Source: Planctomycetota bacterium
Lineage (GTDB): Bacteria > Planctomycetota > Phycisphaerae > WQYP01
Assembly: GCA_021851715.1 (NCBI GenBank)
Contig: JAJZCR010000002.1
Coordinates: forward strand, 529 to 64,528
Reading direction: 5' to 3'
Length of the DNA stretch: 64,000 nucleotides
Under the pieces are notes generated by a model. The model worked only from the letters and a program-made list of their open reading frames with translations. It did no database searches and was not told the origin of the DNA. Each line of letters opens with the position of its first letter. Within the stretch, counting starts at the first letter, position 1. Positions 1 through 64,000 of this stretch are shown piece by piece. The translations under genes were made by a program, and so were the position numbers.

Positions 1-126
1 ATTCGTGCCGAGAAGCAGTTAGACGGTTGGCAGTACATTCTTCACGAGTCGGCGGATCGGGGGGCGATGGATAAACGCCGCACCAGGGGCGCAGCCAAGG
101 AATCACCGAGGGCCGACCACCGATGA
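1..126 (+). CDS. 3' end (41 codons) of an upstream ORF that runs off the window; function unknown
   Basis: Frame 1 is open from nt 1 to the TGA at 124-126 (...HESADRGAMDKRRTRGAAKESPRADHR*). Its stop overlaps the helicase ATG (ATGA at 123-126), the same coupling seen at later junctions of this operon. It is absent from the ORF track because it has no start in the window. Confidence 0.35.
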   Translation: MRAEKQLDGWQYILHESADRGAMDKRRTRGAAKESPRADHR

Positions 127-2999
127 CCAATTACCATGCGAAGTATTTGGCCCATGAAATCACGCGCCGGTGCGCGTCGGATAGCGTTGAAAAGCTGACG
201 GCGGTCTTGTCGGATGCCCAGGTTGACCTGAATCCCCATCAAATCGACGCCGCCCTGTTCGCGTTCCGCAACCCGCTCTCGCGTGGTGCGATCCTCGCCG
301 ACGAAGTGGGCCTAGGTAAGACCATTGAGGCCGGTTTGCTCATCGCCCAAATGTGGGCGGAGCGCAAACGCCGAATCCTCGTCATCACGCCAGCCAATCT
401 ACGCAAGCAATGGGGGCAGGAGCTTGCCGACAAATTTTTCCTGCCTTCCGCTATTCTTGAGAACCGGACGTTCAACGAGGCGGTCAAGGCCGGGAATCTC
501 AATCCATTTCAGCGGGATACCGTCGTTATCTGCTCATACCAGTTCGCCAAGAAATCCGAACCGTACATCCGACAGACACCTTGGGATTTGGTCGTCATCG
601 ACGAAGCCCACCGTCTCCGCAACGTCTACAAGCCGACCAACAAGATCGCCAACGCCATCAAGCAGGCGGTATCGCCATTTCGTAAGGTGCTTTTGACCGC
701 GACGCCACTCCAGAATTCGCTACTGGAATTGTACGGCCTGGTCAGCATCATCGACGATTTTGCTTTCGGCGACCTCAAGGCGTTCCGCGCTCGTTTCACC
801 CGGCTCGGCGACAACGAAGATTTTCACGAACTGAAGGAACGCCTCGCGCCGCTCTGCAAACGCACTCTTCGCAAACAGGTTCTTGAATACGTCCCCTACA
901 CGGACCGGCACGCGCTTGTGCAGGAATTCCTGCCGAGCGAAGAGGAGCAACGCCTTTACGATCTTGTCTCCGATTACCTGCAACAGCCCACCCTTTATGC
1001 ATTGCCCGCTAGTCAGCGTTCCCTCATAACGCTGATTCTGCGCAAGCTGCTGGCATCATCGACCTACGCCATTTCCAATACGCTTCAAGGGTTGGCGACC
1101 AAGCTGGAGACCGCCGCCGCCGCGTCTGCAAAGGTCGAATCCCCCCTAGACAATCTGCCGGAAGACGTTGAGGAATTCGACGAACTGGCCGACGAGTGGG
1201 ACGAAGACGGAGAGGACCCGGGGCCGTCGCAGCCGGGATACACGCCGGAGCAACTCGCCGAGTTGAAGACCGAAATGGCCAAACTCCGCGAGTTTCATGC
1301 ACTTGCCAAGTCAATCGTCAGAAATTCCAAAGGCGAAGTGCTGTTGACGGCGCTTCGCAAGGGCTTCGCCGAAGCCGCCAAGGCCCAGGAGCGACAAGGG
1401 AGCGCCGCCCTTCAGCAGAAGGCCATCATCTTCACCGAATCCCGTCGGACGCAGGAATACCTGTACCGGATTCTTGAACAGACCGAATTCGCCGGGAAGG
1501 TAATGTTGTTCAACGGCACAAATACCGATCCCGGCTCGAAAGAAATCCTCCGCCGCTGGCAGGAGAAATACGCTGGGACGGATCGATTATCCGGTTCACC
1601 GGCAGCCGACATGCGGGCGGCGCTGGTTGACAATTTCCGCGACAACGCTTCGATCATGATCGCAACAGAAGCCGCCGCCGAGGGCATCAACCTCCAGTTC
1701 TGCAATCTTGTTGTCAATTACGACCTGCCGTGGAACCCGCAACGCATCGAACAGCGGATTGGACGCTGCCACCGCTATGGGCAGAAATGCGACGTGGTTG
1801 TCGTGAACTTCCTGAATAAGGCCAACGCTGCCGATCAACGAGTATACGAGTTGCTCGCCGAAAAGTTCCGACTCTTCAATGGCGTATTCGGCTCGAGCGA
1901 CGAGGTGCTTGGCGCTGTCGAATCCGGGGTGGATTTTGAAAAACGTATTGCTGCCATCTACCAGCAGTGCCGCACACCCGAGCAGATTCAATTCGAGTTC
2001 GACCAGCTTCAGAAGGAATTGGACGCCGAGATCGCCGCCGGGCACCGGGATGCCCGGGAAAAATTACTCGACAACTTCGATCAGGAGGTCGTTGAGAAGG
2101 TTCGCGTCGAAAGCGAAGGTTTGCTCAACACGTTCAACGAGCGTCTCTGGCGTCTGACTCGCCATGTGCTTGACGGGCACGCACAATTTGACGAGGCCAA
2201 CTATAGCTTCTTCCTCACCCGCAATCCGTTCCCAGCCGAGACGATCAATCACGGCCCGTACCGTCTCGGCAAGAACGTGGAGGATGCCAACACCTATCGC
2301 GTCGGCCATCCGCTGGCCCAGCGCGTGCTCGACTTGGCTAAGAGCTTGTCGGCCCCTTCAGCCGAAGTGACGTTCAATTACACGAATACCCGCAAGAATA
2401 TCGCGGTGCTGACGTCTTTTGTCGGGCGTAGCGGCTGGCTCACCTGCGCACGCCTAACCGTACAGTCGTTTGATACAGAGGAAATCCTCATACTTTCCGC
2501 CGTCGCCGATGACAATACCGTGCTCGATGACTCACAATGCCGCAGGCTCTTTGACCTTCCAGGCGCCGCCGGTAAGGAACTTGGCGTCCCCCCGACGACC
2601 CAGGCCCAACTGTCTGAAGCGGTTGCCAGACAACAGGCCCGGCGATTGGAGATCATTGCAGCCAAGAACGGTAGCTGGTTCGATTCGGAAATGGAGAAAC
2701 TCGACCATTGGGCTGACGACCGGAGAACAACCCTGAAGGCCGAACTGGACGAACTCGACCAGGCGATCAAAGAAGCCAAGAAGGCCGCTCGTCTCGCCCC
2801 GAATCTCCCGGAGAAACTGGAGCTTCAGCGCAAGCTTCGCACGCTGGAAGGCAAACGTGACGAGGCATGGCGGGCATACGATGCCGCCAGTCGGGACATC
2901 GACCGGCAGAAGGACGGCTTGCTCGACGAAATCATCCGGCGGCTGAATCAGAACACAACTTGCGAAACGCTGTTTACCCTGCGATGGAGACTGACATGA
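123..2999 (+). CDS. SNF2/SWI2-family SF2 helicase-translocase with an acidic insert and an unassigned ~350-aa C-terminal region ending in a coiled coil
   Basis: Motif I is ADEVGLGKTIEAG, motif II is VVIDEAHRLRN, and the motif VI region is NPQRIEQRIGRCHRYGQ. There is an acidic run EDVEEFDELADEWDEDGEDPG. The tail is heptad-rich (KAELDELDQAIKEAKKAARL...RKLRTLEGKRDEAWRAY). Confidence 0.9.
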   Translation: MTNYHAKYLAHEITRRCASDSVEKLTAVLSDAQVDLNPHQIDAALFAFRNPLSRGAILADEVGLGKTIEAGLLIAQMWAERKRRILVITPANLRKQWGQELADKFFLPSAILENRTFNEAVKAGNLNPFQRDTVVICSYQFAKKSEPYIRQTPWDLVVIDEAHRLRNVYKPTNKIANAIKQAVSPFRKVLLTATPLQNSLLELYGLVSIIDDFAFGDLKAFRARFTRLGDNEDFHELKERLAPLCKRTLRKQVLEYVPYTDRHALVQEFLPSEEEQRLYDLVSDYLQQPTLYALPASQRSLITLILRKLLASSTYAISNTLQGLATKLETAAAASAKVESPLDNLPEDVEEFDELADEWDEDGEDPGPSQPGYTPEQLAELKTEMAKLREFHALAKSIVRNSKGEVLLTALRKGFAEAAKAQERQGSAALQQKAIIFTESRRTQEYLYRILEQTEFAGKVMLFNGTNTDPGSKEILRRWQEKYAGTDRLSGSPAADMRAALVDNFRDNASIMIATEAAAEGINLQFCNLVVNYDLPWNPQRIEQRIGRCHRYGQKCDVVVVNFLNKANAADQRVYELLAEKFRLFNGVFGSSDEVLGAVESGVDFEKRIAAIYQQCRTPEQIQFEFDQLQKELDAEIAAGHRDAREKLLDNFDQEVVEKVRVESEGLLNTFNERLWRLTRHVLDGHAQFDEANYSFFLTRNPFPAETINHGPYRLGKNVEDANTYRVGHPLAQRVLDLAKSLSAPSAEVTFNYTNTRKNIAVLTSFVGRSGWLTCARLTVQSFDTEEILILSAVADDNTVLDDSQCRRLFDLPGAAGKELGVPPTTQAQLSEAVARQQARRLEIIAAKNGSWFDSEMEKLDHWADDRRTTLKAELDELDQAIKEAKKAARLAPNLPEKLELQRKLRTLEGKRDEAWRAYDAASRDIDRQKDGLLDEIIRRLNQNTTCETLFTLRWRLT

Positions 3000-4015
3000 G
3001 CAAGAATTCCAAGATGGATCGAGATGTCGAAGAGGAATATATGAGCGCGCTAGTCCTGTGGAAACGGTTAACGGAAAATGACTTCAACGCGATGCACGGT
3101 ACGGCCTCGCCTCGCGGCCTAGGTGGTGGTGCGCGGCACATTGCACTGGGTGTTAATAATACAGCGTTCCCGATCGCTGACTTCCTGGGACGCAACGCCA
3201 CACTTACTACCGTCGCCCAGCAAGGAAATCATGATGTTGGCGAACTGGTGTTTAACAGTAATCCGAGCCGAAGACGCGGAGAATGGCTAATCTGTGACCA
3301 ATTCAAGCACCGCCATCCAGCATGGCGAAAATCAGCTGGTTTTCCGGCACACTACGACTCGAATAACCCCCCATACATCCTGATTGTCAGAATTGGAAAC
3401 ACAACGCACGTCCGCTTCATTCTTGCTCGCGCCCTTTCCCAACTTCCAGAAACTGCTTTGCCAGCGGGCATAATTGATCGATCCAAGGGCATTCAGGAAG
3501 CTTCAAAAGCATTTCTGATAGAGCTGCATATCCCATTCGATACTCTGCTAGACACATATAATGTCGAGCTTGCTGACTACCACCCGGATGCATTCGATCC
3601 GGATAGCTTAGAAGACGGTCGCAGTCGCATTGTCGCTTCCATTATACGCCGCCAAGGCCAGCAAGACTTCCGACGAAAGTTGCTGGATGCCTACAACAAG
3701 CAGTGCGCAATTACGCGTTGTCCCACATTGTGGGTTTTAGAGGCAGCGCACATTACACCATATCGGGGTGCCCGCACAAATGTCGTGTCGAATGGCCTGC
3801 TCCTACGTGCGGATGTCCACACCCTGTTCGACCTTGCTCTAATTTCGATTGCGCCAGATTCCATGACTATTCGTGTTTCTCAACGATTGGTCGATGACTC
3901 ATATCTAGCATTAGAAGGACGATCTATCGTTATCCCACGCCATAGCATTTCTAGACCAAACAGAGATGCCATTGCGCGGCACTTTAAGCAATTTGAGCGA
4001 CAGCTAGGTGCTTAG
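2996..4015 (+). CDS. HNH endonuclease (COG3440/HNH_2-like C-terminus) with an unassigned ~230-aa N-terminal domain
   Basis: The C-terminal module reads QCAITRC...LEAAHITPYRGARTNVVSNGLLLRADVHTLFD. I chose the start at ATG 2996, which forms an ATGA overlap with the helicase stop, rather than the track start at 2867. ATG 2984 is an alternative. Confidence 0.8.
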   Translation: MSKNSKMDRDVEEEYMSALVLWKRLTENDFNAMHGTASPRGLGGGARHIALGVNNTAFPIADFLGRNATLTTVAQQGNHDVGELVFNSNPSRRRGEWLICDQFKHRHPAWRKSAGFPAHYDSNNPPYILIVRIGNTTHVRFILARALSQLPETALPAGIIDRSKGIQEASKAFLIELHIPFDTLLDTYNVELADYHPDAFDPDSLEDGRSRIVASIIRRQGQQDFRRKLLDAYNKQCAITRCPTLWVLEAAHITPYRGARTNVVSNGLLLRADVHTLFDLALISIAPDSMTIRVSQRLVDDSYLALEGRSIVIPRHSISRPNRDAIARHFKQFERQLGA

Positions 4016-4042
4016 TTGTTACTCGAGCCGTAGGAATCCAGG

Positions 4043-5929
4043 ATGAACTCAAGAGAATCGTTAAGGATGCTTTCCATGACCCCGCCTGATAAATTTGATT
4101 TGCGCTCCCATGACCCAATAGACGAAAAGCTCGAATGCCTCTTCCGTCTCTTTCCCGAAGCCCGATCCGAAGGCGGTAAACTCGACTTCGCCCGGCTCAA
4201 GCTGGCACTCGGCGAGTCGGTGGACGTAGGCAAGGAGCGCTACGGCATGAACTGGCCCGGCAAGGTCGATTGTTTCAAGACCATTCAGACTCCGAGCGTC
4301 GCTACCCTTCGCCCGTGCTCGGAAGAAAGCTTTAACTTTGAAACCACCGAGAACCTCATTATCGAAGGCGACAATCTTGAGGTGCTCAAACTCTTGCAGA
4401 AGTCATATCTTGGCAAGGTCAAGATGATCTACATCGATCCGCCATACAATACTGGTAACGATTTCATTTATCCTGATAATTACAACGAGTCGTTGCAGAC
4501 CTACCTGGAGTATACAGGGCAAGTTGATGACGATGGCAAAAAGTTCGGCACGAATACGGATGCCGACGGGCGATTTCACTCTAAGTGGCTCTGTATGATG
4601 TGGCCTCGGCTTTATCTCGCCCGAAACCTCCTTTCTGAAGATGGCGTTATCTTCGTCAGCATAAGCGACCATGAGGTCGCTGCTCTTCGGATGTTGATGA
4701 ACGAAATCTTTGGTGAAGAGAATTTTAGTGCCCAGTTCGTTTGGAAGAGCCGTAAGTACCCGGACTCGCGTGCCAAAACAGGGGTGTCAACCGACCATGA
4801 GTACATTGTCCTTTACACTCGTTCCGACAGGGGAATTCTGCGTGGTGTTGAGCGTGACGAAACAAAGTTCGGAAATCCTGACAACGATCCCTGCGGCGTT
4901 TGGATGAGTAGGAGCTTGTTAGGGCTTGCGACGAAGGCACAGCGTCCAAACCTGCATTACACAATCACTGACCCGGCAACAGGGCGTAAGTACGACCCGC
5001 CGGAAGACACTGGGTGGCGCTACTCCGAGGATCGGATGAAGTCGTTGATTGCAGAGGGCTGCATCCTGTTTCCTTCAAAGGCTGAGGGCCGACCACGTGA
5101 AAAGAAGTTCCGTTCCGATCTCCAAAGTGAGTTTGTCGCGTTTCCGAGCATCATCGACGACTTATTTACCTCTGACGGCACGGCAGAAATCCGCGAACTT
5201 TTTGGCGAAGAAGTATTCGATTTTTCTAAACCCTCGGCTCTGATACAGCGTTTGGTCAAGCAGGGCACTAATGGAGACGGCATCGTCCTCGATTTCTTCG
5301 CAGGAAGTGGTACCACGGCTCAGGCCGTTCTTCAGGCCAACGATGAAGACGGGGGAGATCGCAAGTACGTTCTCATTCAACTACCTGAACCTACTGAGCG
5401 AAAGGACTTCCCAACAATCGCCGAAATTACCAAGGAGCGCGTCCGACGAGCAGTGGCCAACCTTTTGAAGGCTCTCGAAGGGTCGCTCTCATTTGAAGAG
5501 AGAGATTTGAAAGACCGTGGCTTTCGAGTGTACAAGCTCGCCGAATCTAACTTCACCGAGTGGGATGCTAATGTTCAGCACGAGGATAATGCGTTGGAGA
5601 GACAACTTCAGCTTCATGTAGATCACATCCGTCATGAGCGGAACTCCGACGACATTCTTTACGAACTGCTTCTCAAAAGTGGCTTTCCGTTAACAACGAA
5701 GGTGGAGAAGGTCACGCTCGCTGGCAAGACGGTGAATTCCGTCGCCGGGGGGGCGCTGATAATTTGCCTTGAGAAGCATCTCACCCTTGAAGTGATCCGC
5801 GCCATCGCCGACCGCAAGCCTGAGCGCGTTGTCTTGCTGGACGAGGGCTTTGCCGGGAACGACCAGTTGAAGGCCAACGCCGTGCAAACGTTCAAGACCA
5901 AGGGCGTCACCAGCTTCAAAACCGTTTAG
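4043..5929 (+). CDS. mod: Type III restriction-modification methyltransferase (Mod), N6-adenine, beta-class
   Basis: Motif IV is IYIDPPYNTGNDFIYPDNY, and motif I follows about 290 aa later as LDFFAGSGTTAQAV. Its size (628 aa) and position upstream of a Res gene fit a Mod subunit. Confidence 0.9.
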   Translation: MNSRESLRMLSMTPPDKFDLRSHDPIDEKLECLFRLFPEARSEGGKLDFARLKLALGESVDVGKERYGMNWPGKVDCFKTIQTPSVATLRPCSEESFNFETTENLIIEGDNLEVLKLLQKSYLGKVKMIYIDPPYNTGNDFIYPDNYNESLQTYLEYTGQVDDDGKKFGTNTDADGRFHSKWLCMMWPRLYLARNLLSEDGVIFVSISDHEVAALRMLMNEIFGEENFSAQFVWKSRKYPDSRAKTGVSTDHEYIVLYTRSDRGILRGVERDETKFGNPDNDPCGVWMSRSLLGLATKAQRPNLHYTITDPATGRKYDPPEDTGWRYSEDRMKSLIAEGCILFPSKAEGRPREKKFRSDLQSEFVAFPSIIDDLFTSDGTAEIRELFGEEVFDFSKPSALIQRLVKQGTNGDGIVLDFFAGSGTTAQAVLQANDEDGGDRKYVLIQLPEPTERKDFPTIAEITKERVRRAVANLLKALEGSLSFEERDLKDRGFRVYKLAESNFTEWDANVQHEDNALERQLQLHVDHIRHERNSDDILYELLLKSGFPLTTKVEKVTLAGKTVNSVAGGALIICLEKHLTLEVIRAIADRKPERVVLLDEGFAGNDQLKANAVQTFKTKGVTSFKTV

Positions 5930-5935
5930 GGGTGC

Positions 5936-6982
5936 ATGATGAGCGAACCCGATAAACCCAACGAAGGCGAACTGATCCTGTACCAGACCCCCGAGGGCAC
6001 AGTGCGCATCGAGGTGCTGTACGAGTCCGAGACATTCTGGCTTAACCAGAAGAAGATTGCCGAGCTTTTCGGGGTGGATTTACGGACGATAAGTTACCAC
6101 CTGAGCGAGATTTACGCATCCGGCGAATTGCAGCAGGATCGAACTCTCCGAAAAGTTTGGAGAGTTCAAAGCGAGGGCAGCCGCGAGGTTCGACGGGAAA
6201 TCGAATTTTACAACCTCGACGCGATAATTTCCGTCGGCTACCGCGTCAACAGCGCCCAGGCCACGCAATTCCGCATTTGGGCCACGCAGACGTTGCGGGA
6301 ATTCGTCATCAAGGGGTTCGTCCTGGACGACGAGCGCCTGAAGTTCAACAAGCGATTCGGCAAGGATTATTTCGACGAGTTGCTGGAGCGCATCCGCGAG
6401 ATACGGGCCAGCGAACGCCGCTTCTACCTCAAAATTACCGACATATACGAGCAGTGCAGCATCGACTACGACAAGGACGCCGAGATCACCAAGACGTTCT
6501 TCAAGACCGTCCAGAACAAGCTGCATTGGGCCGTGACCGGGCAGACTGCTGCCGAAATCATCGCCGAACGTGCCGACGCCAAGAAGCCGTCCATGGGGCT
6601 GACGACGTGGAAGAACGCTCCGAAGGGGAAGATTCTCAAGTCGGACGTGTCTGTGGCAAAAAACTACCTGATTGAGCAGGAAATCAAGGAACTGGAGCGC
6701 ATCGTCGGCATGTACCTGGACTATGCCGAGAATCAGGCCGCACGGCAGATTCCGATGAAGATGACCCATTGGGTTGCACGGCTTGATGCGTTCCTGAAAT
6801 TTAACGAGTACGAGGTACTTACCAACGCCGGTTCCGTGTCGGCGGAGGTCGCAAAGCGGCTGGCTGAAGAACAATACGAGACGTTCCGCGTCGCTCAGGA
6901 TCGTGCTTTTGAGAGCGATTTCGACAAGGAGATCAAGCGGATCGAGAAGAAAACCAAGCGGTCCAAGGGAGATGGCGAGTGA
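5936..6982 (+). CDS. RhuM-family (virulence protein RhuM-like) protein embedded between mod and res
   Basis: The N-terminus ELILYQTPEGTVRIEVLYESETFWLNQKKIAELFGVDLRTISYHLSEIYASGEL matches my memory of the RhuM family signature. It sits 6 nt after the mod stop, and its stop overlaps the res start. Confidence 0.8.
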   Translation: MMSEPDKPNEGELILYQTPEGTVRIEVLYESETFWLNQKKIAELFGVDLRTISYHLSEIYASGELQQDRTLRKVWRVQSEGSREVRREIEFYNLDAIISVGYRVNSAQATQFRIWATQTLREFVIKGFVLDDERLKFNKRFGKDYFDELLERIREIRASERRFYLKITDIYEQCSIDYDKDAEITKTFFKTVQNKLHWAVTGQTAAEIIAERADAKKPSMGLTTWKNAPKGKILKSDVSVAKNYLIEQEIKELERIVGMYLDYAENQAARQIPMKMTHWVARLDAFLKFNEYEVLTNAGSVSAEVAKRLAEEQYETFRVAQDRAFESDFDKEIKRIEKKTKRSKGDGE

Positions 6983-9957
6983 AACTGCAATTTGACGCAA
7001 ATCAGCCTTATCAGCTTGCCGCCATCAGCGCCGTCACCGACCTGTTCGAGGGCCAGCCGCAGGGCGCGCCAGAGTTTTCGGTGATCCAGATGGGCGATTG
7101 GGGCGGTATGTTTGCCGGGCAGGATCGCACGGAACTTGGCGTCGGCAACCAGATATTGCTTTCTTCCGACAAACTCCTGGGCAACGTCCGCATCGTTCAG
7201 ACCCGCAATGACATCGACGTATCCGACCCCAAGACGCCGCTGGAGCAGTGGGAACTGTTTGACACCGCCGCGAATGCTGCCCGGACATGTCCGCATTTCT
7301 CCGTCGAAATGGAGACGGGAACGGGGAAGACCTATGTGTACCTTCGCACCGTGTTCGAGCTATCGCGGCGCTTTGGTTTTCAGAAATTCATCATCGTCGT
7401 GCCAAGTGTGGCCATCCGCGAAGGGGTACTTAAAAACATCGAGATTACCGCCGAGCACTTCCGGGCGATCTACAACAACCTGCCGTTTGAGCACTTCGTT
7501 TACGACGCCAAGAAGGTAAATCGGCTCCGCCAGTTCGCCATCAGCAACACCCTCCAGATTCTCATCATCAACATCGACGCCTTCCGCAAAAACTTCACCG
7601 GCACGGAGGCCGAGCAGAAAAGCAACGTCATTTATAAGGAGAGCGACAAACTTTCGGGCCGTCAGCCCATCGAGTTTGTCCAGGCAGCGCGGCCCATCGT
7701 CATCATCGACGAGCCGCAGAGCGTCGATTCGACCGACAAGGCCCAGGAGGCCATCCGGGCGCTGAATCCGCTTTGCACCCTGCGCTATTCGGCAACGCAC
7801 CGGAACCCGTACAACCTTGTTTACCGCCTTGATCCGGTGAAGGCATTTGAGCTTCGGCTGGTCAAGCAAATCGTCGTCGCCAGCGCCGCTGCCGATGGTG
7901 GGGCAAATGACGCCTTCGTACGCATCGAGAAGATCGACTACAAGCCGACGATCAAAGCCAAGGTGCGAATTCACACGCAGACGCCAGACGGCCCGAAGGA
8001 AAAATCGTTCACCGTCAAGAATAGCGCCGACCTGTACCAGCTATCCGGCGAACGCGCCGCGTACGAGAACGGTTACGTCATCGCCGAAATCAACGCCGAA
8101 CCCAGCAATGAATACGTCCGCTTCAACAACGGCAAGGTTCTTCGTTTGGGCGAGGAAAGCGGCGGGATGCGTGACGATGTGTGGCGGGCGCAGATCAAGC
8201 ACACCGTCAAGAAGCACCTGGAGAAGGAACTTCAGCTTCGCGGGCGCGGAGTGAAGGTGTTGAGCCTGTTTTTCATCGACCGCGTGGCGAACTACCGCGA
8301 CTACGATAACGCCGGGCAACCGGTGAAGGGGAAATTCGCCGAGGCGTTTGAAGCGGCACTGGCCGAGTTCGCGAAGGATGCACGCTACGGGCAACTGGAA
8401 TGGCTCAAGGTGCCGTTTGACCGTCTTCACAACGGCTATTTTGCATCCGACAAGAAAGGCGTGCTCAGGAATACACGCGGCGACACCCAGGCCGATGACG
8501 AGGTCTACAACCTTATCATGAGGGAAAAAGAGCGGCTGCTGTCCGAGGACGAGCCGCTGCGCTTCATTTTCAGCCACTCTGCGCTCCGCGAGGGGTGGGA
8601 TAATCCGAACGTGTTCCAGATTTGCACGCTCAACGAAACCCGCAGTGCCATGAAGAAGCGGCAGGAAATCGGGCGCGGGCTGCGCCTGCCCGTGGATCAG
8701 AATGGCAAGCGGGTGTTCGACGAATCCGTGAACAAACTGTTCGTCATGGCCAACGAGAGTTACGAGGACTTCGCCAAGGCGCTCCAGAGCGAATATGAGG
8801 AAGATTGCGGCGTGACCTTTGGCAAGGTGCCGCTTACGGCCATTGCTCGCATTTCGTGCGTCGTGGACGGCGTGGAGCAACCCATTGGCCGGGAAGCCGC
8901 CGAAGTTATCCGCACGGCACTGGTTCAACAGAAGATGCTGGATACGGAAGGCCGCATTCAACCCGTTTTCGATCCGAAGAAACCCGGATTCAAGATAGAC
9001 CTTCCCGAAGGGCAAAAAGAAGCGGCTCCGGCGGTGATCGACTTGCTGGCATCGTACCAGATTGAACGCCACATACGGAAGGACAAGGATGAAGGCGTAA
9101 ACCGGCTGAAAAAGGAAGTCCAACTCAGCCCTGAATTCATAGCCCTGTGGGAACGGGTCAAACCGAAGACGACCTATCGCGTGGAATTCGAGACGGACAC
9201 GCTGGTCCGGCGTGCCGTTGATGCGATCAAGCGGATGGAGAAAATCGAGAGGCCCAAGATTCGCGTCAGTGCCGGACAAATCGACGTAAAGCGCGGCGGC
9301 ATTGCCACGGCGGCGATCAGCGTGGCCGAAGAGCGTGTTTCTGTGGATTCCTACCCGGTGCCCGATGTATTGGCCTACTTGCAGAACGAAACGGAATTAA
9401 CCCGTTCAACTCTTGTCCGAATCCTGAAGGAGTCGGGCAGACTGGCTGAGTTCTTCACCGATCCACAGCGTTTCATGGACGCCGTTGCCAATATCCTGAA
9501 GCACGAGCTACACCGTCTGCTGGTAGACGGCATCAAATACGAGAAGATCGGCGGTGCCGGCCCAGGTTCCGAATGGGAAATGATGCTGTTCAAGAACGAG
9601 GAACTAATCAATTACCTCAATGCTTTGCAGGTAAACAACTCTGTTTATGAATATGTCGTTTATGATTCGGAGGTCGAGCGAGAATTTGCTAGGAAGTTGG
9701 ACACCCGTACCGACATAAAGCTCTTTGTAAAACTACCGGGTTGGTTTGAGATCGACACCCCGGTCGGCAAGTACAACCCGGATTGGGCCATCCTGAAATA
9801 CGACGGCCAGGCGATGTACTTGGTTCGGGAAACCAAGGGAACGAAAGATTTCCTCAAACTTCGCACGAGCGAAGCGGACAAGGTTCGTTGCGGCCAGAAG
9901 CATTTCGAGACACTTGGTGTGCCGTTCTCTGTTGTGGTCACTGCCGACGAGGTTTAG
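6979..9957 (+). CDS. res: Type III restriction enzyme, Res subunit (SF2 helicase plus C-terminal PD-(D/E)xK nuclease)
   Basis: Helicase motifs are METGTGKTYVY (motif I), VIIDEPQSVD (motif II) and SALREGWDNPNVFQI. The C-terminal nuclease-like region reads YNPDWAILKYDGQAMYLVRETKG. The GTG start at 6979 overlaps the RhuM stop (GTGA). Confidence 0.9.
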   Translation: MKLQFDANQPYQLAAISAVTDLFEGQPQGAPEFSVIQMGDWGGMFAGQDRTELGVGNQILLSSDKLLGNVRIVQTRNDIDVSDPKTPLEQWELFDTAANAARTCPHFSVEMETGTGKTYVYLRTVFELSRRFGFQKFIIVVPSVAIREGVLKNIEITAEHFRAIYNNLPFEHFVYDAKKVNRLRQFAISNTLQILIINIDAFRKNFTGTEAEQKSNVIYKESDKLSGRQPIEFVQAARPIVIIDEPQSVDSTDKAQEAIRALNPLCTLRYSATHRNPYNLVYRLDPVKAFELRLVKQIVVASAAADGGANDAFVRIEKIDYKPTIKAKVRIHTQTPDGPKEKSFTVKNSADLYQLSGERAAYENGYVIAEINAEPSNEYVRFNNGKVLRLGEESGGMRDDVWRAQIKHTVKKHLEKELQLRGRGVKVLSLFFIDRVANYRDYDNAGQPVKGKFAEAFEAALAEFAKDARYGQLEWLKVPFDRLHNGYFASDKKGVLRNTRGDTQADDEVYNLIMREKERLLSEDEPLRFIFSHSALREGWDNPNVFQICTLNETRSAMKKRQEIGRGLRLPVDQNGKRVFDESVNKLFVMANESYEDFAKALQSEYEEDCGVTFGKVPLTAIARISCVVDGVEQPIGREAAEVIRTALVQQKMLDTEGRIQPVFDPKKPGFKIDLPEGQKEAAPAVIDLLASYQIERHIRKDKDEGVNRLKKEVQLSPEFIALWERVKPKTTYRVEFETDTLVRRAVDAIKRMEKIERPKIRVSAGQIDVKRGGIATAAISVAEERVSVDSYPVPDVLAYLQNETELTRSTLVRILKESGRLAEFFTDPQRFMDAVANILKHELHRLLVDGIKYEKIGGAGPGSEWEMMLFKNEELINYLNALQVNNSVYEYVVYDSEVEREFARKLDTRTDIKLFVKLPGWFEIDTPVGKYNPDWAILKYDGQAMYLVRETKGTKDFLKLRTSEADKVRCGQKHFETLGVPFSVVVTADEV

Positions 9958-10421
9958 GGTCTATGACCGTCGGTGCGAAGCGGCATGGGATCTGTCCGGG
10001 ATGCCGCCGCAGGTCAGCCGCGTTTTAGCAGACTCATCAGTTCCAAGCTGAAGCCCTTGATTCCATCGCAAAAACGCCGAAAAAGTTCAATAGCCGTCTT
10101 GTTGTCCCGATTTTGGCTGCAGGCCAAAATAGAGCAGGAGAAGTTGGAGCAGGAGATCAGGAGAGCACATAAGGATGAGACGAAAGAACGGCTGTCGCCG
10201 GAGTGGTGGGGAAGCCCAATCATTCCCCGCTCCGCCTATTCCCACTTCCCACGTGAGCAGGCCGGGGCGGGTCGTGAATTGATTTTCTTGGACTTTAACC
10301 GTAATCTATGGATGGAATCGTACCAGCCAACCGATGGATGTGATGGAATCACTCCACGGCGTGATGATCCCTGCCGGGGAACGTCAATGGATTCCGAATT
10401 CGCATGGATGGCGGATGGCGC

Positions 10422-10715
10422 ATGTTAAAACTTCTCGTGAGTCTGGTAAGCCTTTTCCTGGTCGCGGCCCTGGTTTTAGCCCTGCGACAGCAGCGCATGG
10501 ATTTGACCAGTCAAAGCGCCAAACTGTTTATCAGGATCAATCAGCGGCGACATCTGTTGTGGGGTCAGCAGATAAAAATTTCGACCGCGACCAATCCCAT
10601 CGCCATCTCCCGGACATTAAAAGCCCGCGCCGCAGCGGAAGCGGCCCAGCGGGCCGCTGCGACCATGCCCGCGCTGATTGCGGTTCCGGTCCAAGGGACT
10701 GCCGGTGGCAACTAG
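10422..10715 (+). CDS. Small bitopic membrane protein, FtsL-like by position
   Basis: It has an N-terminal TM helix (MLKLLVSLVSLFLVAALVLAL) followed by a polar or coiled segment. It lies directly upstream of ftsI in a dcw context. The start was moved to ATG 10422 within track ORF 10404-10715. No sequence motif supports the call. Confidence 0.4.
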   Translation: MLKLLVSLVSLFLVAALVLALRQQRMDLTSQSAKLFIRINQRRHLLWGQQIKISTATNPIAISRTLKARAAAEAAQRAAATMPALIAVPVQGTAGGN

Positions 10716-10831
10716 CAGTGGTCGCAAATGTTGCCGGCAAGCTAAGCCGGCAGCGAGCGGGGGCAATGATGGTTGGGAGCGGTTGGCCAAAATCGCCCGC
10801 AGGCATGGAAGCCGGAGGTTAGTGGACTACA

Positions 10832-12748
10832 ATGCATAGATTCCGCAAAACGGAATGGCTGTCGAGCTTGGTGCTGCTGGGCAGCATGCTGGTCTTTTCG
10901 GCGCTTTTGGTGCGGGTGGGTTGGCTGCAGACGCATTCCACCCGGGGCACCATGCGCGAGCTGCGCAGTGAGCACACCATCGTCACGCATCTGATGGCTC
11001 GCCGGGCATCCATTTATACCAGCGATTCCACCCTGATTGCCGGCAGCGTGCGGGTTTACAGTTTTTATGCGGATCCGGGTTATATTTTTGATCCCAAAGG
11101 AACGCTCAATGCCTTGCCGCCAAACGAAGCACCAAAGGCGGAAAAAGTGATGGCCCGGGCCATTGCTCCGCTGCTGGGGCAGAGTGCATCGCAACTTACG
11201 GCCATGCTGCGGGCGCATCTTTATTATCCCAACGGGCAGTTGCGGCGGTTTTTGTGGCTGAAACGCGGTGTAAAACAGGATTTTTACCGGCGGATTGAGG
11301 CGGTGCATCATCAGATGGAGCGTCGCGCAGCAAAAGCACTGCGGCACCACCATCCGAACCTGGCGGATATTGACTATCATGCCTTGGATGGGATTGGTTT
11401 TAAGCGCTCCACGCGGCGGATTTATCCGCTGGGTTCATTTGCCGGCCAGGTGATTGGCTTTGCCAATTCCAATCGTGGATTGCAGGGATTGGAAGGCCAG
11501 TTGAATTCCCTGCTGGTCGGGCGCAACGGCCGGGTGGTGTATGCCAAAGCGGCCACGGAACGGGCCTTGTGGATTGAAAAACGCGGCTACAAACCGCCCA
11601 GCGACGGCATGAAGGTTTGGCTGACACTCAACACCACCATGCAAGGCGTTGCCGAGAGGGCGTTGGATAAAGCCTGCAAATTCTTCAAAGCCCACAGCGG
11701 TGTGGCGGTGCTGATGAATCCGTTCAATGGCGACATTTTGGCCATGGCCAATTATCCGCCGCTGAATCCAAATCAATATCAGGCCACCCCGGAAAAATTC
11801 TGGCGGAATCGGGCGGTAACCGATCCGTATGAACCGGGATCCTGCTTTAAGCCGTTTAACGTGGGTTGGGCTTTGCAACATCACATTATTACGTTGCAAA
11901 CGGTGTTCAATTGCCATTACGGCCGCTGGCGTGATCCGACTGGCCGGTTGATTAAAGATGTGGATGGCCATGGCTTTTTAACGGTGGAAAATATTCTGGT
12001 ATATTCCAGCAATATCGGCATGACGCACGTAGGGTGGAAAATGGGCATTCCGCGCCTGTATGCCGGGGTGCATGCCTTTGGCTTCGGGCAGATGACCGGC
12101 AGTATTTTGCCCGGCGAGTCTCCGGGCATGGTTCGGCCGGAAGACCGGTGGACCAAGGGCACCGAAACCTCCGCCAGCTTCGGCTACGGGGTGGGTGTAA
12201 CCACCTTGCAATTAGCCCGGGCGTTTTGCGTGTTTGCCAACGGGGGCTATTTGCCCACCCCGCAGATTATCAAGGCGGTGGAAGTGAAGTCCGGGGACAT
12301 CCAGTCCTGGACACAGATTGCCGGCCCGCAGCCGATGAAAAAAGTACTTTCCCGCCATGTTTGCCGGGAGATGATTGGGGCGATGGAACAGGTGATGGAG
12401 CGCGGCACCGGCCAATATAGCCTCTCGAATGTTTATCAACTGTACGGAAAAACCGGTACGGCCAATCTGGCCATCGCCGGCCAGGATGGCTACCACAAGC
12501 ATGCCTACAATGCCACGTTTGTGGAAGGCGGACCGGCACCCAGGCCCCGGCTGATTTGCGTGGTCAGTGTGAATCAGCCGGACCCCAAGCTCGGGCATTA
12601 CGGCGGCACGGTGGCGGGACCGGAATGTACCAAGATCATGGTCAAAGCGCTGCAATATCTGCAGGTGCCTCCGGATCAGAGTCCGGCGACGGATCCCTGG
12701 TGGGGCAAGGAAAAACAGTTGTGGACCCAAAGCGGCTTGAGCCATTGA
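10832..12748 (+). CDS. ftsI: Peptidoglycan D,D-transpeptidase (class B penicillin-binding protein, FtsI/PBP3-type)
   Basis: It carries SxxK (SCFK), SxN (YSSNIG) and KTG (GKTGTA) motifs and an N-terminal membrane anchor. It sits before murE. Confidence 0.85.
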   Translation: MHRFRKTEWLSSLVLLGSMLVFSALLVRVGWLQTHSTRGTMRELRSEHTIVTHLMARRASIYTSDSTLIAGSVRVYSFYADPGYIFDPKGTLNALPPNEAPKAEKVMARAIAPLLGQSASQLTAMLRAHLYYPNGQLRRFLWLKRGVKQDFYRRIEAVHHQMERRAAKALRHHHPNLADIDYHALDGIGFKRSTRRIYPLGSFAGQVIGFANSNRGLQGLEGQLNSLLVGRNGRVVYAKAATERALWIEKRGYKPPSDGMKVWLTLNTTMQGVAERALDKACKFFKAHSGVAVLMNPFNGDILAMANYPPLNPNQYQATPEKFWRNRAVTDPYEPGSCFKPFNVGWALQHHIITLQTVFNCHYGRWRDPTGRLIKDVDGHGFLTVENILVYSSNIGMTHVGWKMGIPRLYAGVHAFGFGQMTGSILPGESPGMVRPEDRWTKGTETSASFGYGVGVTTLQLARAFCVFANGGYLPTPQIIKAVEVKSGDIQSWTQIAGPQPMKKVLSRHVCREMIGAMEQVMERGTGQYSLSNVYQLYGKTGTANLAIAGQDGYHKHAYNATFVEGGPAPRPRLICVVSVNQPDPKLGHYGGTVAGPECTKIMVKALQYLQVPPDQSPATDPWWGKEKQLWTQSGLSH

Positions 12749-12809
12749 TGCGGTTCGGCGGACCTGTGAAACCGGGTTAAGATGATCCGTCGGATGGGGC
12801 GCAGTTGAT

Positions 12810-14327
12810 ATGAAACTAAGTGTACTATTGACAGATGTAACGCTGCCGCCGGCGCGGCTGATCAAGTCCGCAGTTGATCCGGAAATCAACCGCGTGGTGG
12901 AAGATTCGCGCCAGGTTCGCCCGGGCGATCTTTTTGTGGCCCGCAGCGGTACGCGGCATCGCGGCGAAAGTTTTATCCAGGAGGCGCTGGACCGGGGTGC
13001 GGCGGCGGTGTTGTTGGCCGACCAGCCAACCTCCAGGGCGCAGCTTGAAGAACGGGATGTGTCGGCGGAAGAATTGCTGGCCCGCCTGGCCCATCGACTG
13101 CGTAGCGAACCGGCGCGTGGGTTGACTATTTTTGCCGTCACTGGAACCAATGGCAAAACCACCATCAGCTACCTGGTGCGGGCGATCTGCAAGGCCGCCG
13201 GCCAGCGCTGCGGGTTAATCAGCACGGTGGAAATTGACGATGGTGCTCAGGTGCGGGAAAGCGTGATGACCACACCTGGACCGGTGGAACTGGCCGATCT
13301 TTTGGCGCAAATGAAAAGCAACGGCGTTCGCTTTGTGTCGATGGAAGCCAGCAGCCATGCCCTTGATCAGGGCCGGATGGCGGGCTTGCCGGTGGCGGCC
13401 GCCATGTTCAGCAATCTCACCGGCGATCATCTGGATTATCACGGAACCATGGAGAATTACGCCGCCGCCAAAGCCCGGCTTTTTGCTTCGTTGTCCGCCG
13501 GGTCATCGGCCATCATCAACGCCGATGATCCATGGTCGGCGCGCATGGTGCAGGGTACCGCAGCCCGGGTGATTCGTTACGGCCTGGAGAATCCCGCCGA
13601 TTTTAAGGCGGATATTTTACGCATGGACGCCCTGGGCATGACTCTGCGTATCACCCATCCCGGTGGCGTGCCATGGACCATCACCACGGAATTGGTGGGA
13701 CGGCATAATGCCCAGAATATCCTGTGTGCCGCAGCGGCATGCGCAAGTCAAGGCATAGCGGCCCCGGCGATTCAGCTTGGCATCGAGCAAATGCGCGCGG
13801 TGCCGGGCCGCCTGGAGGCGGTGCTGGTGGAGGGTAAGCGCCGCAATGAACAGCCCTTTCAAGTGCTGGTGGATTACGCCCATACGCACGACGCGTTGGA
13901 AAATGTACTGCGGGCCGTTCGCCCCTGGACCACGGGGCGTGTCATTTGCGTATTTGGCTGCGGTGGAGACCGTGATGCCACCAAGCGGCCGAAAATGGCG
14001 GCAGTGGCCCAGCGCCTGGCGGATCATGTCATTATCACCAACGATAATCCGCGAACCGAGGATCCCCAGAGCATTATCACCATGATTTTGGCCGGATTTT
14101 CGCCGGAAGCGCGGGCGGCCGTGCACGTCTGCCCGGATCGGCGGGCCGCCATTCAAGCGGCCGTACAGGAAGCCCACCCGGGCGATGTGGTGCTGATTGC
14201 CGGCAAGGGCCATGAACGTTATCAAATTCTTGGCACTATCAAGCACCCGTTTGATGATGTTGCGGTGGCCCGGGCGGCGCTGGCTGATCGCCGGGCGGTG
14301 GTGGCAGGTGGGGGGGAGGCCACATGA
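12810..14327 (+). CDS. murE: UDP-N-acetylmuramoyl-L-alanyl-D-glutamate--2,6-diaminopimelate ligase
   Basis: The P-loop is VTGTNGKTT, and the DAP-specific DNPR motif is present (ITNDNPRTEDP). Gene order fits the dcw cluster. Confidence 0.95.
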   Translation: MKLSVLLTDVTLPPARLIKSAVDPEINRVVEDSRQVRPGDLFVARSGTRHRGESFIQEALDRGAAAVLLADQPTSRAQLEERDVSAEELLARLAHRLRSEPARGLTIFAVTGTNGKTTISYLVRAICKAAGQRCGLISTVEIDDGAQVRESVMTTPGPVELADLLAQMKSNGVRFVSMEASSHALDQGRMAGLPVAAAMFSNLTGDHLDYHGTMENYAAAKARLFASLSAGSSAIINADDPWSARMVQGTAARVIRYGLENPADFKADILRMDALGMTLRITHPGGVPWTITTELVGRHNAQNILCAAAACASQGIAAPAIQLGIEQMRAVPGRLEAVLVEGKRRNEQPFQVLVDYAHTHDALENVLRAVRPWTTGRVICVFGCGGDRDATKRPKMAAVAQRLADHVIITNDNPRTEDPQSIITMILAGFSPEARAAVHVCPDRRAAIQAAVQEAHPGDVVLIAGKGHERYQILGTIKHPFDDVAVARAALADRRAVVAGGGEAT

Positions 14328-15805
14328 AACCATGGGCGTTTGATCAAATACGCCGCGTGACGCTGAGCCGGTGGCTGAATAAATCGCAGCGCAATTTCAG
14401 TGGGCGCGTGGTGCACGACCATCGCAATGTGGCCGAGGGTGATTTGTTTGTGGCCATTCGCGGGGCGCGTTTTGACGGGCACACCTTTATAGCCCGGTCC
14501 GTTGCCGCCGGTGCCGCGGCGGTGCTGGTGGATACTCCGCCTGACAGCGACGCGATGCGTGTGGCCGTGGAAGCGGGTACGGCGGTGTTGCAGTGCGACC
14601 AGACCGTGCGCGGACTCAACCGGCTGGCGGCCGGCTACCGCCAGGAAATCCGGGCCAAGGTTATCGCCGTCGGAGGATCGAACGGCAAGACGACCACCAA
14701 GCGCCTGATCGACACCGTGCTGGCGGCAAAACTTTCCGGCCACGCCAGCCCCAAAAGCTTTAACAACAACATCGGTCTGCCGCTGACGCTTCTGCAGGTG
14801 GAGCCGCAGCACGAATATGTCGTCCTGGAAGTGGGCACCAATGCGCCCGGCGAGGTGGCGGCCCTGGGCCAGGTGGCCGCACCGGATATCGCCGTGATCA
14901 CCAGTGTAGGGTTGGAACACCTGGAACATCTGGGCGATTTAAAATCCATTGCCGCTGAAGAAGCCTCGCTGGTGCGTTTTGTGCGCGATGGCGGCATGCT
15001 GTTTTTCCCCAATGACGCTCCGGAGTTGACCGAGGCGCTTAAGCTTTCCACTTTGGCCCGGGTGACGGTGGGCGTAGCGGGTTCCGGGGCCGACCTGGAG
15101 GCTGTCGATGTGGCAGAATCAATCCATGGCCTGACTTTCAAGCTCAATGGACGGCTGGCCATGCACGTGCCACTGGTTGGCCGGCATAATGTCATGAATA
15201 TATTGCTGGCGATCGGCGTGGCCCGGCGCATGGGCCTGGCGGATGAACAAATTGTGCAGGGTCTAACGCAATGCCGGCCGGCACCCATGCGCATGGAGCC
15301 GCTGCGGATCAACGGGCACTTTGTTCTCAACGATGCGTATAACGCCAATCCGACCAGCATGGCCGGTGCATTGGAAACTTTCGGGCGGATCGACCTGACC
15401 GACACGGTGCATAAGGGTGGCCGTACACCACGGGGGGCATCACGTCGCAGCACAAAACCGGTGCGGCGGGTGGCCATTCTGGCGGACATGCTGGAACTGG
15501 GCCAGGCCGGGCCGGCAATGCATGAATGGATCGGATCGCTGGTGGCGGAGAACCGTATGGACTTGCTGATAGCGGTGGGGCCGCAGATGCAGGCGGCGGC
15601 GGCACGGGCCCGGCAGCACGGCGTGCCGACGGAATATTTTGCCAGCACCGCGGATGCTGTGCGGGGCGTGCCGCCGTTGTTGCACCGGCATGACGCCATA
15701 TTGCTCAAAGGATCGCGTGGAATGCACCTGGAGGAAGTTCTTGAGGCCGTCAAAATTGCGGAGGGGATTGCTTCGGCAGCCACCCCGGCGGGTGGGTTGG
15801 ATTAA
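14324..15805 (+). CDS. murF: UDP-N-acetylmuramoyl-tripeptide--D-alanyl-D-alanine ligase
   Basis: The P-loop is GGSNGKTTTK. There is an ATGA overlap with the murE stop. Gene order fits the dcw cluster. Confidence 0.9.
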   Translation: MKPWAFDQIRRVTLSRWLNKSQRNFSGRVVHDHRNVAEGDLFVAIRGARFDGHTFIARSVAAGAAAVLVDTPPDSDAMRVAVEAGTAVLQCDQTVRGLNRLAAGYRQEIRAKVIAVGGSNGKTTTKRLIDTVLAAKLSGHASPKSFNNNIGLPLTLLQVEPQHEYVVLEVGTNAPGEVAALGQVAAPDIAVITSVGLEHLEHLGDLKSIAAEEASLVRFVRDGGMLFFPNDAPELTEALKLSTLARVTVGVAGSGADLEAVDVAESIHGLTFKLNGRLAMHVPLVGRHNVMNILLAIGVARRMGLADEQIVQGLTQCRPAPMRMEPLRINGHFVLNDAYNANPTSMAGALETFGRIDLTDTVHKGGRTPRGASRRSTKPVRRVAILADMLELGQAGPAMHEWIGSLVAENRMDLLIAVGPQMQAAAARARQHGVPTEYFASTADAVRGVPPLLHRHDAILLKGSRGMHLEEVLEAVKIAEGIASAATPAGGLD

Positions 15806-15844
15806 CAGAGCTCGGATTGGCCGGGACATCGCGGGGATATTGAT

Positions 15845-16960
15845 ATGCTGTACTGGCTGTATGTTTTCATGGCGGGGCACGGATGGGTATCGCAGAACTT
15901 TTCGCTGCAGGAAGTGATATTTCGTTCCGCGCTGGCGGTTATCATCAGCTTTATCATGGTGCTGGCGATGGGCAAGCCGGTCATTGCCCGCCTCAAAAAA
16001 TTCAAGCTTGGCGACAAGCCGGAATTTCATAACGATTCGCTCAACGCCATGAATGTGGGCAAGGCGGATACGCCGACCATGGGCGGCGTGATGATTATTG
16101 CGGCGATTTTTCTCACCACCCTGCTCTGCGCCAGAATGGATAATTTTTATGTGCAGATGGCGCTGATGTGCCTGATCTACCTGGGGGGGCTGGGGGCCAT
16201 TGATGATTGGCTGAAGCTCACCGAAAAACAGCGCGCGGAAGGAAGCCGCGATGGTTTGATGTGGTGGGAAAAACTGGTGTTTCAGGTGGGGCTGGGCGTC
16301 ATTTTGGCGGTGTTTATCTACCACCACGGCGGCTATGCTCAGGCCCATTATCTTAACTGGCCCCTGCTGCCACGTGACTGGGTGTTGCCCACCGGCGTGT
16401 TTGCGGTGCTGGCCGTGGTGGTAATCGCCGGCAGCAGCAACGCCGTCAATCTGACCGATGGCATGGATGGCCTGGCCGCCGGCTGCATGACCATTGTCAG
16501 CTTCGCCTTCATGATTCTCGCCTACGTAACCGGCGATGCCCGCTGGGCTGCGAATCTGCACTTCAACCACATCCGTCTTTCGGGGGAACTCGCAGTGGTG
16601 TGCGGATCCATGGCCGGGGCATGCCTGGGCTTTTTGTGGTTCAATTGCAACCCCGCGCAGGTGTTCATGGGCGATACCGGTTCCCTGGCGCTGGGCGGAA
16701 CGATCGGCTACGTGGCCATTGTCATCCGGCAGGAGCCGATGCTGCTGCTGGTGGGGGCCATCTTTGTCATCGAAGCAGGCAGTGTGCTCATCCAGGTGGG
16801 CTATTTTAAATTAAGTCGCGGCAAGCGCGTGTTTTTATGCAGCCCGATTCATCATCATTTCCACTTGAAAGGCTGGAGCGAACAGCAGGTGGTTATCCGC
16901 TTCTGGCTGATTACCGGCCTTTCCGCGGCACTGGCTCTGGCCACCGTAAAAATCAGGTGA
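15845..16960 (+). CDS. mraY: Phospho-N-acetylmuramoyl-pentapeptide transferase
   Basis: It is a polytopic membrane protein with the NAVNLTDGMDGLAAG motif and follows murF. Confidence 0.95.
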   Translation: MLYWLYVFMAGHGWVSQNFSLQEVIFRSALAVIISFIMVLAMGKPVIARLKKFKLGDKPEFHNDSLNAMNVGKADTPTMGGVMIIAAIFLTTLLCARMDNFYVQMALMCLIYLGGLGAIDDWLKLTEKQRAEGSRDGLMWWEKLVFQVGLGVILAVFIYHHGGYAQAHYLNWPLLPRDWVLPTGVFAVLAVVVIAGSSNAVNLTDGMDGLAAGCMTIVSFAFMILAYVTGDARWAANLHFNHIRLSGELAVVCGSMAGACLGFLWFNCNPAQVFMGDTGSLALGGTIGYVAIVIRQEPMLLLVGAIFVIEAGSVLIQVGYFKLSRGKRVFLCSPIHHHFHLKGWSEQQVVIRFWLITGLSAALALATVKIR

Positions 16961-17036
16961 CGGCGGCGGTTGTCGAGGCCCCGTTGATGTGCTTTGCGCA
17001 GCGCATTTCAGCGTGCCGGCAAGCCCCGGTGTTCTG

Positions 17037-19961
17037 TTATTCCACCGGCTGGCAGGAACAAAACAGGTGCCGGTCGCCGTAGACATTGTCGATGCGCCCG
17101 ACATGCGGCCAGAATTTATGCTCCTTGAGATAAGCCAGGGGAAATGCAGCTTTTTCGCGGGAATAGCCGTGAGGCCAGGCATCGGCAGCGATGGCGGCGG
17201 CGGTGTGCGGGGCGTTTTTAAGCGGATTATCCCGGCGATCCATCCGGCCGGTTTCAATGTCGCGGATTTCCTCGCGAATGGCAATCAAGGCCTGGCAGAA
17301 GCGGTCCAATTCCGCCCGAGATTCACTTTCGGTTGGTTCTATCATCATCGTGCCGGGTTCCGGCCAGGAAATTGTGGGGGCGTGAAAGCCATAATCCATC
17401 AGGCGCTTGGCGATGTCTTCCACTTTGATTCCCGCGGAGGCTTCAAAACCCCGTGCATCAATAATGAATTCGTGGGCACAAAAGCCATGCTGGCCCTTAA
17501 AGGCAATGGGATAATGGCCGCCCAGCCGGTGGGCCATATAGTTGGCATTCAAAATGGCCACTTCGGTGGCTTTTTGCAGGCCCGCAGCGCCCATCATCAC
17601 GATGTACGCCCAGGGAATCGTCAAGATCAGGGCGCTGCCGTAGGGGGCTGCCGCCACCGGTCCCATGGCGCTGCCGCTGCCGCTGCTGACCACCGGATGG
17701 CCAGGCAGGAACGGAGACAGATGCCGGGCCACCGCAATCGGACCCATGCCCGGTCCGCCGCCGCCGTGGGGAATGCAGAAGGTTTTGTGCAGGTTCAGAT
17801 GGCAAACATCCGCCCCGATATCCGCGGGGCGGCAGAGGCCTACCTGGGCGTTCATGTTCGCCCCGTCCATATACACCTGACCGCCATGTTCATGCACGAT
17901 GGCGCATATATCACGGATATGCTCTTCAAAAACACCATGGGTGGAGGGATAGGTAACCATCAGGCAGGCCAGGTTTTGGTGATGCCGGCGCGCCTTGTCG
18001 GCCAGGTCGGTTAAATCAACATTGCCCCGCTGGTCGCACGCCACCGGCACCACGTGCAAGCCCGCCGTCACGGCGCTGGCCGGGTTGGTACCATGGGCGG
18101 AATCGGGAATCAGGCAAATGTTCCGGTGCGCCTGTCCGCGCGATTGATGCCAAGCTCGAATCACCAGCAGGCCCGTGTATTCGCCTTGTGACCCGGCGTT
18201 CGGTTGCAGCGACACCGCCGGGAAACCGGTAATTTCCGCTAAAAAATTCTGCAACTGGTCAAAGAGCATGGCATAACCGCGGGTTTGATCCGCAGGCGCA
18301 AAGGGATGCACCTCCGCCCATTGAGGCCACGTGATGGGCAGCATTTCCGCGGTGGCATTGAGCTTCATGGTACAGGATCCCAGCGGAATCATGGAACTGG
18401 TGAGCGATAAATCGCGTGCTTCCAGGTGGCGGATGTAGCGCAGCATTTCAGTTTCGCTGTGATACCGGTTAAACACCGGATGCTCCATGAAAGCGGAGCT
18501 GCGGCGCAGGGCCGGCGGGTATTCAATGTCGGCCTGTGTTACCAGATCATCGAGCATAAATGGCAACGCATGTCTCGGGCAGAAGATGTGCAGCAGGGCG
18601 TGAACTTCGGCCAGGTCGGTGCGCTGGTCAAGCGCTATGCCGATGGAACCGTCGCTATAACTTCGCAGATTGATGGACTTGATCCGGGCGGCATCCAGAA
18701 TATCCGCCGGTGAGACGTGGTCGCCGGGCGTTACGCGCAGCGTGTCAAAAAATAAATCGTCGCCGACCTTATGACCCAGCCGGACCAGTCCGCGCGCCAA
18801 TACCGCCGTCCAGGCGTGAATCCGGCGGGCAATGCGCGTCAGGCCGGCAGGCCCGTGATAGACCGCGTGCATGGCGGCCACCACCGCCGGCAGTACCTGG
18901 GCGGTGCAGATGTTGCTGGTGGCCCGTTCGCGCTTGATGTGTTGTTCGCGGGTTTGAATGGCCAGGCGCAAAGCGGGTTGGCCGGCGGCATCACGAGATA
19001 CGCCGACGATGCGCCCGGGAATTTTGCGGGCCAATTCCTGGCGCGTGGCCAAAAAGGCCGCATGAGGCCCGCCGGCACCCATGGGCATGCCCAGCCGCTG
19101 CGTGCTGCCCACCGCAATGTCCACGCCAAATTCTCCCGGCGGGCGAAGCAGTGTTAGCGCGAGAATATCCGCGGCCACCACCACCCGGACCTGATGTTGG
19201 TGGGCCATGGTTACCAGGTCATCAAAACAGTGAATATGGCCGTCGGTGGCCGGGTATTGGAGCAGGATTCCAAAAGTCGTGCCGGCGGGAAAATCCGCCT
19301 GTTCCGGCGGGCCGACAACGGCCTTCAAGCCCAGCGCCGCCAATCGCGTCTGGACCACCGCAATGGTCTGCGGATGGCAATCTTGGGCGATAAAGAAAGT
19401 GTCGCGGACATCATCAGGGCCGCTACGACACATGGCCATGGCTTCGGCGGCGGCGGTAGCCTCATCAAGCAGCGAGGCGTTAGCCAACGGCAAACCGGTA
19501 AGATCGGCCACCAAGGTCTGAAAATTAAGCAGGGCCTCCAGCCGCCCCTGGGCAATTTCCGCCTGATAGGGGGTGTACTGGGTGTACCAGCCGGGATTTT
19601 CCAGCACATTGCGCAAAATTACCGGAGCGGTGACAACGTCGTGATAACCCATGCCGATGAGGCTGCGAAACACCCGGTTTTCGCCGGCCAGTTGGCGCAG
19701 CTTTTTGAGCATGGCCGCCTCCGAGAGTTCCTCCGGCAGGGCCAGGGTAGCTTTGAGCCTGATGCCGGATGGAACGGTGCGATCCACCAGCTCATCAAGA
19801 GATTTCAGGCCCAACTGCCCCAGCATGGCCTTGATGTCGGCCTCGCCCGGGCCCAGATGGCGTGCAAGAAAAGAATCGTCGGCGATGAGGTCGGCCCAAA
19901 CCGCAGCGGATTGCTGTGATGGCGAAGCCTTGCCCGATAGGGTGGCGGAAGCGGATGGCAT
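17037..19961 (-). CDS. gcvP: Glycine dehydrogenase (aminomethyl-transferring), single-chain P protein
   Basis: It is 974 aa with the PLP-lysine motif [19 protein letters not shown], and shows P-protein similarity along its full length by eye. Confidence 0.95.
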
Positions 19962-20173
19962 TGTCGTGGAACCTTTCTATGATGCTACGCGGAACGTCAA
20001 ACCCCTGAGATTATAACCGTCTACGCTCGCCGCCGCGATATCGGGCCGGTGGCGGCGGCCGGATGGAGTGGCCGTCGCGGCAGTAAGAAAGCTGCCAGGC
20101 TGCGGTCTTGCGTTGGCCCAGAACATACAGTAAGGTGGCTGGTAAGTGAGTGTTTTATGAGGGTTTTCGTGGC

Positions 20174-20812
20174 ATGAAACTGAAAGATTCCACCCGACTG
20201 GTTTTTATCGGCGATTCCATCACTGATTGCGGCCGCGGGCGGCCCATCGGCGACGGCAGTCTGGGCAATGGTTATGTGTCCATGGTTGACGCTCTTCTGG
20301 TGGCGGCTTATCCGCAGTTGAAAATACGGACTTTCAATCAAGGCACCAGCGGCCACACCGTGCGTGATCTGGCCGCCCGGTGGGATACCGATGTCCTGGC
20401 GCTTAAGCCGGATTGGCTGGTGATCATGATCGGTATCAATGACGTATGGCGGCAGTTTGATAACGCAATTCGTCCGGAATGCGGCGTGCCGCTGCCGGAA
20501 TATGAAAAAACCCTCGATGAATTGATCTCCAAAACACTGCCGCTGACCAAAAACATCGTGCTGATGACGCCGTTCTTCATTGAATCGAGCACCCAGGATG
20601 CGATGCGCAGCCGCATGGATGAATATGGCGCGGCCGTGAAAAAGCTGGCCCACAAGCATGCGCTGACCTGTGTGGATACTCAGGCGGCGTTTAATCACGT
20701 GCTCCAGTCCCGGTACTCCGCGGCGCTGGCCTGGGATCGTGTGCATCCCGGTGCCGCCGGGCACATGCTGCTGGCCCGGGCGTTTTTAAAGAGCATCGGC
20801 TTTGCGTGGTAA
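20174..20812 (+). CDS. SGNH/GDSL-family hydrolase
   Basis: Block I is VFIGDSITD and block V is DRVHPGAAGH. The start was moved to ATG 20174 (MKLKDSTRLVFIGDS) within the track ORF that starts at 20150. Confidence 0.8.
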   Translation: MKLKDSTRLVFIGDSITDCGRGRPIGDGSLGNGYVSMVDALLVAAYPQLKIRTFNQGTSGHTVRDLAARWDTDVLALKPDWLVIMIGINDVWRQFDNAIRPECGVPLPEYEKTLDELISKTLPLTKNIVLMTPFFIESSTQDAMRSRMDEYGAAVKKLAHKHALTCVDTQAAFNHVLQSRYSAALAWDRVHPGAAGHMLLARAFLKSIGFAW

Positions 20813-20890
20813 TTCTGCGGGAACCATTTCTGCCTGGGCCGGGTCGAAGCCGGCCCAGGCCATAGCCCGCCGGGGGGACATGGTGCGTCT

Positions 20891-22498
20891 ATGATGAAGA
20901 AAATTTACCTGGAGACCTTCGGCTGTCAGATGAATGTTCTGGACAGCGAACTGGTGATGGGCCAGTTGGAGGCGCTGGGTTACCAATTCACCCCCGATAT
21001 CCAGGCGGCCGACGTTGTTTTGTATAACACCTGTTCGGTGCGGGAACATTCCGAAAATAAAGTGCGTTCCCGGCTGGGACTGTTGAAAACGCGCAAAGTT
21101 GCTGAGCCGGAATTGGTCGTCGGCGTGATCGGCTGCATGGCCGAACGCGACGGTGCGGGCCTGCTCAAGCGACTGCCGCATGTGGACCTGCTTTGCGGCC
21201 CCGGCGAACTGGACAAACTGCCCACCCTTTTAGACAACGTATTTCGCACCGGCCGGCAGCAGGCGGCGCTGGCCGGAAATACCAGCCGGCGATCGACGAC
21301 GCTCGGCGCAGCACAGGAAGATGGCTTGGAGCTGCTGGATTTATCGCGCAGTTTTTCCCCCACCGAAAGCCAGTATCAGGCGTATGTGCGGGTGGTGCGC
21401 GGCTGCAATAAATTCTGCACTTATTGTGTGGTGCCGCACACGCGCGGGCCGGAAGTAAGCCGCCCGCCGGAGGCCATTATTGAAGAGACCCGCCGATTGG
21501 TGGAGGCCGGTGCGATGGAAGTGACTTTGCTGGGCCAAACCGTTAACCATTATCACTACGAACATTCCGCCGCCTCCGGACCGGATGGCCCCATGAAACG
21601 CCGAACCAGCTTCGCCGAACTGCTGCACCGCCTGCACGAAAGCGTGCTGGAATTGCCGCGGCTGAGGTTTATCACCAGTTTTCCCGCGGATTTCGGCGAC
21701 GATATTCTGCAGGTCATGGCCGATTGCCAAAGAATATGCAAGTATCTGCATGTACCTGCACAATCCGGCAGCAATCGCATTCTCAAAATGATGAATCGCG
21801 GCTATAGCGTGGAGCAGTACGACGCGCTTCTGGAACGGGCCAGGCGCATAGTGCCGGGCATTGCGCTGGCTGGAGATATGATTGTGGGCTTTCCCACCGA
21901 AACCGAGGAAGATTACCAGTTGTCTGCGGCACTGGTGGCACGGTCCAGATATAAAAACTGTTTCATCTTCAAATATTCACCCCGCCCGGGAACCCTGGCC
22001 ATCCGCCGCCACCCGAATGACGTACCCGATGAAGTCAAACGGGAACGCAATCATCATCTGCTGCACGTCCAAAATGCCATCAGCGAAGAGTTGAATCGGG
22101 ATCTGATCGGGCAAACGGTGCCGGTGCTTTGCCAGGGGCCCAGCGGCTGGGTGCGTCCCACGGATTCCATCGTGGCGGGGGCCAGTCATGGTCGCGACCA
22201 TGCCCGGGAGACCGTTGCTTTGCCTGCGGGCGTTCAGGTGGCACCCCAGTTAGGCCCGCGAATGGCGGCGGCTATGCGCGGACGGGCACAGGCTCCGGTG
22301 GCGGCACCTCTGGTCCATCGGTCCCGTAACTTGTCGGATTCTGTGCAGCTTATAGGACGTACCGGTGCAGACCAGATCGTGGTATTTCCCGGGTCGCCGG
22401 AATGGGAAGGCAAGATCGTTGATGTTCGCATTGACGAGGCCCATGCCATGACCATTTTCGGCCATGTTGAGGCGGAAAGTGCTATCGCTCCGGCCTGA
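20891..22498 (+). CDS. miaB: tRNA-2-methylthio-N6-dimethylallyladenosine synthase (radical SAM methylthiotransferase) with an extended TRAM region
   Basis: The N-terminus is YLETFGCQMN, the radical-SAM motif is CNKFCTYC, and the C-terminal TRAM-like region reads LIGRTGADQIVVFPG...GKIVDVRIDEA. Confidence 0.9.
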   Translation: MMKKIYLETFGCQMNVLDSELVMGQLEALGYQFTPDIQAADVVLYNTCSVREHSENKVRSRLGLLKTRKVAEPELVVGVIGCMAERDGAGLLKRLPHVDLLCGPGELDKLPTLLDNVFRTGRQQAALAGNTSRRSTTLGAAQEDGLELLDLSRSFSPTESQYQAYVRVVRGCNKFCTYCVVPHTRGPEVSRPPEAIIEETRRLVEAGAMEVTLLGQTVNHYHYEHSAASGPDGPMKRRTSFAELLHRLHESVLELPRLRFITSFPADFGDDILQVMADCQRICKYLHVPAQSGSNRILKMMNRGYSVEQYDALLERARRIVPGIALAGDMIVGFPTETEEDYQLSAALVARSRYKNCFIFKYSPRPGTLAIRRHPNDVPDEVKRERNHHLLHVQNAISEELNRDLIGQTVPVLCQGPSGWVRPTDSIVAGASHGRDHARETVALPAGVQVAPQLGPRMAAAMRGRAQAPVAAPLVHRSRNLSDSVQLIGRTGADQIVVFPGSPEWEGKIVDVRIDEAHAMTIFGHVEAESAIAPA

Positions 22499-22748
22499 TG
22501 GATAGGACAGGCTTATACAATCATCGCAGCACGGCTAAAGCCTGGCTATCGAGAGCTGGTAATTGCTGGTCCAAAAAAGTTGCAATTTTACCTCTTCACT
22601 TTTCCAATTTTGACTCCTACTATTATTATGGCCTGATCGATACAGGTACTGACATCTCTAAGAGATTCGGTAAAAGTTGGAGGGTTCATCAGCGTGGAAG
22701 CTGGCTTATCTTGAAGATAAGTGCGAGACAGATGCAGGGAGTAGACAC

Positions 22749-23606
22749 ATGTCCGGGGCAAGAGAATCTGATTTACAGCAGTATTTTGCCACATTAAGAA
22801 AGATTCCGCTGCTTACCGCCGAGCAGGAATTGGACCTTGCCGAACGGGTGCAAAACGGAGATTTTTTAGCCCGAGATACGTTGGTGGAAGCGAATTTGCG
22901 GCTGGTGGTGGCTATCGCCCGTCGATTCGTCCGCACGGGCATCTGCCTGCAGGACCTTGTTGCCGAGGGCAATTTTGGTCTGGTTCATGCGGTGGATTTA
23001 TATCAACCTGGTCGCGGCACCCGATTTGCAACGTATGCTAAATGGTGGATTCTGCATAGCATGCAACAATTTATCGCCGCTACCGTCCATCCCATTTGCC
23101 TGCCGCGCTACATGATGCGCCGGATGGCCAGGCTCAACGAGCAATCACGGATGTTTCAGGACATCTGCGGTTATGCCCCGTCCGACATGGACCTATATGA
23201 CCAATCCAGCGACAGTCGTCTCGCTGCTGTGCAGCACGCCTCGCGGGTATTTCGAGTCAGCATGATGGATCATCCGAGCCGGGGAAGTCTGGAAGACACC
23301 ATACCGGATCGTCAAACTCCACGTCCGGACCACGAATTGGAAAGTCGCGAGACCAGCTCCAAGCTGCGGATTCTACTGGATCAGCTTGATCATCGCGAGG
23401 CGACGGTCTTGCGGCTTCGCCATGGCTTCGGCGATGCCCAACCGCTACTGGTGCAGGAAATCGCCGCGATTTGGGGCGTTACGCGGCAGCGTGTGCGGCA
23501 GATTGAAGTGGGGGCGCTGCGCAAGCTGGAATCTTTACTCCACGACGCGGAAGCAGGCCATGCGGGCCGGGTTGATGAAGTTGGCCTGGAAGCGATTCCG
23601 GCTTGA
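22749..23606 (+). CDS. Sigma-70 family RNA polymerase sigma factor (lacks region 1.1)
   Basis: Region 2 reads DLVAEGNFGLVHAVDLYQPGRGTRFATYAKWWI. The region 4 HTH reads EIAAIWGVTRQRVRQIEVGALRKL. ATG 22749 is preceded by GGGAG, and the upstream 250 nt are AT-rich. Confidence 0.85.
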   Translation: MSGARESDLQQYFATLRKIPLLTAEQELDLAERVQNGDFLARDTLVEANLRLVVAIARRFVRTGICLQDLVAEGNFGLVHAVDLYQPGRGTRFATYAKWWILHSMQQFIAATVHPICLPRYMMRRMARLNEQSRMFQDICGYAPSDMDLYDQSSDSRLAAVQHASRVFRVSMMDHPSRGSLEDTIPDRQTPRPDHELESRETSSKLRILLDQLDHREATVLRLRHGFGDAQPLLVQEIAAIWGVTRQRVRQIEVGALRKLESLLHDAEAGHAGRVDEVGLEAIPA

Positions 23607-23674
23607 TGGCAAAAGCGCGGCTCAGGCATCGGGGCGCCCTGCACAGCACCAGCCGCTGCGTATAGAATGGGCCT

Positions 23675-24301
23675 ATGTATATTCCGCCGCCGTTTAACGA
23701 AAGTGACCTCTCGCGAATAGTGTCGTTGGTTCAGGCGAACCCTTTTGGCATGCTCATCACCGCTCCCGAGGGTGCAGCCACGGTCAGCCATCTTCCGCTG
23801 CTGCTGGAGGAATCCGCCAACGGAGAGCTGAAGCTGTGGGGTCACATGGCCAGGGCCAATGCGCAGTGGAAGCATCTATCGCCCACTGAGAATGTGCTGG
23901 CGGTGTTTTGCGGCCCGCACGCCTACATTTCGCCGACATGGTATGCCTCGCCGGGGGTGCCCACCTGGAATTATGCGGTAGCACATCTGCATGGCACGCC
24001 GCGACTTATTACCAGCGACACGGAACTGGCGGAGCTGGTGGGGCGCTTGACGGAAAAATTTGAATCCGCCCGACCGCAGCCATGGTCACCGAGCATGACC
24101 AAAGAACATCAACACAGCCTGTTGGCGATGATCGTGGGCTTTGAAATCCGGGTCACGCATACGCAGGGGAAGTTCAAGCTGGGCCAGAATCGATCGCTGG
24201 AAGATCAACGCCGAGTGGCGGCAGAATTGGCCCGTTCCGGCAATGCTACGGAGGTGGCTTTGTCGAAGCTGATGCAACTTCCGCAGCGCGAAGGGCCGTA
24301 A
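23675..24301 (+). CDS. FMN-binding negative transcriptional regulator, PaiB family
   Basis: The N-terminus MYIPPPFNESDLSRIVSLVQANPFGMLI and the ~208-aa length are typical of PaiB-like proteins. Confidence 0.8.
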   Translation: MYIPPPFNESDLSRIVSLVQANPFGMLITAPEGAATVSHLPLLLEESANGELKLWGHMARANAQWKHLSPTENVLAVFCGPHAYISPTWYASPGVPTWNYAVAHLHGTPRLITSDTELAELVGRLTEKFESARPQPWSPSMTKEHQHSLLAMIVGFEIRVTHTQGKFKLGQNRSLEDQRRVAAELARSGNATEVALSKLMQLPQREGP

Positions 24302-24352
24302 CCGGATGTGCCGACGCACGGCCGCCGCATGGGCGGGGTTGGTTGGGTCTTC

Positions 24353-24532
24353 TTAAGGTTTTTTGCGATAGACATTCAGCCCGATTTTCTCATCCCGGTC
24401 AGGTAACGTCACATTGCCTTCGGTCGAGGCGATGATGATGGTTTTGCCGGAGGCAGAAGGCCCAAATTCCTTGCTCAAATCCACCTTGATGGTCAGAATC
24501 TGGCCTTCGACTTTGATATCCACATTTTTCAT
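24353..24532 (-). CDS. Small hypothetical protein (59 aa), not in the ORF track
   Basis: My manual translation gives MKNVDIKVEGQILTIKVDLSKEFGPSASGKTIIIASTEGNVTLPDRDEKIGLNVYRKKP*. The ATG at 24532 is preceded by GGAGAA. The ORF fills an otherwise empty intergenic gap. Confidence 0.5.
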   Translation of the reverse strand: MKNVDIKVEGQILTIKVDLSKEFGPSASGKTIIIASTEGNVTLPDRDEKIGLNVYRKKP

Positions 24533-24635
24533 CGGATTCTCCTGTGCGCCAAAGCGTGTTTATACAGATTGCCGCCGGTGCAAATTCGGCGGCCAACCAT
24601 TTTCTTTCCGATCATGGCCCTGCATTTTGAATCGC

Positions 24636-25061
24636 CTATTCACCAATGATTTTAACCAGCACCCGTTTGCGGCGTCGGCCGTCAAATTCGCCATAAAAAA
24701 TACGCTCCCAGGGTCCAAAATCCAACTTTCCCGCGGTAATGGCCACCACCACCTCGCGTCCGAGAATGGTGCGTTTCAGGTGGGCGTCGGCATTGTCTTC
24801 ACCGGTATCGTTATGGCGGTAGCGTGAATAAGGCTTTTCCGGGGCTAATTCCTCAAGCCAGTGCTCCCAATCCTGCATCAACCCCGCTTCATCATCGTTG
24901 ATAAATACGCTGGCGCTGATGTGCATGGCGTTCACCAGAACCAGGCCCTCGCTGATGCCGCTTTCAGCCAGAGCCGCTTCCACCTGCGGGGTGATGTTGA
25001 TAAGCGCCCGCCGCTCCGGAATGTTAAACCACAGTTCTTTGCGAAAAGTTTTCATGAGCAT
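24636..25061 (-). CDS. YjbQ/UPF0047 family protein (secondary thiamine-phosphate synthase-like)
   Basis: [51 protein letters not shown] is typical of the family, as is the 141-aa length. Confidence 0.85.
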
Positions 25062-25187
25062 CCCAATTGCCGCCTGAGACTACTTAGGTCATCACCAATA
25101 TCAGCCACGCTGCTTCCGCCGTTCGGACAACATGCTGTTTTTCGCCGTCGGAACTCCGGCGGATGGGCCGTTTGTCGTTGACAGCCG

Positions 25188-25535
25188 TCACGGAGACAAG
25201 TCATCCGGATTACAAAAGCATCCCGGCAGTGACCGACGAATTGCAGTCAGCCAGTCTCGCCGCTTATCCGCGAATTCATCACTCAATTCCAAAGTGGCCG
25301 CCCATTCAGCATACCACATCGCTGCAACAAAATTAGTGTTCGCCGCAGATACGTCTTCCAGAACGGCGGTGCCGCTAACGGCCTGTCTGAGCACCTCCGC
25401 GGCCTTTTCCAAAATGTCGTTGCGAAATTCTCTGTCGTCTGCCAGTGGGTGTGGCCAAAAGCGGAGCATAAGTTCGGTCAGAAGCTCCGCCTCAAACAGC
25501 CCCGTCAAGGCCAAACTCTGTCGAGCGACGCTCAT
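25188..25535 (-). CDS. Hypothetical helical protein (115 aa), third gene of the MTase/GIY-YIG operon
   Basis: Its ATG overlaps the stop of the upstream GIY-YIG gene (ATGA at 25532-25535). I recognise no motif. Confidence 0.55.
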   Translation of the reverse strand: MSVARQSLALTGLFEAELLTELMLRFWPHPLADDREFRNDILEKAAEVLRQAVSGTAVLEDVSAANTNFVAAMWYAEWAATLELSDEFADKRRDWLTAIRRSLPGCFCNPDDLSP

Positions 25536-26380
25536 TTGGTGTACTCCTTGGCTTGCTTCCCCGCACGGTTATGTTCAGGGTGGCGCGATTTGATCAGTTC
25601 GGTTTCGTAGGCCCGGAGTTCACGGCTGGAAATTTCCAAAGGAAGGGCATGGAACGTCAGCCACGCAGGGCCACGATCTTGGCGGACGGCTATCATTTCA
25701 CGGAAGGACCATGTCTTAACATGATCATTGATTCGGTTGCGAAGGTTATCGGCCTTGCCGACGTAAAGAGTTTTGTTTTCAGCAAAAAAAATATACACCC
25801 CGGGGGCCTCCGGAATCTCTGCGGACATACTTTCCAGATCGTCCACGCGAATTATCCTGCTCTGCGTGGCTCGTAGGATCTGGCCCACCGGCTCGGGGCG
25901 AAGGTTCCTGGTTTTTCGAAGCGTCAAGGCTCGGAAGCGACACTCAAACGCCGGGGCACCGGGCTCCATAAATTGCACCAAAGCGTCAAACTGGCAACGC
26001 CGCTCCGGATTGCAAAGTATCCTGTCGACATTCACATCAAATTGCCGCTCCATTAGACGGGCGGCCTGCCCGACGCAGGTCGAGTATCGGTCGCCGCCAG
26101 GCCACCGCTTCTTGCGAACTTTGGTCGAGAGGCCGGCGAGCTTGTTGGCCTTCCGGAGATTTAGCAGCGTGGTGTTGCAATTTTCCTCAGAAAGCGAAGC
26201 ATTGACCTTGCGGCAGGTGGCAAGAAAAGTCTGATTCAAATCATCATCGCAAAGCACCTGCTCCGGGGAACGGCCTTGCCGGATTTCAATAAACGCTTGG
26301 AGGACGATGGCTTCGGTGGTCACGCGGCGGCCCCCGGAGTCGGCCATTTGAAATTCAGGTAATTTCCGAGAGGCTTCCAC
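25532..26380 (-). CDS. GIY-YIG nuclease-domain protein, paralogous to the C-terminal half of the adjacent methyltransferase
   Basis: The C-terminus reads GVYIFFAENKTLYVGKADNLRNRINDH ... AYETELIKSRHPEHN (GIY, YVG, R, E and N all present). The track start at 26380 is a GTG; ATG 26347 is an alternative. Either start overlaps the MTase 3' end. Confidence 0.75.
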   Translation of the reverse strand: MEASRKLPEFQMADSGGRRVTTEAIVLQAFIEIRQGRSPEQVLCDDDLNQTFLATCRKVNASLSEENCNTTLLNLRKANKLAGLSTKVRKKRWPGGDRYSTCVGQAARLMERQFDVNVDRILCNPERRCQFDALVQFMEPGAPAFECRFRALTLRKTRNLRPEPVGQILRATQSRIIRVDDLESMSAEIPEAPGVYIFFAENKTLYVGKADNLRNRINDHVKTWSFREMIAVRQDRGPAWLTFHALPLEISSRELRAYETELIKSRHPEHNRAGKQAKEYTK

Positions 26381-28020
26381 TTGTGGATTGAAACTCGCTG
26401 CGCCGCAATGCGTGCGATCCGATTATCTTTCGTTGCAAGAAAGCCTACTCGCAGATCCACCCGCAAGGTTTCCCAGAACTCAAAACGCGACGACCGGAAG
26501 AATTGGGCCTCCATCCGGTGCCGTAGATTTGAGGCTTCGCCAACATAAAGGTGCCGGCCAGTTCGGTCTTCCAGCCAGTACAGTCCCGGATCCGTCGGGA
26601 CGCGGCCAATTTCAAGATCAAAGGGATTTTCGTCCATTCTTGGCCTGGGGGGCAGGCGGTACGGCGACAAGAGTCGGTGCGTCTTCTGCGATTCTTTTCG
26701 GAATCGCAGGGCCATCCACCGAATCCACAGGCAGGGTAAATTCTCCGGGATCATCCCCTGTACGTATTCATCAAGCTCCTTTGCCCGGGCTGGATCACAG
26801 AGGATGGTGTCGAGCGACTGCTTTTTTTCAAATCTGGCCAGCGCAATTTCAAACGCAAACTTGTAATACTCATATTTTTGGCTGAGGGCCGCAGGCACCA
26901 CCGTTGGCTTGGATTCCGGCAACCCCGACTTGCGTTTGCGGATGTTGAGTAAACGCCGATTCCAATCCGCAATATCGCCCGGCAAGCCAAGCCGTCGGCA
27001 AACCACCCCGAATTCCACGTTCATCTGTGGGTCCACGACCACCCGATCAGCCGAAAAGCCATCCCTAACGGTAAAGAACGCCTCCAGCAAGCCGCGCTCG
27101 ATTTCGGACCGGCCTTGTCGTTGCGGCACCGATGCCGCCGCCTTGATGCGTTGGCCATTGATACGCATAGTTCCATTGGCTGTGGAGGGGGCGGAGGTGG
27201 CGGGAACATCGGATCCCAGCAGTGGCTCGCCGACGTTGGTTTGATCCAATCGTGTCTGAATTCTCTTGGCATAATCGGGGGACAACTCAAAGCCGATAAA
27301 TTGCCGACCAAGTTTTTTGGCCACCGCCAGCGTCGATCCGCTGCCGCCAAACGGGTCCAGCACCGTTTCGCCTTCATTGGAGGAGGCCCTGATAATGCGC
27401 CCCAGCAACTGTTCCGGCATCTGGCAGCCGTGCCAGCCGGCACGCTCCTTAAATGTTCCGCACACGCGTGGGAAATACCATATATCTTCATGCGGCTGGA
27501 AACAGTCCGGGATATCTTGCGGACGCAGGATCCAGGTATCGTCGGGCAGGCGACCATCCGGATTCCCCCGGCTGTCGCCGTAAACCAGGGTTCTAGCTGA
27601 AGGTACGCGGATGGCGGGTATATTGAAGGTGAAGCGCTTCGGATCTTTTACGAAATGAAACAGATGGGTATGGCTGCGGGCAAACTTGGTTTTGCACTGC
27701 ACGCCAAAGGTGTAGTACCAAAGCACCCAACTGCGGCACTTCAGGCCCAGTTCGCGCTGAAAAATCATCTTTAATTCCGCTGCGAAATCGTCGCCGATGG
27801 CCAGCCAAAAAGTCCCGTCCGCCTTGAGCGCCCGCACCACGCCGGCCCCCCAACGGCGGGTCCAATCCAGATAATCTTCGGCAGCACGCTTGTCTTCATA
27901 AACATCGTACTGATAACCGATGTTAAAAGGTGGATCCGCGAAGACCAGGTCAATACTGCCTTCGGGAACAGCCCCCAGGCCTTCAATACAGTCCTGTTGA
28001 TAAATCTGGTTTAATTTCAC
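26320..28020 (-). CDS. Beta-class N6/N4 DNA methyltransferase (PF01555-like) fused to a ~270-aa C-terminal module ending in a degenerate GIY-YIG domain
   Basis: The N-terminal half reads QQDCIEGL...DLVFADPPFNIGYQYD (motif IV) then VLDPFGGSGSTLAVA (motif I). The C-terminal half reads GLYWLEDRTGRHLYVGEASNLRHRM ... AAQRVSIHKWKPLGN. Confidence 0.85.
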   Translation of the reverse strand: MKLNQIYQQDCIEGLGAVPEGSIDLVFADPPFNIGYQYDVYEDKRAAEDYLDWTRRWGAGVVRALKADGTFWLAIGDDFAAELKMIFQRELGLKCRSWVLWYYTFGVQCKTKFARSHTHLFHFVKDPKRFTFNIPAIRVPSARTLVYGDSRGNPDGRLPDDTWILRPQDIPDCFQPHEDIWYFPRVCGTFKERAGWHGCQMPEQLLGRIIRASSNEGETVLDPFGGSGSTLAVAKKLGRQFIGFELSPDYAKRIQTRLDQTNVGEPLLGSDVPATSAPSTANGTMRINGQRIKAAASVPQRQGRSEIERGLLEAFFTVRDGFSADRVVVDPQMNVEFGVVCRRLGLPGDIADWNRRLLNIRKRKSGLPESKPTVVPAALSQKYEYYKFAFEIALARFEKKQSLDTILCDPARAKELDEYVQGMIPENLPCLWIRWMALRFRKESQKTHRLLSPYRLPPRPRMDENPFDLEIGRVPTDPGLYWLEDRTGRHLYVGEASNLRHRMEAQFFRSSRFEFWETLRVDLRVGFLATKDNRIARIAAQRVSIHKWKPLGNYLNFKWPTPGAAA

Positions 28021-28140
28021 CGGAACCTCGTCAAAATGGTACCTGGTCTTGCCAGCCTAAGTCAGATGCTTGAAATACCGCATATTGACCGAACATTACA
28101 CTAACAACACTAGATAGAGTACCCAAGGGCTTCGCCGTTT

Positions 28141-29619
28141 TCAAGCGGCCTGGGCCTGGTGCAATCGCGCGTTAAGGTTGGCAATGGCGTTACCCAGAGC
28201 CTCATGATGGGGTCCGTCTGCGGCTACCCAACGCAGCAGCCAGCCGGTGGTCAAGCGGGTTTCCACCCGTTGATTGGCGGCGACCGCTGTGGAATGATTG
28301 CGGTCGCCTAAAATCCGGCCGATCTCCGGAAAGCTCAGATGGGAATGCTGGCGCATCAGATAAATGGCAATGGCCCTGGCACCGGCCACCAACTGGCTGC
28401 GCCGATTGCCCCGCAGATCGGCGGCGGCTAACCCGAAATAGCCCGCCACGGTTTCAATGATGTGCTCCGCTGATATAACCTTCGCCGCTCCGGCGCGGCA
28501 GCGCACCTGTTCGGCGATGACGGTGGCGGTTCCTCCGACGGTCTCCCCGGCTTCCACAGCCACCTCCAGCCCCGTGAGCACCTGCAGCAAGAGGCCTTCG
28601 AGTTCGCGGACGCTGGCGGCGGGGCTTTGGGCTACGTGCATGAGAATCGCATCGCTGACGGAACGCCGCAGCCGCAGGGCGTGGCGCCGGACGATTTCCA
28701 GGCGCGTGGGCAGGTCGGGTGGATCAATACGTGCCACCATGCCGCTTACGAACCGGCTCTGCAGGGCGTCCATGATCGAGGCAATCTGCCCGGGAGCGCA
28801 GTCGGATGCCAGCACAATGCGCCGACCCGCACCATCCACCTGGTTGAAAGTGTGCAGGAATTCCTCCTGGGTGGCCTGCTTGCGCGTGAAGAAATGAATA
28901 TCATCAATCACCAGCAGGTCACTCTGGCGAAGCCGCCGACGAAACTGGGAGGTTTTGTTTTGGCGGATGGCCTCGACAAATTCATTGGTGAATTCTTCGC
29001 CGGTAAGGTAAAGCCAGCGCTTCTGCGGAAACTTCTGGCCAAAGCGCCGGCATATTCCCTGCAAGAGATGGGTTTTGCCCAGGCCGCAGCGCCCATGAAT
29101 AAAAAGCGGATTACAGGTGTTTTCAGTTGACTCAGCGGCTTGCACCGCCGCCCGGAAAGCCATCTGGTTGGACGGACCGGCCACAAACTCTTCCAGCAGA
29201 TACTTGGGATTCAGTCTGCTCACGCCGACCGGCGGGCTGGCGGCACTCGGCGGATGAGCCTGCGGCGGAGGCACAACTGCATCAACGGCCGGCTCAGATC
29301 GCGGCGTGCCGGCCGGAGTCGCCACTTCCACCGTCACCTGCTCACCCAGAACCACCGCGGCGCTGTGCCGCAATTCCAGCATCAATTTGCCGCGAATCCA
29401 CTGTGCTGCAAATGAGCTGGTGGCAGCCACGGTCAGCTTCTGGCCGTCCATATACCAGCGGCACTTTCCGGCAAACCATTGCTGATAGCGGGGCTCACCC
29501 AGGCGTTGGGCCAGTTCATCCTCAATTTTAATCTGCACAGTTTTTTCAAGTTCCAATTCCTTCATTTCCGGCGCAGCGGGCAACATCAACAGACTCCTTT
29601 CCGGGCACCATTTCCCCAT
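28141..29619 (-). CDS. dnaA: Chromosomal replication initiator protein DnaA
   Basis: Walker A is GRCGLGKTHLLQ and Walker B is LLVIDDIHF. The C-terminal DNA-binding helix region reads FPEIGRILGDRNHSTAV. The true start may be M19 (nt 29565, MKELELEK...). Confidence 0.95.
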   Translation of the reverse strand: MGKWCPERSLLMLPAAPEMKELELEKTVQIKIEDELAQRLGEPRYQQWFAGKCRWYMDGQKLTVAATSSFAAQWIRGKLMLELRHSAAVVLGEQVTVEVATPAGTPRSEPAVDAVVPPPQAHPPSAASPPVGVSRLNPKYLLEEFVAGPSNQMAFRAAVQAAESTENTCNPLFIHGRCGLGKTHLLQGICRRFGQKFPQKRWLYLTGEEFTNEFVEAIRQNKTSQFRRRLRQSDLLVIDDIHFFTRKQATQEEFLHTFNQVDGAGRRIVLASDCAPGQIASIMDALQSRFVSGMVARIDPPDLPTRLEIVRRHALRLRRSVSDAILMHVAQSPAASVRELEGLLLQVLTGLEVAVEAGETVGGTATVIAEQVRCRAGAAKVISAEHIIETVAGYFGLAAADLRGNRRSQLVAGARAIAIYLMRQHSHLSFPEIGRILGDRNHSTAVAANQRVETRLTTGWLLRWVAADGPHHEALGNAIANLNARLHQAQAA

Positions 29620-29900
29620 TTCCAGGGCGGGAGCAAATATAAATTTTTACTACGTAACGAACCGTCATGGTTCTAAGACAGCCGGGGAGTCCTTTCCCCG
29701 GCCCACGGAGGCACAACCCGTGCTCCGTCACAACTTTCACCCGTCCACCGGTCGGCTGCGGATTTTCTCACGCGGAACCGTCCAGCTTGGACGATTGATT
29801 CTTGAGTGTCGTTTTAACATTCGATGAAAGTCCTGGCAATGGCCCGCTGCGGGAATTCTTTTGCACATGAACCAAAGTACGCGTGTCATCAGGGGTTACG

Positions 29901-29970
29901 ATAAAAAAAAATATTTTTTTAACCGATTTTCCACCTCCGTTTACGGCTTTGTGGATAAATCTGTGGATGA
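29901..29970. other. Candidate oriC core: AT-run (possible DUE) plus a DnaA-box cluster
   Basis: A 22-nt A/T run lies at 29901-29922 (ataaaaaaaaatatttttttaa). It is followed by TTTTCCACC (29927-29935, 2 mismatches), a perfect DnaA box TGTGGATAA (29950-29958) and TGTGGATGA (29962-29970, 1 mismatch), ~300-350 nt upstream of dnaA. Confidence 0.45.
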
Positions 29971-30182
29971 ATTGAATCGCCGCGATAAGTACGGGAAAGA
30001 CAAGTGGTTAGGCCATTTTTGTGCGCTTCGCCGGAATGTCTGCGGCAGCCCGGCCGCGGCCGGAATTTCACCCGGTGCGGCATGGCGCAGCGGCCAATTT
30101 CCGCAGTCGCCCGGCATAAACAGTGCCGGCGGGAATAAGGTTACGTATACTACAATTGAAAGGCGATAAAATTTCGGCGGGA

Positions 30183-30893
30183 TCAGCGCAGCAGGCGGCA
30201 GTGGTACACGCCGCCGGGCGGCATGTTCAAGGCCACAAGCTGAAACGATACGTGCTCAAACATGGCCTTGTACCAACGCATGTAGAACCATGGAACTTCC
30301 GTAATATTGCTGAAGACTCCGTGCGGCTTGAGATAATCGCGCACCGCGGCAAACATACGCCGCTGCACCGGCTCGGGTAAAGAGGGCGTGCCGAGGCCGC
30401 TGACGAAGTGATCCACGCCGTGGCGGGCCACATGTTGTGCGGAGAGAATTTCCGCCAGATCGCCGACATCTCCATGAATAATTTCCACATTGGTCCGGCC
30501 GGCGAAACGCTGGCGCAGAATACGTACAAAATCACGGTCCCGTTCGATGGCGATGAAACGGGTGTGGGGTTGCAGCCGTTGCAGGGCCTGCTGGGTGATC
30601 GGGCCGGTGCCGGCTCCCAGTTCCACAATCACGCGGGCTTGATCCCAGTCAATGGATTTGAGGCTGGCGGCGGCCATGAAGCGGCTGGAGGGCCACACCG
30701 AGGCGATGCGCGTGCCATGACGGAAAAACTTGGTCATAAACAGCAGGTTGTGGCGGAGCAGGCTCGGTTGCGGGGAACCGGCGTGAGGCACGGTATCGTC
30801 GGGGCGACCCTGGGTCGATTTGACGGGCATGGGCATATTCCTTTTAACGTTGCCAGCGGCTACACTGGGCACCAGCAGCCGTGGTGCGTCCAC
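30183..30893 (-). CDS. Class I SAM-dependent methyltransferase (COG3963-like, phospholipid N-methyltransferase / rRNA adenine dimethylase fold)
   Basis: Motif I is VIVELGAGTGPIT. Later features are IERDRDFV and the acidic loop IIHGDVGDL. An alternative start is ATG 30836. Confidence 0.7.
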   Translation of the reverse strand: MDAPRLLVPSVAAGNVKRNMPMPVKSTQGRPDDTVPHAGSPQPSLLRHNLLFMTKFFRHGTRIASVWPSSRFMAAASLKSIDWDQARVIVELGAGTGPITQQALQRLQPHTRFIAIERDRDFVRILRQRFAGRTNVEIIHGDVGDLAEILSAQHVARHGVDHFVSGLGTPSLPEPVQRRMFAAVRDYLKPHGVFSNITEVPWFYMRWYKAMFEHVSFQLVALNMPPGGVYHCRLLR

Positions 30894-31037
30894 TTATTTT
30901 ACTATACGGCATCGGCGAGAAATAAGCCAGTTCCGCGAGGCCTTAACCCAAGCGTGGCGAACGGTGGGACTTGCGAGAAAAGATATGGGCACGGCCACTG
31001 GCCGCGGCGCTGTTTCAGCAGGCCAAAGGGAACAGTT

Positions 31038-34000
31038 TCATCGACGGACACCGGCATGGTTCGGTCTTTTTCGGATGAGCATCAGCACGCCGACACTGCC
31101 GAGCAGCAGGGACAACGCCGCGGGTTCCGGCGTAGCCGATGACGTGGCAACGCCATTATTGAGCGCTGTGAAAAGAAGGCCATTGGGGTTGAGGCTGGTG
31201 GAGAACAAAAATCCAGAAGCCAAGCCGGTGAAGCTGTAGGAAACATCATTGAGGCTCACCGCCTGCGGCGGATCGATGACCTGAAAGGTCTGTCCTTTGG
31301 TGGGTGCGTAATGGTTGATAAAATCGAACTCTATGGTCGCGCCGGAAATGTTAACGCTACCTGTGGCATCAAGTTGCGAGGCCTGGCCCGCGCCGGTGCC
31401 GCCGATTGAGAATTTAAGCGTGCCGCCGCTCTGGATGAAATTTCCCGCAACGTCGAGATTCCCAGGTTTGGTCCCGCCGACATCCACCGTACCGGACGTA
31501 ACGAGCACATTGCCTGTGATCTTGCCGATGCCGCTTAATTTACCCCCGCCGGTTACGTAGACGTTGTTATTGGCGGTCGCGGACGGGGCACCGCCGATGG
31601 TGGCATATCCGCCGGATACATTCAGGCTACCGTCTTGCCACATGGCCACGGCCTGGGCAATGGTAAGCGTGCCATTGTTGGTGAGGCTTACGGAGCCATT
31701 GCCCCCGGCTTTGCTGCTGGTGCCGCCAATGACCAAATCAGTGGCCGCCAGATTCGATCCACTGCCATCAATGCTCAGCGCGCCATTGATGCCGGAGGTT
31801 TCAGCAATGTAAACGGCTCCTGTGCCGCCGGCGGTGGGGGTGCCGGTGGCCCCGCTAGCGATGCTCAATGTGCCGGCAGCCTGCTTGCCAATAATGAGAT
31901 CGCCCGCATATTGCACCGACGATTTTGCACCAGTTACGGTAAGCGATCCTACACCCTGTTTGCCGATGGTGAGCGAATCGCCGTTGGCGATCAGGCTCGA
32001 TGCGCTTTGAACGGTAACAGTGCCGGTGCCTTGGCTGCCGACGGTGAGGCTGCCGCCGATGGTCCAGTTGCTGCTGCCGCTGAGGGTTGCGGAACCTTCG
32101 GTTCCCGGCTGGCTGCCGAGCGTGGCGTCACCTTGATTGGCGAGCACCGCGCCTCCAGCCATGGCCAGCGTGCCGACTCCATATTTGCCGATGGTTAAAT
32201 CCTGGCTAAGCAACACCGACGATGTACCGTTGATATCCAACTCGCCGGTCCCGCCGGTGCTGGCCCCGCCGAAGCCCGATCCGGAGGCCAGAGTCATCGC
32301 ACTGCCGTTAAAATGCGCCCCGCCCGAAACGGCAAAAGTGCCTGACCCTGATTTTCCAATAGTCATATCGCCATTGAAAATCAAGTTGGAACCGCTGCCG
32401 GAAAGATTCAGCGTTCCGCTACCGGTGTTCTGCTCGCCAAGGGTAATGTCATTGCCTTGCACGGTCAGGCTGCCGCCGTCTTGAATGGTCAGTGTGCCGG
32501 TACCATAGCCTCCAACGGTGAGCGTACCGGCGTCGTTGACGGTGGCGTTATCAACGGTGGCGGTTCCCGTACCGGAAGCCTGCTCCCCCAGCGAAATGCT
32601 GGTGCCGGTGCTAAGCGCTGCGGAATCCTGCACGTTCAGAGTGCCGGTGCCATAACCGCCGATCGTCAGCGAACCCGCCGACATGATCGTGTTACTGCCC
32701 TGAACCGTGAGCGTGCCGGTGCCGCCGGCCTTTTCGCCCAGCGATACGCCGGCCCCGGAAAATATCGCGTCGGCGGCATTTTGCACAATCAGCGTGCCGT
32801 CTCCCTGGCCGCCGATGGTGACGGACGTGCCGCTGGCAATCAGGCGTGAGCCGTTGCCATCAAGTGTGAGTGTGGACGTACCGCCGCCGTCGGCAATGGC
32901 CAGGTTGCCGGCCAATGAAACCAGGCCGCCATTTTCCACCGACATAGTGCCGTTGCCCTTATCGCCAACTTTAAGCTCGCCGTTGATTTGCCACTGTGTG
33001 CCGGCATCGGTAATGGTGGCCGTGCCGGTGGAACCGCTCTGGCTGCCCAAGATGGCATCACCAGTAGTGGTGATTTGTGCGCTGTTGCTCAGCGTCAGGG
33101 TGCCCTGGCCGGAGTTGCCCACCGTGAGATCACCATCCACGGTCCATAAACTGTCCAAACCTGTAACCGTCGCTGTTCCAATCGCACCAGCCTGATTGCC
33201 AAGGGTGGCATCACCGGATTCAACCGTGCCTTGGCTTTGCACCAGCAGCGTGCCGTTGCCGGTGGAATAATCGCCAATGATGATCGCTGCCGTATTACTC
33301 AGTTTGCCGCTATTTTGGACAGTTATCATGCCGATCCCGTTTTCACCAATATCGGCCTTTCCTGAAATTATCCAAGAGGAACCCGGGCCTTCAATATTTA
33401 CAGTACTCAGCCCCGAGGTGCCTCCTGTCGCGTAGGCCGAGGACGCATATGCGCCCTCGCTGGTGACTTGACCTCCATCGCTTATAACAAGCACCGCGGT
33501 CCCACCGTTTCCCATTTCAATGTATGAACCTGAACTCCAAAGCGATCCGGATCCGGTCACCAAAACATATCCTGAACTTGATCCGACGGAAGTACCTGCG
33601 GCAATTAGCGATCCGTAACTACCCGATGATTGCGATGTTTTCAGAACACCGCCGCCGGTGACCACAACCGTTCCGGACCCACCTGACCCAACAATGATGT
33701 AACCATCCGCGCCGGTCTGGGTGACCGTGCCACCGGACTGGACAACCATCGTCCCGATACCAGCGGCAAGATGGGACGGTGATGGTGATCCAGCGTAGGT
33801 CTGTCCAAGGATGATAGCCTGATTATTGACATTCAGATGGCCGCCATTCTCGACGGTTATGAAACCCTGGCTCCCGTATCCCACCTCTAACGCGCTATTG
33901 GCGTCATTCCAGGTGCCGCCGGATACATCAACAATTCCGTATCCGCTTTGAGGCCCCCCGTAATCAAATCCGACTGGACTCAGGGAACTCCCAATGCCCG

Positions 34001-34592
34001 TGTTACCCCCGACAAAAGTTCCGTAACCCGCACCAGACCCGTAGGTGTTAAGCGTTCCACCCGAAGCAATCTTCAACCACCCGTATCCGGCGTTGCCCCA
34101 GAGGAAAAGACCATTGGGCGATTCATTATCTGAGCCGCCGTCAGTGTGTGGGGTCTCCCCGAAGGTATCTCCAAGAGCGTAAGGCGAACCCCTGCTGGCG
34201 ACGCCAATGATACCGCCGCCAGAGGAATAAACGTTATAATTCTGTTGATAAGATAAATAATTCTCCACGCCATTTTCAACGGTTACCGTCTGATTGATCT
34301 CGACTGGGGGCGTTGACATGAACGCCCCCGTATTCGTGTACGTAACGAAGGATTCAAAATTCGCTACCGTCATATTGGGGGAGACTATGCCTGTGCTTTG
34401 GACGTATTGGCCCGCAAGTATTTCGTAACTGCCGTCCCAGCTTCCACCATAGCCCTCGAGATACGGGCTGGGCGGTACGGGGGCAACCGGGACGGTTGAA
34501 GGTGATGAGGCCGCAGCTTTTCCCACCAAACAACCGGCCACAGCGCACGCAACGAGCAACGCCTGTTTCTTAAATAATCGACGCCTCGTCAT
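31038..34592 (-). CDS. Large secreted repeat protein with T5SS/PEP-CTERM-associated beta-strand repeats and a C-terminal PEP-CTERM sorting signal
   Basis: The signal-like N-terminus is MTRRRLFKKQALLVACAVAGCLVG. There are dozens of G-x-GT(L/A)T(V/I) repeat modules (e.g. GGYGTGTLNVQDSAALS, GGYGTGTLTIQDGGSLT). The C-terminus is TPEPAALSLLLGSVGVLMLIRKR. Confidence 0.85.
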   Translation of the reverse strand: MTRRRLFKKQALLVACAVAGCLVGKAAASSPSTVPVAPVPPSPYLEGYGGSWDGSYEILAGQYVQSTGIVSPNMTVANFESFVTYTNTGAFMSTPPVEINQTVTVENGVENYLSYQQNYNVYSSGGGIIGVASRGSPYALGDTFGETPHTDGGSDNESPNGLFLWGNAGYGWLKIASGGTLNTYGSGAGYGTFVGGNTGIGSSLSPVGFDYGGPQSGYGIVDVSGGTWNDANSALEVGYGSQGFITVENGGHLNVNNQAIILGQTYAGSPSPSHLAAGIGTMVVQSGGTVTQTGADGYIIVGSGGSGTVVVTGGGVLKTSQSSGSYGSLIAAGTSVGSSSGYVLVTGSGSLWSSGSYIEMGNGGTAVLVISDGGQVTSEGAYASSAYATGGTSGLSTVNIEGPGSSWIISGKADIGENGIGMITVQNSGKLSNTAAIIIGDYSTGNGTLLVQSQGTVESGDATLGNQAGAIGTATVTGLDSLWTVDGDLTVGNSGQGTLTLSNSAQITTTGDAILGSQSGSTGTATITDAGTQWQINGELKVGDKGNGTMSVENGGLVSLAGNLAIADGGGTSTLTLDGNGSRLIASGTSVTIGGQGDGTLIVQNAADAIFSGAGVSLGEKAGGTGTLTVQGSNTIMSAGSLTIGGYGTGTLNVQDSAALSTGTSISLGEQASGTGTATVDNATVNDAGTLTVGGYGTGTLTIQDGGSLTVQGNDITLGEQNTGSGTLNLSGSGSNLIFNGDMTIGKSGSGTFAVSGGAHFNGSAMTLASGSGFGGASTGGTGELDINGTSSVLLSQDLTIGKYGVGTLAMAGGAVLANQGDATLGSQPGTEGSATLSGSSNWTIGGSLTVGSQGTGTVTVQSASSLIANGDSLTIGKQGVGSLTVTGAKSSVQYAGDLIIGKQAAGTLSIASGATGTPTAGGTGAVYIAETSGINGALSIDGSGSNLAATDLVIGGTSSKAGGNGSVSLTNNGTLTIAQAVAMWQDGSLNVSGGYATIGGAPSATANNNVYVTGGGKLSGIGKITGNVLVTSGTVDVGGTKPGNLDVAGNFIQSGGTLKFSIGGTGAGQASQLDATGSVNISGATIEFDFINHYAPTKGQTFQVIDPPQAVSLNDVSYSFTGLASGFLFSTSLNPNGLLFTALNNGVATSSATPEPAALSLLLGSVGVLMLIRKRPNHAGVRR

Positions 34593-34625
34593 CTGACTGC
34601 ACTCCGGTTAACGGTGGCTACAAAT

Positions 34626-35174
34626 GTAACGGTTCACGGCCATTCAGCCGGCGATCATGAGGCTCCGCCGCCGTCGGCCGGTCTGGAGATTGCTCGCGAG
34701 CAGCTTGGCACCGGCGGCGGGAATTGCGTGTTCATGTCCATCATTCGGTTGACGCCTGGTACCCATTGCTTTGTACCCTTCCAAAATTAAAAAACAGAAA
34801 ATATGGTGCGTTTACTTACGGGCTTTTATGAATTTAGCGCGCATACTCCCTTCGTATAACTTTGCCAGAGCGGCAGGGCTGCAAAGTGCCACCCGGCGGC
34901 GCGAGATCGACGTAAGTTAACAACGTTAGCTGCGATTTATGCGACAAGTCCTGCCCGGGCGCTTATCTCCCGGTTATCCGGCAAAACCGGCCATCCGTGG
35001 ATATATCCATACAACACACCACCCAAAATCGGTTGCATGGCCTCCATAAGTTATAGTAGCGCGGGAACCGATAAAGTCAATAAAATCGCATTTCTCCTAA
35101 GGTTTGTGAGAATGATGCGCGGTCAGTCCCGATGGCTATCGGGATTGACTGGCTGAACGGCCGTGAACGGTTAC
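34626..35174. repeat. 549-bp AT-richer segment bounded by 24-nt imperfect inverted repeats (MITE-like or structured intergenic element)
   Basis: The left arm gtaacggttcacggccattcagcc (34626-34649) matches the reverse complement of the right arm ggctgaacggccgtgaacggttac (35151-35174) at 22 of 24 positions. Inside are a perfect 12-bp palindrome TGGATATATCCA (34998-35009) and a hairpin at 35122-35149. Confidence 0.4.
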
Positions 35175-35180
35175 CGCGTG

Positions 35181-35220
35181 GAAAAAGGCCCGCGCCGGTG
35201 CCGCCGTCAAGCGGCAGGCC
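35181..35220 (-). terminator. Putative intrinsic terminator downstream of glyA
   Basis: The minus-sense sequence is GGCCTGCCGCTTGACGGCGGCACCGGCGCGGGCCTTTTTC. It is a GC-rich imperfect hairpin (outer GGCCUGC/GCGGGCC, inner UGCCGC/GCGGCA) followed by a run of five U, 10 nt after the glyA stop. Confidence 0.35.
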
Positions 35221-35229
35221 GTCGCGGTG

Positions 35230-36498
35230 CTACGTACCCGAGCAGGTTAAATGCGGCAGCGGGTAACTGCGGGTGAATTCCGTTACCTCGTCACGTACTT
35301 TTTGCAGCACCTGGGCGTCGCCGCCGCTGGACGCGGCCCGGTCAAACCACTCGGCCACTTTTTTCATCTCCGGCTCCTTAAGACCGCGGGTCGTTAACGC
35401 CGGAGTCCCCACGCGGATGCCGGAAGTTTCCATGGCTTTGCGGGTATCAAACGGAACCATGTTTTTATTCACAATAACACCGGCATTTTGCAGCCACAAT
35501 TCCACTGCGGCACCGGTCAAATTCGGGCTTTTGGCCCGCAAATCCACCAGCATCAGATGATTATCCGTGCCCCCGGAAACCAAGCGATACCCATGGCCCA
35601 TCAGGGCCTCGGCCAGGACCTTGGCGTTTTTGAGAATCTGCTCACAATAAGTCTTGAAGGCCGGTTGCTGCGCTTCGCCAAAGGCGGCGGCCTTGGCCGC
35701 GATAATGTGCATCAGCGGTCCGCCCTGCAAACCTGGAAATACCGCCGAATCAAGCTTTTTAGCCCAGTCGGCCTTGCACATGGTCATGCCGGAACGGGGT
35801 CCACGCAGGGTTTTGTGCGTGGTGGTGGTCACAAATTCGCTGTGCGGCACCGGCGACGGGTGCAGGCCGGTGGCCACCAGGCCCGCAAAATGGGCGATAT
35901 CCGCCATCTGCACCGCACCCACTTCATGGGCAATTTCCGCAAATGCCGCGAAATCCCAGAGACGCGGGTAGGCACTTGCGCCGGTGATGATGAGTTTTGG
36001 CTTGCATTCGCGGGCTATGCGCTGCACGTGTGCCATGTCGATGCGTTCAGTTTTCGGATCCAGGGTGTAATGAAACGCCTTGAACCATCGGCCCGATATA
36101 TTCACGGATTTGCCATGGGTGAGATGGCCGCCGTGGTCCAGGTGCAATCCCAAAATGGTGTCGCCGGGATTTAACGCCGCCAGAAAAACCGCCTGATTGG
36201 CCTGCGAGCCGGAATGTGGCTGCACGTTGACATGGTCGCAGCCGAAAAGGGCTTTGGCCCGGTCGCGCGCCAGATTCTCAATCACATCGATGAATTCGCA
36301 GCCGCCGTAGTAGCGTTTGCCGGGGTAGCCTTCCGCGTATTTATTGGTGAGCGGGGTGGCGGCAGCAGCCAGAACCGCCGGAGAAACATGGTTTTCGCTG
36401 GCGATCAGTTCCAGGGTGGAATCCTGGCGGTTTTGTTCCTGGCATATGGCTTGCCAGAGAACCGGATCGGATTGTTCTATCGGATTCATTAAATTCAC
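35230..36498 (-). CDS. glyA: Serine hydroxymethyltransferase
   Basis: The PLP-lysine motif [14 protein letters not shown] is present, and the 422-aa product looks like GlyA along its full length. Confidence 0.95.
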
Positions 36499-36809
36499 CT
36501 TTGCACGACGATTCTCACGGAAGCAAATGGTTCACACCAGGTTATCATCCATGGGAAAAAGTTTATTCTGCGGCAGGATGAGCAAATGGTCAACAACATC
36601 TGTTTTCAGCCGGCGGAAGCCGGCGGATATGTTGCCGGCCATCGGTGCACCGGAACGCCATCTCCAGGGGCAATCAAACCGCCCGGTTGTGCGTTGTATC
36701 TGTTGAAATGGCTTTCTAACGGGAATTTTCTATGCGGGTTCCTGTCCACGCCACTGCGTCGGCATTATCATTACCAGTGTGTGATGGTCGCGGACTAAAG
36801 CCCGCACCG

Positions 36810-37943
36810 ATGACCCCGCAGGAACGTCCGGAGCGCACCTTGCTGAAAAAACGTCTCATCTTGATCCTCAAACTCACCGTCATGGTCGTGGTGTTTCTGT
36901 TTGTGTTTTACAAGCTGCGCGGCGCGTGGCAAACCGTCGGATCCCACCCCATGCATATCGATTGGAGCTTTGCCCCCCTGATCGGTCTGGCTTTTGTGGG
37001 CATTATGGCCACCAATGCCCTGACCTGGCGCTGGCTGGCCTGGCGCATGGGAGATCGCAACAAAACCTTGCCGCTGCTGGGGGCCTACACCTTCAGCCAG
37101 GCGGGAAAATACGCTCCCGGCAAAGTCCTGCTGGTGCTGATGCGCATCGAACGCACCCATCGTCTGGGCATGTCGCGTGAATTGTGCCTGCTTTCCACTC
37201 TGGTCGAAAATGCCATGTACAGCCTCTCCGGAGGCTTGGTGGGGGCCATCGCCCTGATGTTCATTGCCCGTGATCATCCGCTGTACCTGGTTTTATGCGG
37301 CCTGATGATTGTCGGTTTGCTGACGTTGTTTCATCCCAGGATTTTTTTTAGCATCGTCAATGCCGCCTTAAAATCCATGAAACGCGGGCCTATTCCGCCG
37401 AGTCGGCATTTCCGCAAGTTTGACATGGCTTGCGCGGTGCTGATGTTTATGCCGTCCTGGCTTTTCGGAGGCTTTGGGCTTTGGTCGGCGATACATTGTG
37501 TACACGGCGTGGCGGCACTGGAAATTTTTCCGCTGGCCGGTATTTTTGGTCTTTCCGTTACCCTTGGCATGTTAAGCATGTTTCCCGGCGGCTTGGGCGT
37601 GCGCGAAGCGGTGCAGGCCCTGTTTTTAATGCCCATCGTTCATTCGGCGGAACTGATTGTGGTGGCTGTGGCCCTGCCGCGGGTTTTTCAGATTACCGTG
37701 GAGCTGACGCTGGCCATTCTCGGAGGCATTGTCTCCTCCCGCTATGGATTACCGGTAAGCCCGTCGGCTCACGCTCCCCTTGAGGTTGCCGGTGTCGCCG
37801 CGCCACGCGCGACCGGCTCCGCCCCTGTTGCCGAAGCCCCTCAAACATTGACTGACAGCGAAGCAGGCGACCCCAACGTAAGAAGGGCCAAGATCTGTGG
37901 GTCAGAGTTACGATCCGTACCTGGCCCCGGAGGGCCGGTTTAG
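36810..37943 (+). CDS. Polytopic membrane protein, UPF0104 / lysylphosphatidylglycerol-synthase-TM (flippase-like) family
   Basis: It has multiple TM helices, and the motif SQAGKYAPGKV resembles the family's K-Y-x-P-G signature. The start was moved to ATG 36810 (MTPQERPERTLLKKRL...). The family assignment is by recollection only. Confidence 0.55.
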   Translation: MTPQERPERTLLKKRLILILKLTVMVVVFLFVFYKLRGAWQTVGSHPMHIDWSFAPLIGLAFVGIMATNALTWRWLAWRMGDRNKTLPLLGAYTFSQAGKYAPGKVLLVLMRIERTHRLGMSRELCLLSTLVENAMYSLSGGLVGAIALMFIARDHPLYLVLCGLMIVGLLTLFHPRIFFSIVNAALKSMKRGPIPPSRHFRKFDMACAVLMFMPSWLFGGFGLWSAIHCVHGVAALEIFPLAGIFGLSVTLGMLSMFPGGLGVREAVQALFLMPIVHSAELIVVAVALPRVFQITVELTLAILGGIVSSRYGLPVSPSAHAPLEVAGVAAPRATGSAPVAEAPQTLTDSEAGDPNVRRAKICGSELRSVPGPGGPV

Positions 37944-38028
37944 GCTTGCTCCATCAGTAGCTGGGAGGGTTCAGGGGCAACATCGGGCGTCATGGGAAAC
38001 TTTTCGCGGCCGATTTATTCGCCGGTCC

Positions 38029-39129
38029 TTAACGTAGCTGTGTTACCGCCAACAGCGTACCACCGCCGATGAGCGCCCAGAGCAGCACGCCTTGTAGCAG
38101 CGGTTTGAAACCCACCGTCGCCAGCGTACGGCGCGATAAGCCCGCCCCGATCAGGAATAACGTCAGCGTCAGACCAACCGTGCTGATCCGGCTGATGGCC
38201 GGATCCACCGTCTGCATCCCCGGCACAAAATTCTTGACCACACACGCAACCAAAAACAAGCCGATAAACCACGGTATTTGGATTTTCCCCCGCGGACCGG
38301 TATGGTTCGGATCCGCAGCGCGGCGCTCCCGCCCGGCCACCCACGCCACTGCCAGCGACACCGGCACAATCCATAAGGCACGCGAGAGTTTTACCGCCGT
38401 GCCAGTGGTCAGAGCCAGTGGTCCATACCGATTGCACGCCGCCACCACCGAGGAAATATCGTGGATCGATATGCCCGCCCATACGCCGAACTGATGCTGG
38501 CTCAGATTCAGTGCGTGCCCAATAGGCACAAATAAAAACAGGGCTACGGCATTCAACAAAAATACGGTTCCCATAGCCACAGTCATCTGTTCTTCCGGAG
38601 CATCGAGGACGGTGCCGACCGCCGCGATCGCCGAACCGCCGCAAATGGCCGTTCCCACCGAAATGAGCATGGACGCGTGCGAATCGATTTTGAGCCAGCG
38701 CCCCAGAAAATAGCCGGCCACCAGCGTTACCGCAATGCTGATGACGGCAAACACCGCTCCATCAGCACCGGCCTGCAGCACAGCATGGAGATTCATGGTT
38801 AATCCGAGCAGTACAACGCAAATCTGCAATAAAACCTTGGCTGTTCGATGGCCCAGCCGATGAAATGGATGACCGATCGACAGCGACAAGGCCATTCCCA
38901 AAGCCAGCGCCAGGGCCGGCGAGGCCCAGACCGTGAGGCACCAGCCGATGGCCAGAGCAAAAATAACCCAGCGCAGTTGCGACCGAAGCTCCTCGCTGCG
39001 TTGAAACCAGAGCTTGAGATAGGACTTGGCCGAACCGATTGGAGATTCTTTAACCGCAACATCCTGGCCGATAACCGGCGGGGGCAGATGGCGCGGCATT
39101 TCGTCGGACTGCAATGGTGGTGGATACAT
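38029..39129 (-). CDS. YeiH/UPF0324-family putative sulfate-exporter-type membrane transporter
   Basis: It has about 10 TM segments. It is divergently paired with a LysR regulator, as in the yeiE-yeiH arrangement. The family assignment is by eye. Confidence 0.65.
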   Translation of the reverse strand: MYPPPLQSDEMPRHLPPPVIGQDVAVKESPIGSAKSYLKLWFQRSEELRSQLRWVIFALAIGWCLTVWASPALALALGMALSLSIGHPFHRLGHRTAKVLLQICVVLLGLTMNLHAVLQAGADGAVFAVISIAVTLVAGYFLGRWLKIDSHASMLISVGTAICGGSAIAAVGTVLDAPEEQMTVAMGTVFLLNAVALFLFVPIGHALNLSQHQFGVWAGISIHDISSVVAACNRYGPLALTTGTAVKLSRALWIVPVSLAVAWVAGRERRAADPNHTGPRGKIQIPWFIGLFLVACVVKNFVPGMQTVDPAISRISTVGLTLTLFLIGAGLSRRTLATVGFKPLLQGVLLWALIGGGTLLAVTQLR

Positions 39130-39202
39130 GAATAATTCTCCGTACCTCGGCCAAGCCCTATTGCCGGGCCGAAGGTCAAAGAGTACCCATTATCCGTTCA
39201 TT

Positions 39203-39219
39203 ACACCAAGGCATTGTGT
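39203..39219. promoter_or_regulatory. Interrupted dyad ACAC-N9-GTGT in the LysR/YeiH divergent intergenic region (candidate LysR box)
   Basis: The sequence is acaccaaggcattgtgt, 30 nt upstream of the LysR start. It matches the loose dyad architecture of LysR sites. There is no further support. Confidence 0.25.
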
Positions 39220-39248
39220 TTATATCACCTATGCTGTAATATTATGCC

Positions 39249-40244
39249 ATGGAAATGAACCGAAACCATCTGGCGATTTTTCAGGCGGTGGCGGAAAAAG
39301 GCAGCTTCAGCCGGGCCGCGGAGGCGTTGGAAATCAGCCAGCCGGCGGTTTCCCGTCAGGTGGCGGAATTGGAATCCAAGCTGGGGTTACGGTTGCTCGA
39401 TCGCCTGCCGCGCGGAACTTGCCTTACGCAGGCGGGGATTCTTCTTTCGCAATATGTAGCTCAGATTCAGGCTTTGGAAAAAAACGCCGCCGCGGCCATG
39501 GCTGAAATGCGTGGTCTTAGCAGCGGTCGGATAACCATTGGGGCCAGCACCACCATTGGGGCGTATTTGTTGCCGCCGCTGGTGGCCGAATTTTCCCGCC
39601 GGAATCCACGCATTGAAGTGGAGATTCGCATTGACAACACGCAGGTTATTCAACAGGCTTTGCTGGCGGGTAATCTGCACATCGCCTTCACCGAAGGATT
39701 TGCCGAAGATCCGCATCTGCGGGCGACGGTATTTTATACGGACGAACTGGTGGCTATTGTACCGCCGGGACATGCGCTGCTGAAATTGCCGCACGTGAAC
39801 TTGAAGCAATTTCTGGCCGAGCCGCTGATTTTAAGGGAAACGGGCTCGGGCACACGGGCGGTGATCGAAAGCTACATGGCCCGCGCCGGGGTGGTGCTTA
39901 AGCCGAAGTTGGAGCTGACCAGCACGGAAGCCATCAAACATCTGGTGATGGCGGGGGTGGGGGTGGCCATCGTATCCGGGTTGACGGTGCAACTGGAAAT
40001 CGCCTCCGGCCAACTCAAATCTCTGCCGATCCAAGATTGCCGCATACAGCGGCCTTTGCACCAGCTTCTGGCATCCAACCGCTGGTCCGGCCCGGCGATG
40101 CAGGCATTTCTAAAAATGCTGGCCCAGAAACGCTACGCGGCGGAGATGGCCCAGCCGGCCAATGCGTTAGCCAGCGGCCGTAACGAAAATTCCACAGCTC
40201 GGCCGCCGGCCGCAGCCAAGGCTAAGTTCAGGAAAAGCTCGTGA
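39249..40244 (+). CDS. LysR-family transcriptional regulator
   Basis: The N-terminal wHTH reads FQAVAEKGSFSRAAEALEISQPAVSRQVAELE, followed by a LysR substrate-binding-like remainder. Confidence 0.9.
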   Translation: MEMNRNHLAIFQAVAEKGSFSRAAEALEISQPAVSRQVAELESKLGLRLLDRLPRGTCLTQAGILLSQYVAQIQALEKNAAAAMAEMRGLSSGRITIGASTTIGAYLLPPLVAEFSRRNPRIEVEIRIDNTQVIQQALLAGNLHIAFTEGFAEDPHLRATVFYTDELVAIVPPGHALLKLPHVNLKQFLAEPLILRETGSGTRAVIESYMARAGVVLKPKLELTSTEAIKHLVMAGVGVAIVSGLTVQLEIASGQLKSLPIQDCRIQRPLHQLLASNRWSGPAMQAFLKMLAQKRYAAEMAQPANALASGRNENSTARPPAAAKAKFRKSS

Positions 40245-40501
40245 CGGGTGCCGGCCTGATGAAAATACCCGCGTGGAATTCATCCTATTTGTGCTGCGCA
40301 TGCCAAGGTGCGTTGGCGTTGGAGAAAACGCAAGACGGTAGAAGACGGCCTCATGGGAACAGTCAATCAAATATAAAAGCCCCGGCGCACCCCTGCGTCC
40401 CCCGGTGCGTCTGTGCGCGGGTGGGCGGCGGTGTAGTGGCAGTGGCGGGCGATGAATATTCCCTGTGCCGTTATTCTACATTTCCGTTATAATTTGCCAG
40501 A

Positions 40502-40517
40502 CCCGACGGCCGTCGGG
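40502..40517. promoter_or_regulatory. Perfect 16-bp palindrome (candidate operator) between a TATAAT box and the cassette RBS
   Basis: cccgacggccgtcggg is self-complementary. TATAAT lies at 40488-40493 and AAGGAG at 40571-40576, 7 nt before the GTG at 40584. Confidence 0.3.
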
Positions 40518-40583
40518 GCCGCCACACGTCCTGACAGCCATCGGGATTCGGTGGCGCATTAGAGAAGTAAAAGGAGTCTATTT

Positions 40584-41273
40584 GTGAGCGATCCCGTGGT
40601 GAGTCCATTATTAACGAATATGGAGGGATGGCAATTGTATATCGGTGGTGCGATGAATCCGGCCATTCATCATCCCGCCTGGTATAACCTTGTGGGTCTC
40701 ATCACGGACGAACAAATGAAAACAGCCATGGCGGGGCGGCCGACGAGCGGTCCGGTCTTGTCATCGTTCGCTTTTGAAGAGCTACAGATAACATGCCATC
40801 CAACCGTATGGAATATCGCCAGCGCCAAGGTGGATGATCTGGATAGGCCTGTAAAAATTGCGTCGGAATTATTTGATACACATCTCCCCCAGACACCGAT
40901 ACAGAACTACGGTTTTATATTTTCGTTTCATGCGGCGGCGCGCTTTACCGGTGGTGTTGGCGTTGGCTTGGCCAAGGTCATGAAGAACGCCAACTTGGGG
41001 CTGGACCCACCGTTGGGATCTTTAACCCGCTTTATGCACACAAGTCCGCAGCTTACAGTGTTGGTCGAGCCGTCGCAGCGCGATCCCGGTCGAATTTATC
41101 TGTATTATCAGACAAATTACGTGATTAGTTCGGAAATGGATGGCACGGGTAAGCCTGTTTTCAAGGCATTTTCCATTGGCCCCAAGCTTAAAGACCAGGT
41201 GACTATCGACTGTGATGCTGTAAAATCACGTTTACAACATATCATATCCGGGATAGAATCCATGCAGGAGTAA
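40584..41273 (+). CDS. Hypothetical protein (229 aa), first gene of an AT-richer three-gene cassette
   Basis: The GTG start has a strong SD (AAGGAG, 7-nt spacing). I recognise no motif. Confidence 0.6.
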   Translation: MSDPVVSPLLTNMEGWQLYIGGAMNPAIHHPAWYNLVGLITDEQMKTAMAGRPTSGPVLSSFAFEELQITCHPTVWNIASAKVDDLDRPVKIASELFDTHLPQTPIQNYGFIFSFHAAARFTGGVGVGLAKVMKNANLGLDPPLGSLTRFMHTSPQLTVLVEPSQRDPGRIYLYYQTNYVISSEMDGTGKPVFKAFSIGPKLKDQVTIDCDAVKSRLQHIISGIESMQE

Positions 41274-41278
41274 ACATC

Positions 41279-41950
41279 ATGGCCTTATTGATTCCCCGTG
41301 ATCTTTATAAAGAAATAAACGAGCCGGCCATGCCAGTGGAAGCGGCTGCAATGGTCTCCGCGAACCGCTCCGGGGATCGCGGCGGCGCTGGGCCTGAGGC
41401 GATGGATTTCTTCGATATACCAGGGATACCGGCACCCAACACGCCGAATCCGGAAACCTTGTTTCACGCGATGGAAGAAAATCTGGGGCCATATTGCCAC
41501 GCGCGCGGGATAAAGGAACAGACAGATAAATGGAAGTTGACGGGCGTGGAGGGCTCGCAATGGCTGATTGCACGTGTTGCCGAAGAAACCGACTTGGAAA
41601 CTCTGGACCGGGCAGCCATGATATTAAGTGAAATCGGCGAACCGGCGATGGGGCCGGTCATTAATTGGTTAAATTCCCACATTGATGATGAACTGCAATG
41701 TGCGCTGCTGCAAGCGGTAGCTTGGATGGCTGATCCACTGGTTGAACGCCATCGTGATGAAATGACGCGCATTATTGAAGATAAATTGCAATCGTCATGC
41801 GCGGATGTTCGCGAAAAAGCCATTGCGGCGGCCTTGCGCCTGCCAAAAAATTCGGCCCTTCGCATACTGCAGGATGCATATAAACGAGAAGCTCACGAGC
41901 AACTCAAGGGCATCATCGAGGGTGCCTGCTCCGATTTAACTTCGGAGTAA
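41279..41950 (+). CDS. Hypothetical protein with HEAT/armadillo-like helical repeats (223 aa)
   Basis: The SD GCAGGAG lies before the ATG. Helical-repeat-like segments include DELQCALLQAVAWMADPLV and DVREKAIAAALRLPKNSALRILQDAY. Confidence 0.6.
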   Translation: MALLIPRDLYKEINEPAMPVEAAAMVSANRSGDRGGAGPEAMDFFDIPGIPAPNTPNPETLFHAMEENLGPYCHARGIKEQTDKWKLTGVEGSQWLIARVAEETDLETLDRAAMILSEIGEPAMGPVINWLNSHIDDELQCALLQAVAWMADPLVERHRDEMTRIIEDKLQSSCADVREKAIAAALRLPKNSALRILQDAYKREAHEQLKGIIEGACSDLTSE

Positions 41951-41956
41951 ACGTTG

Positions 41957-42460
41957 ATGTATTGGCTGATTCGGTCGGTCCGCGCCAGCCGTTGGAGAAA
42001 CGGCGCCGAATCCACCATCTCAGATGAGAAGTTACAAAGTGCCGCCGCGGATTTGACACCAAGACCGCGGGACAATGGCGGCTTATCGGTTTACGCGGTG
42101 AGCGATGATCGAGACGAAAAATTCACTGGAATATTGCACGTTGTGTTGCTCCGGAAGCCGGAGACGGTACACTTTCTGCGGATTCAACCCCACCAGCTTA
42201 CCGCACTCAATCTCGAGATTAAGTGCGAGTCTTCTCCGGATCAACATCCTCATCTTAGGGAGCGGCATAGAAATATTTACGGACTTGATGACACCCACCT
42301 TCGCGAACGGCTGGCGCACGCAATTTTATCTGGCACCCCACGGCTGTTGACCCTCACCAGCGGCGAAATTAAATCTGAAGGACGAAAGCTTCTTAAGCAA
42401 TCGGATTATGCCGGTTATGTGGCGTTTCCCGCCGAATACCAGCAGGCAAACCGTCTTTGA
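41957..42460 (+). CDS. Hypothetical protein (167 aa), third gene of the cassette
   Basis: GGAG lies 9 nt upstream of ATG 41957 (TTG 41954 is an alternative start). I recognise no motif. Confidence 0.55.
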   Translation: MYWLIRSVRASRWRNGAESTISDEKLQSAAADLTPRPRDNGGLSVYAVSDDRDEKFTGILHVVLLRKPETVHFLRIQPHQLTALNLEIKCESSPDQHPHLRERHRNIYGLDDTHLRERLAHAILSGTPRLLTLTSGEIKSEGRKLLKQSDYAGYVAFPAEYQQANRL

Positions 42461-42602
42461 GATGCTCCTGCGGCGGCGTCGGCGACTACGCGTCAGCAAG
42501 CACCGTGATGATAATCCGGTGGTTGGCTTGCTCATGAGCGCAAACCCCCGCACTACCATGGCGGGGCTTGTGCGTCAGCGAGGCTCGCGAACGGGTGGGC
42601 CT

Positions 42603-43226
42603 TTATGTATGATAATCCACATTGATCGTGATGTACTGGCGCGATAGGTCGCACGTATGGACTTTGCAGCCGCAGCCGCCATTCGTGCCCAGATCCACCG
42701 AAATAGTCACCTCGGGGAGCCGCATCAGTTGTTGAACTTTTTCTAAATCGGCGGCGGCCGGGCGGCCATTCTTAAATACACTAATGCTTCCCACCCGGCA
42801 GCCGGCGCGCTCCACGCGCATGGCGGCACTGATGAACCGGCGCCAATTGGGATCGCCGCCGCGGATGGCGGTTTTCACCAGCGGGCTGTTGGCGATGGCC
42901 ATGGCCGCTTTGCGGGCGTCCGCGGCGGAAGCGGTGCCGGCCACCACCACCCGCACCAGCTTGGTGGTGCCTTCGCCATCGGCGGCAATCTGCCGGGAGA
43001 GCGAATCACAGGCCTCCCATAGCGCCGCATAAAACTTCTTCCCCTGCCCCTGGCCGCTTTGCAGGATGCGATTACCCGCCAGACCGTTGGCCAGGCACAC
43101 AAATGTATCGCTGGTGCTGGTGTGCGCATCGACTGTAACGCAGTAAAAGGTCTGCGTGGCCACCGGCGCAACATTTTGACGCATCGGCACCACACCATTT
43201 TCCACCAAAATCAGCACTATGTTCAT
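42603..43226 (-). pseudogene. argJ: argJ remnant: only the C-terminal (beta-chain) half of ornithine acetyltransferase/N-acetylglutamate synthase
   Basis: ArgJ-like segments are VDAHTSTSDTFVCLANGLAGN, DGEGTTKLVRVVVAGTASAADARKAAMAIANSPLVKTAI.GGDPNW and the C-terminal YITINVDYHT. The ~190-aa alpha-chain part is missing. The ligA start lies only 52 nt upstream. Confidence 0.55.
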
Positions 43227-43277
43227 CAGTCCGGTGCCGGGCTGGCCGTGCCGGCCAAACAGGGTTATAAATCACGG

Positions 43278-45335
43278 ATGGTTTTGGATATTCAACAGCA
43301 ATTGCGGAACTTGCGCCGGCAAATTCGCCATCATGATCGGATGTATTATCAACTGGCTCAGCCGGAGATTTCCGATGCCCAATATGATGCTCTTTTCAAA
43401 GAACTCCAAACGCTGGAGGCGCAGCATCCTGAATTGATCACGCCCGATTCTCCCACGCAGCGCGTGGCGGGGCAACCGATAACAGGTTTTACCCCGGTGC
43501 GGCACCGCATCGCCATGATCTCCATTGACAATACATACACCGAAGAGGACCTGCTGGCCTTTGACAGCCGGGTCAGAAAATTGCTGGAAGGCCGGCCCTT
43601 CACGTACGTTTGTGAGCCGAAAATTGATGGCGTTTCCCTGTCGCTCCGCTATGAAAACGGCATCCTGACCGTGGCGGCCACCCGCGGGGACGGCAACACC
43701 GGTGATGATGTCACGGTCAACGCCCGCACTATACGTAACATTCCGCTGCGCCTGGAACCGCCGGAAGCCGCCGTGCGCGCATTTGATTTTCCCCGGGCTA
43801 TACCGCCGGTGGTGGAAATCCGCGGAGAGGTGTTTTTGTCCCGGTCCCAGTTTCTGGCCATCAACCAGCAGCAGCAGCAGGACGATGCCGAACTTTATGC
43901 CAATCCGCGCAATACCGCCGCCGGCACGCTGAAGCTTTTAGATCCCCGTATTGTGGCGGCCCGCAAGCTGGATTTTTTTCCTCACGGACAGGGCGTCGTG
44001 GAAGGGGTTAGCTTTACCAGCTACCGGCAATGGCTGGCGTGGCTGGCGGCCGTCGGAATGCCCATGCCCCCGCAGGTCACCGTCGCCGCGGACATTCATG
44101 CCGTCATGGCGTTTATCCGGCAATTTGCCCAGATCAAGAAGAACCTGCCGTTCGATACCGATGGAGTGGTCATCAAGCTCGACGATTTTGGGCAGCGTAC
44201 GCTTTTGGGGACTACCGCCCGGGCACCGCGATGGTGCATAGCCTTCAAGTATCAGCCGGAGCAGGCGCAAACCGAACTGGCCCGCGTGGTCTTTCAGGTG
44301 GGAAAAACCGGTACCATTACCCCGGTGGCGGAATTTGAACCGCCGGTATTTATCAGCGGCACCCAGGTGTATCGCGCCAGCCTGCATAATTTTGATGAAA
44401 TCGCCCGCAAAGATTTGCAACTCCACGATCAGGTAATGGTCGAAAAAGCCGGCGAAGTCATTCCTTATGTGGTGGGCCATGTGCCGGCTGCCGGGCCCGC
44501 CCACGCCACAGCCATTACCGCACCTGTGGAATGTCCGGCGTGTCACGGGGCCGTGGTGCGGGAGGGAGGCTTTGTGCGCTGTATCAATGTTGACTGCCCG
44601 GCGCAACTGGCCCAGCGACTGCGGTTCTTCGGTGGCCGCAACCAGATGGATATTGAAAATCTCGGCCCGGCGATTATTGATCAACTGGTGGCCACGGGCA
44701 AAGTGAAATCCGTGGCGGATTTATACCGTTTGCAACTTGATGATTTGCTGGCTCTGGAGCGGATGGGGGAAAAATCGGCCCGCGGCCTGTTGGCGGCCAT
44801 TGAGGCCAGCAAATCCGCTGGGCTGGAGCGCCTGCTTTCCGGCCTGGGCATTTTACATGTGGGCACACGTACAGCCGCTGTTTTGGCCCGGCACTTTCCC
44901 AGTATCGACGCTTTGGCCGGGGCCAGCGTGCAACAGTTGCAGGCGGTGCCGGATATCGGACCGGTGGTGGGGGCATCGATCCATGATTTTCTTCATGTCC
45001 GCGGCGGGCTGAAACTGCTGCGGGAATTGGCGTCGCTGGGTGTGGCCACGGGCGCGGTCCGGGCTGCGGGGGCCGCCCCGGTCGGCGGGGCCTTGGCCGG
45101 TAAAACGGTGGTGGTGACGGGTACGCTGAAACACTTTACCCGCCACCAGATCAACGAGTTTATTGCGGCGCACGGCGGCGTGCCCGCGGACGCCGTTACC
45201 AAAAAAACCTCTCTGGTGCTGGCCGGAGCGGAGGCCGGATCCAAGCTGGAAAAAGCCCGTAAACTCGGCGTTGCCATCATCGACGAAGAGACGCTGCTGA
45301 AAATGACCGGTGCCGCACCATCACCGGGCCAATAG
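43278..45335 (+). CDS. ligA: NAD-dependent DNA ligase
   Basis: The adenylation motif is CEPKIDGVS. The Zn finger reads CPACHGAVVREGGFVRCINVDCPAQ, followed by HhH and a C-terminal BRCT (GKTVVVTGTL). The start is set at ATG 43278 (685 aa) rather than the track's 43059. Confidence 0.95.
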   Translation: MVLDIQQQLRNLRRQIRHHDRMYYQLAQPEISDAQYDALFKELQTLEAQHPELITPDSPTQRVAGQPITGFTPVRHRIAMISIDNTYTEEDLLAFDSRVRKLLEGRPFTYVCEPKIDGVSLSLRYENGILTVAATRGDGNTGDDVTVNARTIRNIPLRLEPPEAAVRAFDFPRAIPPVVEIRGEVFLSRSQFLAINQQQQQDDAELYANPRNTAAGTLKLLDPRIVAARKLDFFPHGQGVVEGVSFTSYRQWLAWLAAVGMPMPPQVTVAADIHAVMAFIRQFAQIKKNLPFDTDGVVIKLDDFGQRTLLGTTARAPRWCIAFKYQPEQAQTELARVVFQVGKTGTITPVAEFEPPVFISGTQVYRASLHNFDEIARKDLQLHDQVMVEKAGEVIPYVVGHVPAAGPAHATAITAPVECPACHGAVVREGGFVRCINVDCPAQLAQRLRFFGGRNQMDIENLGPAIIDQLVATGKVKSVADLYRLQLDDLLALERMGEKSARGLLAAIEASKSAGLERLLSGLGILHVGTRTAAVLARHFPSIDALAGASVQQLQAVPDIGPVVGASIHDFLHVRGGLKLLRELASLGVATGAVRAAGAAPVGGALAGKTVVVTGTLKHFTRHQINEFIAAHGGVPADAVTKKTSLVLAGAEAGSKLEKARKLGVAIIDEETLLKMTGAAPSPGQ

Positions 45336-45444
45336 TACTCCCACGGTCTTTAGGCGCAAGAATATGAGGACGGCTGGCTGGTGATACGTACTGGAAAAGA
45401 TGGCCGAATTCGAATTGTCGGCGGAGATGCCAATGGAAGCGCCC

Positions 45445-45987
45445 TCAGGGTTCCAGCGGCAATTCGGCCAGCAGCGAGGCCATGTCCAGCGGCGCTGTTT
45501 TCATGGCCAGGCCACCATCGGCGGTGCGCGGCCAAAGCTCGGGGCGACGGTCCCAATACAGTTCCACACCATTGCCGTCCGGGTCGCTTAAATACAGTGC
45601 TTCGCTTACTCCATGGTCGCTGGCCCCGTGCAGCGGTATCTTGGCGGCCAAGACTCGCCGACAAGCGTCGGCCAGATGCCGGCGTGTGGGATACAAGATT
45701 GCCAGATGATATAGACCCACAGAGTCTGGCGGCGGGGCTTGGCCGCCCAGACTTTCCCAGGTATTCAGGCCGATATGATGGTGGTACCCGCCCGCCGCCA
45801 GGAATACCGCGCTGGTGCCATACCACTGCGTCACGGCAAAGCCCAGCACATCGCGATAGAAACTCAGCGCACGTTGAATATCCGCCACCTTCAAATGCAC
45901 ATGGCCAATGCGGACTGCTGTAGAGATCGGACGAAAGTTGTTGTTGGCGGACATTTCAACAGGTTGATCGGTTTTCATTCTACACAC
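45445..45987 (-). CDS. VOC-family (glyoxalase/bleomycin-resistance/extradiol dioxygenase fold) protein
   Basis: IGHVHLKVADIQRALSFYRDVLGF and a second half-domain HLAILYP...GASDHGVSEALYLSDPDGNGVEL support the fold. Confidence 0.8.
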   Translation of the reverse strand: MCRMKTDQPVEMSANNNFRPISTAVRIGHVHLKVADIQRALSFYRDVLGFAVTQWYGTSAVFLAAGGYHHHIGLNTWESLGGQAPPPDSVGLYHLAILYPTRRHLADACRRVLAAKIPLHGASDHGVSEALYLSDPDGNGVELYWDRRPELWPRTADGGLAMKTAPLDMASLLAELPLEP

Positions 45988-45994
45988 GCATGTT

Positions 45995-47329
45995 TTAAGC
46001 GGCAGACTGGCCCTGGTTGGTTCCGGAATCGCTGGGGCTGGGCGGATTTGCCCCCTCCTGGCCGTGGGGCAATTTCAAACGCAGGAGCTTTACCTTACGG
46101 ACATCCGATTCCATCACCGTGATGGTGATATCTTCAATTTGCACCTGTTCTCCGCGAATGGGTATGGTGCCGAGCATATTGATGACCAGGCCGCCGAGGG
46201 TTTGATATTCCTGATTTTCCGGCAACTGCAAATTCAATTCGCGGTTCAGGTCGGTCACGTTCATGCGGGCATCCACATCCACCGTGACCGGGTCAATGCG
46301 CTTAAGGGTATGCACCGATGACTTTTCATACTCGTCAGCAATGTCGCCGACAATTTCCTCCAGAATATCTTCGCTGGTAATCAGGCCGGCGGTCCCGCCA
46401 AATTCATCCAGCACGATGGCAATATGCACGCGCTGCGCAAGAAACTGCCGCAGCAGGTCGCGCAGCGGCTTGGAATGAGGCACAAACAGCGGCGGCCGCA
46501 TCAGTTGACGGATGTTAAACGCCTGCGGTGTTTGACTGGTGCCGAGCAGACTTAGCAGATCCTTGGCGTAGATAATGCCCAGAATGTTATCCAGGTTGCC
46601 ATCGTGCACCGGCAAACGGGCCAGACCGTCACGCAGAACCTTGTCCCGAATTTCTTCCAGCGTGGCGTGGATGGATGCGGTAATCATATCGGTGCGCGGG
46701 GTCATGATCTGGCTGACCTGCAAATCGCGAAAGCTGATAATGCCCTCGATCATTTTCTTCTGCTCTTCATCCACGGCTCCTTCCGCAGTGCCTTCAGAAA
46801 CAGCCGCCAGAATCTCCTGTTTGCTTTCCACCGCTTCCTGGGCTGGACTGTCCGCCGATGGGGCGTCGGCAAGGCGGCGTACCAGCTCATCAAACAGCCG
46901 CAGAAACCAGACCATCGGAATGAGGGCCGCACAGGCCAGCCGCAGCGCCGGCCATAGCGCGGCAATCAGGGCCTCGCCGGCATAACCCGCCCAGGCGTAG
47001 GGAATGGCCACGGAAAAGACCAAAATCAGCAGACCCGCCGGCAGGGAGGCCATCAGTAATCGCAGCAAGGCGGAATGCGAGGCTGCCCCGCTAAGGGCCG
47101 CAAACACGCTCACCACGATGGCCATGTTGAAGAGAACACGCAAAATGGTGGCGGTCAAAACCAGAGGGTCCAGTTGGCTCAGAATCTGGTCCAGTGCGGC
47201 ACCGCGATGCCGCTGGAGCAGTTCACGCTCCAGCCCCAGCCTGGAAACGGTGCGCAAGGCATACGCCGTGGTAGACGCCAAAAGCGTACCCAGGACTTCC
47301 GGTAATAAAAGCCACCAACACCAGTTCAC
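45995..47329 (-). CDS. HlyC/CorC-family transporter (DUF21-CBS pair-CorC_HlyC)
   Basis: An N-terminal 4-TM DUF21-like region is followed by a CBS pair (IMTPRTDM...; AIVLDEFGGTAGLITSEDILEEIVGDI) and a C-terminal transporter-associated domain. Confidence 0.85.
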   Translation of the reverse strand: MNWCWWLLLPEVLGTLLASTTAYALRTVSRLGLERELLQRHRGAALDQILSQLDPLVLTATILRVLFNMAIVVSVFAALSGAASHSALLRLLMASLPAGLLILVFSVAIPYAWAGYAGEALIAALWPALRLACAALIPMVWFLRLFDELVRRLADAPSADSPAQEAVESKQEILAAVSEGTAEGAVDEEQKKMIEGIISFRDLQVSQIMTPRTDMITASIHATLEEIRDKVLRDGLARLPVHDGNLDNILGIIYAKDLLSLLGTSQTPQAFNIRQLMRPPLFVPHSKPLRDLLRQFLAQRVHIAIVLDEFGGTAGLITSEDILEEIVGDIADEYEKSSVHTLKRIDPVTVDVDARMNVTDLNRELNLQLPENQEYQTLGGLVINMLGTIPIRGEQVQIEDITITVMESDVRKVKLLRLKLPHGQEGANPPSPSDSGTNQGQSAA

Positions 47330-47357
47330 GCCCGCACCATCGTATTGCCAACACCTT

Positions 47358-47882
47358 TCAGGATGGTCTATGGTCCTGAATGCCCGCGTCCGCGCCAGCC
47401 GCGTATACCGGCCCTATCCCCAAGGCTAACAGAATCTGGTCTTCCCGTCGATGGATTCTTCGGGCCTGCCGGGCGGTGCGATCATCATAACCCTGCACAT
47501 GCAGCAGGCTGTGAATCGCGTACAAGAGTACCTCCCAAGCCACCGGATGGTGGAATTGGCGGGCTTGTCTGCGGGCTTCCTCCAGCCCAATGAGCGTTTC
47601 CAGCTCCAGGTAACGGCGGTCTGTTCTCAGGTCACGCAGATCAAAGGTAAGCACATCCGTGGTGGTGTTGATACCCATCGTCCGCCGGTGCATCTCAGTC
47701 ATCGCGGCATCTCCAATCAGGTGAATGTGCCAGGTGCCGCTGCGGGCCGCGGTCATGGCCAGGGCCGGGCGTAGGTTTTTTTTCAGCCATAACGCGGTCA
47801 AGAATCCGTTCCTGGATCGCCGCCTGGCTACAGGTTTGGGCTGGTGCCGGGGCAGACCGCTGATGGTGATTTGAATGTTCAT
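47358..47882 (-). CDS. ybeY: rRNA maturation RNase YbeY
   Basis: The metal motif variant is IHSLLHVQGYDD (canonical HGxLHLxGYDH; the third His position is Asp). The gene sits in the classic HD-7TM/ybeY/corC order. Confidence 0.8.
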   Translation of the reverse strand: MNIQITISGLPRHQPKPVARRRSRNGFLTALWLKKNLRPALAMTAARSGTWHIHLIGDAAMTEMHRRTMGINTTTDVLTFDLRDLRTDRRYLELETLIGLEEARRQARQFHHPVAWEVLLYAIHSLLHVQGYDDRTARQARRIHRREDQILLALGIGPVYAAGADAGIQDHRPS

Positions 47883-47883
47883 G

Positions 47884-50235
47884 TCAGGCGGGCCGCAAAA
47901 TAGCCAGCGGTTTGGGATAGCTCAGACGCCCATGGTACACACCGGCCAGGGTGCGTACAATCGATTCCTCAATTTTGGATAAATCCACCAGCGTCAGCTC
48001 GCACCGCTCAAACTGTTCGTCCAGCAGACGCTTATAAATAATCTCATGGGCGGCGGATTCAATGCGCCCGGCCGTGGCTTCGGGCATGGAACGTACCGTG
48101 CTTTCAACGGCGTCACAGATCATCACAATGGCGGTCTCACGAGATTGCGGCTTGGGACCGGGATAGCGAAAATCGGATTCGGCGACCTGCCCATGTATGC
48201 CGCCGGTCAAGGCCTGTTTGGCCTGCCGGTCGCGGGCCGCATGAAAAAACAGCTCCACCAGCGTGGTTCCATGGTGTTCGGCGATAAAATTACACACCTG
48301 TACCGGCAGGCGAAATTCACGGGCCAATTCAATGCCGTCCTTCACGTGCCCAATGATAATCAGGTGGCTCATGGTGGGAGCGAGCTTGTCATGGCGGTTG
48401 GGCTGGCCGGCCATATTTTCGATGAAGTATTCGGGCTTCACCAGTTTGCCGATGTCGTGGTAATACGCTCCCACCCGGCAAAGCAGGGCGTTGGCCCCGA
48501 TGGTGCGTGCCGCAGCTTCGGCCATGATGCCGACAATTAACGAATGATTGAACGTGCCCGGCGCTTCAATGGCCATGCGACGCAGCAACGGATGGTTGGT
48601 ATCGGAAAGTTCCAGCAGGGTCATGGCGGTGGCCAGATGAAACGCCCGCTCAATCAGCGGCAGCAGCCCCAGCGCCAGAAACGTCGCAGCCAGCGCCGCG
48701 ATTAAACTCATAAGCATCCGCTGTTCCAGGCCCAGGCCATGGGATCGCAATGTCAGGGTTTGCCAGTGGATCGCCGCACCGGGCATGGGCAGGCCGCCGG
48801 CCAGCGTCTGGGCCATAATAGCCACCACCATCGCCAGCGCAGCCAATCCGCCGATCTTCAGGAGTTTCGACCGCGTTCGGATTTCAGCCAGGCTGAAGGT
48901 TAAGACCGTCATGCCGGCCAGCGCCGTGATAAAAAAATCCAGCCCGCGCTGCGCCGCCCAGGCCACCAGCAAAGCATTGAGCGTCGCAAGTCCCCAGGCC
49001 AAACGCCCGCCGCTGACAATGGCAAAAATAATGGCCGCCAGCAGCAGCGGCATCAACGCCAGCAGGTAGGTCAGGTGAGCAAGCCCCAGCCATTGTCCCA
49101 GTCGAGCCATCACCAGGGTCATTAACATCAGGCCGGCAAAGGCGGCCAGTCGGGTGGCGCTGCGCAGTTCATGCTCCCGGCTCATCACGTACAGGGCCAG
49201 GATCAATGACAGCAGCAACAGCACCACAACCCTGGCCGGCCGGGTCAACAACGCCTTCCACGGATGTGCGGTCTGAAGTTGCTGGAGGTAACTTTGGCGG
49301 GCGGCCGCCAGCAGTTGCCGGTCGCCGGCGGTCAAAACGCGGCCCACCGGAATCAGCAGTTCCCCGCGATGAAACACAATGGCGGTGGCAGGTACCTTGG
49401 CGGCATTGGCCAGGGCCATCCGCTGCGTAGACGCCGCGTCAAAGGTATATGTAGGCTTGTTGAGATGGGCCAGATATTGAGTAAAACACGCTCGTACCGG
49501 AACGGGAAAATAGGTTGCCACCCAGGGGGCCAGGGACTTTCGATCGGTGCCCATAATCAGCAGATTATTGATGGAAAGGGACCGCTTTTCCTGCCCCAAA
49601 AATACTGTCGATGCAGACCCGGCGGCAATGCGGTTAAAATCGGCACGGGTCACCACCGGATGTTCGCGCAGGCTCGTCACCAAGTCATGGACCAATTGTT
49701 GATAAGATGCCGCTTGATGCGGCGCAGCCTGCTGCTTGAGCCAGGCCAACGCGGCCACGGACATTTCCGGAAACCGTTGGGCTACGCTGGCTGGTAAATC
49801 GGCGAGCGTGGCGGCGTGGGCCACTTCGCTGGGCAAGGCCCCCAAGGCTTGGGCAATGGTCGTCAACACCCGTCCGTTGTCGGTGGGGATCAGAATGGGG
49901 GGCGTGCGCAAACGCACCTGCCGGCGCAATTCCGCCAACGCCAGTTCATTGGGAATGGTGAAATGGACCGGTGAAAAAATGGCGTTCCGAAGCATGCCAC
50001 GCGGACCGGACTGCGCCGGATGCCCGGGAATAAACCCGATCAACAACGCCAGTACAAAGAAAATCGCGGTACCGATCGTTACCCGCGCCTGCCAGGGCGT
50101 AAGCTTCCACAGGGGATCCCGGCGGGTGGTTGGCTCATCCACCACCGCCCGACGCCTGGGGCTTTGTTTTTGAAACCACATAGCTTTCCACGCCGACTTT
50201 CGCCGCGCTTCCCTGTTCACCCACCCACCCCACAA
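47884..50235 (-). CDS. HD-domain membrane protein (7TM receptor with intracellular HD hydrolase, PgpH/YqfF-like)
   Basis: A central block of ~7 TM helices is followed by an HD domain (NHSLIVG..., YYHDIGKLVKPEYF). The start is uncertain; ATG 50181 is possible. Confidence 0.85.
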   Translation of the reverse strand: MWGGWVNREARRKSAWKAMWFQKQSPRRRAVVDEPTTRRDPLWKLTPWQARVTIGTAIFFVLALLIGFIPGHPAQSGPRGMLRNAIFSPVHFTIPNELALAELRRQVRLRTPPILIPTDNGRVLTTIAQALGALPSEVAHAATLADLPASVAQRFPEMSVAALAWLKQQAAPHQAASYQQLVHDLVTSLREHPVVTRADFNRIAAGSASTVFLGQEKRSLSINNLLIMGTDRKSLAPWVATYFPVPVRACFTQYLAHLNKPTYTFDAASTQRMALANAAKVPATAIVFHRGELLIPVGRVLTAGDRQLLAAARQSYLQQLQTAHPWKALLTRPARVVVLLLLSLILALYVMSREHELRSATRLAAFAGLMLMTLVMARLGQWLGLAHLTYLLALMPLLLAAIIFAIVSGGRLAWGLATLNALLVAWAAQRGLDFFITALAGMTVLTFSLAEIRTRSKLLKIGGLAALAMVVAIMAQTLAGGLPMPGAAIHWQTLTLRSHGLGLEQRMLMSLIAALAATFLALGLLPLIERAFHLATAMTLLELSDTNHPLLRRMAIEAPGTFNHSLIVGIMAEAAARTIGANALLCRVGAYYHDIGKLVKPEYFIENMAGQPNRHDKLAPTMSHLIIIGHVKDGIELAREFRLPVQVCNFIAEHHGTTLVELFFHAARDRQAKQALTGGIHGQVAESDFRYPGPKPQSRETAIVMICDAVESTVRSMPEATAGRIESAAHEIIYKRLLDEQFERCELTLVDLSKIEESIVRTLAGVYHGRLSYPKPLAILRPA

Positions 50236-50304
50236 GGCCCTTCACGGAGTGCATGCCTCTGTTCTCCCTGGCCTCAATGGCACCCGCAGCCGGCAGGATG
50301 CACC

Positions 50305-50844
50305 CTACATCGGACGACGCTTGATGGTTTGGTCGTACATGGCCAGCAGTTTTTGTTTGTCAAAAACCATTTCCTCGCGGGTCATTCCCACAATGTCATA
50401 TTCGTAGGTTAATTCAATGGCATCCACGGGGCAGGCTTCTTCGCACATGCCGCAGTAGATGCAGCGCAATTCATCGATGTCAAATTTCACCGGATATTTT
50501 TCGCGATCCGGCCATGAGGCGGGGGCGGCCTGGCCTACAATGTGGATGCAATGAGCCGGACAGGCCGTGGCACACATATAACAGGCCACACATTTAACCC
50601 GATTCTGTTCATCACGGTTCAGCCGGTGAACCCCACGATACCGCTGCACATCCATGCCTTGTTCCAGCACGGGGTGATCTTCCCGCCGATCTTCGGGGTA
50701 CTGTATGGTGCGCACCTGGCCACCGACGGAGCGGAACAAATGCCCGATCGTGGTGCCCAGACCGCTAAGGACAGCCGGCAGGAAGGTATTTTCAACCGCC
50801 GAAAGCCGCGGTGGTTCTAATGTAATAACATCCTGCATTTTCAT
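50305..50844 (-). CDS. nuoI: NADH-quinone oxidoreductase subunit I (2x[4Fe-4S] ferredoxin-type)
   Basis: Two cluster motifs are present, CVACYMCATACP and CIYCGMCEEACP. The 179-aa size fits. No other nuo genes flank it. Confidence 0.9.
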   Translation of the reverse strand: MKMQDVITLEPPRLSAVENTFLPAVLSGLGTTIGHLFRSVGGQVRTIQYPEDRREDHPVLEQGMDVQRYRGVHRLNRDEQNRVKCVACYMCATACPAHCIHIVGQAAPASWPDREKYPVKFDIDELRCIYCGMCEEACPVDAIELTYEYDIVGMTREEMVFDKQKLLAMYDQTIKRRPM

Positions 50845-51053
50845 GGTTTAAGTCCAATCCAAACAAACACCAACTTCCCCCTTATCCCTTGTTATTTTAG
50901 GTGATTTGCCGTCGAAAATCCAACCGTGAAATGCCGACTGCGTTAAAGGTATCAGGCACGAATGCCATTAACTTAGGCCATAAGTTATTGCAACAGTTAT
51001 AGTTACGCATATTCGAGTGTGGGCGAATCTTCTATTAAGGTAATTGTTTTGTG

Positions 51054-51554
51054 TTACCGCGACCAGATTGGGCGAACCTCTGGACGTTTCACCGGGTGTG
51101 GCCGCGGCGATCTCTGGCCAACCAATTGGTCGGGCACGCCGGTGCCGCTATTGGCCCCGGTGCTGGCCATGGAAATGGGCGAACCGTTGATATCGTCGGA
51201 GAACGTGTATTGGTAAAGGGCATTGCCGAGGTTATCCAGGCCGGTAACGGTAACCACCGGGTAGGCGGTATCCGCCGCCTGCACCGGGCTGCCGGTGGAA
51301 CTCAAGGTCAGGCCGGTTTGGCTGGCCACCAGCCGATCACGCCAGTCGTAATCCATCAAGGTAACGCGTGCGGTGCCGACGGCGTTGGTACCGGCGTTGC
51401 CATCCGGATAGGCGATGGTTTCGGTGAGGTTGCCATCACCAACCCCACCACTGTCATAAATGTTGGATGAGACTTCGGTCATATTATTGCCCGTGCCGGG
51501 GTTGCTGCCGTCAAAGTAAGCAGAGTCGCAAGGGCTATATTGCTCGTGCCTCAT
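51054..51554 (-). pseudogene. YD/RHS-repeat protein fragment (orphan piece), shares the 250-bp repeat with 57225-57722
   Basis: NIYDSGGVGDGNLTETIAYPDGNAGTNAVGTARVTLMDYDWRDRLVASQ and LYQYTFSDDINGSP are YD-repeat-like. It has no long N-terminal core and ends in low-complexity read-through. Confidence 0.4.
51272..51521. repeat. 250-bp direct repeat, copy 1 (partner at 57512-57761)
   Basis: By manual alignment, 244 of 250 nt are identical to the partner copy, at an offset of 6240 bp. It encodes the shared YD-repeat segment. Confidence 0.9.
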
Positions 51555-51569
51555 CTCGGTCTTTCATCC

Positions 51570-52115
51570 TTACGGGCTGCGCGCATGCGAGATGAGTTCA
51601 TGCACCTTGGCGGCAACTTTTTTTACCAGCGGATCCGAGAGGCCGCTGACGCGTGCGGATTCCTTCCCTTTGGGCATAAAGGGAACATCGAGACCACCTG
51701 GAAGCCACCATTGGTGATTATATCGCTGCATAAAAACCAAAAACATCCCTCCGGGGTGAATAGGCCCAACCGCGACAGAGAAGAGCCGGGTCCGGTCTAT
51801 ATAAAGCCGCATTTTGGTGGATACTGTTTTCTCCGTGGCCAACACCGCCAATACTCGCACTTGGGCAAGGTAAAAGCCCTGCCCTCCACCCGGGCTTGGT
51901 GCCCTTGTCGTACGCCATCGTAAAACCCTTACAACCGCAAAGGCATGCCACTGCCAAAATTGCCGGGTTGTTCCATTAAACACGGGCCACGCGGCCTGGC
52001 TTGAATCCGACCAGCGCAATGAAAGCCAGAGACCGACCACCACGGTCAATATCAAAATCTGCCACCGCGCGAATCGCCGTTGTTCGCATTTCATGACCAC
52101 GCCTCCGCCTACCAA
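51570..52115 (-). CDS. Hypothetical protein with an N-terminal membrane anchor (181 aa)
   Basis: The TM segment is WQILILTVVVGLWLSL. It is the last gene of the array transcript, 12 nt after the preceding stop. The probable start is ATG 52094. I recognise no motif. Confidence 0.45.
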   Translation of the reverse strand: MVGGGVVMKCEQRRFARWQILILTVVVGLWLSLRWSDSSQAAWPVFNGTTRQFWQWHAFAVVRVLRWRTTRAPSPGGGQGFYLAQVRVLAVLATEKTVSTKMRLYIDRTRLFSVAVGPIHPGGMFLVFMQRYNHQWWLPGGLDVPFMPKGKESARVSGLSDPLVKKVAAKVHELISHARSP

Positions 52116-52127
52116 CTACCCAAGGAG

Positions 52128-52394
52128 CTACCACCCAATGGCGATGCCATCCATTGAGCCACGCCCCATGACCGAGCCGAAACGTTCAAGAAAAACTGGC
52201 TGCGGGCCGGCAAAGTCGCTATTAACGCCGATGATATCGCCATTGGCATCATGCCCCAGCGCAATGCTAAATGAATACAGCACCGCCAGACCATTCCACG
52301 CTCCGGTTGGCAGCGGAGCCGATTCGCCGATGCCCTGCCAGAGCAGGTCGCTGCTTGTGTCATAGATTTTCAGGTTGAAGTTATTGCCGTTCAT
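52128..52394 (-). CDS. Small ~90-aa 'NFNLKIYD' domain protein, variant copy with a divergent C-terminus
   Basis: The N-terminal part is MNGNNFNLKIYDTSSDLLWQGIGESAPLPTGAWNGLAV...GHDANGDIIGVNSDFAGP. It then diverges (QPVFLERFGSVMGRGSMDGIAIGW*). Confidence 0.55.
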   Translation of the reverse strand: MNGNNFNLKIYDTSSDLLWQGIGESAPLPTGAWNGLAVLYSFSIALGHDANGDIIGVNSDFAGPQPVFLERFGSVMGRGSMDGIAIGW

Positions 52395-52421
52395 ACACGC
52401 GATTCTACCAGCATCATTGCT

Positions 52422-52955
52422 TCATAGTTCCCGCAGCCAACGGCGGAGGCGGCTCGTGAACTTTTCGTTCGGCCATAGCGGAGGCACGAGCAGCCATATC
52501 CCAACGCAGATGACAAGGTGCGCGAGGACAAACATCTGTGTACCGACCAGAGGGACGCGGTGGGGGAGCACGTGCGGCATCGCGAAAACCACCCAAGGTG
52601 TTAACATACCAGCGCATGTTCCAAGTGCCCATGCGACGACCCACCGACGCCGTACACGCCGCCGTCCCACTGGAAACACAGCAGCGGCCACGAGCCCGCC
52701 GTAATACCCCGCAGCAAGGAGCCGCCACCACAAACTGACGCTGTTCGTTAGATCCAACCCCGTAAGAGGTGCCAATAGCAAGACGAACACGCGTATAGTA
52801 CCATGCAATGGAGGATTATAGGCGTAATTTGTCCACCGGTCGAATGGAAGCGATAAGGAGAGCAACCAAAGGCCCCAACCAGCGGCGTACAGTGTCCAGC
52901 CAATGGCGGGGCTAAGCCTGAAATATCTGCGGTCTGCCGGTTCCGTCTCCATCAT
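52422..52955 (-). CDS. 5-TM membrane protein, 'RRWLREL' family, copy 4
   Basis: It begins MMETEPADRRY, has about 5 hydrophobic helices, and ends LVPPLWPNEKFTSRLRRWLREL*. Its ATG overlaps the upstream stop (ATGA). Confidence 0.65.
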   Translation of the reverse strand: MMETEPADRRYFRLSPAIGWTLYAAGWGLWLLSLSLPFDRWTNYAYNPPLHGTIRVFVLLLAPLTGLDLTNSVSLWWRLLAAGYYGGLVAAAVFPVGRRRVRRRWVVAWALGTCAGMLTPWVVFAMPHVLPHRVPLVGTQMFVLAHLVICVGIWLLVPPLWPNEKFTSRLRRWLREL

Positions 52956-53467
52956 TGCACCGCCACCGTTCCGGAATCATAGCCGGAATCGCTGGTTATG
53001 CCCGATTGAAAAAAGTTCTGCAAAATGTTCAGCGGCCCGGCAAAATCACCGTTGACTCCAATGATGTCTCCATTGAGATCGTGGCCCAGCGCAATGCTAA
53101 ATGAATACGGCACCGCCAAACCATTCCACGCTCCGGTTGGCAGCGGAGCCAATTCGCCGATGCCTTGCCAAAGCAGATCACTATTGGTGTCATAAATTTT
53201 CAGGTTAAATGGGTCGTTGTTGGCATTAGTCGCATCGGTAACCTGGAATGCGCCATCCAGCGTGAGGTTGATGGCTCCGGTAGGATTGTCGGAAGTGACC
53301 ACCGGCGTTGGCGGCGTGTACACCGGCAGATTCACCAAGGTATACGTGGAGTCTATCGTCTGCGTGCCCTGCAGGCTGTAGCCGACCGCGCCGACGCCAG
53401 TGTCCGAAGAATCACCCAGCGGGCTGGTGACCGTCTGGGCCAAGCCGCGCCCCACGGCCAGTTCCCA
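52952..53467 (-). pseudogene. 5'-truncated copy (last ~171 codons) of the 340-aa array-leading gene
   Basis: ...GRGLAQTVTSPLGDSSDTGVGAVGYSL...NDPFNLKIYDTNSDLLWQGIGELAPLPTGAWNGLAVPYSF...DSGYDSGTVAVQ* is homologous to residues ~170-340 of 55716-56738. Homology starts exactly at the stop of the upstream membrane gene. The 328-aa track ORF upstream of that point is out-of-frame overlap. Confidence 0.5.
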
Positions 53468-53469
53468 TC

Positions 53470-53991
53470 TCAAAGCTCGCGAAGCCAACGTTTTACCCTC
53501 GGCCACAGTTTCTCCACCGATCGCGCTGGCGACCGGCCCCACAGGACAAGCCAGCTCCCGACACAAATTAACGTGGCGCTCGCGCAGAACAAAAGAAATC
53601 CGGGGGAGAACCGAATCACGGTGAGATAGTACCACGGTGAGAGCGCGCCGAGCGGAAGCATGCGAGGCCAGATTGCGGGTGGTCCCGACCGGCAGAGCAG
53701 CGCGGCCGCGCTCGCGGCCAACCCGGCAATGGTAAGCACCGCAACCAGCGGCATGGGCAGGTAGGCCGCCGGCATGTGCTGGGCGGAGCCAAACGACGCG
53801 TCTGCGGCGAGACCGTCCAAGGTAAGCAGCACGATCCAGGCGCCCACCGGGAACCTCAGCGTTCCTGGGGCGAACCCCGGGCCACGCATCTGCAGCGATA
53901 CGCAAAGTAACACCCATCCGATGCCGAAAACGCACCACTTGTTTATCCCTGACCGAAAGCCCCCACCGCCACGTGGTATCTGCATCCCCAT
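53470..53991 (-). CDS. Multi-TM membrane protein, divergent 'RRWLREL' family member, copy 3
   Basis: It is hydrophobic throughout and ends KLWPRVKRWLREL*. Its ATG abuts the upstream TAA (TAAATG). Confidence 0.6.
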   Translation of the reverse strand: MGMQIPRGGGGFRSGINKWCVFGIGWVLLCVSLQMRGPGFAPGTLRFPVGAWIVLLTLDGLAADASFGSAQHMPAAYLPMPLVAVLTIAGLAASAAALLCRSGPPAIWPRMLPLGALSPWYYLTVIRFSPGFLLFCASATLICVGSWLVLWGRSPARSVEKLWPRVKRWLREL

Positions 53992-54264
53992 TTAATCCAC
54001 CCCCACCGTGCCGGAATCATAGCCGGAATCGCTGGTTATGCCCGATTGAAAAAAGTTCTGCAATATGTTCAACGGCCCGGCAAAATCGCCGTTGACACCA
54101 ATGATATCACCGTTGGCATCATGGCCCAACGCAATATTAAAGGAATACGGCACGGCCAAGCCGTTCCAAACTCCCGCCGGCAGCGGAGCCATCTCGCCGA
54201 TGCCTTGCCAAAGCAGGTCGCTGCTTGTGTCATAGATTTTCAGGTTGAAGTTATTGCCGTTCAT
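53992..54264 (-). CDS. Small 90-aa 'NFNLKIYD' domain protein
   Basis: The full product is MNGNNFNLKIYDTSSDLLWQGIGEMAPLPAGVWNGLAVPYSFNIALGHDANGDIIGVNGDFAGPLNILQNFFQSGITSDSGYDSGTVGVD*. Confidence 0.6.
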   Translation of the reverse strand: MNGNNFNLKIYDTSSDLLWQGIGEMAPLPAGVWNGLAVPYSFNIALGHDANGDIIGVNGDFAGPLNILQNFFQSGITSDSGYDSGTVGVD

Positions 54265-54291
54265 ACACGCGATTCTACCAGCATCATTGCT

Positions 54292-54861
54292 TCATAGTTC
54301 CCGCAGCCAACGCCTAAGGCGATGCGTGAATTTTTCTTTCGGCCATAACGGAGGCACGAGGAGCCATATCCCAACGCAGATAACAAGGTGCGCGAGCGCA
54401 TAAACCGGCATGCCCAACCCCGTGAATCCGGGATCGGTGACCATTTTTAATAATATGATAATTGAAGGTATAAAAATGCCGGCGCAGATTCCCAGCGTCC
54501 AAGCAATAACCCACCTGTGTTGAACATGTCGCCGCGCCGCTGGGAAAATGATGGTGGAAAGCATCGCGGCGAAGTACCCTATCCCAACGAGCCGCACCCA
54601 AAACTCGACACTGACCGTGGGAATGAACGCCCCGAGAGTTGCTAGGACCACGAATGCCCCGGGAATGGTGCCTGGCCCCGGCATAGACGGATCACTGAAG
54701 GCGGGTAGGTGACAGAACGGTAGTGGCAACGCCGCGACCCACATAATCCAACCTCCCACGAGTAAAACCATTCCGATCGCGGGCCTGCGGCAAGGACGTA
54801 CGATTGAGGGGGGCCGACCAAGAATGGCCGACACGCGGCCAGTTGGCTTCGTCTCCATCAT
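54292..54861 (-). CDS. 5-TM membrane protein, 'RRWLREL' family, copy 2
   Basis: It begins MMETKPTGRV and ends LVPPLWPKEKFTHRLRRWLREL*. There is an ATGA overlap with the upstream small gene. Confidence 0.65.
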   Translation of the reverse strand: MMETKPTGRVSAILGRPPSIVRPCRRPAIGMVLLVGGWIMWVAALPLPFCHLPAFSDPSMPGPGTIPGAFVVLATLGAFIPTVSVEFWVRLVGIGYFAAMLSTIIFPAARRHVQHRWVIAWTLGICAGIFIPSIIILLKMVTDPGFTGLGMPVYALAHLVICVGIWLLVPPLWPKEKFTHRLRRWLREL

Positions 54862-55130
54862 TGCACCCCCACCGTGCCGGAATCATAGCCGGAATCGCTC
54901 GTTACCCCAGATTGGAAGAAATTCTGCAAGATGTTCAGCGGTCCGGCAAAATCCCCGTTGACTCCAATGATGTCGCCATTGAGATCATGGCCCAGCGAGA
55001 TGTTGAACGAGTACGGTACCGCCAGTCCGTTCCAAACACCGGCTGGCAACGGGGCCAGCTCGCCCTTTCCCTGCCAAAGCAAATCTCTACTGGCATTGTG
55101 GTATTTTAGATTGAAAGAGTTGCCATTCAT
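54858..55130 (-). CDS. Small 90-aa 'NFNLKIYD' domain protein (variant NSFNLKYH)
   Basis: The start is set at ATG 55130 (MNGNSFNLKYHNASRDLLWQGKGELAPLPAGVWNGLAVPYSF...DSGYDSGTVGVQ*). The track ORF 54858-55313 extends upstream into the neighbouring membrane gene. Confidence 0.6.
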   Translation of the reverse strand: MNGNSFNLKYHNASRDLLWQGKGELAPLPAGVWNGLAVPYSFNISLGHDLNGDIIGVNGDFAGPLNILQNFFQSGVTSDSGYDSGTVGVQ

Positions 55131-55158
55131 ACGAATTATTCCATCAACATTATAACCC

Positions 55159-55719
55159 TCAAAGCTCACGCAGCCAACGCCTAAGGCGATGCGTGAATTT
55201 TTCTTTCGGCCATAGCGGAGGCACGAGCAGCCATACTCCCGCACAAAGAAAAAGGTTCGCGAGCGCAACGACCGGTGTGCCCACCGCCGCAAAGCCAATA
55301 TGGAAGACAACATACATTAGGATAATGATCCAAGGTATTAAAACGCCGGCGCAGGTTCCTAGCGCCCACGTGACGGACCCCCGGTGCTGCATATGCCGCG
55401 CCGCCGCTGGAAAGAATGCGACTGACAGCATTCCGGCGACGTACCCAACCGGTATAAGCCGCCACCACATTTCCATGCTTACTGCAGGATTGAACGCAGT
55501 AAAAACGGCCCATACGATTACGTACGCGGTAGGCAGAGGCATCGGTACCTTTAATATCGCAAAATGAAAAAGTGGTAGCGGCAGCGATACTATCCAAAGG
55601 CACCACCCAACCGCATAAAAGATTTTTCCGTATGTCCGGCGGCGGAGCCGCGACAGGGGCACCCGAACGTGCGTGTCCCACCAAAGATGTCTGCGGATAC
55701 GCGGTTCGGGCTCCATCAC
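55159..55719 (-). CDS. 5-TM membrane protein, 'RRWLREL' family, copy 1
   Basis: It begins MMEPEPRIRRH and ends LVPPLWPKEKFTHRLRRWLREL*. There is an ATGA overlap with the 340-aa gene's stop. Confidence 0.65.
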   Translation of the reverse strand: MMEPEPRIRRHLWWDTHVRVPLSRLRRRTYGKIFYAVGWCLWIVSLPLPLFHFAILKVPMPLPTAYVIVWAVFTAFNPAVSMEMWWRLIPVGYVAGMLSVAFFPAAARHMQHRGSVTWALGTCAGVLIPWIIILMYVVFHIGFAAVGTPVVALANLFLCAGVWLLVPPLWPKEKFTHRLRRWLREL

Positions 55720-56738
55720 TGCACCCCCACCGTTCCGGAATCATAGCCGCTGTCGCTGGTTACGCCGGATTCGAGAAAGTTCTGCAGGATGTTCAGCGGC
55801 CCGGCAAAATCACCGTTGACTCCAATGATGTCTCCATTGAGATCATGGCCCAACGCAATATTAAAGGAATACGGCACCGCCAGACCATTCCAAGCTCCGG
55901 TTGGCAGCGGAGCCAATTCGCCGATGCCTTGCCAAAGCAGGTCGCTATTGGTGTCATAAATTTTCAGGTTGAACGGATTGTCGTTGGCGTTGCTCGCATC
56001 GGTAACTTGGAATGCGCCATTGAGCGTAACGTTGATGGCACCGGTAGGGTTGTCGGAAGTAACCACTGGTGTTGGCGGCGTGTACGCTGGCAGATTCACC
56101 TGGGTGTATGGCGAGACCAACGCGGTCGAACCCGTGAGGCTGTAACCCACCGCACCTACGCCTGTATCGGGTGAGCTGCCCAGAGGTCCGCTCAGGTTCT
56201 GCCCGAGACCGCGCCCCAGTCGCGGTACAGATATTTCGAACGGCACGTACCCGCCGCTGCCGGCAAGGGCCCAGGCCGTGCTGCTAACTGAAACTCCGGT
56301 ATCGCCATACTTGACTGTGGCGTCATCGAGCGTAGCGACATAACCGCCGGAGCTGCCATCGCTGGGCGGTGAAAGCAGGGAGATCGAAACTCCCGATGCC
56401 AAATCACTTTCCTTGACCATGCCGGTTAGAACGGGAGTCTGGATGCCGGTTTGACCTGGCGTGACGGGAACGTTCCAGGTTGGGGCGTTGTAGTCCGTGC
56501 CATCCAAGCGTACGCCGACAATCGCATCTTGGTTCAGGCCGGCACCGGAAACCTCGGTGCTGGCCCCCGCATTGGTGCCGCCGTTGTAGGCGTTGTGGTC
56601 GTTGGGTGGTGGAAGGTAGACGCCCGAATGGGGACTCCAACTGAGATTTCTTGTTACCGCCCAGCGGGGTTTCCAAGCCGGCGGATAACCCTGAAAACCA
56701 GGAGGGGCTACAACAGCGGCACGACCACGTCTCACCAT
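55716..56738 (-). CDS. 340-aa protein: unassigned N-terminal ~250 aa plus the C-terminal 'NFNLKIYD' domain (full-length member of the array family)
   Basis: The C-terminal 90 aa match the small ORFs (NDNPFNLKIYDTNSDLLWQGIGELAPLPTGAWNGLAVPYSFNIALGHDLNGDIIGVNGDFAGPLNILQNFLESGVTSDSGYDSGTVGVQ*). A GGGAGGTG SD lies before the ATG, which overlaps the upstream stop. There is no obvious signal peptide. Confidence 0.65.
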   Translation of the reverse strand: MVRRGRAAVVAPPGFQGYPPAWKPRWAVTRNLSWSPHSGVYLPPPNDHNAYNGGTNAGASTEVSGAGLNQDAIVGVRLDGTDYNAPTWNVPVTPGQTGIQTPVLTGMVKESDLASGVSISLLSPPSDGSSGGYVATLDDATVKYGDTGVSVSSTAWALAGSGGYVPFEISVPRLGRGLGQNLSGPLGSSPDTGVGAVGYSLTGSTALVSPYTQVNLPAYTPPTPVVTSDNPTGAINVTLNGAFQVTDASNANDNPFNLKIYDTNSDLLWQGIGELAPLPTGAWNGLAVPYSFNIALGHDLNGDIIGVNGDFAGPLNILQNFLESGVTSDSGYDSGTVGVQ

Positions 56739-57277
56739 TCACCTCCCGATCCGGGAAACCGGTGGCGTGATTGCCAAGGCTGGGACGGAGCGATCCACGT
56801 TGCGGCTGCGGCCAACAGGATGCCCGCAGCCAAGAGGTTTGCCCCGGGATAGTGTTTCGCGTCGGCGTAGCCAGCGGCGAACCAGATTGTCAGTGCGGAA
56901 ATCGGCCCGGAACATGCCCGCGCGGCCCAAAGGATACGGCGTTTGCCCAATAGCGCCCCCGCCACCATCAAAAGGACCCCAACCCAGAAAGGCAAAAACA
57001 GGAACGGAAGCGCGAGGGCTGACAACGCCACAAAGAGCCACGTTGGAAAACGCTCGCCGTGCAGGTTGATCCCAAAAGTGGTCGAAAAGGACAGGGCCGC
57101 CACCGCCAGGGACAAAAAAACGAGAACACGGGCGATCCAAACCCGCAGCCTCGCCGTGACACCGCCCCGACTTTGGCCTGAATCACGACGCATCGACGGG
57201 AGGCTTCCGACCCCCTGTTTGGGCCTACGATCCTGGTACATAGCCATCTCCTGAATCCAAAGTCCCCAGCGATACAT
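56732..57277 (-). CDS. Multi-TM membrane protein following the YD-tail gene (immunity-like position)
   Basis: It has about 4-5 hydrophobic helices (VLVFLSLAVAALSF, WLFVALSALALPFLFLPFWVGVLLMVAGALL ...). It overlaps the 3' end of 57225-57722. The start is uncertain (ATG 57277, 57247 or 57241). Confidence 0.5.
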   Translation of the reverse strand: MYRWGLWIQEMAMYQDRRPKQGVGSLPSMRRDSGQSRGGVTARLRVWIARVLVFLSLAVAALSFSTTFGINLHGERFPTWLFVALSALALPFLFLPFWVGVLLMVAGALLGKRRILWAARACSGPISALTIWFAAGYADAKHYPGANLLAAGILLAAAATWIAPSQPWQSRHRFPGSGGEW

Positions 57278-57722
57278 GATTAAGCTCTTGGAAAAGGCCG
57301 TCGTTCCACGGCGCTGCCCCCAGTGGACCGGTAACGGTGTAATTGTTAAGAGTCAGGGTCTCCGTGTCCGTATACGACAGGGCCAGCCCCACCCAAAAGA
57401 CGGCTACATTCGACGGAGTGATGTCATTGTACAGCACTTGGGCCAACAACGTGTCCGAGCCAAGTAGGCCGCCATCCGCATACAAGCTGACGGTAGCGTA
57501 GGAGCCGCTTCCCGCCGCCTGCACCGGGCTGCCGGTGGAACTCAAGGTCAGGCCGGTTTGGCTGGCCACCAGCCGATCACGCCAGTCGTAATTCATTAAG
57601 GTAACACGCGCCGTGCCGACGGCGTTGGTACCGGCGTTGCCATCCGGATAGGCGATGGTTTCGGTGAGGTTGCCATCGCCAACCCCACCACTGTCATAAA
57701 TGTTGGATGAGACTTCGGTCAT
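57225..57722 (-). CDS. Orphan YD-repeat tail with a distinct ~95-aa C-terminal domain
   Basis: The first 70 aa are near-identical to 51054-51554 (MTEVSSNIYDSGGVGDGNLTETIAYPDGN...YDWRDRLVASQ). An in-frame TGA lies 22 codons upstream of the ATG. The C-terminal part is unique (…NNYTVTGPLGAAPWNDGLFQELNHVSLGTLDSGDGYVPGS*). Confidence 0.45.
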   Translation of the reverse strand: MTEVSSNIYDSGGVGDGNLTETIAYPDGNAGTNAVGTARVTLMNYDWRDRLVASQTGLTLSSTGSPVQAAGSGSYATVSLYADGGLLGSDTLLAQVLYNDITPSNVAVFWVGLALSYTDTETLTLNNYTVTGPLGAAPWNDGLFQELNHVSLGTLDSGDGYVPGS

Positions 57723-57761
57723 ATTATTGCCCGTGCCGGGGTTGCTGCCGTCAAAGTAAGC
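57512..57761. repeat. 250-bp direct repeat, copy 2 (partner at 51272-51521)
   Basis: 244 of 250 nt are identical to copy 1. Confidence 0.9.
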
Positions 57762-57785
57762 CGGCGTGCCGGAGGCAAGGAAACC

Positions 57786-58691
57786 TCACCCGGGCCAACG
57801 AACGAAGCTGGCGGTTCCGGCCGAAATCGCGTTGCGAAGGTAGCGCACCATGGCTGCGTCGATTTCGACTGCTGGCGGCCGACGGCCCTTCGGAACCACG
57901 TTGCGCAGGCAATAGAACACCCAGAGTGCCCGCTGCTCGCTGAGCACGATCCCCGCACCCACATTGGCCGGTCGCTCATGGTGTAACAAGCCCGTTGCGC
58001 ACAGCCCCTTCGCCGGTAACGCTGGCCTGGTTGAAGCTGCGCCAGCGAGCATCTGGACCAGCGAGCGTAAACCCATTTTCGACCCGTGTCGGGCGACCTC
58101 CCACGTACCAAGCGCAAAGGTAAAATAATTTTTTTGCGGACCCAGCAAGAGCCCCCAAGCCCTTTGCATCGCCCTCGCCCCGTGCTGCGTTTCACGATAA
58201 TGCCTCAGCGTGGCGTAAATCCGAAGGGCCTTGACGAACTGGGGCACCTTTTTGCCAGGCAGGGGTGCCGTCCACGGAATGCCGAAGGGGGAAACGGCAA
58301 GGCCGGGTTGGTGGTAAAAAAAGACTTTTTTGTCCCCTGGAACACGCAGTTCTGGATTCTGGGCTGGCCGTTTAAGCCTGGCCACGACGCACACAAATGT
58401 CGTGCCCCGGGCCATCAACGGAAGAAAGTTAGGTGCGGTGGCGCTGGTACCGCGGGACCAATAGCTCTCAAGGGTTAGGAGCGTACCGGCCTTCAGTCCC
58501 AGGCGGTAGCCACCGAGCAGCCTGATTTGGTAACGGACGATGGGGAAGAGGTTTGTCTTAACAATCTCCCGGCCCAAAACCTGCCCGACGATCACCTGCC
58601 CGCGCGCAAGCGCGGGCCCTCGCGGACCGAGGAAAAAAAGAACGGCCGTCGCGAGGGCTAGCCGGGCTGAGTGCGACTTTATGGCCTTCAT
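57786..58691 (-). CDS. Secreted hypothetical protein, paralogue family Y (copy 3)
   Basis: The start is set at ATG 58691 (MKAIKSHSARLALATAVLFFLGPRGPALARG, signal-like). It shares PLM..GT.F, KNYFTFALG and RALWVFYCLRNVVP blocks with 58881-60233 and 61439-62215. Confidence 0.55.
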   Translation of the reverse strand: MKAIKSHSARLALATAVLFFLGPRGPALARGQVIVGQVLGREIVKTNLFPIVRYQIRLLGGYRLGLKAGTLLTLESYWSRGTSATAPNFLPLMARGTTFVCVVARLKRPAQNPELRVPGDKKVFFYHQPGLAVSPFGIPWTAPLPGKKVPQFVKALRIYATLRHYRETQHGARAMQRAWGLLLGPQKNYFTFALGTWEVARHGSKMGLRSLVQMLAGAASTRPALPAKGLCATGLLHHERPANVGAGIVLSEQRALWVFYCLRNVVPKGRRPPAVEIDAAMVRYLRNAISAGTASFVRWPG

Positions 58692-58880
58692 GGCTGCGTG
58701 CCTCCGTAGTTGGGACGGGCTTCCGGCCGAGGGGGACAGCCGAAACCGCTTAAGAACCGGGAGGGATGGTCCCCTTGTTGGTCCAAGTTTCAGATTCGAG
58801 CGCACCGTTGGCCGTGGTGCCGGTAATCGGATTGGTATTGAATCCCGATGGCCATCGGGAGGCGTGGACGGTTTCGACCC

Positions 58881-60233
58881 TCATTTACCGCCCCCGGCCT
58901 TTTGCCTGTCTACGGATTGGCGGCCATGGCCAGCAAATTTTGCCATAAACGCGGATATCGACGCTTTCCGGCTGATTGGGACATACGCGCCCTTTGGCGC
59001 TGTACCCGGCCCTGGCGGAAAAATGCCAATTCCGCGGTCCCTGTAAGTCCAAGTGTTCGCGACGAACGGTTTAAACCGCGTGCTGGCCCGATTCGCATGC
59101 ATCCAAGGGCTTGGAAGCGTCAAAACCTCTGCATTGCCGCGCGGCCTGGCCCGTCGGTATAGATAATCCTGCATCAGGCCAGCCACACACCAGCCCGTCA
59201 GTCGACACCAGGGTACGGGGTACACTGCCGATGCGTAGAGCAGCCATGCCGCCCGGCGTTGTGACATGCGAAGGCGGCGCCACGCACGGTATTTCACGGC
59301 CGGGCAGCCCGGTTGGCGGATTGTGACAGCCTTGGTGGCGTAGAAATACCGCTTAATCAACAGTGTAATTTCCTCTCGGTTGGCACCGCCACAATACGAG
59401 GAAACCCCTAACGCCCACAGGTAATAATTTTTGCTCGCCATAAGCGCGGCGGCCTGCTTAGCCGGCAGCACGTTGGGGAATGGATAGAAATGAAACCACG
59501 ACCTCCGAGCTTCTCCCCACGCTGCGAGAGCCTGCTTTACCTTATTGATATTTGCCATGCGCACGACCGATGGTACCGGCACGCCAATGGGCAACACACT
59601 CTGGCCGGCGAAGGTGAACAGTTTTCTGCCCTTAGCCTCGTTGTGGAGCGGCCTGCGCACGGTGGTTGAGGCTTTGGCGACCGGAATAATGCTAGCAACG
59701 AAGGTTGCGCCGGGTCGCATGATCAAGGCCGGGGGAGCGGTCCCGGGCGGCCCGAATGTATAGCCGCCCACGTTGTTGCCCCCAAGGCCTCCAGATAGGA
59801 CCACCGTTTGGCCAGCTTTGGCCAACTTGGAGTCTGAGTAAATCACCCGGACCACATAGGCGACTGCTATTCTCTTAAAGGGGTGCGGGCCAATCTTTGT
59901 GACACCGAAGCGCACCGTTAAAATCCTCGCCGAGGCAACCTTGGCGATTATATCGCCCGTGGCATCCGGCTTACCAAACCAGTAGTACCCGACCCAGGGA
60001 GCTTTGCCCGCGAGCCAGCCGTACGCGGGAACGACAGCGCCGCCGCCGACACGCACAGGGGGTCCGTCCGTAGCGCGGCCAGCACCACCCGGCAGTGGTG
60101 GCTGCGATGCGGCAGGCCCGCCGACCGCGCGAGCCAAGCTGGCCAGCCCCGGACTACCAAGGAAAATCAACACCGCGCCAACTAAGGCCAGTGGTGCGTT
60201 GACTGTGGGTGGAATCCAAAAGATGTTTCGCAT
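58881..60233 (-). CDS. Secreted hypothetical protein, paralogue family Y (copy 2, longest at 450 aa)
   Basis: The signal-like N-terminus is MRNIFWIPPTVNAPLALVGAVLIFLGSPGLASLARA. The family block is ASKNYYLWALGVSSYC. A GGGGA SD lies before the ATG. Confidence 0.55.
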   Translation of the reverse strand: MRNIFWIPPTVNAPLALVGAVLIFLGSPGLASLARAVGGPAASQPPLPGGAGRATDGPPVRVGGGAVVPAYGWLAGKAPWVGYYWFGKPDATGDIIAKVASARILTVRFGVTKIGPHPFKRIAVAYVVRVIYSDSKLAKAGQTVVLSGGLGGNNVGGYTFGPPGTAPPALIMRPGATFVASIIPVAKASTTVRRPLHNEAKGRKLFTFAGQSVLPIGVPVPSVVRMANINKVKQALAAWGEARRSWFHFYPFPNVLPAKQAAALMASKNYYLWALGVSSYCGGANREEITLLIKRYFYATKAVTIRQPGCPAVKYRAWRRLRMSQRRAAWLLYASAVYPVPWCRLTGWCVAGLMQDYLYRRARPRGNAEVLTLPSPWMHANRASTRFKPFVANTWTYRDRGIGIFPPGPGTAPKGAYVPISRKASISAFMAKFAGHGRQSVDRQKAGGGK

Positions 60234-60247
60234 GTTCGTCCCCTAAA

Positions 60248-60476
60248 TCAATACCATGTCTGGTCAAACAGGGCTAGGTTGGCGGATATCCCGGTCGAGA
60301 AGGGGAAGGGGATCGTCATGCCAGGAATTGCCGCCATGAATGCCGTGTTGCTGTCCAACGGTGCGAAACCCGAATCCGAACTGAAGGGTAAGCCCGACGG
60401 CCACATTGTACGTGCCTGAAAAGTAGGCCGACCATTCGAAAAGCGCAATCGCATTGTACTGCGGCAGCACGCTGCC
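60248..60476 (-). pseudogene. Frameshifted C-terminal remnant of a family-X gene (homologous to the 3' end of 62203-63135)
   Basis: Two frames carry pieces: ...AIALFEWSAYFSGTYNVAVGLTLQFGFGF... and ...TAFMAAIPGMTIPFPFSTGISANLALFDQTWY*. Compare the X1 tail ...PLSWGEWTAQTFSSNFDSSFVAGMASRLRIFSLENWLWYV*. The position relative to the following family-Y gene is the same. Confidence 0.35.
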
Positions 60477-61412
60477 TTAAGAGTAATCAATCGTCCTGCC
60501 GTTCGGACCTGTCCCGATAGCCGAAATAGATAATGCGTGCTCGGGATACACCATGCTGGCAAGCCTCGAACCGTTGGACGGATCCGTATAGCTGTATTGT
60601 ACCACCGGCGTGGTGCCGATGGCAACTGCGATCCCGATCAAAATGCTCCGCTGGATGGTATCGGGACTGGCTTCGCCAGCCGCGGTTTTATATTGCTGCG
60701 TGAGTTGGCCGCCGTTGAGCGAGGCCGTGCAGCGGCACAAAGGCAGCCCGCCTTCATCGCCGCGAAATCCCGTCCCGCCGATAGGGCGGGTGTGCGCCGC
60801 AGCGCCGGGGTTATAGATATTTTTCACCTGGTTGACAATGGTGGTCCCGCCGGTATCCGCATAGCTGGTTAAAAGGTACGCCAAGCCTTGATTGTTGTAC
60901 GCGGTGTCAATGCGCAAAACGCTGCCATCGACATTCGTACCCAGCGTGGTGACGGTATCACTGATCTGCCGGCCCAACGCATCAAACATGTAATTATGCA
61001 CATTGCCGTTGGCGTCAATGGTTTGATATTGCCGGCCATCGATATCGTAAGCATAAGTGGTGGCATAGTAATTGCCATTGGGATCCAAGCCTGAAAGCTG
61101 GTTGGTGATTGGCGTGCCGGAATAAGGATCATTGGGCGTGGTGGCCAGATAAGTGTTGTTGTTGATGATGGCATAACTGTCGGATTCGGTCATCTGGCCA
61201 GCGGTGTTATACAATGTGCGGGAAAGGCTCTGAATAACAAATTGCGGATTGGAAACTGTGCCGGTGCCGATGAGGTTAAACACATTGGCCGGGCCGGTGC
61301 CGGCCCCATGGCCCTGGATGAAATCATCGGGGATCATCACCTGGTAATTTTGCACCTGCAATGTGCCGGAAAAGCTGAAGGTAATCAAAGCGGTGGAACT
61401 CGCGTCCACCAA
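60477..61412 (-). pseudogene. YD/RHS-repeat protein fragment (5'-truncated)
   Basis: YD repeats include YAYDIDGRQYQTIDANGNVHNYMFDALGRQISD, RIDTAYNNQGLAYLLTSY and VVQYSYTDPSNGSRLASMVYPE. The ORF opens immediately after the stop of the upstream gene and has no N-terminal core. Confidence 0.55.
60761..60809. repeat. Conserved-flank / variable-hairpin element, copy 1
   Basis: The sequence is cgcgaaatcccgt-[cccgcc gatag ggcggg]-tgtgcgccgcagcgccggg. The flanks are identical to copy 2, and the centre forms a different hairpin. Confidence 0.4.
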
Positions 61413-61438
61413 CGTCGCAATTATTTATTTCTGTAGCA

Positions 61439-62215
61439 TCACGGCTTGTAACCCGGTTCGTGCGCTTTGGATAGCCTCGCAAGGTAGGAGGTCAGATAAG
61501 ACAGCACCATGCCGCGCGAGGGACGGACTGCCGGGGGCGCAACGCGGCGCACGCAGTGGAGTATCCAGAACGCCCGCCGTGGCGATAAGTTTCTAAACAG
61601 GCCATCCAAAAGCGTATACACGTCTTTATGAGTACAGTCTATTGCAATAACCCGGGTTCCCAACGCCCAAAGGTAGAAGTTACGGCTGTCCCTGAGCTTA
61701 AAAGCCTGCGATTTTACGAGCTTGCCCATTTTACGTAGTCGACCATATTCCCGCAGCGCCGCCGCGAGGCCCGCCACGTCGCGTTTGGCCACCGGTGACG
61801 GTAATCCCACGCCGAGGGGAAACCACTGCTCGGTCTTGACGTAGCGATAGCTGCGGCCGCCTCTCGCCGGCATGACCGCCATCAAAAAATAGGTACCGTT
61901 CGACATCAGGGGTATTTGGGTACCGCCAGGGGTCCGGCTGGTCCGCCGCAGCCCCACAACGGTGATTACCACCCCCGGCTGCGGCCTCCCCCGCTGCTGG
62001 CCAACCACCCGAACACGATACGTATACCGCGTTGTAAACCGGTTTACGGCCTTTTTGCCCACCGCCGCCACTTGGCCCAAGATCACAAGCCCGCCGCGCG
62101 CCCGTGATGGCAAAAGCCCCGATCCCAGAACGGTCCGTGATCCGCTGAGAAGAGCGGTTAGCAGCAGCGCGGCCGCAACGGGCGAGACCCACCAAACGCC
62201 AACTAAACGTACCAC
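61439..62215 (-). CDS. Secreted hypothetical protein, paralogue family Y (copy 1)
   Basis: The GTG start overlaps the stop region of 62203-63135. The signal-like N-terminus is VRLVGVWWVSPVAAALLLTALLSG. Family blocks are DSRNFYLWALGTRV and RRAFWILHCVRRVAP. Confidence 0.55.
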   Translation of the reverse strand: MVRLVGVWWVSPVAAALLLTALLSGSRTVLGSGLLPSRARGGLVILGQVAAVGKKAVNRFTTRYTYRVRVVGQQRGRPQPGVVITVVGLRRTSRTPGGTQIPLMSNGTYFLMAVMPARGGRSYRYVKTEQWFPLGVGLPSPVAKRDVAGLAAALREYGRLRKMGKLVKSQAFKLRDSRNFYLWALGTRVIAIDCTHKDVYTLLDGLFRNLSPRRAFWILHCVRRVAPPAVRPSRGMVLSYLTSYLARLSKAHEPGYKP

Positions 62216-63135
62216 AGCCAGTTCTCCAAGGAAAATATCCGAAGCCTACTCGCCATTCCGGCAACAAAGCTGCTATCAAAATTACTGCTGAACGTTTGCG
62301 CAGTCCACTCGCCCCACGATAGCGGGGCAATGCTCGGATTGGCCGGGAAATTCAGCTCCCGTCGATCCATACCATTGATGGTATCGCTACTCGCCGACGG
62401 GTTCGTTGACAACGGAGCGACAGTCTGCCGCCACGTCTCGGTTTGGGCCGCCTGGTTAGCCGAAGTTGAGGTAACGAGTATGGGAAACGCGGCCCCTTGG
62501 CTGCTCGCGAGGCTAAACGATGCATCCGATGTGATCGCTTGGGGCGCAGACGGCGTAAATTGCTGGTTTTTCACTGTTCCCTGGTAATTCGTTTGCCAAT
62601 TGACCTTCGCCAGACCTACATAAACGCTATTGGCACCGTTCGCGGTATCGTCCGTCTCAGCGGCGACGTATCTGACAAACGTGTCGTACAGATTGGTCGA
62701 AGTCAATCCCCAGGTGGCAAGAGCAGCGGTGCCCACAAAGCCTGGTGTCGCCCTATTCCATGGCTCCAATCGCCCCGGCTCCGCTGGCCGCCTCGAAAGT
62801 ACCGCCCATGATCCAAGGAACACCGGCAGGGACACACAGAGGGCCACCTTGCCAGCAAACGAGCGCCGCGCGTAAAATCCCGCCGAGACCGACGGGTGAG
62901 GCTGCACCGCAGCGCCGGGATTGAGAGGGCCCGCCCACCGGGGAAAGAGAGATCCGCATTCAACCGCGCGAAATCCCGTTGCGGCCGCAGGCCGCATGTG
63001 CGCCGCAGCGCCGGGATAGTTCATCTCACCGGCAGGAATGCCCGTGCCACCTTGGGGGTAGGTAGCGGCGGCCACGCCCCCTCGCGCCGCCCGCCGCAGC
63101 CCGGGTTCCGAAGTTGTTTCATTCAACGCTACCAC
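62203..63135 (-). CDS. Hypothetical beta-rich, probably secreted protein (family X); true start uncertain
   Basis: The C-terminal ~200 aa are Ser/Thr/Asn-rich with alternating patterns and an aromatic terminus (…FSLENWLWYV*). An internal signal-like segment (KVALCVSLPVFLGSWAVL) suggests a start near 62850. The 5' third of the ORF contains the repeat element and is probably not coding. Confidence 0.4.
   Translation of the reverse strand: MVALNETTSEPGLRRAARGGVAAATYPQGGTGIPAGEMNYPGAAAHMRPAAATGFRAVECGSLFPRWAGPLNPGAAVQPHPSVSAGFYARRSFAGKVALCVSLPVFLGSWAVLSRRPAEPGRLEPWNRATPGFVGTAALATWGLTSTNLYDTFVRYVAAETDDTANGANSVYVGLAKVNWQTNYQGTVKNQQFTPSAPQAITSDASFSLASSQGAAFPILVTSTSANQAAQTETWRQTVAPLSTNPSASSDTINGMDRRELNFPANPSIAPLSWGEWTAQTFSSNFDSSFVAGMASRLRIFSLENWLWYV
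62967..63015. repeat. Conserved-flank / variable-hairpin element, copy 2 (plus a left-arm-only half copy at 62903-62920)
   Basis: The sequence is cgcgaaatcccgt-[tgcggcc gca ggccgca]-tgtgcgccgcagcgccggg. Confidence 0.4.
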
Positions 63136-63302
63136 AATGCGCCCATTATAAACCCGCTCTGCGTTGCATCAACCGCCAAAACCCCCCGCCACCCGAGCCA
63201 CCGCCGATTTGCCAATTCAATTGAGAACAACCCAAAATGCCTTTTCGGGCTCGCGCCAACGCCAAGACCTACCGCATCAGGAAGCGCCATTCATAACAGC
63301 CA

Positions 63303-63551
63303 CTATAACGCGACCGTCGCTGCGAATAGGTACGCCGCGCACAGCAATGCCGTCCCAAGCGCCACCAGCACGCAGGCCACCACGCGCGCGGTATAGTTCC
63401 AACGCTGGTCAAACTGACGGATCGGCAACAACCCCGCGTCTGAAGAGAGCTGCCCGGCTGTGGGCTCGACAACCACAGGCAGGTGGGGTAAAAAATCAAA
63501 CAACCTCGGTGCGCTGGCTGCCATTGCGTTGGTGACAGTCTGTGAATTCAT
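63303..63551 (-). mobile_element. N-terminal remnant of a DDE transposase (IS1380 / DDE_Tnp_1_4-like)
   Basis: TAGQLSSDAGLLPIRQFDQRWNYTARVVACV resembles the conserved N-terminal block (…LTSDGGLLLLRE.D.RLGL...LA.C…) of this transposase group. The ORF then degenerates after ~60 aa. No catalytic domain is present. Confidence 0.45.
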
Positions 63552-63808
63552 GAATGGTCTCCGTACCGTGAGTTAACTCCTTGTTACATAAGAGCTTAAC
63601 GCACGTGCGGAGCCTTCATTTCACCAAGTCGTGAATAATCCGGGCTAAATGCCGAACGCTGAAGGCTCAAAGCCGAAACCCAAAACTCCACTGGCCAAAC
63701 TATCTTGGCTCCTGCCGCACCTTGCCGATCCGCAATGTTTGACCTTAGCTCAACAAACGTTCTAATATTGATGAATGAGTTTGTGCCGTCAGCACTGGAT
63801 TGTCCGTC

Positions 63809-64000
63809 ATGCCGACTCCTGAAACCACTTCCGTTGAGGCCTTCCATCGCTACATCGAAGGGAAATGCCTGGTGGCTTCCAGCGGCGAAGCGTGGCGGAA
63901 TCTTAAGGCGTGGATCATCGCCCCGCCGCGCGTGACGGAGATGGTACGTTTCCCCGCGGTCAGTGAACCATTCTTGGCGTGGACTGTTTCGGGTCAGATC
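63809..64000 (+). CDS. 5' end of an ORF running off the window (64 codons), function unknown
   Basis: The frame is open from ATG 63809 to the window end (MPTPETTSVEAFHRYIEGKCLVASSGEAWRNLKAWIIAPPRVTEMVRFPAVSEPFLAWTVSGQI...). It is reminiscent of AraC-type N-terminal sensor domains but is too short to call. Confidence 0.3.
   Translation, partial: MPTPETTSVEAFHRYIEGKCLVASSGEAWRNLKAWIIAPPRVTEMVRFPAVSEPFLAWTVSGQI

Follow-up and report, generated by a model that had tools for sequence, protein, structure and literature searches.

A Type III restriction-modification operon with an SNF2 ATPase, a RhuM gene and an HNH nuclease apparently matched to the specificity of the operon's methyltransferase

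The DNA analysed here (the window, a stretch of 64,000 nucleotides from a Planctomycetota bacterium) begins inside an operon whose genes all lie on the + strand. On the source contig (L001, GCA_027435975.1; position 1 of the window is its position 9879) they encode, in this order, a 95-aa HTH regulator, a 958-aa SNF2 helicase, an HNH nuclease, a Type III Mod, a RhuM protein and a Type III Res (Table 1). An earlier note on this DNA had counted at least six genes; the six stand while the "at least" does not, as the operon is complete on L001 and shows exactly six there. All five gene junctions that had been described were found in the sequence. At 123-126, ATGA joins the stop of the partial upstream ORF (TGA) to the start of the helicase gene (ATG), and in the ATGA at 2996-2999 the helicase TGA overlaps an ATG that lies in the frame of the HNH ORF. 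Gaps of 27 nt (HNH stop at 4015 to mod ATG at 4043) and 6 nt (mod stop at 5929 to rhuM ATG at 5936) follow, and the rhuM TGA shares the GTGA at 6979-6982 with the GTG of res.

Table 1. Genes and other features of the operon, in window coordinates
Feature	Position	Strand	Evidence or remark
Winged-HTH (HTH_11-type) regulator, last 41 of 95 codons	1..126	+	Full gene L001:9717-10004; translation
SNF2-family (RapA/DrmD-like) ATPase, 958 aa	123..2999	+	Pfam, PADLOC, PDB, motifs
15 codons in frame with the HNH ORF, from the ATGA overlap	2996..3040	+	Comparison with L107
Foreign patch 1 relative to L107: HNH gene and first ~40 mod codons	3007..4168	+	blastn
HNH nuclease, 324 aa: putative B3-like N-domain, helical linker, HNH_2 C-domain	3041..4015	+	Pfam, AF2, Foldseek
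Type III Mod, beta-class N6A/N4C methyltransferase, 628 aa (617 aa if start 4076)	4043..5929	+	
Foreign patch 2 relative to L107: central mod (end of core1, TRD, core2)	4724..5512	+	blastn, TRD identity, GC3
RhuM-family protein, 348 aa, in the mod-res slot	5936..6982	+	Pfam, PADLOC
Type III Res, 992 aa, SF2 ATPase and C-terminal PD-ExK nuclease (~nt 9637-9936)	6979..9957	+	

Homologues of the HTH gene stand 5' of the helicase in L107, L109, L113 and L115 (59-82% identity), two of which (L109 and L115) have a precomputed Pfam HTH_11 assignment. About 50 nt 5' of the HTH gene, and hence outside the window, L001 carries a promoter-like TTGACA together with TCTATC-N7-GATAGA, both conserved in five loci; remnants of IS3-type transposases lie there on the opposite strand. 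Within the operon, a consensus scan, which is a weak test, found neither promoter-like sites (3 vs 4.4 expected) nor terminator-like sites (15 vs 12.6 expected) in excess. From the gene overlaps and the one conserved promoter only, we infer a single operon transcript.

The helicase matches the Pfam domains SNF2-rel_dom (1.9e-33) and Helicase_C (4e-20) and displays the motifs GLGKT, DEAH and QRIGRCHRYGQ, while Pfam reveals no nuclease domain in it. RapA provides the nearest solved structures (E 3e-36). It agrees with DrmD of PADLOC (2e-202; model PDLC02621 covers aa 35-901) better than with HmaA (2e-57, PADLOC). Both NCBIfam models, DISARM_DrmD_b (680 bits, cutoff 950) and DISARM_DrmD (272 bits, cutoff 610; aa 18-912 covered), score below their cutoffs, and only the generic SNF2 core is shared with ZorD (84 bits, cutoff 1500).

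That mod and res form a Type III pair, as previously noted, was confirmed. Mod matches MTase_III of PADLOC (1.7e-194) and the Type III Mods in the PDB (6k0w, 2.9e-77; EcoP15I Mod, 1e-63, with an alignment that splits at aa 264). Its DPPY motif (~aa 131) lies N-terminal to FAGSGTT (~aa 415), which is the order of beta-class Type III enzymes; DPPY does not tell m4C from m6A methyltransferases. The specificity domain (TRD) extends over about nt 4823-5227 (aa 261-395). Similarly, Res matches REase_III of PADLOC (4.7e-300), the Pfam domains RE_endonuc (5.2e-36) and ResIII, and EcoP15I Res (3.6e-62), reaches 346 bits with NCBIfam PRK15483 (cutoff 564) and contains GTGKT, DEPQ, QEIGRGLR and PD...ETK. 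The RhuM protein covers 249/252 positions of Virulence_RhuM (Pfam PF13310, 1.5e-114) and corresponds to the PADLOC candidate PDC-S05 (3e-157).

The ATG at 3041, with GAAGAGGA upstream, is almost certainly the start of the HNH family: 25 homologues begin at the equivalent Met, and L003 and L007 possess no ATGA at the helicase/HNH junction. The 15 codons before it (2996..3040) probably represent, instead of a coding part of HNH, a relic of an ancestral mod start that overlapped the helicase gene. We read the ATGA at 2996 in this way because L107, which has no HNH gene, is collinear with the window in blastn through the ATGA to 3006, where the alignment breaks; in the 2996 region the window has ATGAGCAAGAATTCC, compared with ATGAGCCAGAACGCC at the L107 mod start. 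In AF2 models of the HNH protein (pLDDT 86.9 and 84.8), a putatively B3-like beta-barrel (~aa 1-160) precedes the HNH_2 domain (~nt 3704-3850; Pfam 2.6e-12), and the N-terminal 200 aa have no Pfam match. The N-domain alone retrieved in Foldseek the B3-like domain of LlaJI.R1 (6c5d_B; probability 0.99, target-normalised TM 0.62, weak E of 0.017), followed by the B3 domain of VAL1 (6fas_A; probability 0.87, target-normalised TM 0.55, weak E of 0.06); a PUA, EVE or SRA fold was absent from these matches. B3-like DNA-binding pseudobarrels are known from the restriction endonucleases EcoRII (N-domain), BfiI (C-domain), NgoAVII, CglI and LlaJI.R1, whose recognition sites are protected by a cognate methyltransferase. 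Many polar and aromatic residues of the N-domain are invariant. The whole protein retrieved VcaM4I (1e-4) and TagI (2.7e-3) in Foldseek, and the HNH domain matched VcaM4I in a PDB sequence search (E 7e-7); this domain is closest to those of two modification-dependent enzymes. VcaM4I (EVE-HNH) and TagI (SRA-HNH) are the best PDB matches of the HNH part and likewise consist of two domains, the C-terminal one being a nuclease of HNH_2 type, but the N-domain in the window appears B3-like rather than PUA-like and the gene is MTase-linked in every assessable locus. GC3 is 48.6 in hnh vs 70-75 in the adjoining genes, and HNH homologues are absent from phage collections.

The gene set maps onto no named defence system and, as the earlier note had held, the locus belongs to neither DISARM nor Zorya. 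ZorD, ascribed in that note to Zorya type II, is part of Zorya type I (NCBIfam name). DrmA, DrmB (DUF1998) and DrmC (PLD) are absent from the window and from 10 kb on either side on L001, and no MotAB-like ZorA/ZorB pair is present in the operon or the L001 flanks. DISARM class 1 (DrmD-DrmMI-DrmA-DrmB-DrmC) likewise has an amino-methyltransferase after its helicase, which the window's protein resembles over nearly its full length; in the window, however, the helicase is accompanied by Mod and Res of canonical Type III, and both NCBIfam DrmD scores are below cutoff. Hma is characterised by the m5C methyltransferase HmaB and the DUF499 ATPase HmaC (PMC8565338, PMC12839542); of such Hma or BREX-related hallmarks the window shows none, having no DUF499 and a Type III beta-class amino-MTase. 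Of MADS, for which MAD6, MAD7 and MAD8 are mandatory (bioRxiv 10.1101/2023.03.30.534895), there is a marginal mad8 match on Res only (E 0.0015), and the MAD1 model, which is matched by the HTH protein of E. coli L120, has no match in that of the window.

An additional helicase-like ATPase encoded 5' of mod, with an unexplained role, is known from the Type III systems Eco86II and BspHIV, which make m4C (Murray et al. 2021, PMC8259958). It is dispensable for methylation, and none of its peptides turned up in a partially purified preparation with DNA-cleaving activity in vitro (PMC8259958). Along its entire length (975 aligned positions), the window's helicase is 44% identical to the Eco86II-linked SNF2 protein of E. 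coli NCTC86 (WP_000580534), and the two loci have in common the order helicase-mod-res, an SF2/SNF2 helicase without a nuclease motif and, upstream, a small gene of HTH type or what remains of it. By contrast, Eco86II represents another lineage of Mod (1040 aa) and Res (1126 aa): the Mods are only ~25% identical and BLASTP recovered no match of the window to Eco86II Res. Nor is an embedded HNH or RhuM gene reported from the published Eco86II and BspHIV loci (PMC8259958). The core of a Type III system with an extra SNF2 helicase is already described, and the HNH and RhuM insertions are additional genes.

Helicase homologues led us to 15 comparison loci from Planctomycetota, Pseudomonadota, Deinococcota and metagenomes. 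A Type III mod lies downstream of the helicase in every one of them and res is intact in 13. Helicase identity is 44-56% across these loci, in which the Mod and Res partners represent at least three lineages; the helicase is far better conserved than its partners. It occurs in several phyla and on conjugative plasmids of enterobacteria, its operons usually include a small gene for a regulator and an operator that is conserved, and it was never met without mod/res among the loci of its homologues. This supports the view that the SNF2 helicase belongs functionally with mod and res in one operon, speaks against the opposite case envisaged in the earlier note, in which homologues of the helicase-HNH pair usually occur without mod/res, and suggests that the helicase is a third subunit of the window's Type III lineage. 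Such a "third subunit" has been an unexplained observation since 2021, to which the present data add its conservation and spread, a regulator with an operator, and two insertion hot spots with defence cargo.

As judged from the gene order of relatives, these hot spots are two variable slots occupied in the window by HNH and RhuM. The helicase-mod slot is empty in nine loci (the helicase directly abuts mod in eight, with a shared ATGA overlap in L107 and L109) and is filled elsewhere by GmrSD (L112), M78+DUF4411, Abi+AIPR, AIPR+VapC, or a hypothetical and an AAA-like protein; its cargo in these relatives is unrelated and presumably autonomous. The mod-res slot is empty or contains RhuM, Fic, SLFN_AlbA_2/Fic-like_C, DUF262 or a GmrSD-like protein. 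HNH and RhuM are each absent from most relatives with 75-92% identical helicases, and the presence of RhuM is independent of the TRD type of Mod. "Guilt by embedding" was described by Payne et al. (bioRxiv 10.1101/2024.01.29.577857) for defence genes lodged within operons of Hma, BREX, DISARM and Type I R-M. Variable cargo between core genes, including GmrSD-like, Abi and Fic-type genes and RhuM (PDC-S05), is common to that survey and our loci; the host operon here, Type III with SNF2, is outside its coverage, and the HNH of the window appears tied to the methylase specificity of its host rather than autonomous. The two slots would extend guilt by embedding to Type III systems and provide candidate defence genes.

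The company of the HNH gene follows a different pattern from that of the helicase. It is found in none of the 15 helicase-found loci, whereas a DNA MTase gene is clustered with it in 35 of 35 assessable HNH loci, involving three MTase families and varied orientations: HNH and the MTase gene point towards each other in L095 and L104 and away from each other in L005, and HNH follows res in L011 and L103. At least 12 HNH loci lack any helicase. Partners of HNH in the absence of a helicase are MTase-Mrr fusions or D12 together with Eco57I-like MTases, and L006 has a stand-alone HNH+MTase pair flanked by housekeeping genes, with dnaG on one side and an oxidase gene on the other. In a further arrangement HNH comes after an unrelated SNF2 + DUF4391 pair. 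A single 135-aa TRD type (55-100% identity) is present in 15 of 16 HNH-bearing Type III loci, including those with a helicase of a different family (L008, L009, L013) and the two with HNH after res, the exception being L007. Each of eight HNH-less loci has a different TRD (15-38% identity, 138-197 aa). The association of TRD type with HNH presence (Fisher p = 7e-5) is uncorrected for phylogeny, and as the HNH-bearing loci were found through HNH, they may share descent. TRD-A-like mods without HNH exist in L122 and L125-L129.

The window itself bears the same signature. Its TRD is 60-83% identical to those of HNH-bearing loci vs 22-37% for HNH-less loci. In blastn, it is collinear (82-85%) with L107, the nearest HNH-less backbone, except for the two foreign patches (Table 1), the second of which could be aligned to none of L107, L113 and L109 and has a GC3 of 53-60 vs 66-67 at the mod termini. 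The HNH nuclease appears to fit the specificity with which this Mod recognises DNA.

We consider it probable (roughly 0.6) that the window contains an autoregulated three-component Type III operon that has acquired a Mod-matched second nuclease, HNH, and RhuM as cargo. The conserved core would consist of Mod, Res, the small HTH regulator and the SNF2 ATPase, which has no nuclease domain. Into this core the B3-like/HNH nuclease (between helicase and mod) and RhuM (between mod and res) would have been inserted. The HTH protein may repress its own promoter via the TCTATC-N7-GATAGA operator. EcoP15I is the established model for Type III restriction, in which cleavage is ATP-dependent and requires two inversely oriented unmethylated sites, and methylation affects one strand. 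By homology to EcoP15I, Mod would methylate one strand of an asymmetric site and Mod2-Res would act on unmethylated DNA as a classical Type III restriction enzyme. The SNF2 protein could be an ATP-driven dsDNA translocase that aids restriction in vivo, and might clear or remodel protein-covered or transcribed foreign DNA. The comparative data suggest for HNH the role of a second sequence-specific restriction nuclease, which may occur almost only with one TRD type and always next to an MTase because the same Mod protects its target. Several points speak against this role: as a Type III Mod methylates one strand only, a single-site nuclease would endanger freshly replicated DNA; the HNH domain is closest to those of modification-dependent enzymes; L007 combines HNH with a different TRD, and TRD-A-like mods exist without HNH; and the cargo of the slot in relatives is presumably autonomous. 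RhuM is best viewed as independent cargo and a candidate defence effector, unlinked to TRD type.

Alternatively, HNH could be an autonomous modification-dependent (Type IV-like) nuclease, a backup cargo like GmrSD or BrxU with no functional tie to Mod. This would accord with the similarity of its domain to VcaM4I and TagI, with a ligand pocket formed by the invariant polar and aromatic residues, and with GmrSD in the same slot (L112) or adjoining HNH (L009, L098), and embedded defence genes have precedents (bioRxiv 10.1101/2024.01.29.577857). Yet the N-domain alone matches B3 domains and none of the PUA, EVE or SRA folds; such a nuclease needs no methylase, and one adjoins it in all 35 loci, two-gene HNH+MTase loci among them; and mere compatibility hardly explains the single TRD type. 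We regard this alternative as unlikely. Very unlikely is a selfish homing-type cassette inserting at the 5' end of MTase genes, with linkage reflecting target-site preference. The position of HNH directly after the mod-start relic, its deviant GC3 and the arrangement in L099-L102, where HNH comes after the first ~95 MTase codons in a truncated copy and before a full MTase, all suit such an element, but its orientation and position vary, no DNA target is common to the three MTase families, and the single TRD type is left unexplained.

Less probable still is that the six proteins form one obligate machine, DISARM-like or another new large system, requiring HNH and RhuM. One promoter, overlapping or near-abutting genes, the DrmD-like score of the helicase and the recurrence of the gene order in L003 (except the first gene) are in its favour; the absence of HNH and of RhuM from most close relatives, the independence of RhuM from TRD type and the missing DrmA, DrmB and DrmC argue against it. 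The least probable reading is the earlier note's separate two-gene defence module of SNF2 helicase and HNH stacked on an ordinary Type III R-M, for although these two genes directly adjoin each other at close spacing in the window and 11 other loci, and CglI/NgoAVII (PMC4267653, PMC5861437) provide a precedent for a helicase-like motor that works with a B3-domain nuclease, co-occurrence contradicts such a pair in both directions, HNH also lies after res or behind the unrelated SNF2, and the helicase directly abuts mod in eight loci.

If the preferred reading of a Mod-matched HNH is taken further, one Mod may guard the chromosome against both Res and a B3-like/HNH nuclease recognising the same site, and HNH may freeze a TRD that otherwise shuffles fast; a Type II-like enzyme would then have co-opted a Type III methylase, possibly using the SNF2 motor as in CglI/NgoAVII. 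We put this forward tentatively, at somewhat less than even odds. If true, restriction nucleases of two different kinds would share a single methylase, and the evolution of an otherwise hypervariable TRD could be locked by the gene of a nuclease, which bears on the diversification of R-M specificity. The HNH-TRD link also points to a new, predicted family of B3-HNH restriction enzymes with a defined partner methylase. The genes of CglI and NgoAVII jointly specify a B3-domain nuclease, a helicase-like motor of SF2 and a methyltransferase (PMC4267653, PMC4267654, PMC5861437), and the window too encodes an SF2 motor, a methyltransferase and a nuclease whose N-domain is putatively B3-like. In the window's family, however, helicase and nuclease do not co-vary across genomes, and the CglI/NgoAVII components differ in being a PLD-type nuclease with a C-terminal B3 domain, a DEAD-Z1 motor and an m5C methylase.

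The locus that opens the window is an operon of six genes, all on the forward strand, which encode in order a 95-aa HTH protein, an SNF2 helicase of 958 aa, an HNH nuclease, Mod, RhuM and Res; the catalytic motifs of every enzyme are intact in the window sequence. Mod (motifs DPPY and FAGSGTT; PADLOC 1.7e-194, EcoP15I Mod 1e-63) and Res (GTGKT, DEPQ and PD...ETK; PADLOC 4.7e-300, EcoP15I Res 3.6e-62) are canonical Type III proteins. Comparison of gene content and sequence shows the helicase as the constant partner of Mod and Res, and HNH and RhuM as insertions, HNH being linked to DNA methyltransferases (MTases) and associated with one type of Mod specificity domain (TRD). The core of the locus is already known, and its architecture of two slots, the helicase-mod and mod-res gaps, takes a known idea modestly further. 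A second nuclease locked to the specificity of Mod, as suggested by the comparison of a few dozen loci, would be new and is testable.

The tight junctions claimed in the earlier note are all borne out when the ORFs are mapped and the junctions read (Table), and its "at least six genes" became exactly six once the upstream gene was retrieved from an 84-kb contig (L001, GCA_027435975.1), where, as in metagenome contigs, the helicase sequence is also on record. Window 1-126 is the 3' end of the HTH gene, as completed from L001. Upstream of this gene, L001 carries a TTGACA hexamer and the inverted repeat CTCTATC-N7-GATAGAG, transposase remnants of IS3 type on the other strand and, farther out, glycoside hydrolase genes; none of the genes on that side is a DISARM or Zorya partner. 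Five loci with flanks that are otherwise diverged keep TTGACA and TCTATC-N7-GATAGA 5' of their HTH homologue, which supports a single autoregulated promoter, and the HTH protein would control the operon through this conserved operator. A consensus scan, weak in that the host's promoter type may differ, found no excess of promoter-like or terminator-like sites within the operon.

Junctions, patches, neighbouring genes and slot contents of the operon (window positions)
Feature	Position	Remark
HTH gene/helicase junction	123-126	ATGA overlap
Helicase/HNH junction	2996-2999	ATGA overlap
HNH/mod junction	HNH stop 4015, mod ATG 4043	27-nt gap
mod/rhuM junction	mod stop 5929, rhuM ATG 5936	6-nt gap
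rhuM/res junction	6979-6982	GTGA overlap
Patch 1 vs L107	3007-4168	HNH and first ~40 mod codons
Patch 2 vs L107	4724-5512	TRD and adjoining core
Two overlapping ORFs	9973-10428, 10334-10822	no family match; only ORFs between res and ftsI (9958-10831)
ftsI	10832-12748	first gene of cell-division cluster
murE	12810-14327	cell-division cluster
ORF after murE	14324-15805	
Helicase-mod slot elsewhere		GmrSD; Peptidase_M78 + DUF4411; Abi + AIPR; AIPR + HTH protein + VapC; IS256 + Abi; hypothetical protein + AAA-like protein
mod-res slot		empty, RhuM, Fic, SLFN_AlbA_2/Fic-like_C, DUF262 or GmrSD-like gene
Flank neighbours (L107, L109, L112, L113, L115, L116)		ParA, DUF2130, ArdC-N antirestriction, TrwC relaxase; OLD-family ATPase + UvrD (Gabija-like), SIR2 + DUF87, KAP NTPase, QatB/QueC-like

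The helicase (GLGKT, DEAH and QRIGRCHRYGQ) is an SNF2 ATPase that lacks a nuclease domain. PADLOC and NCBIfam liken it to DrmD, with scores under both curated cutoffs, and RapA is its nearest solved structure. A DUF4391 fused at its C-terminus found no support, there being no Pfam match and the C-terminus aligning to DrmD models. The labels DISARM, Zorya, Hma, MADS, Dpd and BREX, which PADLOC and NCBIfam offer for the helicase, were discarded because the core genes are missing; tested for membership, the window locus falls outside DISARM, Zorya, Hma and MADS (ZorD, placed in Zorya type II by the earlier note, belongs to type I). In E. coli EC2641, a small HTH gene 5' of an SNF2 helicase (L120:13808-14008) is annotated as MADS MAD1, scoring 82 bits against model NF047737 (cutoff 80); the rest of that locus, SNF2-Abi-AIPR-Mod-Res, is not MADS, and the MAD1 model thus also labels regulators from unrelated systems.

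The grouping of the helicase with the R-M genes, in which the earlier note was right, is borne out by its relatives. The family is large and highly conserved (>120 clusters at 74-92% identity), and 15 independent loci were collected by helicase homology alone from metagenomes, MAGs, plasmids and chromosomes, with hosts including E. coli, Salmonella, Rhizobium, Cupriavidus, Deinococcus and a planctomycete. A Type III mod lies downstream of the helicase in all 15, and res is intact in 13, the remainder being one contig that ends before res and one decayed locus. The two genes adjoin directly in eight loci; in L107, the nearest HNH-less relative, and in L109 they overlap by the same ATGA as at window 2996. 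Helicase identity across these loci, and across phyla, is 44-56%, and the Mod and Res partners belong to at least three lineages that hardly align with each other. A helicase-HNH pair, as the earlier note had it, finds no such backing: HNH occurs in none of the 15 loci, and the HNH family needs no helicase, since a bare HNH-MTase pair exists between dnaG and an oxidase gene (L006). When L117-L124 are compared with window 123-9957, the most conserved part is the SNF2 protein, the one without a known role.

An extra helicase with a Type III mod-res has already been published (Eco86II of E. coli NCTC86; Murray et al. 2021, PMC8259958); the SNF2 protein of that locus (L119, in the E. coli collection) is 44% identical to that of the window over 975 aligned positions, and the window locus is a member of this three-component Type III group. 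The E. coli/Klebsiella plasmid and NCTC86 versions, unlike the window lineage, have a Mod of 1040 aa and a Res of 1120 aa, and no BLASTP alignment of the latter to the window Res was recovered. A literature search found no later work on the Eco86II helicase. The helicase can apparently be lost while HNH-mod-res persists: in L097, whose Res is 78% identical to that of the window, frameshifted C-terminal remnants (…LPEKLERQRQ…, …ASRDIDRQEDALL…; L097:9578-10137) lie directly 5' of an intact HNH-mod-res. Type III operons with a helicase also come in a second kind, in which an SNF2 protein of ~1100 aa (PADLOC 'HKD+Snf2' C3a139-like) and a DUF4391 protein, on which there is almost no literature, are encoded 5' of mod-res (L008:5618-9738, L009, L013, L126); RmrT/RmrA-like genes follow in L008 and L013.

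Of the two slots, that between helicase and mod is empty in nine helicase-found loci and variously filled in others (Table). RhuM, which matches Pfam PF13310 and PADLOC candidate PDC-S05, accompanies differing TRD types (window, L003, L107, L113), so that its behaviour is that of independent cargo; it may be an autonomous effector. Embedding of genes within Hma, BREX, DISARM and Type I systems has been described (bioRxiv 10.1101/2024.01.29.577857), and the slot pattern is of this sort, the host operon here being Type III with SNF2.

The 339-aa HNH ORF (motif AAH...N...H) has a C-terminal HNH_2 as its sole Pfam match, and most of the 1595 homologues returned by search have only the HNH domain in common with it. 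Genome and metagenome scans yielded full-length or N-domain relatives in 36 distinct loci, and a DNA MTase lies within the cluster in each of the 35 assessable ones: a Type III Mod in most, as a rule 40-100 nt 3' of HNH, a beta-class MTase with a fused Mrr-like domain in seven, and in five a D12 together with an Eco57I-like MTase, arranged in tandem, convergently or divergently. In four loci HNH lies 3' of a different SNF2 protein and DUF4391. N-domain relatives were sought in two phage and viral sequence collections, and none was found; plasmids yielded HNH-domain relatives and no full-length HNH. In some HNH + MTase-Mrr loci (L099:147-3005, L100:2024-4525, L102:9706-12571, L101:3-1159) a truncated, diverged MTase copy, comprising the first ~95 codons with the DPPF motif, lies directly 5' of HNH and the full-length MTase 3' of it, which looks as if an HNH-MTase cassette had recombined into a resident MTase gene.

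AlphaFold models of HNH are confident (pLDDT 86.9 and 84.8), and the whole model matches, via its nuclease half, the modification-dependent HNH enzymes VcaM4I and TagI. Fold searches with the N-domain alone retrieved the B3-like DNA-binding domain of LlaJI.R1 (prob 0.99, TM 0.62, weak E-value 0.017) and plant VAL1 B3 (prob 0.87, weak E-value 0.06); a PUA/EVE/SRA reader found no support, no PUA-type fold being among these domain-only matches. HNH (window 3041-4015) is the fastest-evolving component in shared loci, at 50-63% identity, where the helicase has 59-75%, Mod 58-77% and Res 67-89%.

The association with Mod specificity emerged when 26 Mods were aligned and divided into regions. Their central region (aa 261-395 of the window Mod), at which the alignment to EcoP15I is interrupted, varies in HNH-less loci from 138 to 197 aa at 15-38% identity, as expected of a TRD, and each of eight such loci has its own. 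A single type, TRD-A, always of 135 aa and 55-100% identical, occurs in 15 of 16 HNH-bearing Type III loci. Three demanding cases are among them: loci with helicases that diverge more from that of the window (59-75%) than do those of the HNH-less set (75-92%); L008, L009 and L013, with a different helicase family and a Res only ~40% identical; and L011 and L103, where HNH lies 3' of res. Fisher's exact test, which ignores phylogeny, gives p = 7e-5 for a small sample with some dependent entries (L098 being a duplicate of L008), several of its metagenome contigs being short and its HNH-bearing loci having been ascertained via HNH itself. Exceptions are L007, with HNH and another TRD, and L122, with TRD-A and no HNH; TRD-A without HNH is possible. 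A prospective search by TRD only returned just 15 short fragments, and in the four loci looked up (among L125-L129) the TRD-A-like mods are all broken, by frameshift or IS, and lack a neighbouring HNH; this would fit an HNH that requires a functional Mod, in a sample biased to short fragments. The stand-alone MTase-Mrr partners are 23-25% identical to TRD-A versus 17% to other TRDs.

The window itself is a mosaic. The L107 helicase is 92% identical in protein sequence, and the DNA is collinear at 82-85% save for two patches (Table), by which the window differs from an HNH-less operon in its nuclease and specificity domain. GC3 is 48.6 in HNH, ~20 points under the neighbouring genes, and 53-60 in central mod, versus 66-75 elsewhere.

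As to function, Mod2-Res would restrict in the manner of EcoP15I, and the SNF2 ATPase would translocate on dsDNA as an aid to restriction in vivo. The analogy of RapA and DrmD suggests that it may strip or remodel proteins on incoming DNA. HNH would be a sequence-specific nuclease whose site is shielded by a TRD-A Mod. A Type III Mod marks one strand only, so that replication leaves half of the sites unmethylated; the HNH enzyme may consequently need two sites, only nick, or rely on a partner. EcoRII, BfiI, CglI and NgoAVII are B3-domain enzymes of such a conditional kind (PMC4267653, PMC5737866).

The operon usually sits in a mobile-element or defence-island setting, and on enterobacterial IncF plasmids it adjoins psiB/psiA and ParB in the leading region (L117). 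In the window a cell-division cluster (ftsI, murE) starts 3' of res without recognisable mraZ or rsmH, which the defence operon, with an IS3 remnant at its upstream edge, may have displaced.

What the first reader, a model, noticed from the sequence alone, without database searches (positions are those of the whole stretch)
25188..28020. DNA methyltransferase fused to a degenerate GIY-YIG module, followed by a stand-alone paralogue with intact GIY-YIG motifs, directly downstream of dnaA
**Seen in the sequence.**
- The 566-aa protein has a beta-class MTase in its first ~290 aa (DPPFN then FGGSGS).
- Its last ~270 aa align by eye, block for block, with the whole 282-aa product of the next gene. 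The pairs are LEAFFTVRDGFSADRVVVDPQMN / LQAFIEIRQGRSPEQVLCDDDLN; SLDTILCDPARAKELDEYVQGM / NVDRILCNPERRCQFDALVQFM; and GLYWLEDRTGRHLYVGEASNLRHRM / GVYIFFAENKTLYVGKADNLRNRI.
- In the stand-alone copy the downstream E..LI....P..N block is intact (YETELIKSRHPEHN). In the fusion the equivalent Glu position reads Gln (AAQRVSIHKWKPLGN).
- The genes overlap (28-61 nt, then ATGA) and are followed by a 115-aa helical protein.
- The operon starts 120 nt after the dnaA stop, on the same strand.

**Established knowledge.** GIY-YIG is a nuclease fold used by some type II restriction enzymes (e.g. Eco29kI, Hpy188I). The conserved Glu is catalytic.

**Inference.** This may be an R-M-like system in which methylase and nuclease share a duplicated ~170-aa targeting or interaction module, with the copy on the methylase catalytically disabled. 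Alternatively it is an orphan, ori-proximal regulatory methylase with a repair-type nuclease.
Basis: partly seen in the sequence, partly recalled or inferred. Interest (0 to 1): 0.75.

Follow-up and report, generated by a model that had tools for sequence, protein, structure and literature searches.

The report
Methylase with dead nuclease twin cassette
A three-gene cassette found only in Planctomycetota encodes a DNA methylase fused to a catalytically dead copy of the nuclease made by the next gene, plus a small acidic protein of unknown fold. It looks like an undescribed variant of a restriction-modification system, and its position beside dnaA in this genome is a coincidence.

Summary
On the minus strand, 26320-28020 encodes a beta-class DNA amino-methyltransferase. 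Its C-terminal ~260 aa is a paralogue of the next gene's product, 25532-26323/26347 (BLASTP E=2e-16; profile-profile 100%, E=5.5e-63).

The shared module has two parts. The first is a previously undescribed, basic, all-helical domain that is itself an internal duplication. The second is a UvrC/Cho-like GIY-YIG domain.

The metal-binding Glu is kept in about 31 intact stand-alone copies. It is replaced in all 36 fused copies aligned, mostly by Gln.

A third gene (25188-25535) encodes an acidic helical protein with no sequence or fold relative. It is the anchor of the cassette. In 36 of 39 informative related loci (37 of 40 with the window) the order is fusion, nuclease, small protein, at fixed spacing. 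Three loci lack only the nuclease.

All 39 genome-collection loci are from Planctomycetota. The genomic neighbourhoods differ and none contains dnaA.

The same module, always without the Glu, is also fused to gamma-class methylases elsewhere.

Best reading: a restriction-modification-like cassette in which the nuclease is coupled to, or restrained by, its dead paralogue on the methylase. This function is inferred, not shown.

The parts
26320..28020 (-). Gene 1: 566-aa fusion of a beta-class DNA amino-methyltransferase with a catalytically dead paralogue of gene 2. GTG start.
   Evidence: ORF. Pfam PF01555, E=1.1e-48. PADLOC MTase_II, E=1.3e-58. Homologues of 564-587 aa occupy the same position in L001, L002, L003 and L009.
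27235..28020 (-). Methyltransferase domain (aa 1-262). DPPF lies at nt 27925-27936 and FGGSGS at nt 27334-27351.
   Evidence: The closest solved relatives are m6A enzymes: M.BceJIV (8urk), M.MboIIA, CcrM and M.RsrI. Mean column conservation is 0.77-0.93 over aa 61-240 in 36 homologues, and DPPF is present in 34 of 36.
27112..27234 (-). Linker (aa 263-303). It is poorly conserved except for a short 'SAP.T' motif.
26689..27102 (-). Fused copy of the basic helical tandem-repeat domain (aa 307-444).
   Evidence: pI 9.5.
26359..26613 (-). Fused GIY-YIG-like pseudo-nuclease domain (aa ~470-554). Y481, Y492, R502 and N553 are kept. The catalytic Glu is replaced by Q541 (nt 26398-26400).
   Evidence: Searches give weak GIY-YIG/UvrC matches to the first half only.
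25532..26347 (-). Gene 2: stand-alone paralogue, an active-looking GIY-YIG nuclease. It is 271 aa from the ATG at 26347 and more probably 263 aa from the GTG at 26323 (GTGA overlap with the stop of gene 1). The longest ORF starts at 26380.
   Evidence: Pfam GIY-YIG, E=1.4e-6. Cho/UvrC models, E=3e-10 to 1e-7. AF2 pLDDT 89; the C-terminal domain superposes on UvrC 1ycz with TM 0.75. Y177, Y187, R197, E240 and N252 are intact.
25901..26314 (-). Stand-alone copy of the basic helical tandem-repeat domain. It consists of two ~65-aa four-helix units, each ending in L.LRK.
   Evidence: AF2 helices H11-66 and H85-145. Internal repeat by hhalign: 97.4% probability, E=1e-11. No Pfam hit and no PDB sequence hit; whole-model fold searches matched only the GIY-YIG part. 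pI 9.6.
25188..25535 (-). Gene 3: 115-aa acidic all-helical protein with an invariant PxCF motif near the C-terminus. Its start overlaps the stop of gene 2 (ATGA).
   Evidence: 120 database clusters. Invariant residues: E15, E17, W27, P30, W95, P104, C106, F107. AF2 pLDDT 94.4. No fold or sequence relative in PDB. pI 4.5.
28021..28140 (-). 120-nt spacer between the dnaA stop and gene 1. It presumably holds the cassette promoter. Nothing was recognised in it.

Best explanation
This is a self-contained, Planctomycetota-specific three-gene cassette that works like a restriction-modification or addiction module.

Gene 1 methylates host DNA. It is probably an N6-adenine methylase, and because the methylase domain is so conserved it probably has one fixed target across the family.

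Gene 2 is the effector. It is a UvrC/Cho-type GIY-YIG nuclease with a basic helical tandem-repeat domain.

The methylase carries a full-length copy of that nuclease whose metal-binding Glu has been lost. This is a DNA-binding or partner-binding pseudo-nuclease.

The most likely role of the dead copy is to pair with the active nuclease, as the inactive partners do in XPF-ERCC1 or Mus81-Eme1. Alternatively it occupies the same DNA sites. Either way, cleavage and methylation would be physically coupled and the nuclease would be restrained where the methylase is present.

Gene 3 is acidic and is retained even where the nuclease is lost. It most likely binds the basic modules as a regulator or immunity-like partner.

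What is shown: the anatomy, the paralogy, the pattern of catalytic residues, conservation of the cassette as a unit, and the absence of any link to dnaA.

What is inferred: methylation protects DNA from cleavage, the paralogous modules form a hetero-complex, and gene 3 has the role proposed.
For: (1) Intact methylase. The catalytic motifs are present and the domain is very conserved.

(2) Catalytic residues. The stand-alone paralogue keeps Y, Y, R, E and N in about 31 intact copies. All 36 fused copies aligned lack the Glu: Q in most, otherwise K, R, T or F.

(3) One ancient duplication. Fused and stand-alone modules form two separate clades with mirrored topologies, so the pair has co-evolved since a single duplication.

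(4) Asymmetric loss. 36 of 39 informative loci, plus the window, have fusion, nuclease and small protein at fixed spacing. Three have lost only the nuclease and none has lost only the methylase. This asymmetry is typical of restriction-modification systems.

(5) Nuclease without a methylase. The one relative group that has an intact Glu and was confirmed to lack a neighbouring methylase carries signal-peptide-like N-termini, meaning it is probably exported. That fits a nuclease that is dangerous inside an unprotected cell. Other Glu-bearing forms (RHH-type and other N-terminal domains) were not checked for context.

(6) Recurrence. The same module, always without the Glu, is fused to other beta-class and to gamma-class (Eco57I-type) methylases. 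One of these lies in an SNF2/ResIII defence-like locus.

(7) Distribution. The cassette is sporadic (39 GTDB species, all Planctomycetota) and its neighbourhoods are unrelated.

(8) Charge. The module domains are basic (pI 9.1-9.9) and the small protein is acidic (pI 4.4-4.8).

(9) Coupling. The 4-nt overlaps suggest translational coupling.
Against: - There is no biochemical or methylome evidence, and no recognition motif was identified. Palindrome depletion was not diagnostic.
- The GIY-YIG domain is closest to the repair enzymes UvrC and Cho, not to known GIY-YIG restriction enzymes. Hpy188I gives only a weak fold match, E about 1.
- The methylase, including its presumed target-recognition region, is far more conserved than in typical fast-diversifying restriction-modification systems. 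The cassette tree also partly follows taxonomy. Both points hint at a more housekeeping-like role.
- Most neighbourhoods are ordinary metabolic genes rather than defence islands.
- Formation of a hetero-complex could not be modelled here.
- No known defence-system model matches beyond the generic domains.
Confidence: 0.5

Rival explanations
1. Parallel targeting without a complex. The duplicated module is a DNA-recognition device. The copy on the methylase and the copy on the nuclease independently bind the same sites, so both enzymes are aimed at one target. The fused GIY-YIG lost catalysis only to avoid self-cleavage.
For: - Both N-domains are basic and share conserved positions.
- The dead domain keeps the Tyr, Arg and Asn residues expected to contact DNA.
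- The module is fused to three different methylase classes, as a portable DNA-binding module would be.
Against: - The two copies are only about 27-32% identical, so shared specificity is not assured.
- Beta-class methylases already carry their own recognition region, and here it is highly conserved.
- The helical domain has no recognisable HTH or winged-helix match.
- This rival is not exclusive of the main model.
Confidence: 0.22
2. A methyl-directed DNA repair or nicking system, analogous to Dam/MutH or a Vsr-type patch repair linked to a methylase. The nuclease nicks one strand near methylated or hemimethylated sites for repair. It is not a defence against foreign DNA.
For: - The GIY-YIG domain is most similar to the nucleotide-excision-repair nucleases UvrC and Cho, which make single-strand incisions.
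- Strong conservation of the methylase and partial congruence with taxonomy resemble housekeeping methylases.
- Neighbours are often housekeeping genes.
Against: - The distribution is sporadic: 39 species hits across a phylum.
- Genomic positions vary.
- The UvrB-binding, EndoV and HhH domains of UvrC and the Cho C-terminal domain are absent.
- No MutS, MutL or other repair gene is linked.
- The nuclease is lost in 3 loci while the methylase and gene 3 persist.
- The module also occurs in an SNF2/ResIII defence-like locus.
Confidence: 0.12
3. A toxin-antitoxin-like or abortive-infection module. The nuclease is a toxin held in check by the acidic small protein, by the pseudo-nuclease on the methylase, or by both, and is released on infection or stress. 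Methylation is secondary or regulatory.
For: - An acidic ~115-aa helical protein next to a basic nuclease resembles immunity and inhibitor pairs.
- The genes appear translationally coupled.
- A dead paralogue could titrate the active one.
Against: - The small protein is kept where the nuclease has been lost, so it is not merely an antitoxin for the nuclease.
- The methylase catalytic motifs are under strong constraint.
- It matches no known TA or Abi model.
Confidence: 0.12
4. An origin-proximal orphan regulatory methylase, like CcrM or Dam, tied to dnaA and replication control, with an incidental nuclease neighbour.
For: In the window the cassette starts 120 nt after dnaA on the same strand. 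DnaA boxes lie at 29950-29970. The closest solved relatives include the orphan regulators M.BceJIV and CcrM.
Against: - None of the 39 GTDB loci contains dnaA by tblastn, and no DnaA domain is listed among the called genes of the five metagenome loci.
- The window's flanks match no other locus.
- The nuclease and small protein are fixed partners, not incidental neighbours.
Confidence: 0.03

Closest known systems
Type II restriction-modification systems with GIY-YIG endonucleases (Eco29kI, Cfr42I, Hpy188I, R.DraR1)
   Same: An operon of a DNA methyltransferase and a GIY-YIG nuclease with all catalytic residues. The nuclease can be lost while the methylase stays.
   Different: - The nuclease is of UvrC/Cho type and is not detectably related to these enzymes beyond the fold.
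- It carries a novel helical tandem-repeat domain.
- The methylase carries a dead paralogue of the nuclease.
- There is an obligatory third gene.
- The methylase does not diversify across the family.
Active/inactive nuclease paralogue pairs (XPF-ERCC1, Mus81-Eme1) and heterodimeric restriction enzymes (BbvCI, BspD6I large and small subunits)
   Same: A catalytically competent nuclease co-evolves with a paralogue that keeps the fold but has lost a catalytic residue.
   Different: The nuclease fold is different (GIY-YIG rather than PD-(D/E)XK/ERCC4). Here the dead partner is covalently tethered to a methyltransferase. Heterodimerisation is not shown.
Type IIG/IIC and Type III systems, where methylase and nuclease act in one polypeptide or complex
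   Same: If the paralogues pair, methylation and cleavage would reside in one complex that uses the methylase for targeting.
   Different: There is no helicase or ATPase, the nuclease fused to the methylase is dead, and the active one is a separate subunit. The engineered Eco29kI R-M fusion (PMC3039593) has an active nuclease.
Slx1-like GIY-YIG nucleases fused to or adjacent to COG4123 N-methyltransferases (Dunin-Horkawicz et al. 2006, PMC1564403)
   Same: A recurrent GIY-YIG and methyltransferase association, proposed there to be restriction-modification-like.
   Different: Different GIY-YIG clade (Slx1 versus UvrC/Cho), different methylase family and different taxa. That work describes no dead copy, no paralogue pair and no third gene.
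UvrC / Cho excision-repair nucleases
   Same: They give the best sequence and structure match for the GIY-YIG domain: E=3e-10 to Cho and TM 0.75 to 1ycz.
   Different: The match covers only ~90 aa and scores are far below the family cut-offs (39.8 against 367 bits). No UvrB-binding, EndoV/RNase H-like, HhH or Cho C-terminal domain is present.

Membership tests
Beta-class DNA amino-methyltransferases (Pfam PF01555 N6_N4_Mtase) | Match above the Pfam gathering score | tested here: met
   166.6 bits against a cut-off of 26.7, aa 23-254.
Beta-class DNA amino-methyltransferases (Pfam PF01555 N6_N4_Mtase) | Motif IV (D/S)PP(Y/F) lies N-terminal to AdoMet motif I FxGxG | tested here: met
   DPPF at aa 29 and FGGSGS at aa 224. 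DPPF or DPPY is present in 36 of 36 homologues.
Beta-class DNA amino-methyltransferases (Pfam PF01555 N6_N4_Mtase) | Target base (N6-A or N4-C) and recognition sequence | not testable with these tools
   The nearest solved relatives are m6A enzymes. All equivalog models score below their cut-offs.
GIY-YIG nuclease superfamily: stand-alone gene 2 | GIY-YIG fold | tested here: met
   Pfam 29.0 bits against a cut-off of 22.6. The AF2 model superposes on UvrC 1ycz with TM 0.75 and probability 1.00.
GIY-YIG nuclease superfamily: stand-alone gene 2 | Catalytic Tyr, Tyr, Arg, Glu and Asn | tested here: met
   Y177, Y187, R197, E240 and N252. They are conserved in about 31 orthologues.
GIY-YIG nuclease superfamily: module fused to the methylase | Catalytic Glu (metal ligand) | tested here: not met
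   Q541 in the window. No Glu at this column in any of the 36 fused copies aligned, nor in further beta- and gamma-methylase fusions. Pfam GIY-YIG scores 16.1 bits, below the 22.6 cut-off.
Type II restriction-modification system | Adjacent, co-oriented methyltransferase and endonuclease genes, both apparently functional | tested here: met
Type II restriction-modification system | The endonuclease cleaves a defined sequence and cleavage is blocked by the cognate methylation | not testable with these tools
   This needs biochemistry or a methylome. Motif-avoidance analysis was uninformative.
Type II restriction-modification system | The nuclease depends on the methylase: it is not found without it, while orphan methylases occur | tested here: met
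   36 loci have both, 3 have the methylase only and 0 have the nuclease only. The one methylase-less group with intact Glu whose context was checked has signal-peptide-like N-termini.
Type II restriction-modification system | Homology of the nuclease to a characterised restriction enzyme | tested here: not met
   The best matches are UvrC and Cho. Hpy188I reaches only Foldseek E about 1.
UvrC / Cho excinucleases | Full-length match with the UvrB-binding, EndoV-like and HhH domains, or the Cho C-terminal domain | tested here: not met
   Scores of 31-40 bits against cut-offs of 285-367, restricted to ~90 aa of GIY-YIG.
Controller (C-protein)-regulated restriction-modification system | The small third gene encodes an HTH transcription factor | tested here: not met
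   No HTH or any other Pfam, NCBIfam or PADLOC match. The helical-bundle model has no PDB neighbour.
Origin-linked cell-cycle methylase (CcrM/Dam-like) | Conserved linkage to dnaA/oriC, or near-universal presence in the clade | tested here: not met
   dnaA is absent from the 39 GTDB loci by tblastn and from the called genes of the five metagenome loci. Only 39 species hits were found. CcrM equivalog: 108.5 bits against a cut-off of 830.
Known anti-phage defence systems (PADLOC-DB v2) | Match of the nuclease or small protein to a system-specific model over most of its length | tested here: not met
   Only ~35-aa GIY motif matches to PDC-S14 and UzuA (E=5e-6 to 5e-4). The small protein has no hit.

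The most novel reading that the evidence does not exclude
This could be a previously undescribed architecture of restriction-modification. In it the effector nuclease is recruited and kept in check by a pseudo-nuclease paralogue tethered to the methylase, forming an XPF-ERCC1-style active/dead heteromer, with a new acidic helical protein as a third subunit. The underlying module is a new helical tandem-repeat domain plus a UvrC-like GIY-YIG domain. It has at least 742 clusters at 50% identity and would be a general, unrecognised accessory of DNA methylases of several classes.
Probability: 0.35. Interest if true: 0.8.

Novelty: new variant of a known kind. Interest (0 to 1): 0.62.

Why it matters
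Restriction-modification systems must aim a nuclease and a methylase at the same DNA. Known solutions are independent recognition (Type II), a shared specificity subunit (Types I and III), or one polypeptide (Type IIG).

A methylase that carries a dead copy of its partner nuclease would be a fourth solution. It would also be a bacterial example of regulation by a pseudo-enzyme paralogue.

The work further defines two uncharacterised protein families:
- A basic helical tandem-repeat domain, with 742 or more representative clusters.
- A confidently folded acidic protein with no structural neighbour.

Finally, it points to a native barrier to DNA transfer in Planctomycetota, a phylum that is hard to manipulate genetically.

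Tried and rejected
- **Palindrome and motif avoidance, to guess the target.** CAGCTG is the most depleted 6-mer palindrome in the window (1 observed against 13.4 expected) and in the cassette loci (56 against 134). It is equally depleted in the nuclease-less loci (3 against 13.7) and in non-cassette contigs (1 against 6.4). It is therefore not attributable to the cassette.
- **dnaA/origin linkage.** No dnaA was found in any related locus. DnaA boxes occur only upstream of dnaA itself.
- **Promoter and terminator scan of 24.5-30.2 kb.** Nothing above chance.
- **Rfam and tRNA scans of the window.** Nothing found.
- **Fold searches.** The small protein has no PDB match (best E=1.3). The helical N-domain was only searched as part of the whole stand-alone model, and nothing beyond the GIY-YIG part matched in PDB or BFVD. 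Profile searches against PDB sequences were empty.
- **Phage and plasmid collections.** Only generic Cho/UvrC-like GIY-YIG matches over the last ~100 aa. The N-domain is absent.
- **PADLOC, PHROGs and NCBIfam.** They place the methylase only generically. The nuclease's hits to PDC-S14 and UzuA are ~35-aa motif matches.
- **Literature searches.** No description of a methylase fused to a dead GIY-YIG with an active paralogue was found. The nearest is the Slx1-like/COG4123 association in PMC1564403.
- **The word-indexed search with the fused module.** It did not return the orthologous fusions themselves. They were recovered from the loci instead.
- **Apparently stand-alone ~290-390-aa proteins with Gln at the Glu position.** Many turned out to be N-terminally truncated methylase fusions: motif I or the linker lies at their N-terminus. 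They were not counted as a separate architecture.

Full report
**1. The observation**

The minus strand carries four genes in series:
- dnaA, 28141-29619.
- A 566-aa ORF, 26320-28020.
- A 282-aa ORF, 25532-26380.
- A 115-aa ORF, 25188-25535.

An unrelated UPF0047 gene follows. dnaA is a true equivalog (TIGR00362, 366.7 bits against a cut-off of 343.9).

The 566-aa protein matches PF01555 over aa 23-254 (E=1.1e-48). DPPF (aa 29) lies ahead of FGGSGS (aa 224), which is the beta-class motif order. Its nearest solved relatives are N6-adenine methylases: M.BceJIV (8urk, identified through), M.MboIIA, CcrM and M.RsrI.

Its C-terminal part aligns with the next gene's product:
- BLASTP gives 32% identity, E=2e-16.
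- Profiles built from 35 fused and about 40 stand-alone modules give 100% probability, E=5.5e-63, over 241 columns.

So the paralogy covers the whole ~260-aa module, not only ~170 aa.

The second gene junction is ATGA. At the first junction, a GTG at 26323 forms GTGA with the fusion's stop. That start gives a 263-aa product, matching the 258-266-aa homologues that also show 4-nt overlaps.

**2. Anatomy of the shared module**

AlphaFold2 models the stand-alone protein with pLDDT 89 and pTM 0.82. The model has eight helices in two groups of four, followed by a beta-rich domain. That domain superposes on the GIY-YIG domain of T. maritima UvrC (TM 0.75, probability 1.00).

By sequence, the C-terminal domain is closest to Cho and UvrC (E=3e-10 to 1e-7). 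The scores are far below those families' cut-offs and cover only the ~90-aa domain.

The helical part:
- Is an internal duplication of a ~65-aa unit with the signature S.D.V..DP....F...(N/R)..L.LRK (hhalign 97.4%, E=1e-11).
- Is basic, with pI 9.1-9.9.
- Has no Pfam match and no PDB sequence match. In the whole-model fold searches nothing beyond the GIY-YIG part matched.

**3. The catalytic residues**

The alignment to UvrC places the stand-alone E240 on catalytic E76 and N252 on N88. Y177, Y187 and R197 complete the set.

In the fusion the equivalent positions are Y481, Y492, R502, Q541 and N553.

An alignment across related loci shows this is a rule:
- About 31 intact stand-alone copies all have Glu.
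- None of the 36 fused copies aligned has Glu. Most have Gln; the rest have Lys, Arg, Thr or Phe.
- One fused sub-clade has also lost the Arg.

hhalign pairs the consensus 'a~Qs~lI~k~~P~~Ny' with 'A~EtELIrSR~P~fN'.

From established GIY-YIG enzymology (I-TevI E75, UvrC E76), this Glu holds the single catalytic metal. The fused domain is therefore best regarded as a pseudo-nuclease that may still bind DNA. This last step is an inference.

**4. The third gene**

The 115-aa protein has 120 database clusters and a strongly conserved sequence. Invariant residues are E15, E17, W27, P30, W95, P104, C106 and F107, and there is a C-terminal PSCFC motif.

It is predicted with pLDDT 94.4 as a helical bundle. 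No PDB fold neighbour exists (best E=1.3), there is no PDB sequence neighbour, and no family match was found. It is acidic, with pI about 4.4-4.8.

**5. Comparative genomics**

Contigs that encode homologues of the stand-alone nuclease show the same three genes in the same order, in unrelated neighbourhoods.

A scan of one genome per GTDB species with the small-protein profile gave 39 loci. All are Planctomycetota MAGs, from Phycisphaerae, Gemmataceae, Planctomycetaceae, Pirellulaceae, Schlesneria and Gimesia.

tblastn and HMM mapping gave these counts:
- 36 of 39 loci with enough upstream sequence have two helical domains, at about 1,540-1,610 and 765-840 nt before the small gene. These are the fusion followed by the stand-alone copy.
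- Three loci (L023, L024, L040) have the fusion and the small gene but no nuclease.
- No locus has the nuclease without the methylase.
- Five loci are cut by contig ends.

A few MAG copies carry frameshifts.

No dnaA occurs in the 39 GTDB loci by tblastn, and no DnaA domain is listed among the called genes of the five metagenome loci. Flanks are shared only between near-identical genomes, and the window's flanks match none. The dnaA adjacency is therefore particular to this genome.

A neighbour-joining tree puts all fused modules in one clade and all stand-alone modules in another, with mirrored sub-clades. This indicates one ancient duplication followed by co-evolution as a unit.

The methylase domain is unusually conserved. 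Mean column conservation is 0.77-0.93 over aa 61-240, which includes the region between motifs IV and I. The module averages 0.3-0.6.

**6. The wider family**

An exhaustive profile search with the helical domain found 742 representative clusters at E<=1e-3 and 582 at E<=1e-10.

The architectures include:
- Stand-alone nucleases.
- Beta-class methylase fusions.
- Gamma-class (Eco57I-type) methylase fusions of 867-1070 aa.
- A module followed by an MmeI/N6_Mtase-like domain.
- RHH (HicB-like)-module proteins.
- An ankyrin/PQQ fusion.

Every methylase-fused module lacks the Glu. Many shorter 'Q-type' proteins are truncated beta-methylase fusions.

One gamma-class fusion lies in a locus with an SNF2 helicase, two further methylases and a ResIII helicase. 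RHH-module proteins lie beside a D12-class methylase, or amid Type I restriction-modification debris and transposases. None of these loci has a second paralogue or the small protein. The fusion-plus-paralogue-plus-small-protein arrangement is therefore specific to the Planctomycetota cassette.

A clade with an intact Glu and no neighbouring methylase carries signal-peptide-like N-termini.

**7. Interpretation**

The evidence fits a restriction-modification-like cassette:
- An intact, constrained methylase.
- An intact nuclease that is not seen in the cytoplasm-type form without the methylase.
- Asymmetric loss: the nuclease can go, the methylase stays.
- Sporadic distribution and variable location.
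- Recurrence of the module on methylases in defence-like loci.

The distinctive feature is the dead paralogue on the methylase. I consider pairing of the dead and live modules the most likely role. Pairing would couple or restrain cleavage where the methylase sits, by analogy with XPF-ERCC1 or Mus81-Eme1 and with heterodimeric restriction enzymes. The acidic small protein would bind the basic modules.

The alternatives are independent parallel DNA targeting by the two copies, a methyl-directed repair or nicking function, and a toxin-antitoxin-like arrangement.

Several points count against a classical restriction-modification reading:
- The nuclease domain is UvrC/Cho-like.
- The methylase is very highly conserved.
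- The cassette phylogeny is partly congruent with taxonomy.
- Most neighbours are housekeeping genes.

No recognition motif could be inferred. CAGCTG depletion is general to these contigs and does not track the cassette.

**8. Novelty**

Searches of the held literature found no description of this arrangement. The closest is the Slx1-like GIY-YIG/COG4123 methyltransferase association noted by Dunin-Horkawicz et al. (PMC1564403), which involves different clades and has no dead paralogue.

PADLOC models match only generic domains.

I rate it a new variant of a known kind: a restriction-modification-like methylase-nuclease operon. It has two uncharacterised protein families and a clear, testable mechanistic question.

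Noticed in passing
L006 1847-2782; L008 450-1415; proteins P0016-P0021, P0191, P0196, P0223, P0224, P0261, P0296: A sister clade has the same helical domain and a fully intact GIY-YIG, but carries an N-terminal signal-peptide-like hydrophobic segment and has no adjacent methylase. It may be an exported nuclease.
   Followed up: partly
L052 6001-8619 (P0228): An 872-aa Eco57I-type (gamma-class) methylase is fused to the Glu-less module. It sits in a locus with an SNF2 helicase, an N6_Mtase/MmeI-like protein, a second Eco57I-type methylase, a CBS protein and a ResIII helicase. This looks like an uncharacterised multi-gene defence system.
   Followed up: partly
L010 7675-9820; L012 5687-8579: RHH (HicB-like)-module proteins of ~375 aa have a degenerate GIY-YIG (second Tyr to Phe, Gly to Ser, Glu kept). 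Each is preceded by a conserved ~100-aa ORF. In L012 it is followed by a D12-class methylase and a 189-aa protein with a similar 'LRK' helix. In L010 it lies amid Type I restriction-modification fragments and transposases.
   Followed up: partly
Proteins P0202, P0204, P0217, P0254, P0267, P0231, P0248, P0277, P0293, P0299: A further architecture of ~360-385 aa has an acidic unknown N-terminal region followed by the module. In it both the catalytic Arg and the Glu are replaced.
   Followed up: no
L023 6771-7418: In one of the three nuclease-less cassettes, an HNH-like ORF (motif ...DRIRPASKGG...CSKHN...) lies directly upstream of the methylase fusion. It may be a replacement nuclease or may be coincidental.
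   Followed up: no
L003 9367-9999 (also L004, L005); L002 12043-13095: A RE_EcoO109I-like gene lies 225 nt downstream of the cassette in one lineage. In another, an AbiEi_2 gene lies ~3 kb downstream. These are occasional defence-gene neighbours.
   Followed up: no
window, whole 64 kb; L013-L051: CAGCTG is strongly under-represented (1 observed against 13.4 expected in the window, and observed below expected in 28 of 28 loci). CTAG, CTCGAG and GAGCTC are also under-represented. The same holds in contigs without the nuclease, so it is not tied to this cassette.
   Followed up: yes
window 29950-29970: Two closely spaced DnaA boxes, one perfect TTATCCACA and one with a single mismatch, lie ~330 nt upstream of dnaA. 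This is likely the dnaA promoter or oriC region.
   Followed up: partly
window 27112-27234 (fusion aa 263-303): The otherwise variable linker between the methylase and the module contains a short motif ('SAP.T', preceded by G[DE]PL.G) that is conserved in at least 80% of homologues. Its role is unknown.
   Followed up: no

Follow-up and report, generated by a model that had tools for sequence, protein, structure and literature searches.

A planctomycete array of lipase-protein tail fragments and small membrane-protein genes, possibly the orphan-cassette end of a polymorphic effector system

In the present study, we analyzed a 64,000-nt stretch of Planctomycetota DNA (the window) and found on its minus strand a tandem array that alternates small membrane-protein genes with fragments from the tail of a giant, secreted, lipase-like protein. 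The ORFs listed by the initial annotation were all present at their coordinates on the minus strand. The array it described was real, but the extent of 52128-56738 was too short, as one more unit lay upstream and the array reached ~57722. The repeat finder recovered the domain segment five times, at 66-89% DNA identity to the reference copy and with start-to-start distances of 830, 1040, 866, and 858 nt, and the membrane-gene 3' segment three times. Profile HMMs were built from homologues and searched against the window units, and every unit matched, with E = 1e-36 to 7e-45 for the CT HMM against the type-A domain copies and E = 2e-22 to 4e-53 for the TM-family HMM against the membrane genes. 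The observed pattern exceeded chance by far, and the same array was present in three independent assemblies.

The first unit of the array was a 165-aa ORF (57225-57722, minus strand; translation; CT HMM E = 3e-24), in which a YD/Rhs-repeat fragment of ~70 aa was directly fused to a divergent "type B" C-terminal beta-sandwich domain. The YD part matched residues ~180-250 of the 1430-aa Rhs protein of L001, and the type-B domain aligned with the type-B tails of P0011 and of L004/L005 proteins. It was followed by TM0 (56732-57277; 181 aa as listed; alignment and HMM E = 2e-22), a divergent TM-family member and the fifth membrane gene of the window; its start position was uncertain, and its overlap with the upstream ORF was 16-53 nt. 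The TM0 stop overlapped the ATG of a 340-aa orphan (55716-56738), in which AlphaFold2, Foldseek, and homology indicated three tandem Ig-like beta-sandwiches (mid1, mid2, and CT type A1). This orphan carried no lipase domain and no signal peptide, and its homology was with the last 300 aa of the lipase proteins P0024-P0046 and of the L024 main gene; it is a predicted 5'-truncated tail of a lipase-type giant effector. The subsequent units were TM1 (55159-55719; 186 aa; GTGA overlap with the 340-aa gene; HMM E = 1e-46), CT1, consisting of the last beta-sandwich alone (54858-55130; 90 aa; HMM E = 3e-41), TM2 (54292-54861; 189 aa; ATGA overlap), which was 96% identical to P0016/L024 5788-6354 from another strain, CT2, likewise CT-only (53992-54264; 90 aa; HMM match), and the divergent TM3 (53470-53991; 173 aa; abutting the CT2 stop; HMM E = 1e-31). 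Translation, alignment, and HMM then placed a 5'-truncated copy of ~171 aa at 52952-53467, which comprised part of mid2 plus CT and had no ATG. The array ended with TM4 (52422-52955; 177 aa; ATGA overlap; HMM E = 3e-52) and the terminal CT-only ORF CT4 (52128-52394; 88 aa; alignment and selection comparison). Homology of CT4 stopped ~190 nt in (alignment column ~190), indicating that the 3' edge of the array lies there, and the last two strands are probably missing from CT4. All five TM genes and 4/5 type-A tail copies were intact open frames, and their synonymous divergence was near saturation.

The junctions were read in the sequence. As initially described, each domain gene met its membrane gene by an ATGA/GTGA 4-nt overlap or by direct abutment, the spacers from membrane gene to small ORF were 27 nt (twice) and 28 nt (between TM1 and CT1), and the truncated copy was joined at a membrane-gene stop, beginning 2 nt after that of 53470-53991. 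An in-frame TTG overlapped the TM3 stop (TTGA) and is a possible coupled start of this copy. An identical stretch spanning a TM 3' end, the spacer, and a CT start, which had been given as 100 nt, measured 101 nt by sequence comparison (52342-52442 = 54212-54312). Identity fell off on both sides in the pattern of a gene-conversion tract, in agreement with the earlier idea of duplication or gene conversion, and we take 52342-52442 to be a recent tract of this kind. On both sides, the array was flanked by YD-repeat sequence forming a 259-nt direct repeat (repeat finder family D3), whose copies at 57503-57761 (left) and 51263-51521 (right) were 96% identical and spaced 6240 nt apart. The right copy lay inside the Rhs fragment ORF 51054-51554, which carried on into native Rhs sequence beyond it; the Rhs gene around the array was fragmented and degraded.

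The 90-aa domain, which had been proposed as a toxin, was found instead to be a non-catalytic Ig-like beta-sandwich, the last of three. The AlphaFold2 model of the 340-aa orphan had a mean pLDDT of 81.5, mostly >90 from ~residue 100, and Foldseek retrieved tandem Ig-like folds for it. The domain was read as non-catalytic because its conserved positions were mostly hydrophobic or structural and contained no catalytic-type motif. The putative DxNxDxxxxxxD calcium loop was not conserved, as other subtypes had N, S, Q, V, or a gap there. A role as an Rhs C-terminal payload did not hold either, since the YD fusions lay within the repeats and not after a DPxGL-type motif. The remark that the domain was conserved rather than variable applied inside this array, but several subtypes were found between loci. 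The best-conserved part of the tail was the C-terminal ~45 residues at its extreme end. Neither the domain nor the membrane protein matched any Pfam or NCBIfam family, so both families had rightly been called unrecognized.

Each tail overlapped or abutted its TM-family gene, and tail and TM families occurred together in every related Phycisphaerae-type locus examined, as the initial pairing had implied. The five hydrophobic segments behind the earlier "5-TM" description were present, but AlphaFold2 gave four confident helices, and the positive-inside tally favored four TM helices with the N and C termini inside. The model was of moderate confidence (pLDDT 66) and had no match among solved structures. 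Variation was concentrated in predicted loops, and the variable loops were predicted to be periplasmic. The membrane partners constitute a new family of 4-5-TM proteins.

The full-length relatives were giant secreted Planctomycetota proteins (>1650 to 3648 aa) with adhesin-type repeats. Their C-terminal order was a lipase-type alpha/beta-hydrolase followed by three Ig-like beta-sandwiches, so that the 90-aa domain stood downstream of two further sandwiches and the hydrolase; this module formed the very C-terminal end of the carriers, up to the largest of them. The best Pfam matches of the hydrolase were DUF7379, PGAP1, LCAT, and Lipase_2. Among the hydrolases, the AHSYGG serine (nucleophile elbow) was invariant and D422 and H445 were nearly invariant, and the lipase of the full-length forms is apparently active by prediction. 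An N-terminal signal peptide was visible in one giant member (P0046), and dockerin and Planc_extracel motifs were found at giant-carrier N-termini. No full-length effector, lipase domain, or secretion apparatus was found in the window, which held 5'-truncated tails alone.

In the relatives, a main gene was followed by a TM gene overlapping its stop codon and then by alternating truncated tails and TM paralogues. In L024, from a related strain, a protein that was at least 1650 aa long, carried the lipase, and ended in a type-A1 domain preceded a TM gene, a 65-aa tail, the TM gene resembling window TM2, a 90-aa tail, a TM gene, a 92-aa tail, a TM gene, and a 201-aa truncated tail. The L013 protein, at least 2759 aa long, combined fn3, Big_9, cadherin, PKD, and DUF7379, and a TM gene and orphan units came after it; the same alternation was seen in L008, L006, L005, and L004. 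Truncated tails ranged from 59 to 676 aa, and most started at or within ~35 nt after the preceding TM stop; intact 90-92-aa tail ORFs recurred in L024 and L027. Several alleles were carried per genome. Decaying fragments were also observed, namely an internally deleted 57-aa copy in L029, CT4 of the window, and remnants in L006 and L008. Arrays often lay inside Rhs orphan toxin islands or were fused with them (the window, L004, and L028/L029). In Pirellulaceae L022, the genes behind the main gene encoded a WD40 protein with an N-terminal membrane anchor, then a tail orphan of 85 aa, and then a WD40 paralogue of the first. For the most distant family members (Chthonomonadales L019/L021 and locus L012), no obvious partner gene was seen.

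Selection was compared for both families. Tail fragments, including 65-aa half-domains, were under strong purifying selection (dN/dS 0.03-0.18). The values were 0.04-0.08 for CT1 against other copies, 0.04-0.12 (dS 0.6-1.7) for tail-only ORFs with a common derived start and homologous spacers, and 0.06-0.12 (dS ~1) for 65-aa half-domains with a common derived truncation; 65-aa and 59-aa fragments with a common derived leader (two samples) likewise showed purifying selection. The TM genes evolved ~4-5 times faster than the tails but below the neutral rate (dN/dS 0.3-0.4); intact and varying mainly in predicted loops, they look selected. Within the window array, the tails were nearly alike and the TMs ~50% different. 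Tail and TM subtypes were both polymorphic, and their divergence was correlated (Mantel r = 0.36, p = 2e-4). The coupling was loose: tails 82-92% identical adjoined TMs 29-53% identical, and conversely TMs 84% identical adjoined tails 55% identical.

We consider it somewhat probable (roughly 55%) that the array is the orphan-cassette or poly-immunity tail of a previously undescribed Planctomycetota polymorphic lipase-effector system, in which the TM proteins would confer immunity. The polymorphic toxin/immunity reading of the initial annotation is retained for the genetic anatomy, with its orphan cassettes and YD/Rhs adjacency or fusion, and given up for the 90-aa domain as the toxin. In the proposed mechanism, the TM protein would protect the producer's cytoplasmic membrane, with its variable loops capturing the lipase's polymorphic beta-sandwich tail at the periplasmic face. 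Recombination in conserved segments (the lipase-domain end, the CT 3' end plus TM start, and the TM tail) would swap the 3' module, and displaced 5'-truncated tails would accumulate downstream, each with its own TM gene. The window would retain displaced units alone inside a degraded Rhs gene: a tail with all three sandwiches, a shorter one, three ORFs of a single sandwich, and a YD::tail fusion. The TM genes would be the selected cargo, an immunity battery against related effectors of neighbors. The main-gene context in the relatives, the lipase-type enzyme on giant secreted carriers, the truncated tails of many lengths, the Rhs-island setting, the correlated polymorphism of tails and TMs, and TM genes that look selected count for the effector reading, as does the WD40 partner that replaces the TM protein within the same layout in L022. 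Several observations count against it. The polymorphic part is non-catalytic and the upstream enzyme conserved, which inverts the plan of classic polymorphic toxins; the coupling between tail and TM types is loose; and purifying selection on tail fragments is unexpected for silent displaced cassettes. The window content without lipase domain and secretion apparatus, the distant members without an obvious partner, and a TM model of limited confidence unlike any solved structure count against it as well.

Previous work has set out the polymorphic toxin framework (Rhs, CdiA, and MafB, with displaced "orphan" toxin-tip/immunity cassettes), which already includes lipase-like alpha/beta-hydrolase toxin domains and homo- and heterogeneous poly-immunity loci (Zhang et al. 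2012, PMC3482391). Like these systems, the planctomycete loci encode a large, secreted protein of many domains whose gene is polymorphic at its 3' end and directly followed by a small gene. Further downstream, both have arrays in which every 5'-truncated 3' end is paired with a small gene, and both are located in recombination-prone toxin islands. The planctomycete loci differ in that their polymorphic tip, a non-catalytic Ig-like domain, stands behind an enzyme that is conserved, fn3/cadherin/PKD/propeller giants serve as carriers in place of an Rhs shell or FHA filament, no DPxGL-type or other recognized release motif precedes the tail, and the tail fragments are under purifying selection. 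Neither family matched any described Tox or Imm family. The T6SS effectors Tle1-5 are serine-hydrolase lipases that attack membranes from the periplasmic side and are encoded next to a periplasm-exposed Tli immunity gene; Tli proteins are soluble periplasmic proteins or lipoproteins, and tandem immunity paralogues occur. The lipase-type serine hydrolase, the adjacent candidate immunity gene, and the tandem paralogues are similar here, whereas the hydrolase family (AHSYGG, DUF7379/PGAP1-like) and the 4-5-TM partners differ, and the window has no VgrG, PAAR, or T6SS context. In the Staphylococcus aureus T7SS "reverse-arrangement" lipase toxins TslA/TslM (PMC13560087), a lipase likewise stands N-terminal to a non-catalytic C-terminal domain, with tandem arrays of immunity paralogues. 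The planctomycete C-terminal part consists of three beta-sandwiches, in a diderm and outside any T7SS context. TslA/TslM reportedly carry a C-terminal helical LXG-like T7SS targeting domain and have lipoproteins as immunity proteins. Polytopic immunity proteins (colicin Cai/Cia, TspA-TsaI, and Tse5-Tsi5) have 110-190 aa and 3-5 TM helices and sometimes form multi-copy arrays; their toxins are membrane-inserting pore formers recognized within the bilayer. A small polytopic protein beside a predicted membrane-targeting toxin and multi-copy arrays are common to both, but the planctomycete partner would face the soluble beta-sandwich tail of a lipase, and no sequence or fold match to these proteins was found.

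Other explanations were weighed. The last beta-sandwich might be a C-terminal sorting or docking domain, with the TM protein exporting or tethering the giant hydrolase without antagonism. T9SS type-B C-terminal domains need an adjacent PorP/SprF-like protein, an outer-membrane beta-barrel in Bacteroidota, and the giant surface protein with an Ig-like C-terminal domain, the adjacent, translationally coupled downstream gene, and the best conservation at the extreme C-terminus fit such a role. So do weak structural matches to phage proteins annotated "gliding motility-associated C-terminal domain" and "secretion system C-terminal sorting domain". However, no Pfam or NCBIfam sorting-domain model and no T9SS CTD model matched, and truncated-cassette arrays are not known from T9SS type-B systems. 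Such arrays, extra partner paralogues, and Rhs-island embedding would be unexpected for a housekeeping role, the Pirellulaceae partner in the same position has an unrelated fold, and TM type is not tied to tail type; we regard sorting as unlikely. Proteus IdsD-IdsE is the model for a further alternative, in which the polymorphic tail is a ligand and the membrane protein its receptor, and cognate binding signals kin identity without toxin neutralization. Polymorphism in both partners, the binding-type tail, TM variation in predicted loops, and the several alleles in each genome would agree with it. Nevertheless, the conserved and apparently active lipase predicted for full-length forms, the closely similar tails beside divergent TMs in the window, the loose covariation, and the lack of an Ids-type secretion system nearby make it highly improbable.

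The selection on tail-only ORFs and on the 65-aa and 59-aa fragments speaks for autonomous two-gene modules, in which a small tail protein (90 aa, or even a C-terminal piece of 55-65 aa) would function as a pair with the membrane protein whose gene overlaps its own. The tail protein might be a soluble, antitoxin-like controller of a membrane-active partner, or the immunity protein might require it as a co-factor, and the giant effector tail would be one further member of the interaction family. The recurring intact tail ORFs of L024 and L027 and the ATGA/TTGA overlaps, which resemble type II toxin-antitoxin operon layout, point the same way. Such modules nevertheless seem quite unlikely, since the tail ORFs lack signal peptides while the TM variable loops are predicted to be periplasmic, a half beta-sandwich would hardly fold alone, copies decay in several loci, and the low dN/dS may partly reflect full-length-gene history or gene conversion. 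Finally, the array might be a recombination graveyard of pseudogene fragments that no longer has a function, as the missing full-length effector, the fragmented Rhs gene, the truncated terminal unit, and the copy without an ATG could suggest. This explanation is improbable given the frames that stayed open despite near-saturated synonymous divergence, the dN/dS well below 1 in both families, the recurrence of the array across the three assemblies, and the related arrays in other strains.

On the minus strand of the window, eleven ORFs belonging to two families alternated without interruption between positions 52128 and 57722. The array described in the initial annotation was real, and its start was found to lie one unit earlier, where a YD-repeat fragment and a divergent copy of the 90-aa domain form a single ORF (57225-57722, minus strand), which was followed by a divergent membrane gene (56732-57277, minus strand). 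A repeat finder recovered five copies of the domain segment, with 66-89% identity and a spacing of 830-1040 nt, and three copies of the 3' segment of the membrane gene. The whole array was bracketed by a 259-nt direct repeat of 96% identity (51263-51521 and 57503-57761). As had been stated, each domain gene passed into the following membrane gene by an ATGA/GTGA overlap or by direct abutment, and the spacer from membrane gene to small ORF was 27-28 nt in the window. The copy at 52952-53467 had no ATG; a TTG overlapping the previous stop codon was present. An identical stretch reported as 100 nt long was confirmed, with a corrected length of 101 nt (52342-52442 and 54212-54312), and the identity decayed on either flank. 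The 3' end of the array fell inside the last small ORF, where homology stopped about 190 nt in (alignment column ~190). Three independent assemblies all carried the same array.

Fusion of the membrane protein to the next domain by stop-codon read-through was considered and rejected, since the spacers (27/28 nt in the window and 22/28 nt in the related loci L024 and L027) were not consistently in frame. Promoter and terminator scans revealed no enrichment over shuffled sequences. The best sigma-70-like match of the region, TTGGCT-17-TATAAT (55149-55177, minus strand), spanned the conserved end of the membrane gene TM1 and the spacer before the domain-only ORF CT1; such sites were no more numerous than in shuffled sequence, and conservation of the -10 element did not extend to the other spacers. 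Between the 3' edge of the array and a fragment of an Rhs toxin gene, an ORF of 174-181 aa (51570-52115, minus strand) contained one N-terminal hydrophobic segment; it matched no family and had a gene call in each of the three assemblies.

Searches of the domain, the 340-aa protein (55716-56738) and the membrane proteins against Pfam, NCBIfam and PDB sequences returned nothing above noise. A word-indexed search across 5.8 billion proteins brought up just 15 relatives for the 340-aa protein and 7 for the membrane protein, all of them from Planctomycetota MAGs or metagenomes, and scans of JGI metagenomes with the membrane family and with the family of displaced, 5'-truncated tails (orphans) recovered no relatives. 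The AlphaFold2 model of the 340-aa protein, built from a 40-sequence alignment, had a mean pLDDT of 81.5, mostly >90 from about residue 100, and showed an all-beta fold of three tandem sandwiches, the third of which was the 90-aa domain. Foldseek matched this model only to generic tandem Ig-like modules (E about 1e-4), including the Bap BSP domain, the C-terminal barrels of transglutaminase/factor XIII, adhesins and macroglobulin MG domains, with low TM-scores because of the inter-domain geometry. These generic, low-scoring matches support no assignment to a specific family such as PLAT, C2 or a T9SS CTD. The conserved positions of the tail were for the most part hydrophobic or structural (L, W, G, A, Y), and no catalytic-type motif was seen. 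The proposed calcium-loop motif did not hold up, its Asp and Asn positions not being conserved across subtypes. Nor was the domain itself the toxin, as had been suggested; it was an Ig-like beta-sandwich without a catalytic-type motif, located downstream of a conserved lipase-type hydrolase in full-length relatives. The domain is thus read as a binding-type module rather than a toxin.

The decisive lead to these relatives came from locus L005, which encoded a 610-aa protein sharing the middle region and the tail, with an alpha/beta-hydrolase (AHSYGG nucleophile elbow) ahead of them. Relatives of 800-1000 aa were recovered with this protein as the query, and an exhaustive profile search yielded 72 cluster representatives at E<=1e-30. 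Many of the 72 were giant proteins (1300-3648 aa) that ended in the hydrolase-tail module and had fn3, Big, cadherin, PKD, invasin-D3, beta-propeller or dockerin domains in their N-terminal parts; a clear signal peptide was present in at least one of these carriers (P0046). The hydrolase matched DUF7379, PGAP1, LCAT and Lipase_2 in Pfam, with scores close to the gathering threshold, which some proteins exceeded and others did not reach. In full-length relatives the AHSYGG serine was invariant and the downstream D422 and H445 were nearly so, which gave the lipase/esterase alpha/beta-hydrolase signature of a G/A-x-S-x-G elbow followed by Asp and His in order. The last ~250 aa of the carriers fell into several subtypes (A1-A4, B and C). 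No window gene contained the hydrolase domain, and the 340-aa gene is a 5'-truncated tail beginning just past the end of the lipase domain.

All membrane partners, from the window and from eight further loci, aligned as one divergent family in whose last helix a Gly and a Trp were conserved. Neither sequence comparison with the PDB nor Foldseek with the AlphaFold2 model (best E=0.44) gave a match. This model, of moderate confidence (pLDDT 66), contained helices at residues 25-44, 84-112, 115-142 and 151-168 and a C-terminal amphipathic helix, and five hydrophobic segments were present in the protein. By our own count, Lys and Arg numbered 6 in the N-tail, 3 in the 107-115 loop and 6 in the C-tail. 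This placement favours a topology with the two termini in the cytoplasm, four TM helices and a segment of ~40 residues (47-87) that would be periplasmic or re-entrant. Variation within the window subtype was greatest in the N-tail and the two predicted outer loops; the last helix with the tail (…GIWLLVPPLWPKEKFTHRLRRWLREL) was nearly invariant. Window-wise pN/pS on the membrane genes never exceeded 1, and positive selection was not demonstrated. Two single ORFs consisted of two tandem units of this family, that is, fused partner genes: L006 12735-13895 (386 aa), with two matches to the family HMM, and L029 5078-6013 (311 aa), read by eye.

The arrangement was also observed in related loci. In L024, from a related strain, a protein of at least 1650 aa with a lipase domain ended in a tail of the same type, A1, as in the window, and was followed in order by a 212-aa membrane gene, a 65-aa tail fragment, a 188-aa membrane gene, a 90-aa tail, a 203-aa membrane gene, a 92-aa tail, a 184-aa membrane gene and a 201-aa truncated tail. 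The 188-aa membrane protein was 96% identical to TM2 of the window (dS 0.07). In L013 the main gene, encoding at least 2759 aa, preceded membrane and orphan units; three near-full-length copies alternated with membrane genes in L008; and L006, L005 and L004 held further arrays with tails of every length. Arrays of orphan cassettes, in which 5'-truncated 3' ends are accompanied by a partner gene, were found in the window and in L004, L005, L006, L008, L013, L022, L024, L027, L028 and L029. An adjacent overlapping partner gene was always present in Phycisphaerae-type loci, and in the distant soil member L010 two membrane paralogues followed. L022, from a Pirellulaceae MAG, had the same layout with another partner: downstream of the homologous giant lipase gene, the stretch 8284-10747 encoded two paralogous N-anchored WD40 proteins with a tail orphan of 85 aa between them. 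These beta-propeller proteins are candidates for a different immunity family for the same effector family. A signal-peptide protein followed in a Verrucomicrobia member, and no obvious partner gene was seen in the Chthonomonadales members or in L012.

The truncated tails also shared leaders. A leader 'M(M)VYANRSRFSVFSF(L/Q)G' began at, or a few nt past, the stop codon of a membrane gene (L006 8883, 10001, 12532 and 13892; L013 11325; and the related proteins P0011 and P0026), and it preceded differing truncation points, within the last sandwich, in the second sandwich, at the start of the first, or even ahead of the whole lipase. A second leader, 'MVxxLLANPNLPLGSA', corresponded to the natural end of the lipase domain. 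Derivation of the conserved 'MVYANRSRFSVFSF' leader from a frameshifted 'LLANPNLPLGSA' leader was considered, and the DNA similarity was weak. Two fragments, L024 5591-5788 (65 aa) and L027 1470-1646 (59 aa), came from two different samples, contained the last four sandwich strands only and had in common a derived leader (MPRLEFMLVDLAVPYFF / MLHFEFILADPAIPPSF).

Substitution rates were compared for both families. Among the window tail copies, dN/dS was 0.03-0.13 at dS 0.27-2.7, and across strains it was 0.04-0.18 for tail-only ORFs with a common derived ATG and homologous spacers. Between the two half-domain fragments (65 and 59 aa) the ratio was 0.09 (dS 1.8), and against the main-gene tail it was 0.06. 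Membrane paralogues at dS of about 1.1 had a dN of 0.33-0.45 and a dN/dS of 0.3-0.4, so that at comparable dS their non-synonymous rate was ~4-5x that of the adjoining tails. For both families, dN/dS values between paralogues near synonymous saturation are approximate, and gene conversion, which is demonstrably active here, can distort them. Over 19 adjacent pairs, tail and membrane-protein divergence was correlated (Mantel r=0.36, p=2e-4), and some pairs were clearly discordant. The window and L024 also differed in how a given membrane gene was ordered relative to a given tail type. The discordant pairs and the differing order indicate shuffling at the conserved junctions.

The window array lay inside a fragmented Rhs gene, and L029 carried canonical Rhs orphan tips together with a window-type unit. 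In P0031 (locus L028), the end of an Rhs core was fused to a partial lipase-tail module without the nucleophile serine, and P0031 alone had an Rhs-core end at this position. An Rhs payload follows the core and a PxxxxDPxGL-type autoproteolysis motif; the tails did not have this arrangement. The YD-tail joins in the window (57225-57722) and in P0014 fell inside YD repeats and lacked a DPxGL-type motif, and P0009 and P0015 likewise had none ahead of the tail. We read the fusions in the window and P0014 as recombination products rather than Rhs payloads. An Rhs protein in L001, an NCBI MAG contig with an array identical to that of the window, did carry the motif (…SDPVGGVDPSG…), followed by a different, glycine-rich tip. 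This tip occupied the C-terminal ~280 aa of the product of 1054-5346 (GLGG…GGGGALGLGAQG…GVGGGLGGG) and presumably resembles glycine-zipper membrane-depolarising toxins such as Tse5. The L001 gene was intact (1430 aa), in the opposite orientation and just upstream of the array; the window held Rhs fragments only, at 60477-61412 (an N-terminal piece of 311 aa that has an internal deletion) and 51054-51554 (a 166-aa piece). Either an inversion, a strain difference or an assembly artefact would account for this. Interleaved with the Rhs fragments on the minus strand were three ORFs with N-terminal signal-peptide-like segments (57786-58805, 339 aa; 58881-60233, 450 aa; 61439-62215, 258 aa). They shared by eye a '(K/R)NY(Y/F)…ALG' motif, and the one pair compared was weakly similar (BLASTP E about 0.01); none of the three matched Pfam, and the two scanned against NCBIfam gave no match. 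They may be a further family of partner or immunity proteins in the Rhs island.

Previous work on polymorphic toxins has described a framework that covers poly-immunity loci, toxins of the lipase-like hydrolase type and Sec-dependent carriers bearing various repeats (PMC3482391). The large secreted protein with an N-terminal trafficking/repeat region and a variable C-terminus (Zhang et al. 2012) was found here in the relatives only. Both have downstream arrays of 3' ends that lack their 5' part, each next to a gene for an immunity protein (here putative). In polymorphic toxins the variable C-terminal domain is the toxin, whereas here the variable tail was non-catalytic and the enzyme was upstream and conserved. 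The immunity gene there is polymorphic in step with the tip; here the adjacent gene showed correlated divergence but also discordant pairs. Unlike T6SS Tle/Tli pairs, which are linked to VgrG, PAAR, Hcp or a T6SS cluster, the system had no T6SS domain in any locus scanned. In contrast to T9SS CTDs, defined by curated models (type A TIGR04183, type B TIGR04131), no NCBIfam match was obtained for the 340-aa protein, P0026, P0036 or P0046; the structural resemblance seen was only generically Ig-like. Since no Pfam or NCBIfam model beyond DUF7379 and no PDB relatives were found, and a literature search returned no paper mentioning DUF7379, the two families and their arrangement appear undescribed, within a known kind of system.

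Collectively, we consider it somewhat better than even (roughly 0.55) that the window contains only the orphan/poly-immunity part of a polymorphic effector system, in which the membrane proteins would serve as immunity proteins facing the periplasm, where the lipase would act. This reading draws on the giant secreted carrier with a C-terminal effector module, the small overlapping downstream gene, the arrays of 5'-truncated 3' ends with a partner paralogue each, the unrelated partner fold in another clade, and the residence in Rhs toxin islands. Three features do not fit its textbook version: what is polymorphic and linked to the partner is a non-catalytic tail that follows a conserved enzyme, tail and membrane types are only loosely coupled, and the truncated tails are under strong protein-level constraint. 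These misfits keep alive a sorting/anchor pair, a recognition pair, autonomous tail-plus-membrane-protein modules and a plain relic. A specific and rather unlikely proposal is that the pairs are not relics and form a new two-component module, composed of a small soluble protein of the last sandwich (or half of it) and a rapidly diversifying 4-TM protein. The tail protein would be obligatory and translationally coupled and might load, gate or license the 4-TM protein, and the effector's own tail would exploit or mimic the same interaction. Such a module would explain the constraint on the 65-90-aa fragments (dN/dS about 0.06-0.12 at dS about 1) alongside partners evolving 4-5x faster.

To our knowledge, interbacterial antagonism has hardly been studied in Planctomycetota, and few roles are known for the giant extracellular proteins of this phylum. 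The locus ties one class of these giants, with a lipase and three beta-sandwiches at the end, to toxin-island style evolution, and defines two unannotated families, the triple-sandwich tail and the 4-5-TM partner. The usual rule in polymorphic toxins is that the variable tip is the toxin. If the immunity reading is true, the variable, immunity-linked part here would instead be a non-catalytic tail past the conserved enzyme. The strong constraint on the truncated tails, unexpected for orphan cassettes, raises the question of whether such orphans have a function of their own.

The neighbours of the array in the window were housekeeping genes, encoding DnaA, LigA, SHMT, GcvP, a ferredoxin, YbeY and CorC. 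At 26320-29619, dnaA (28141-29619) adjoined a DNA methylase gene, and the window may thus lie near the chromosomal replication origin.
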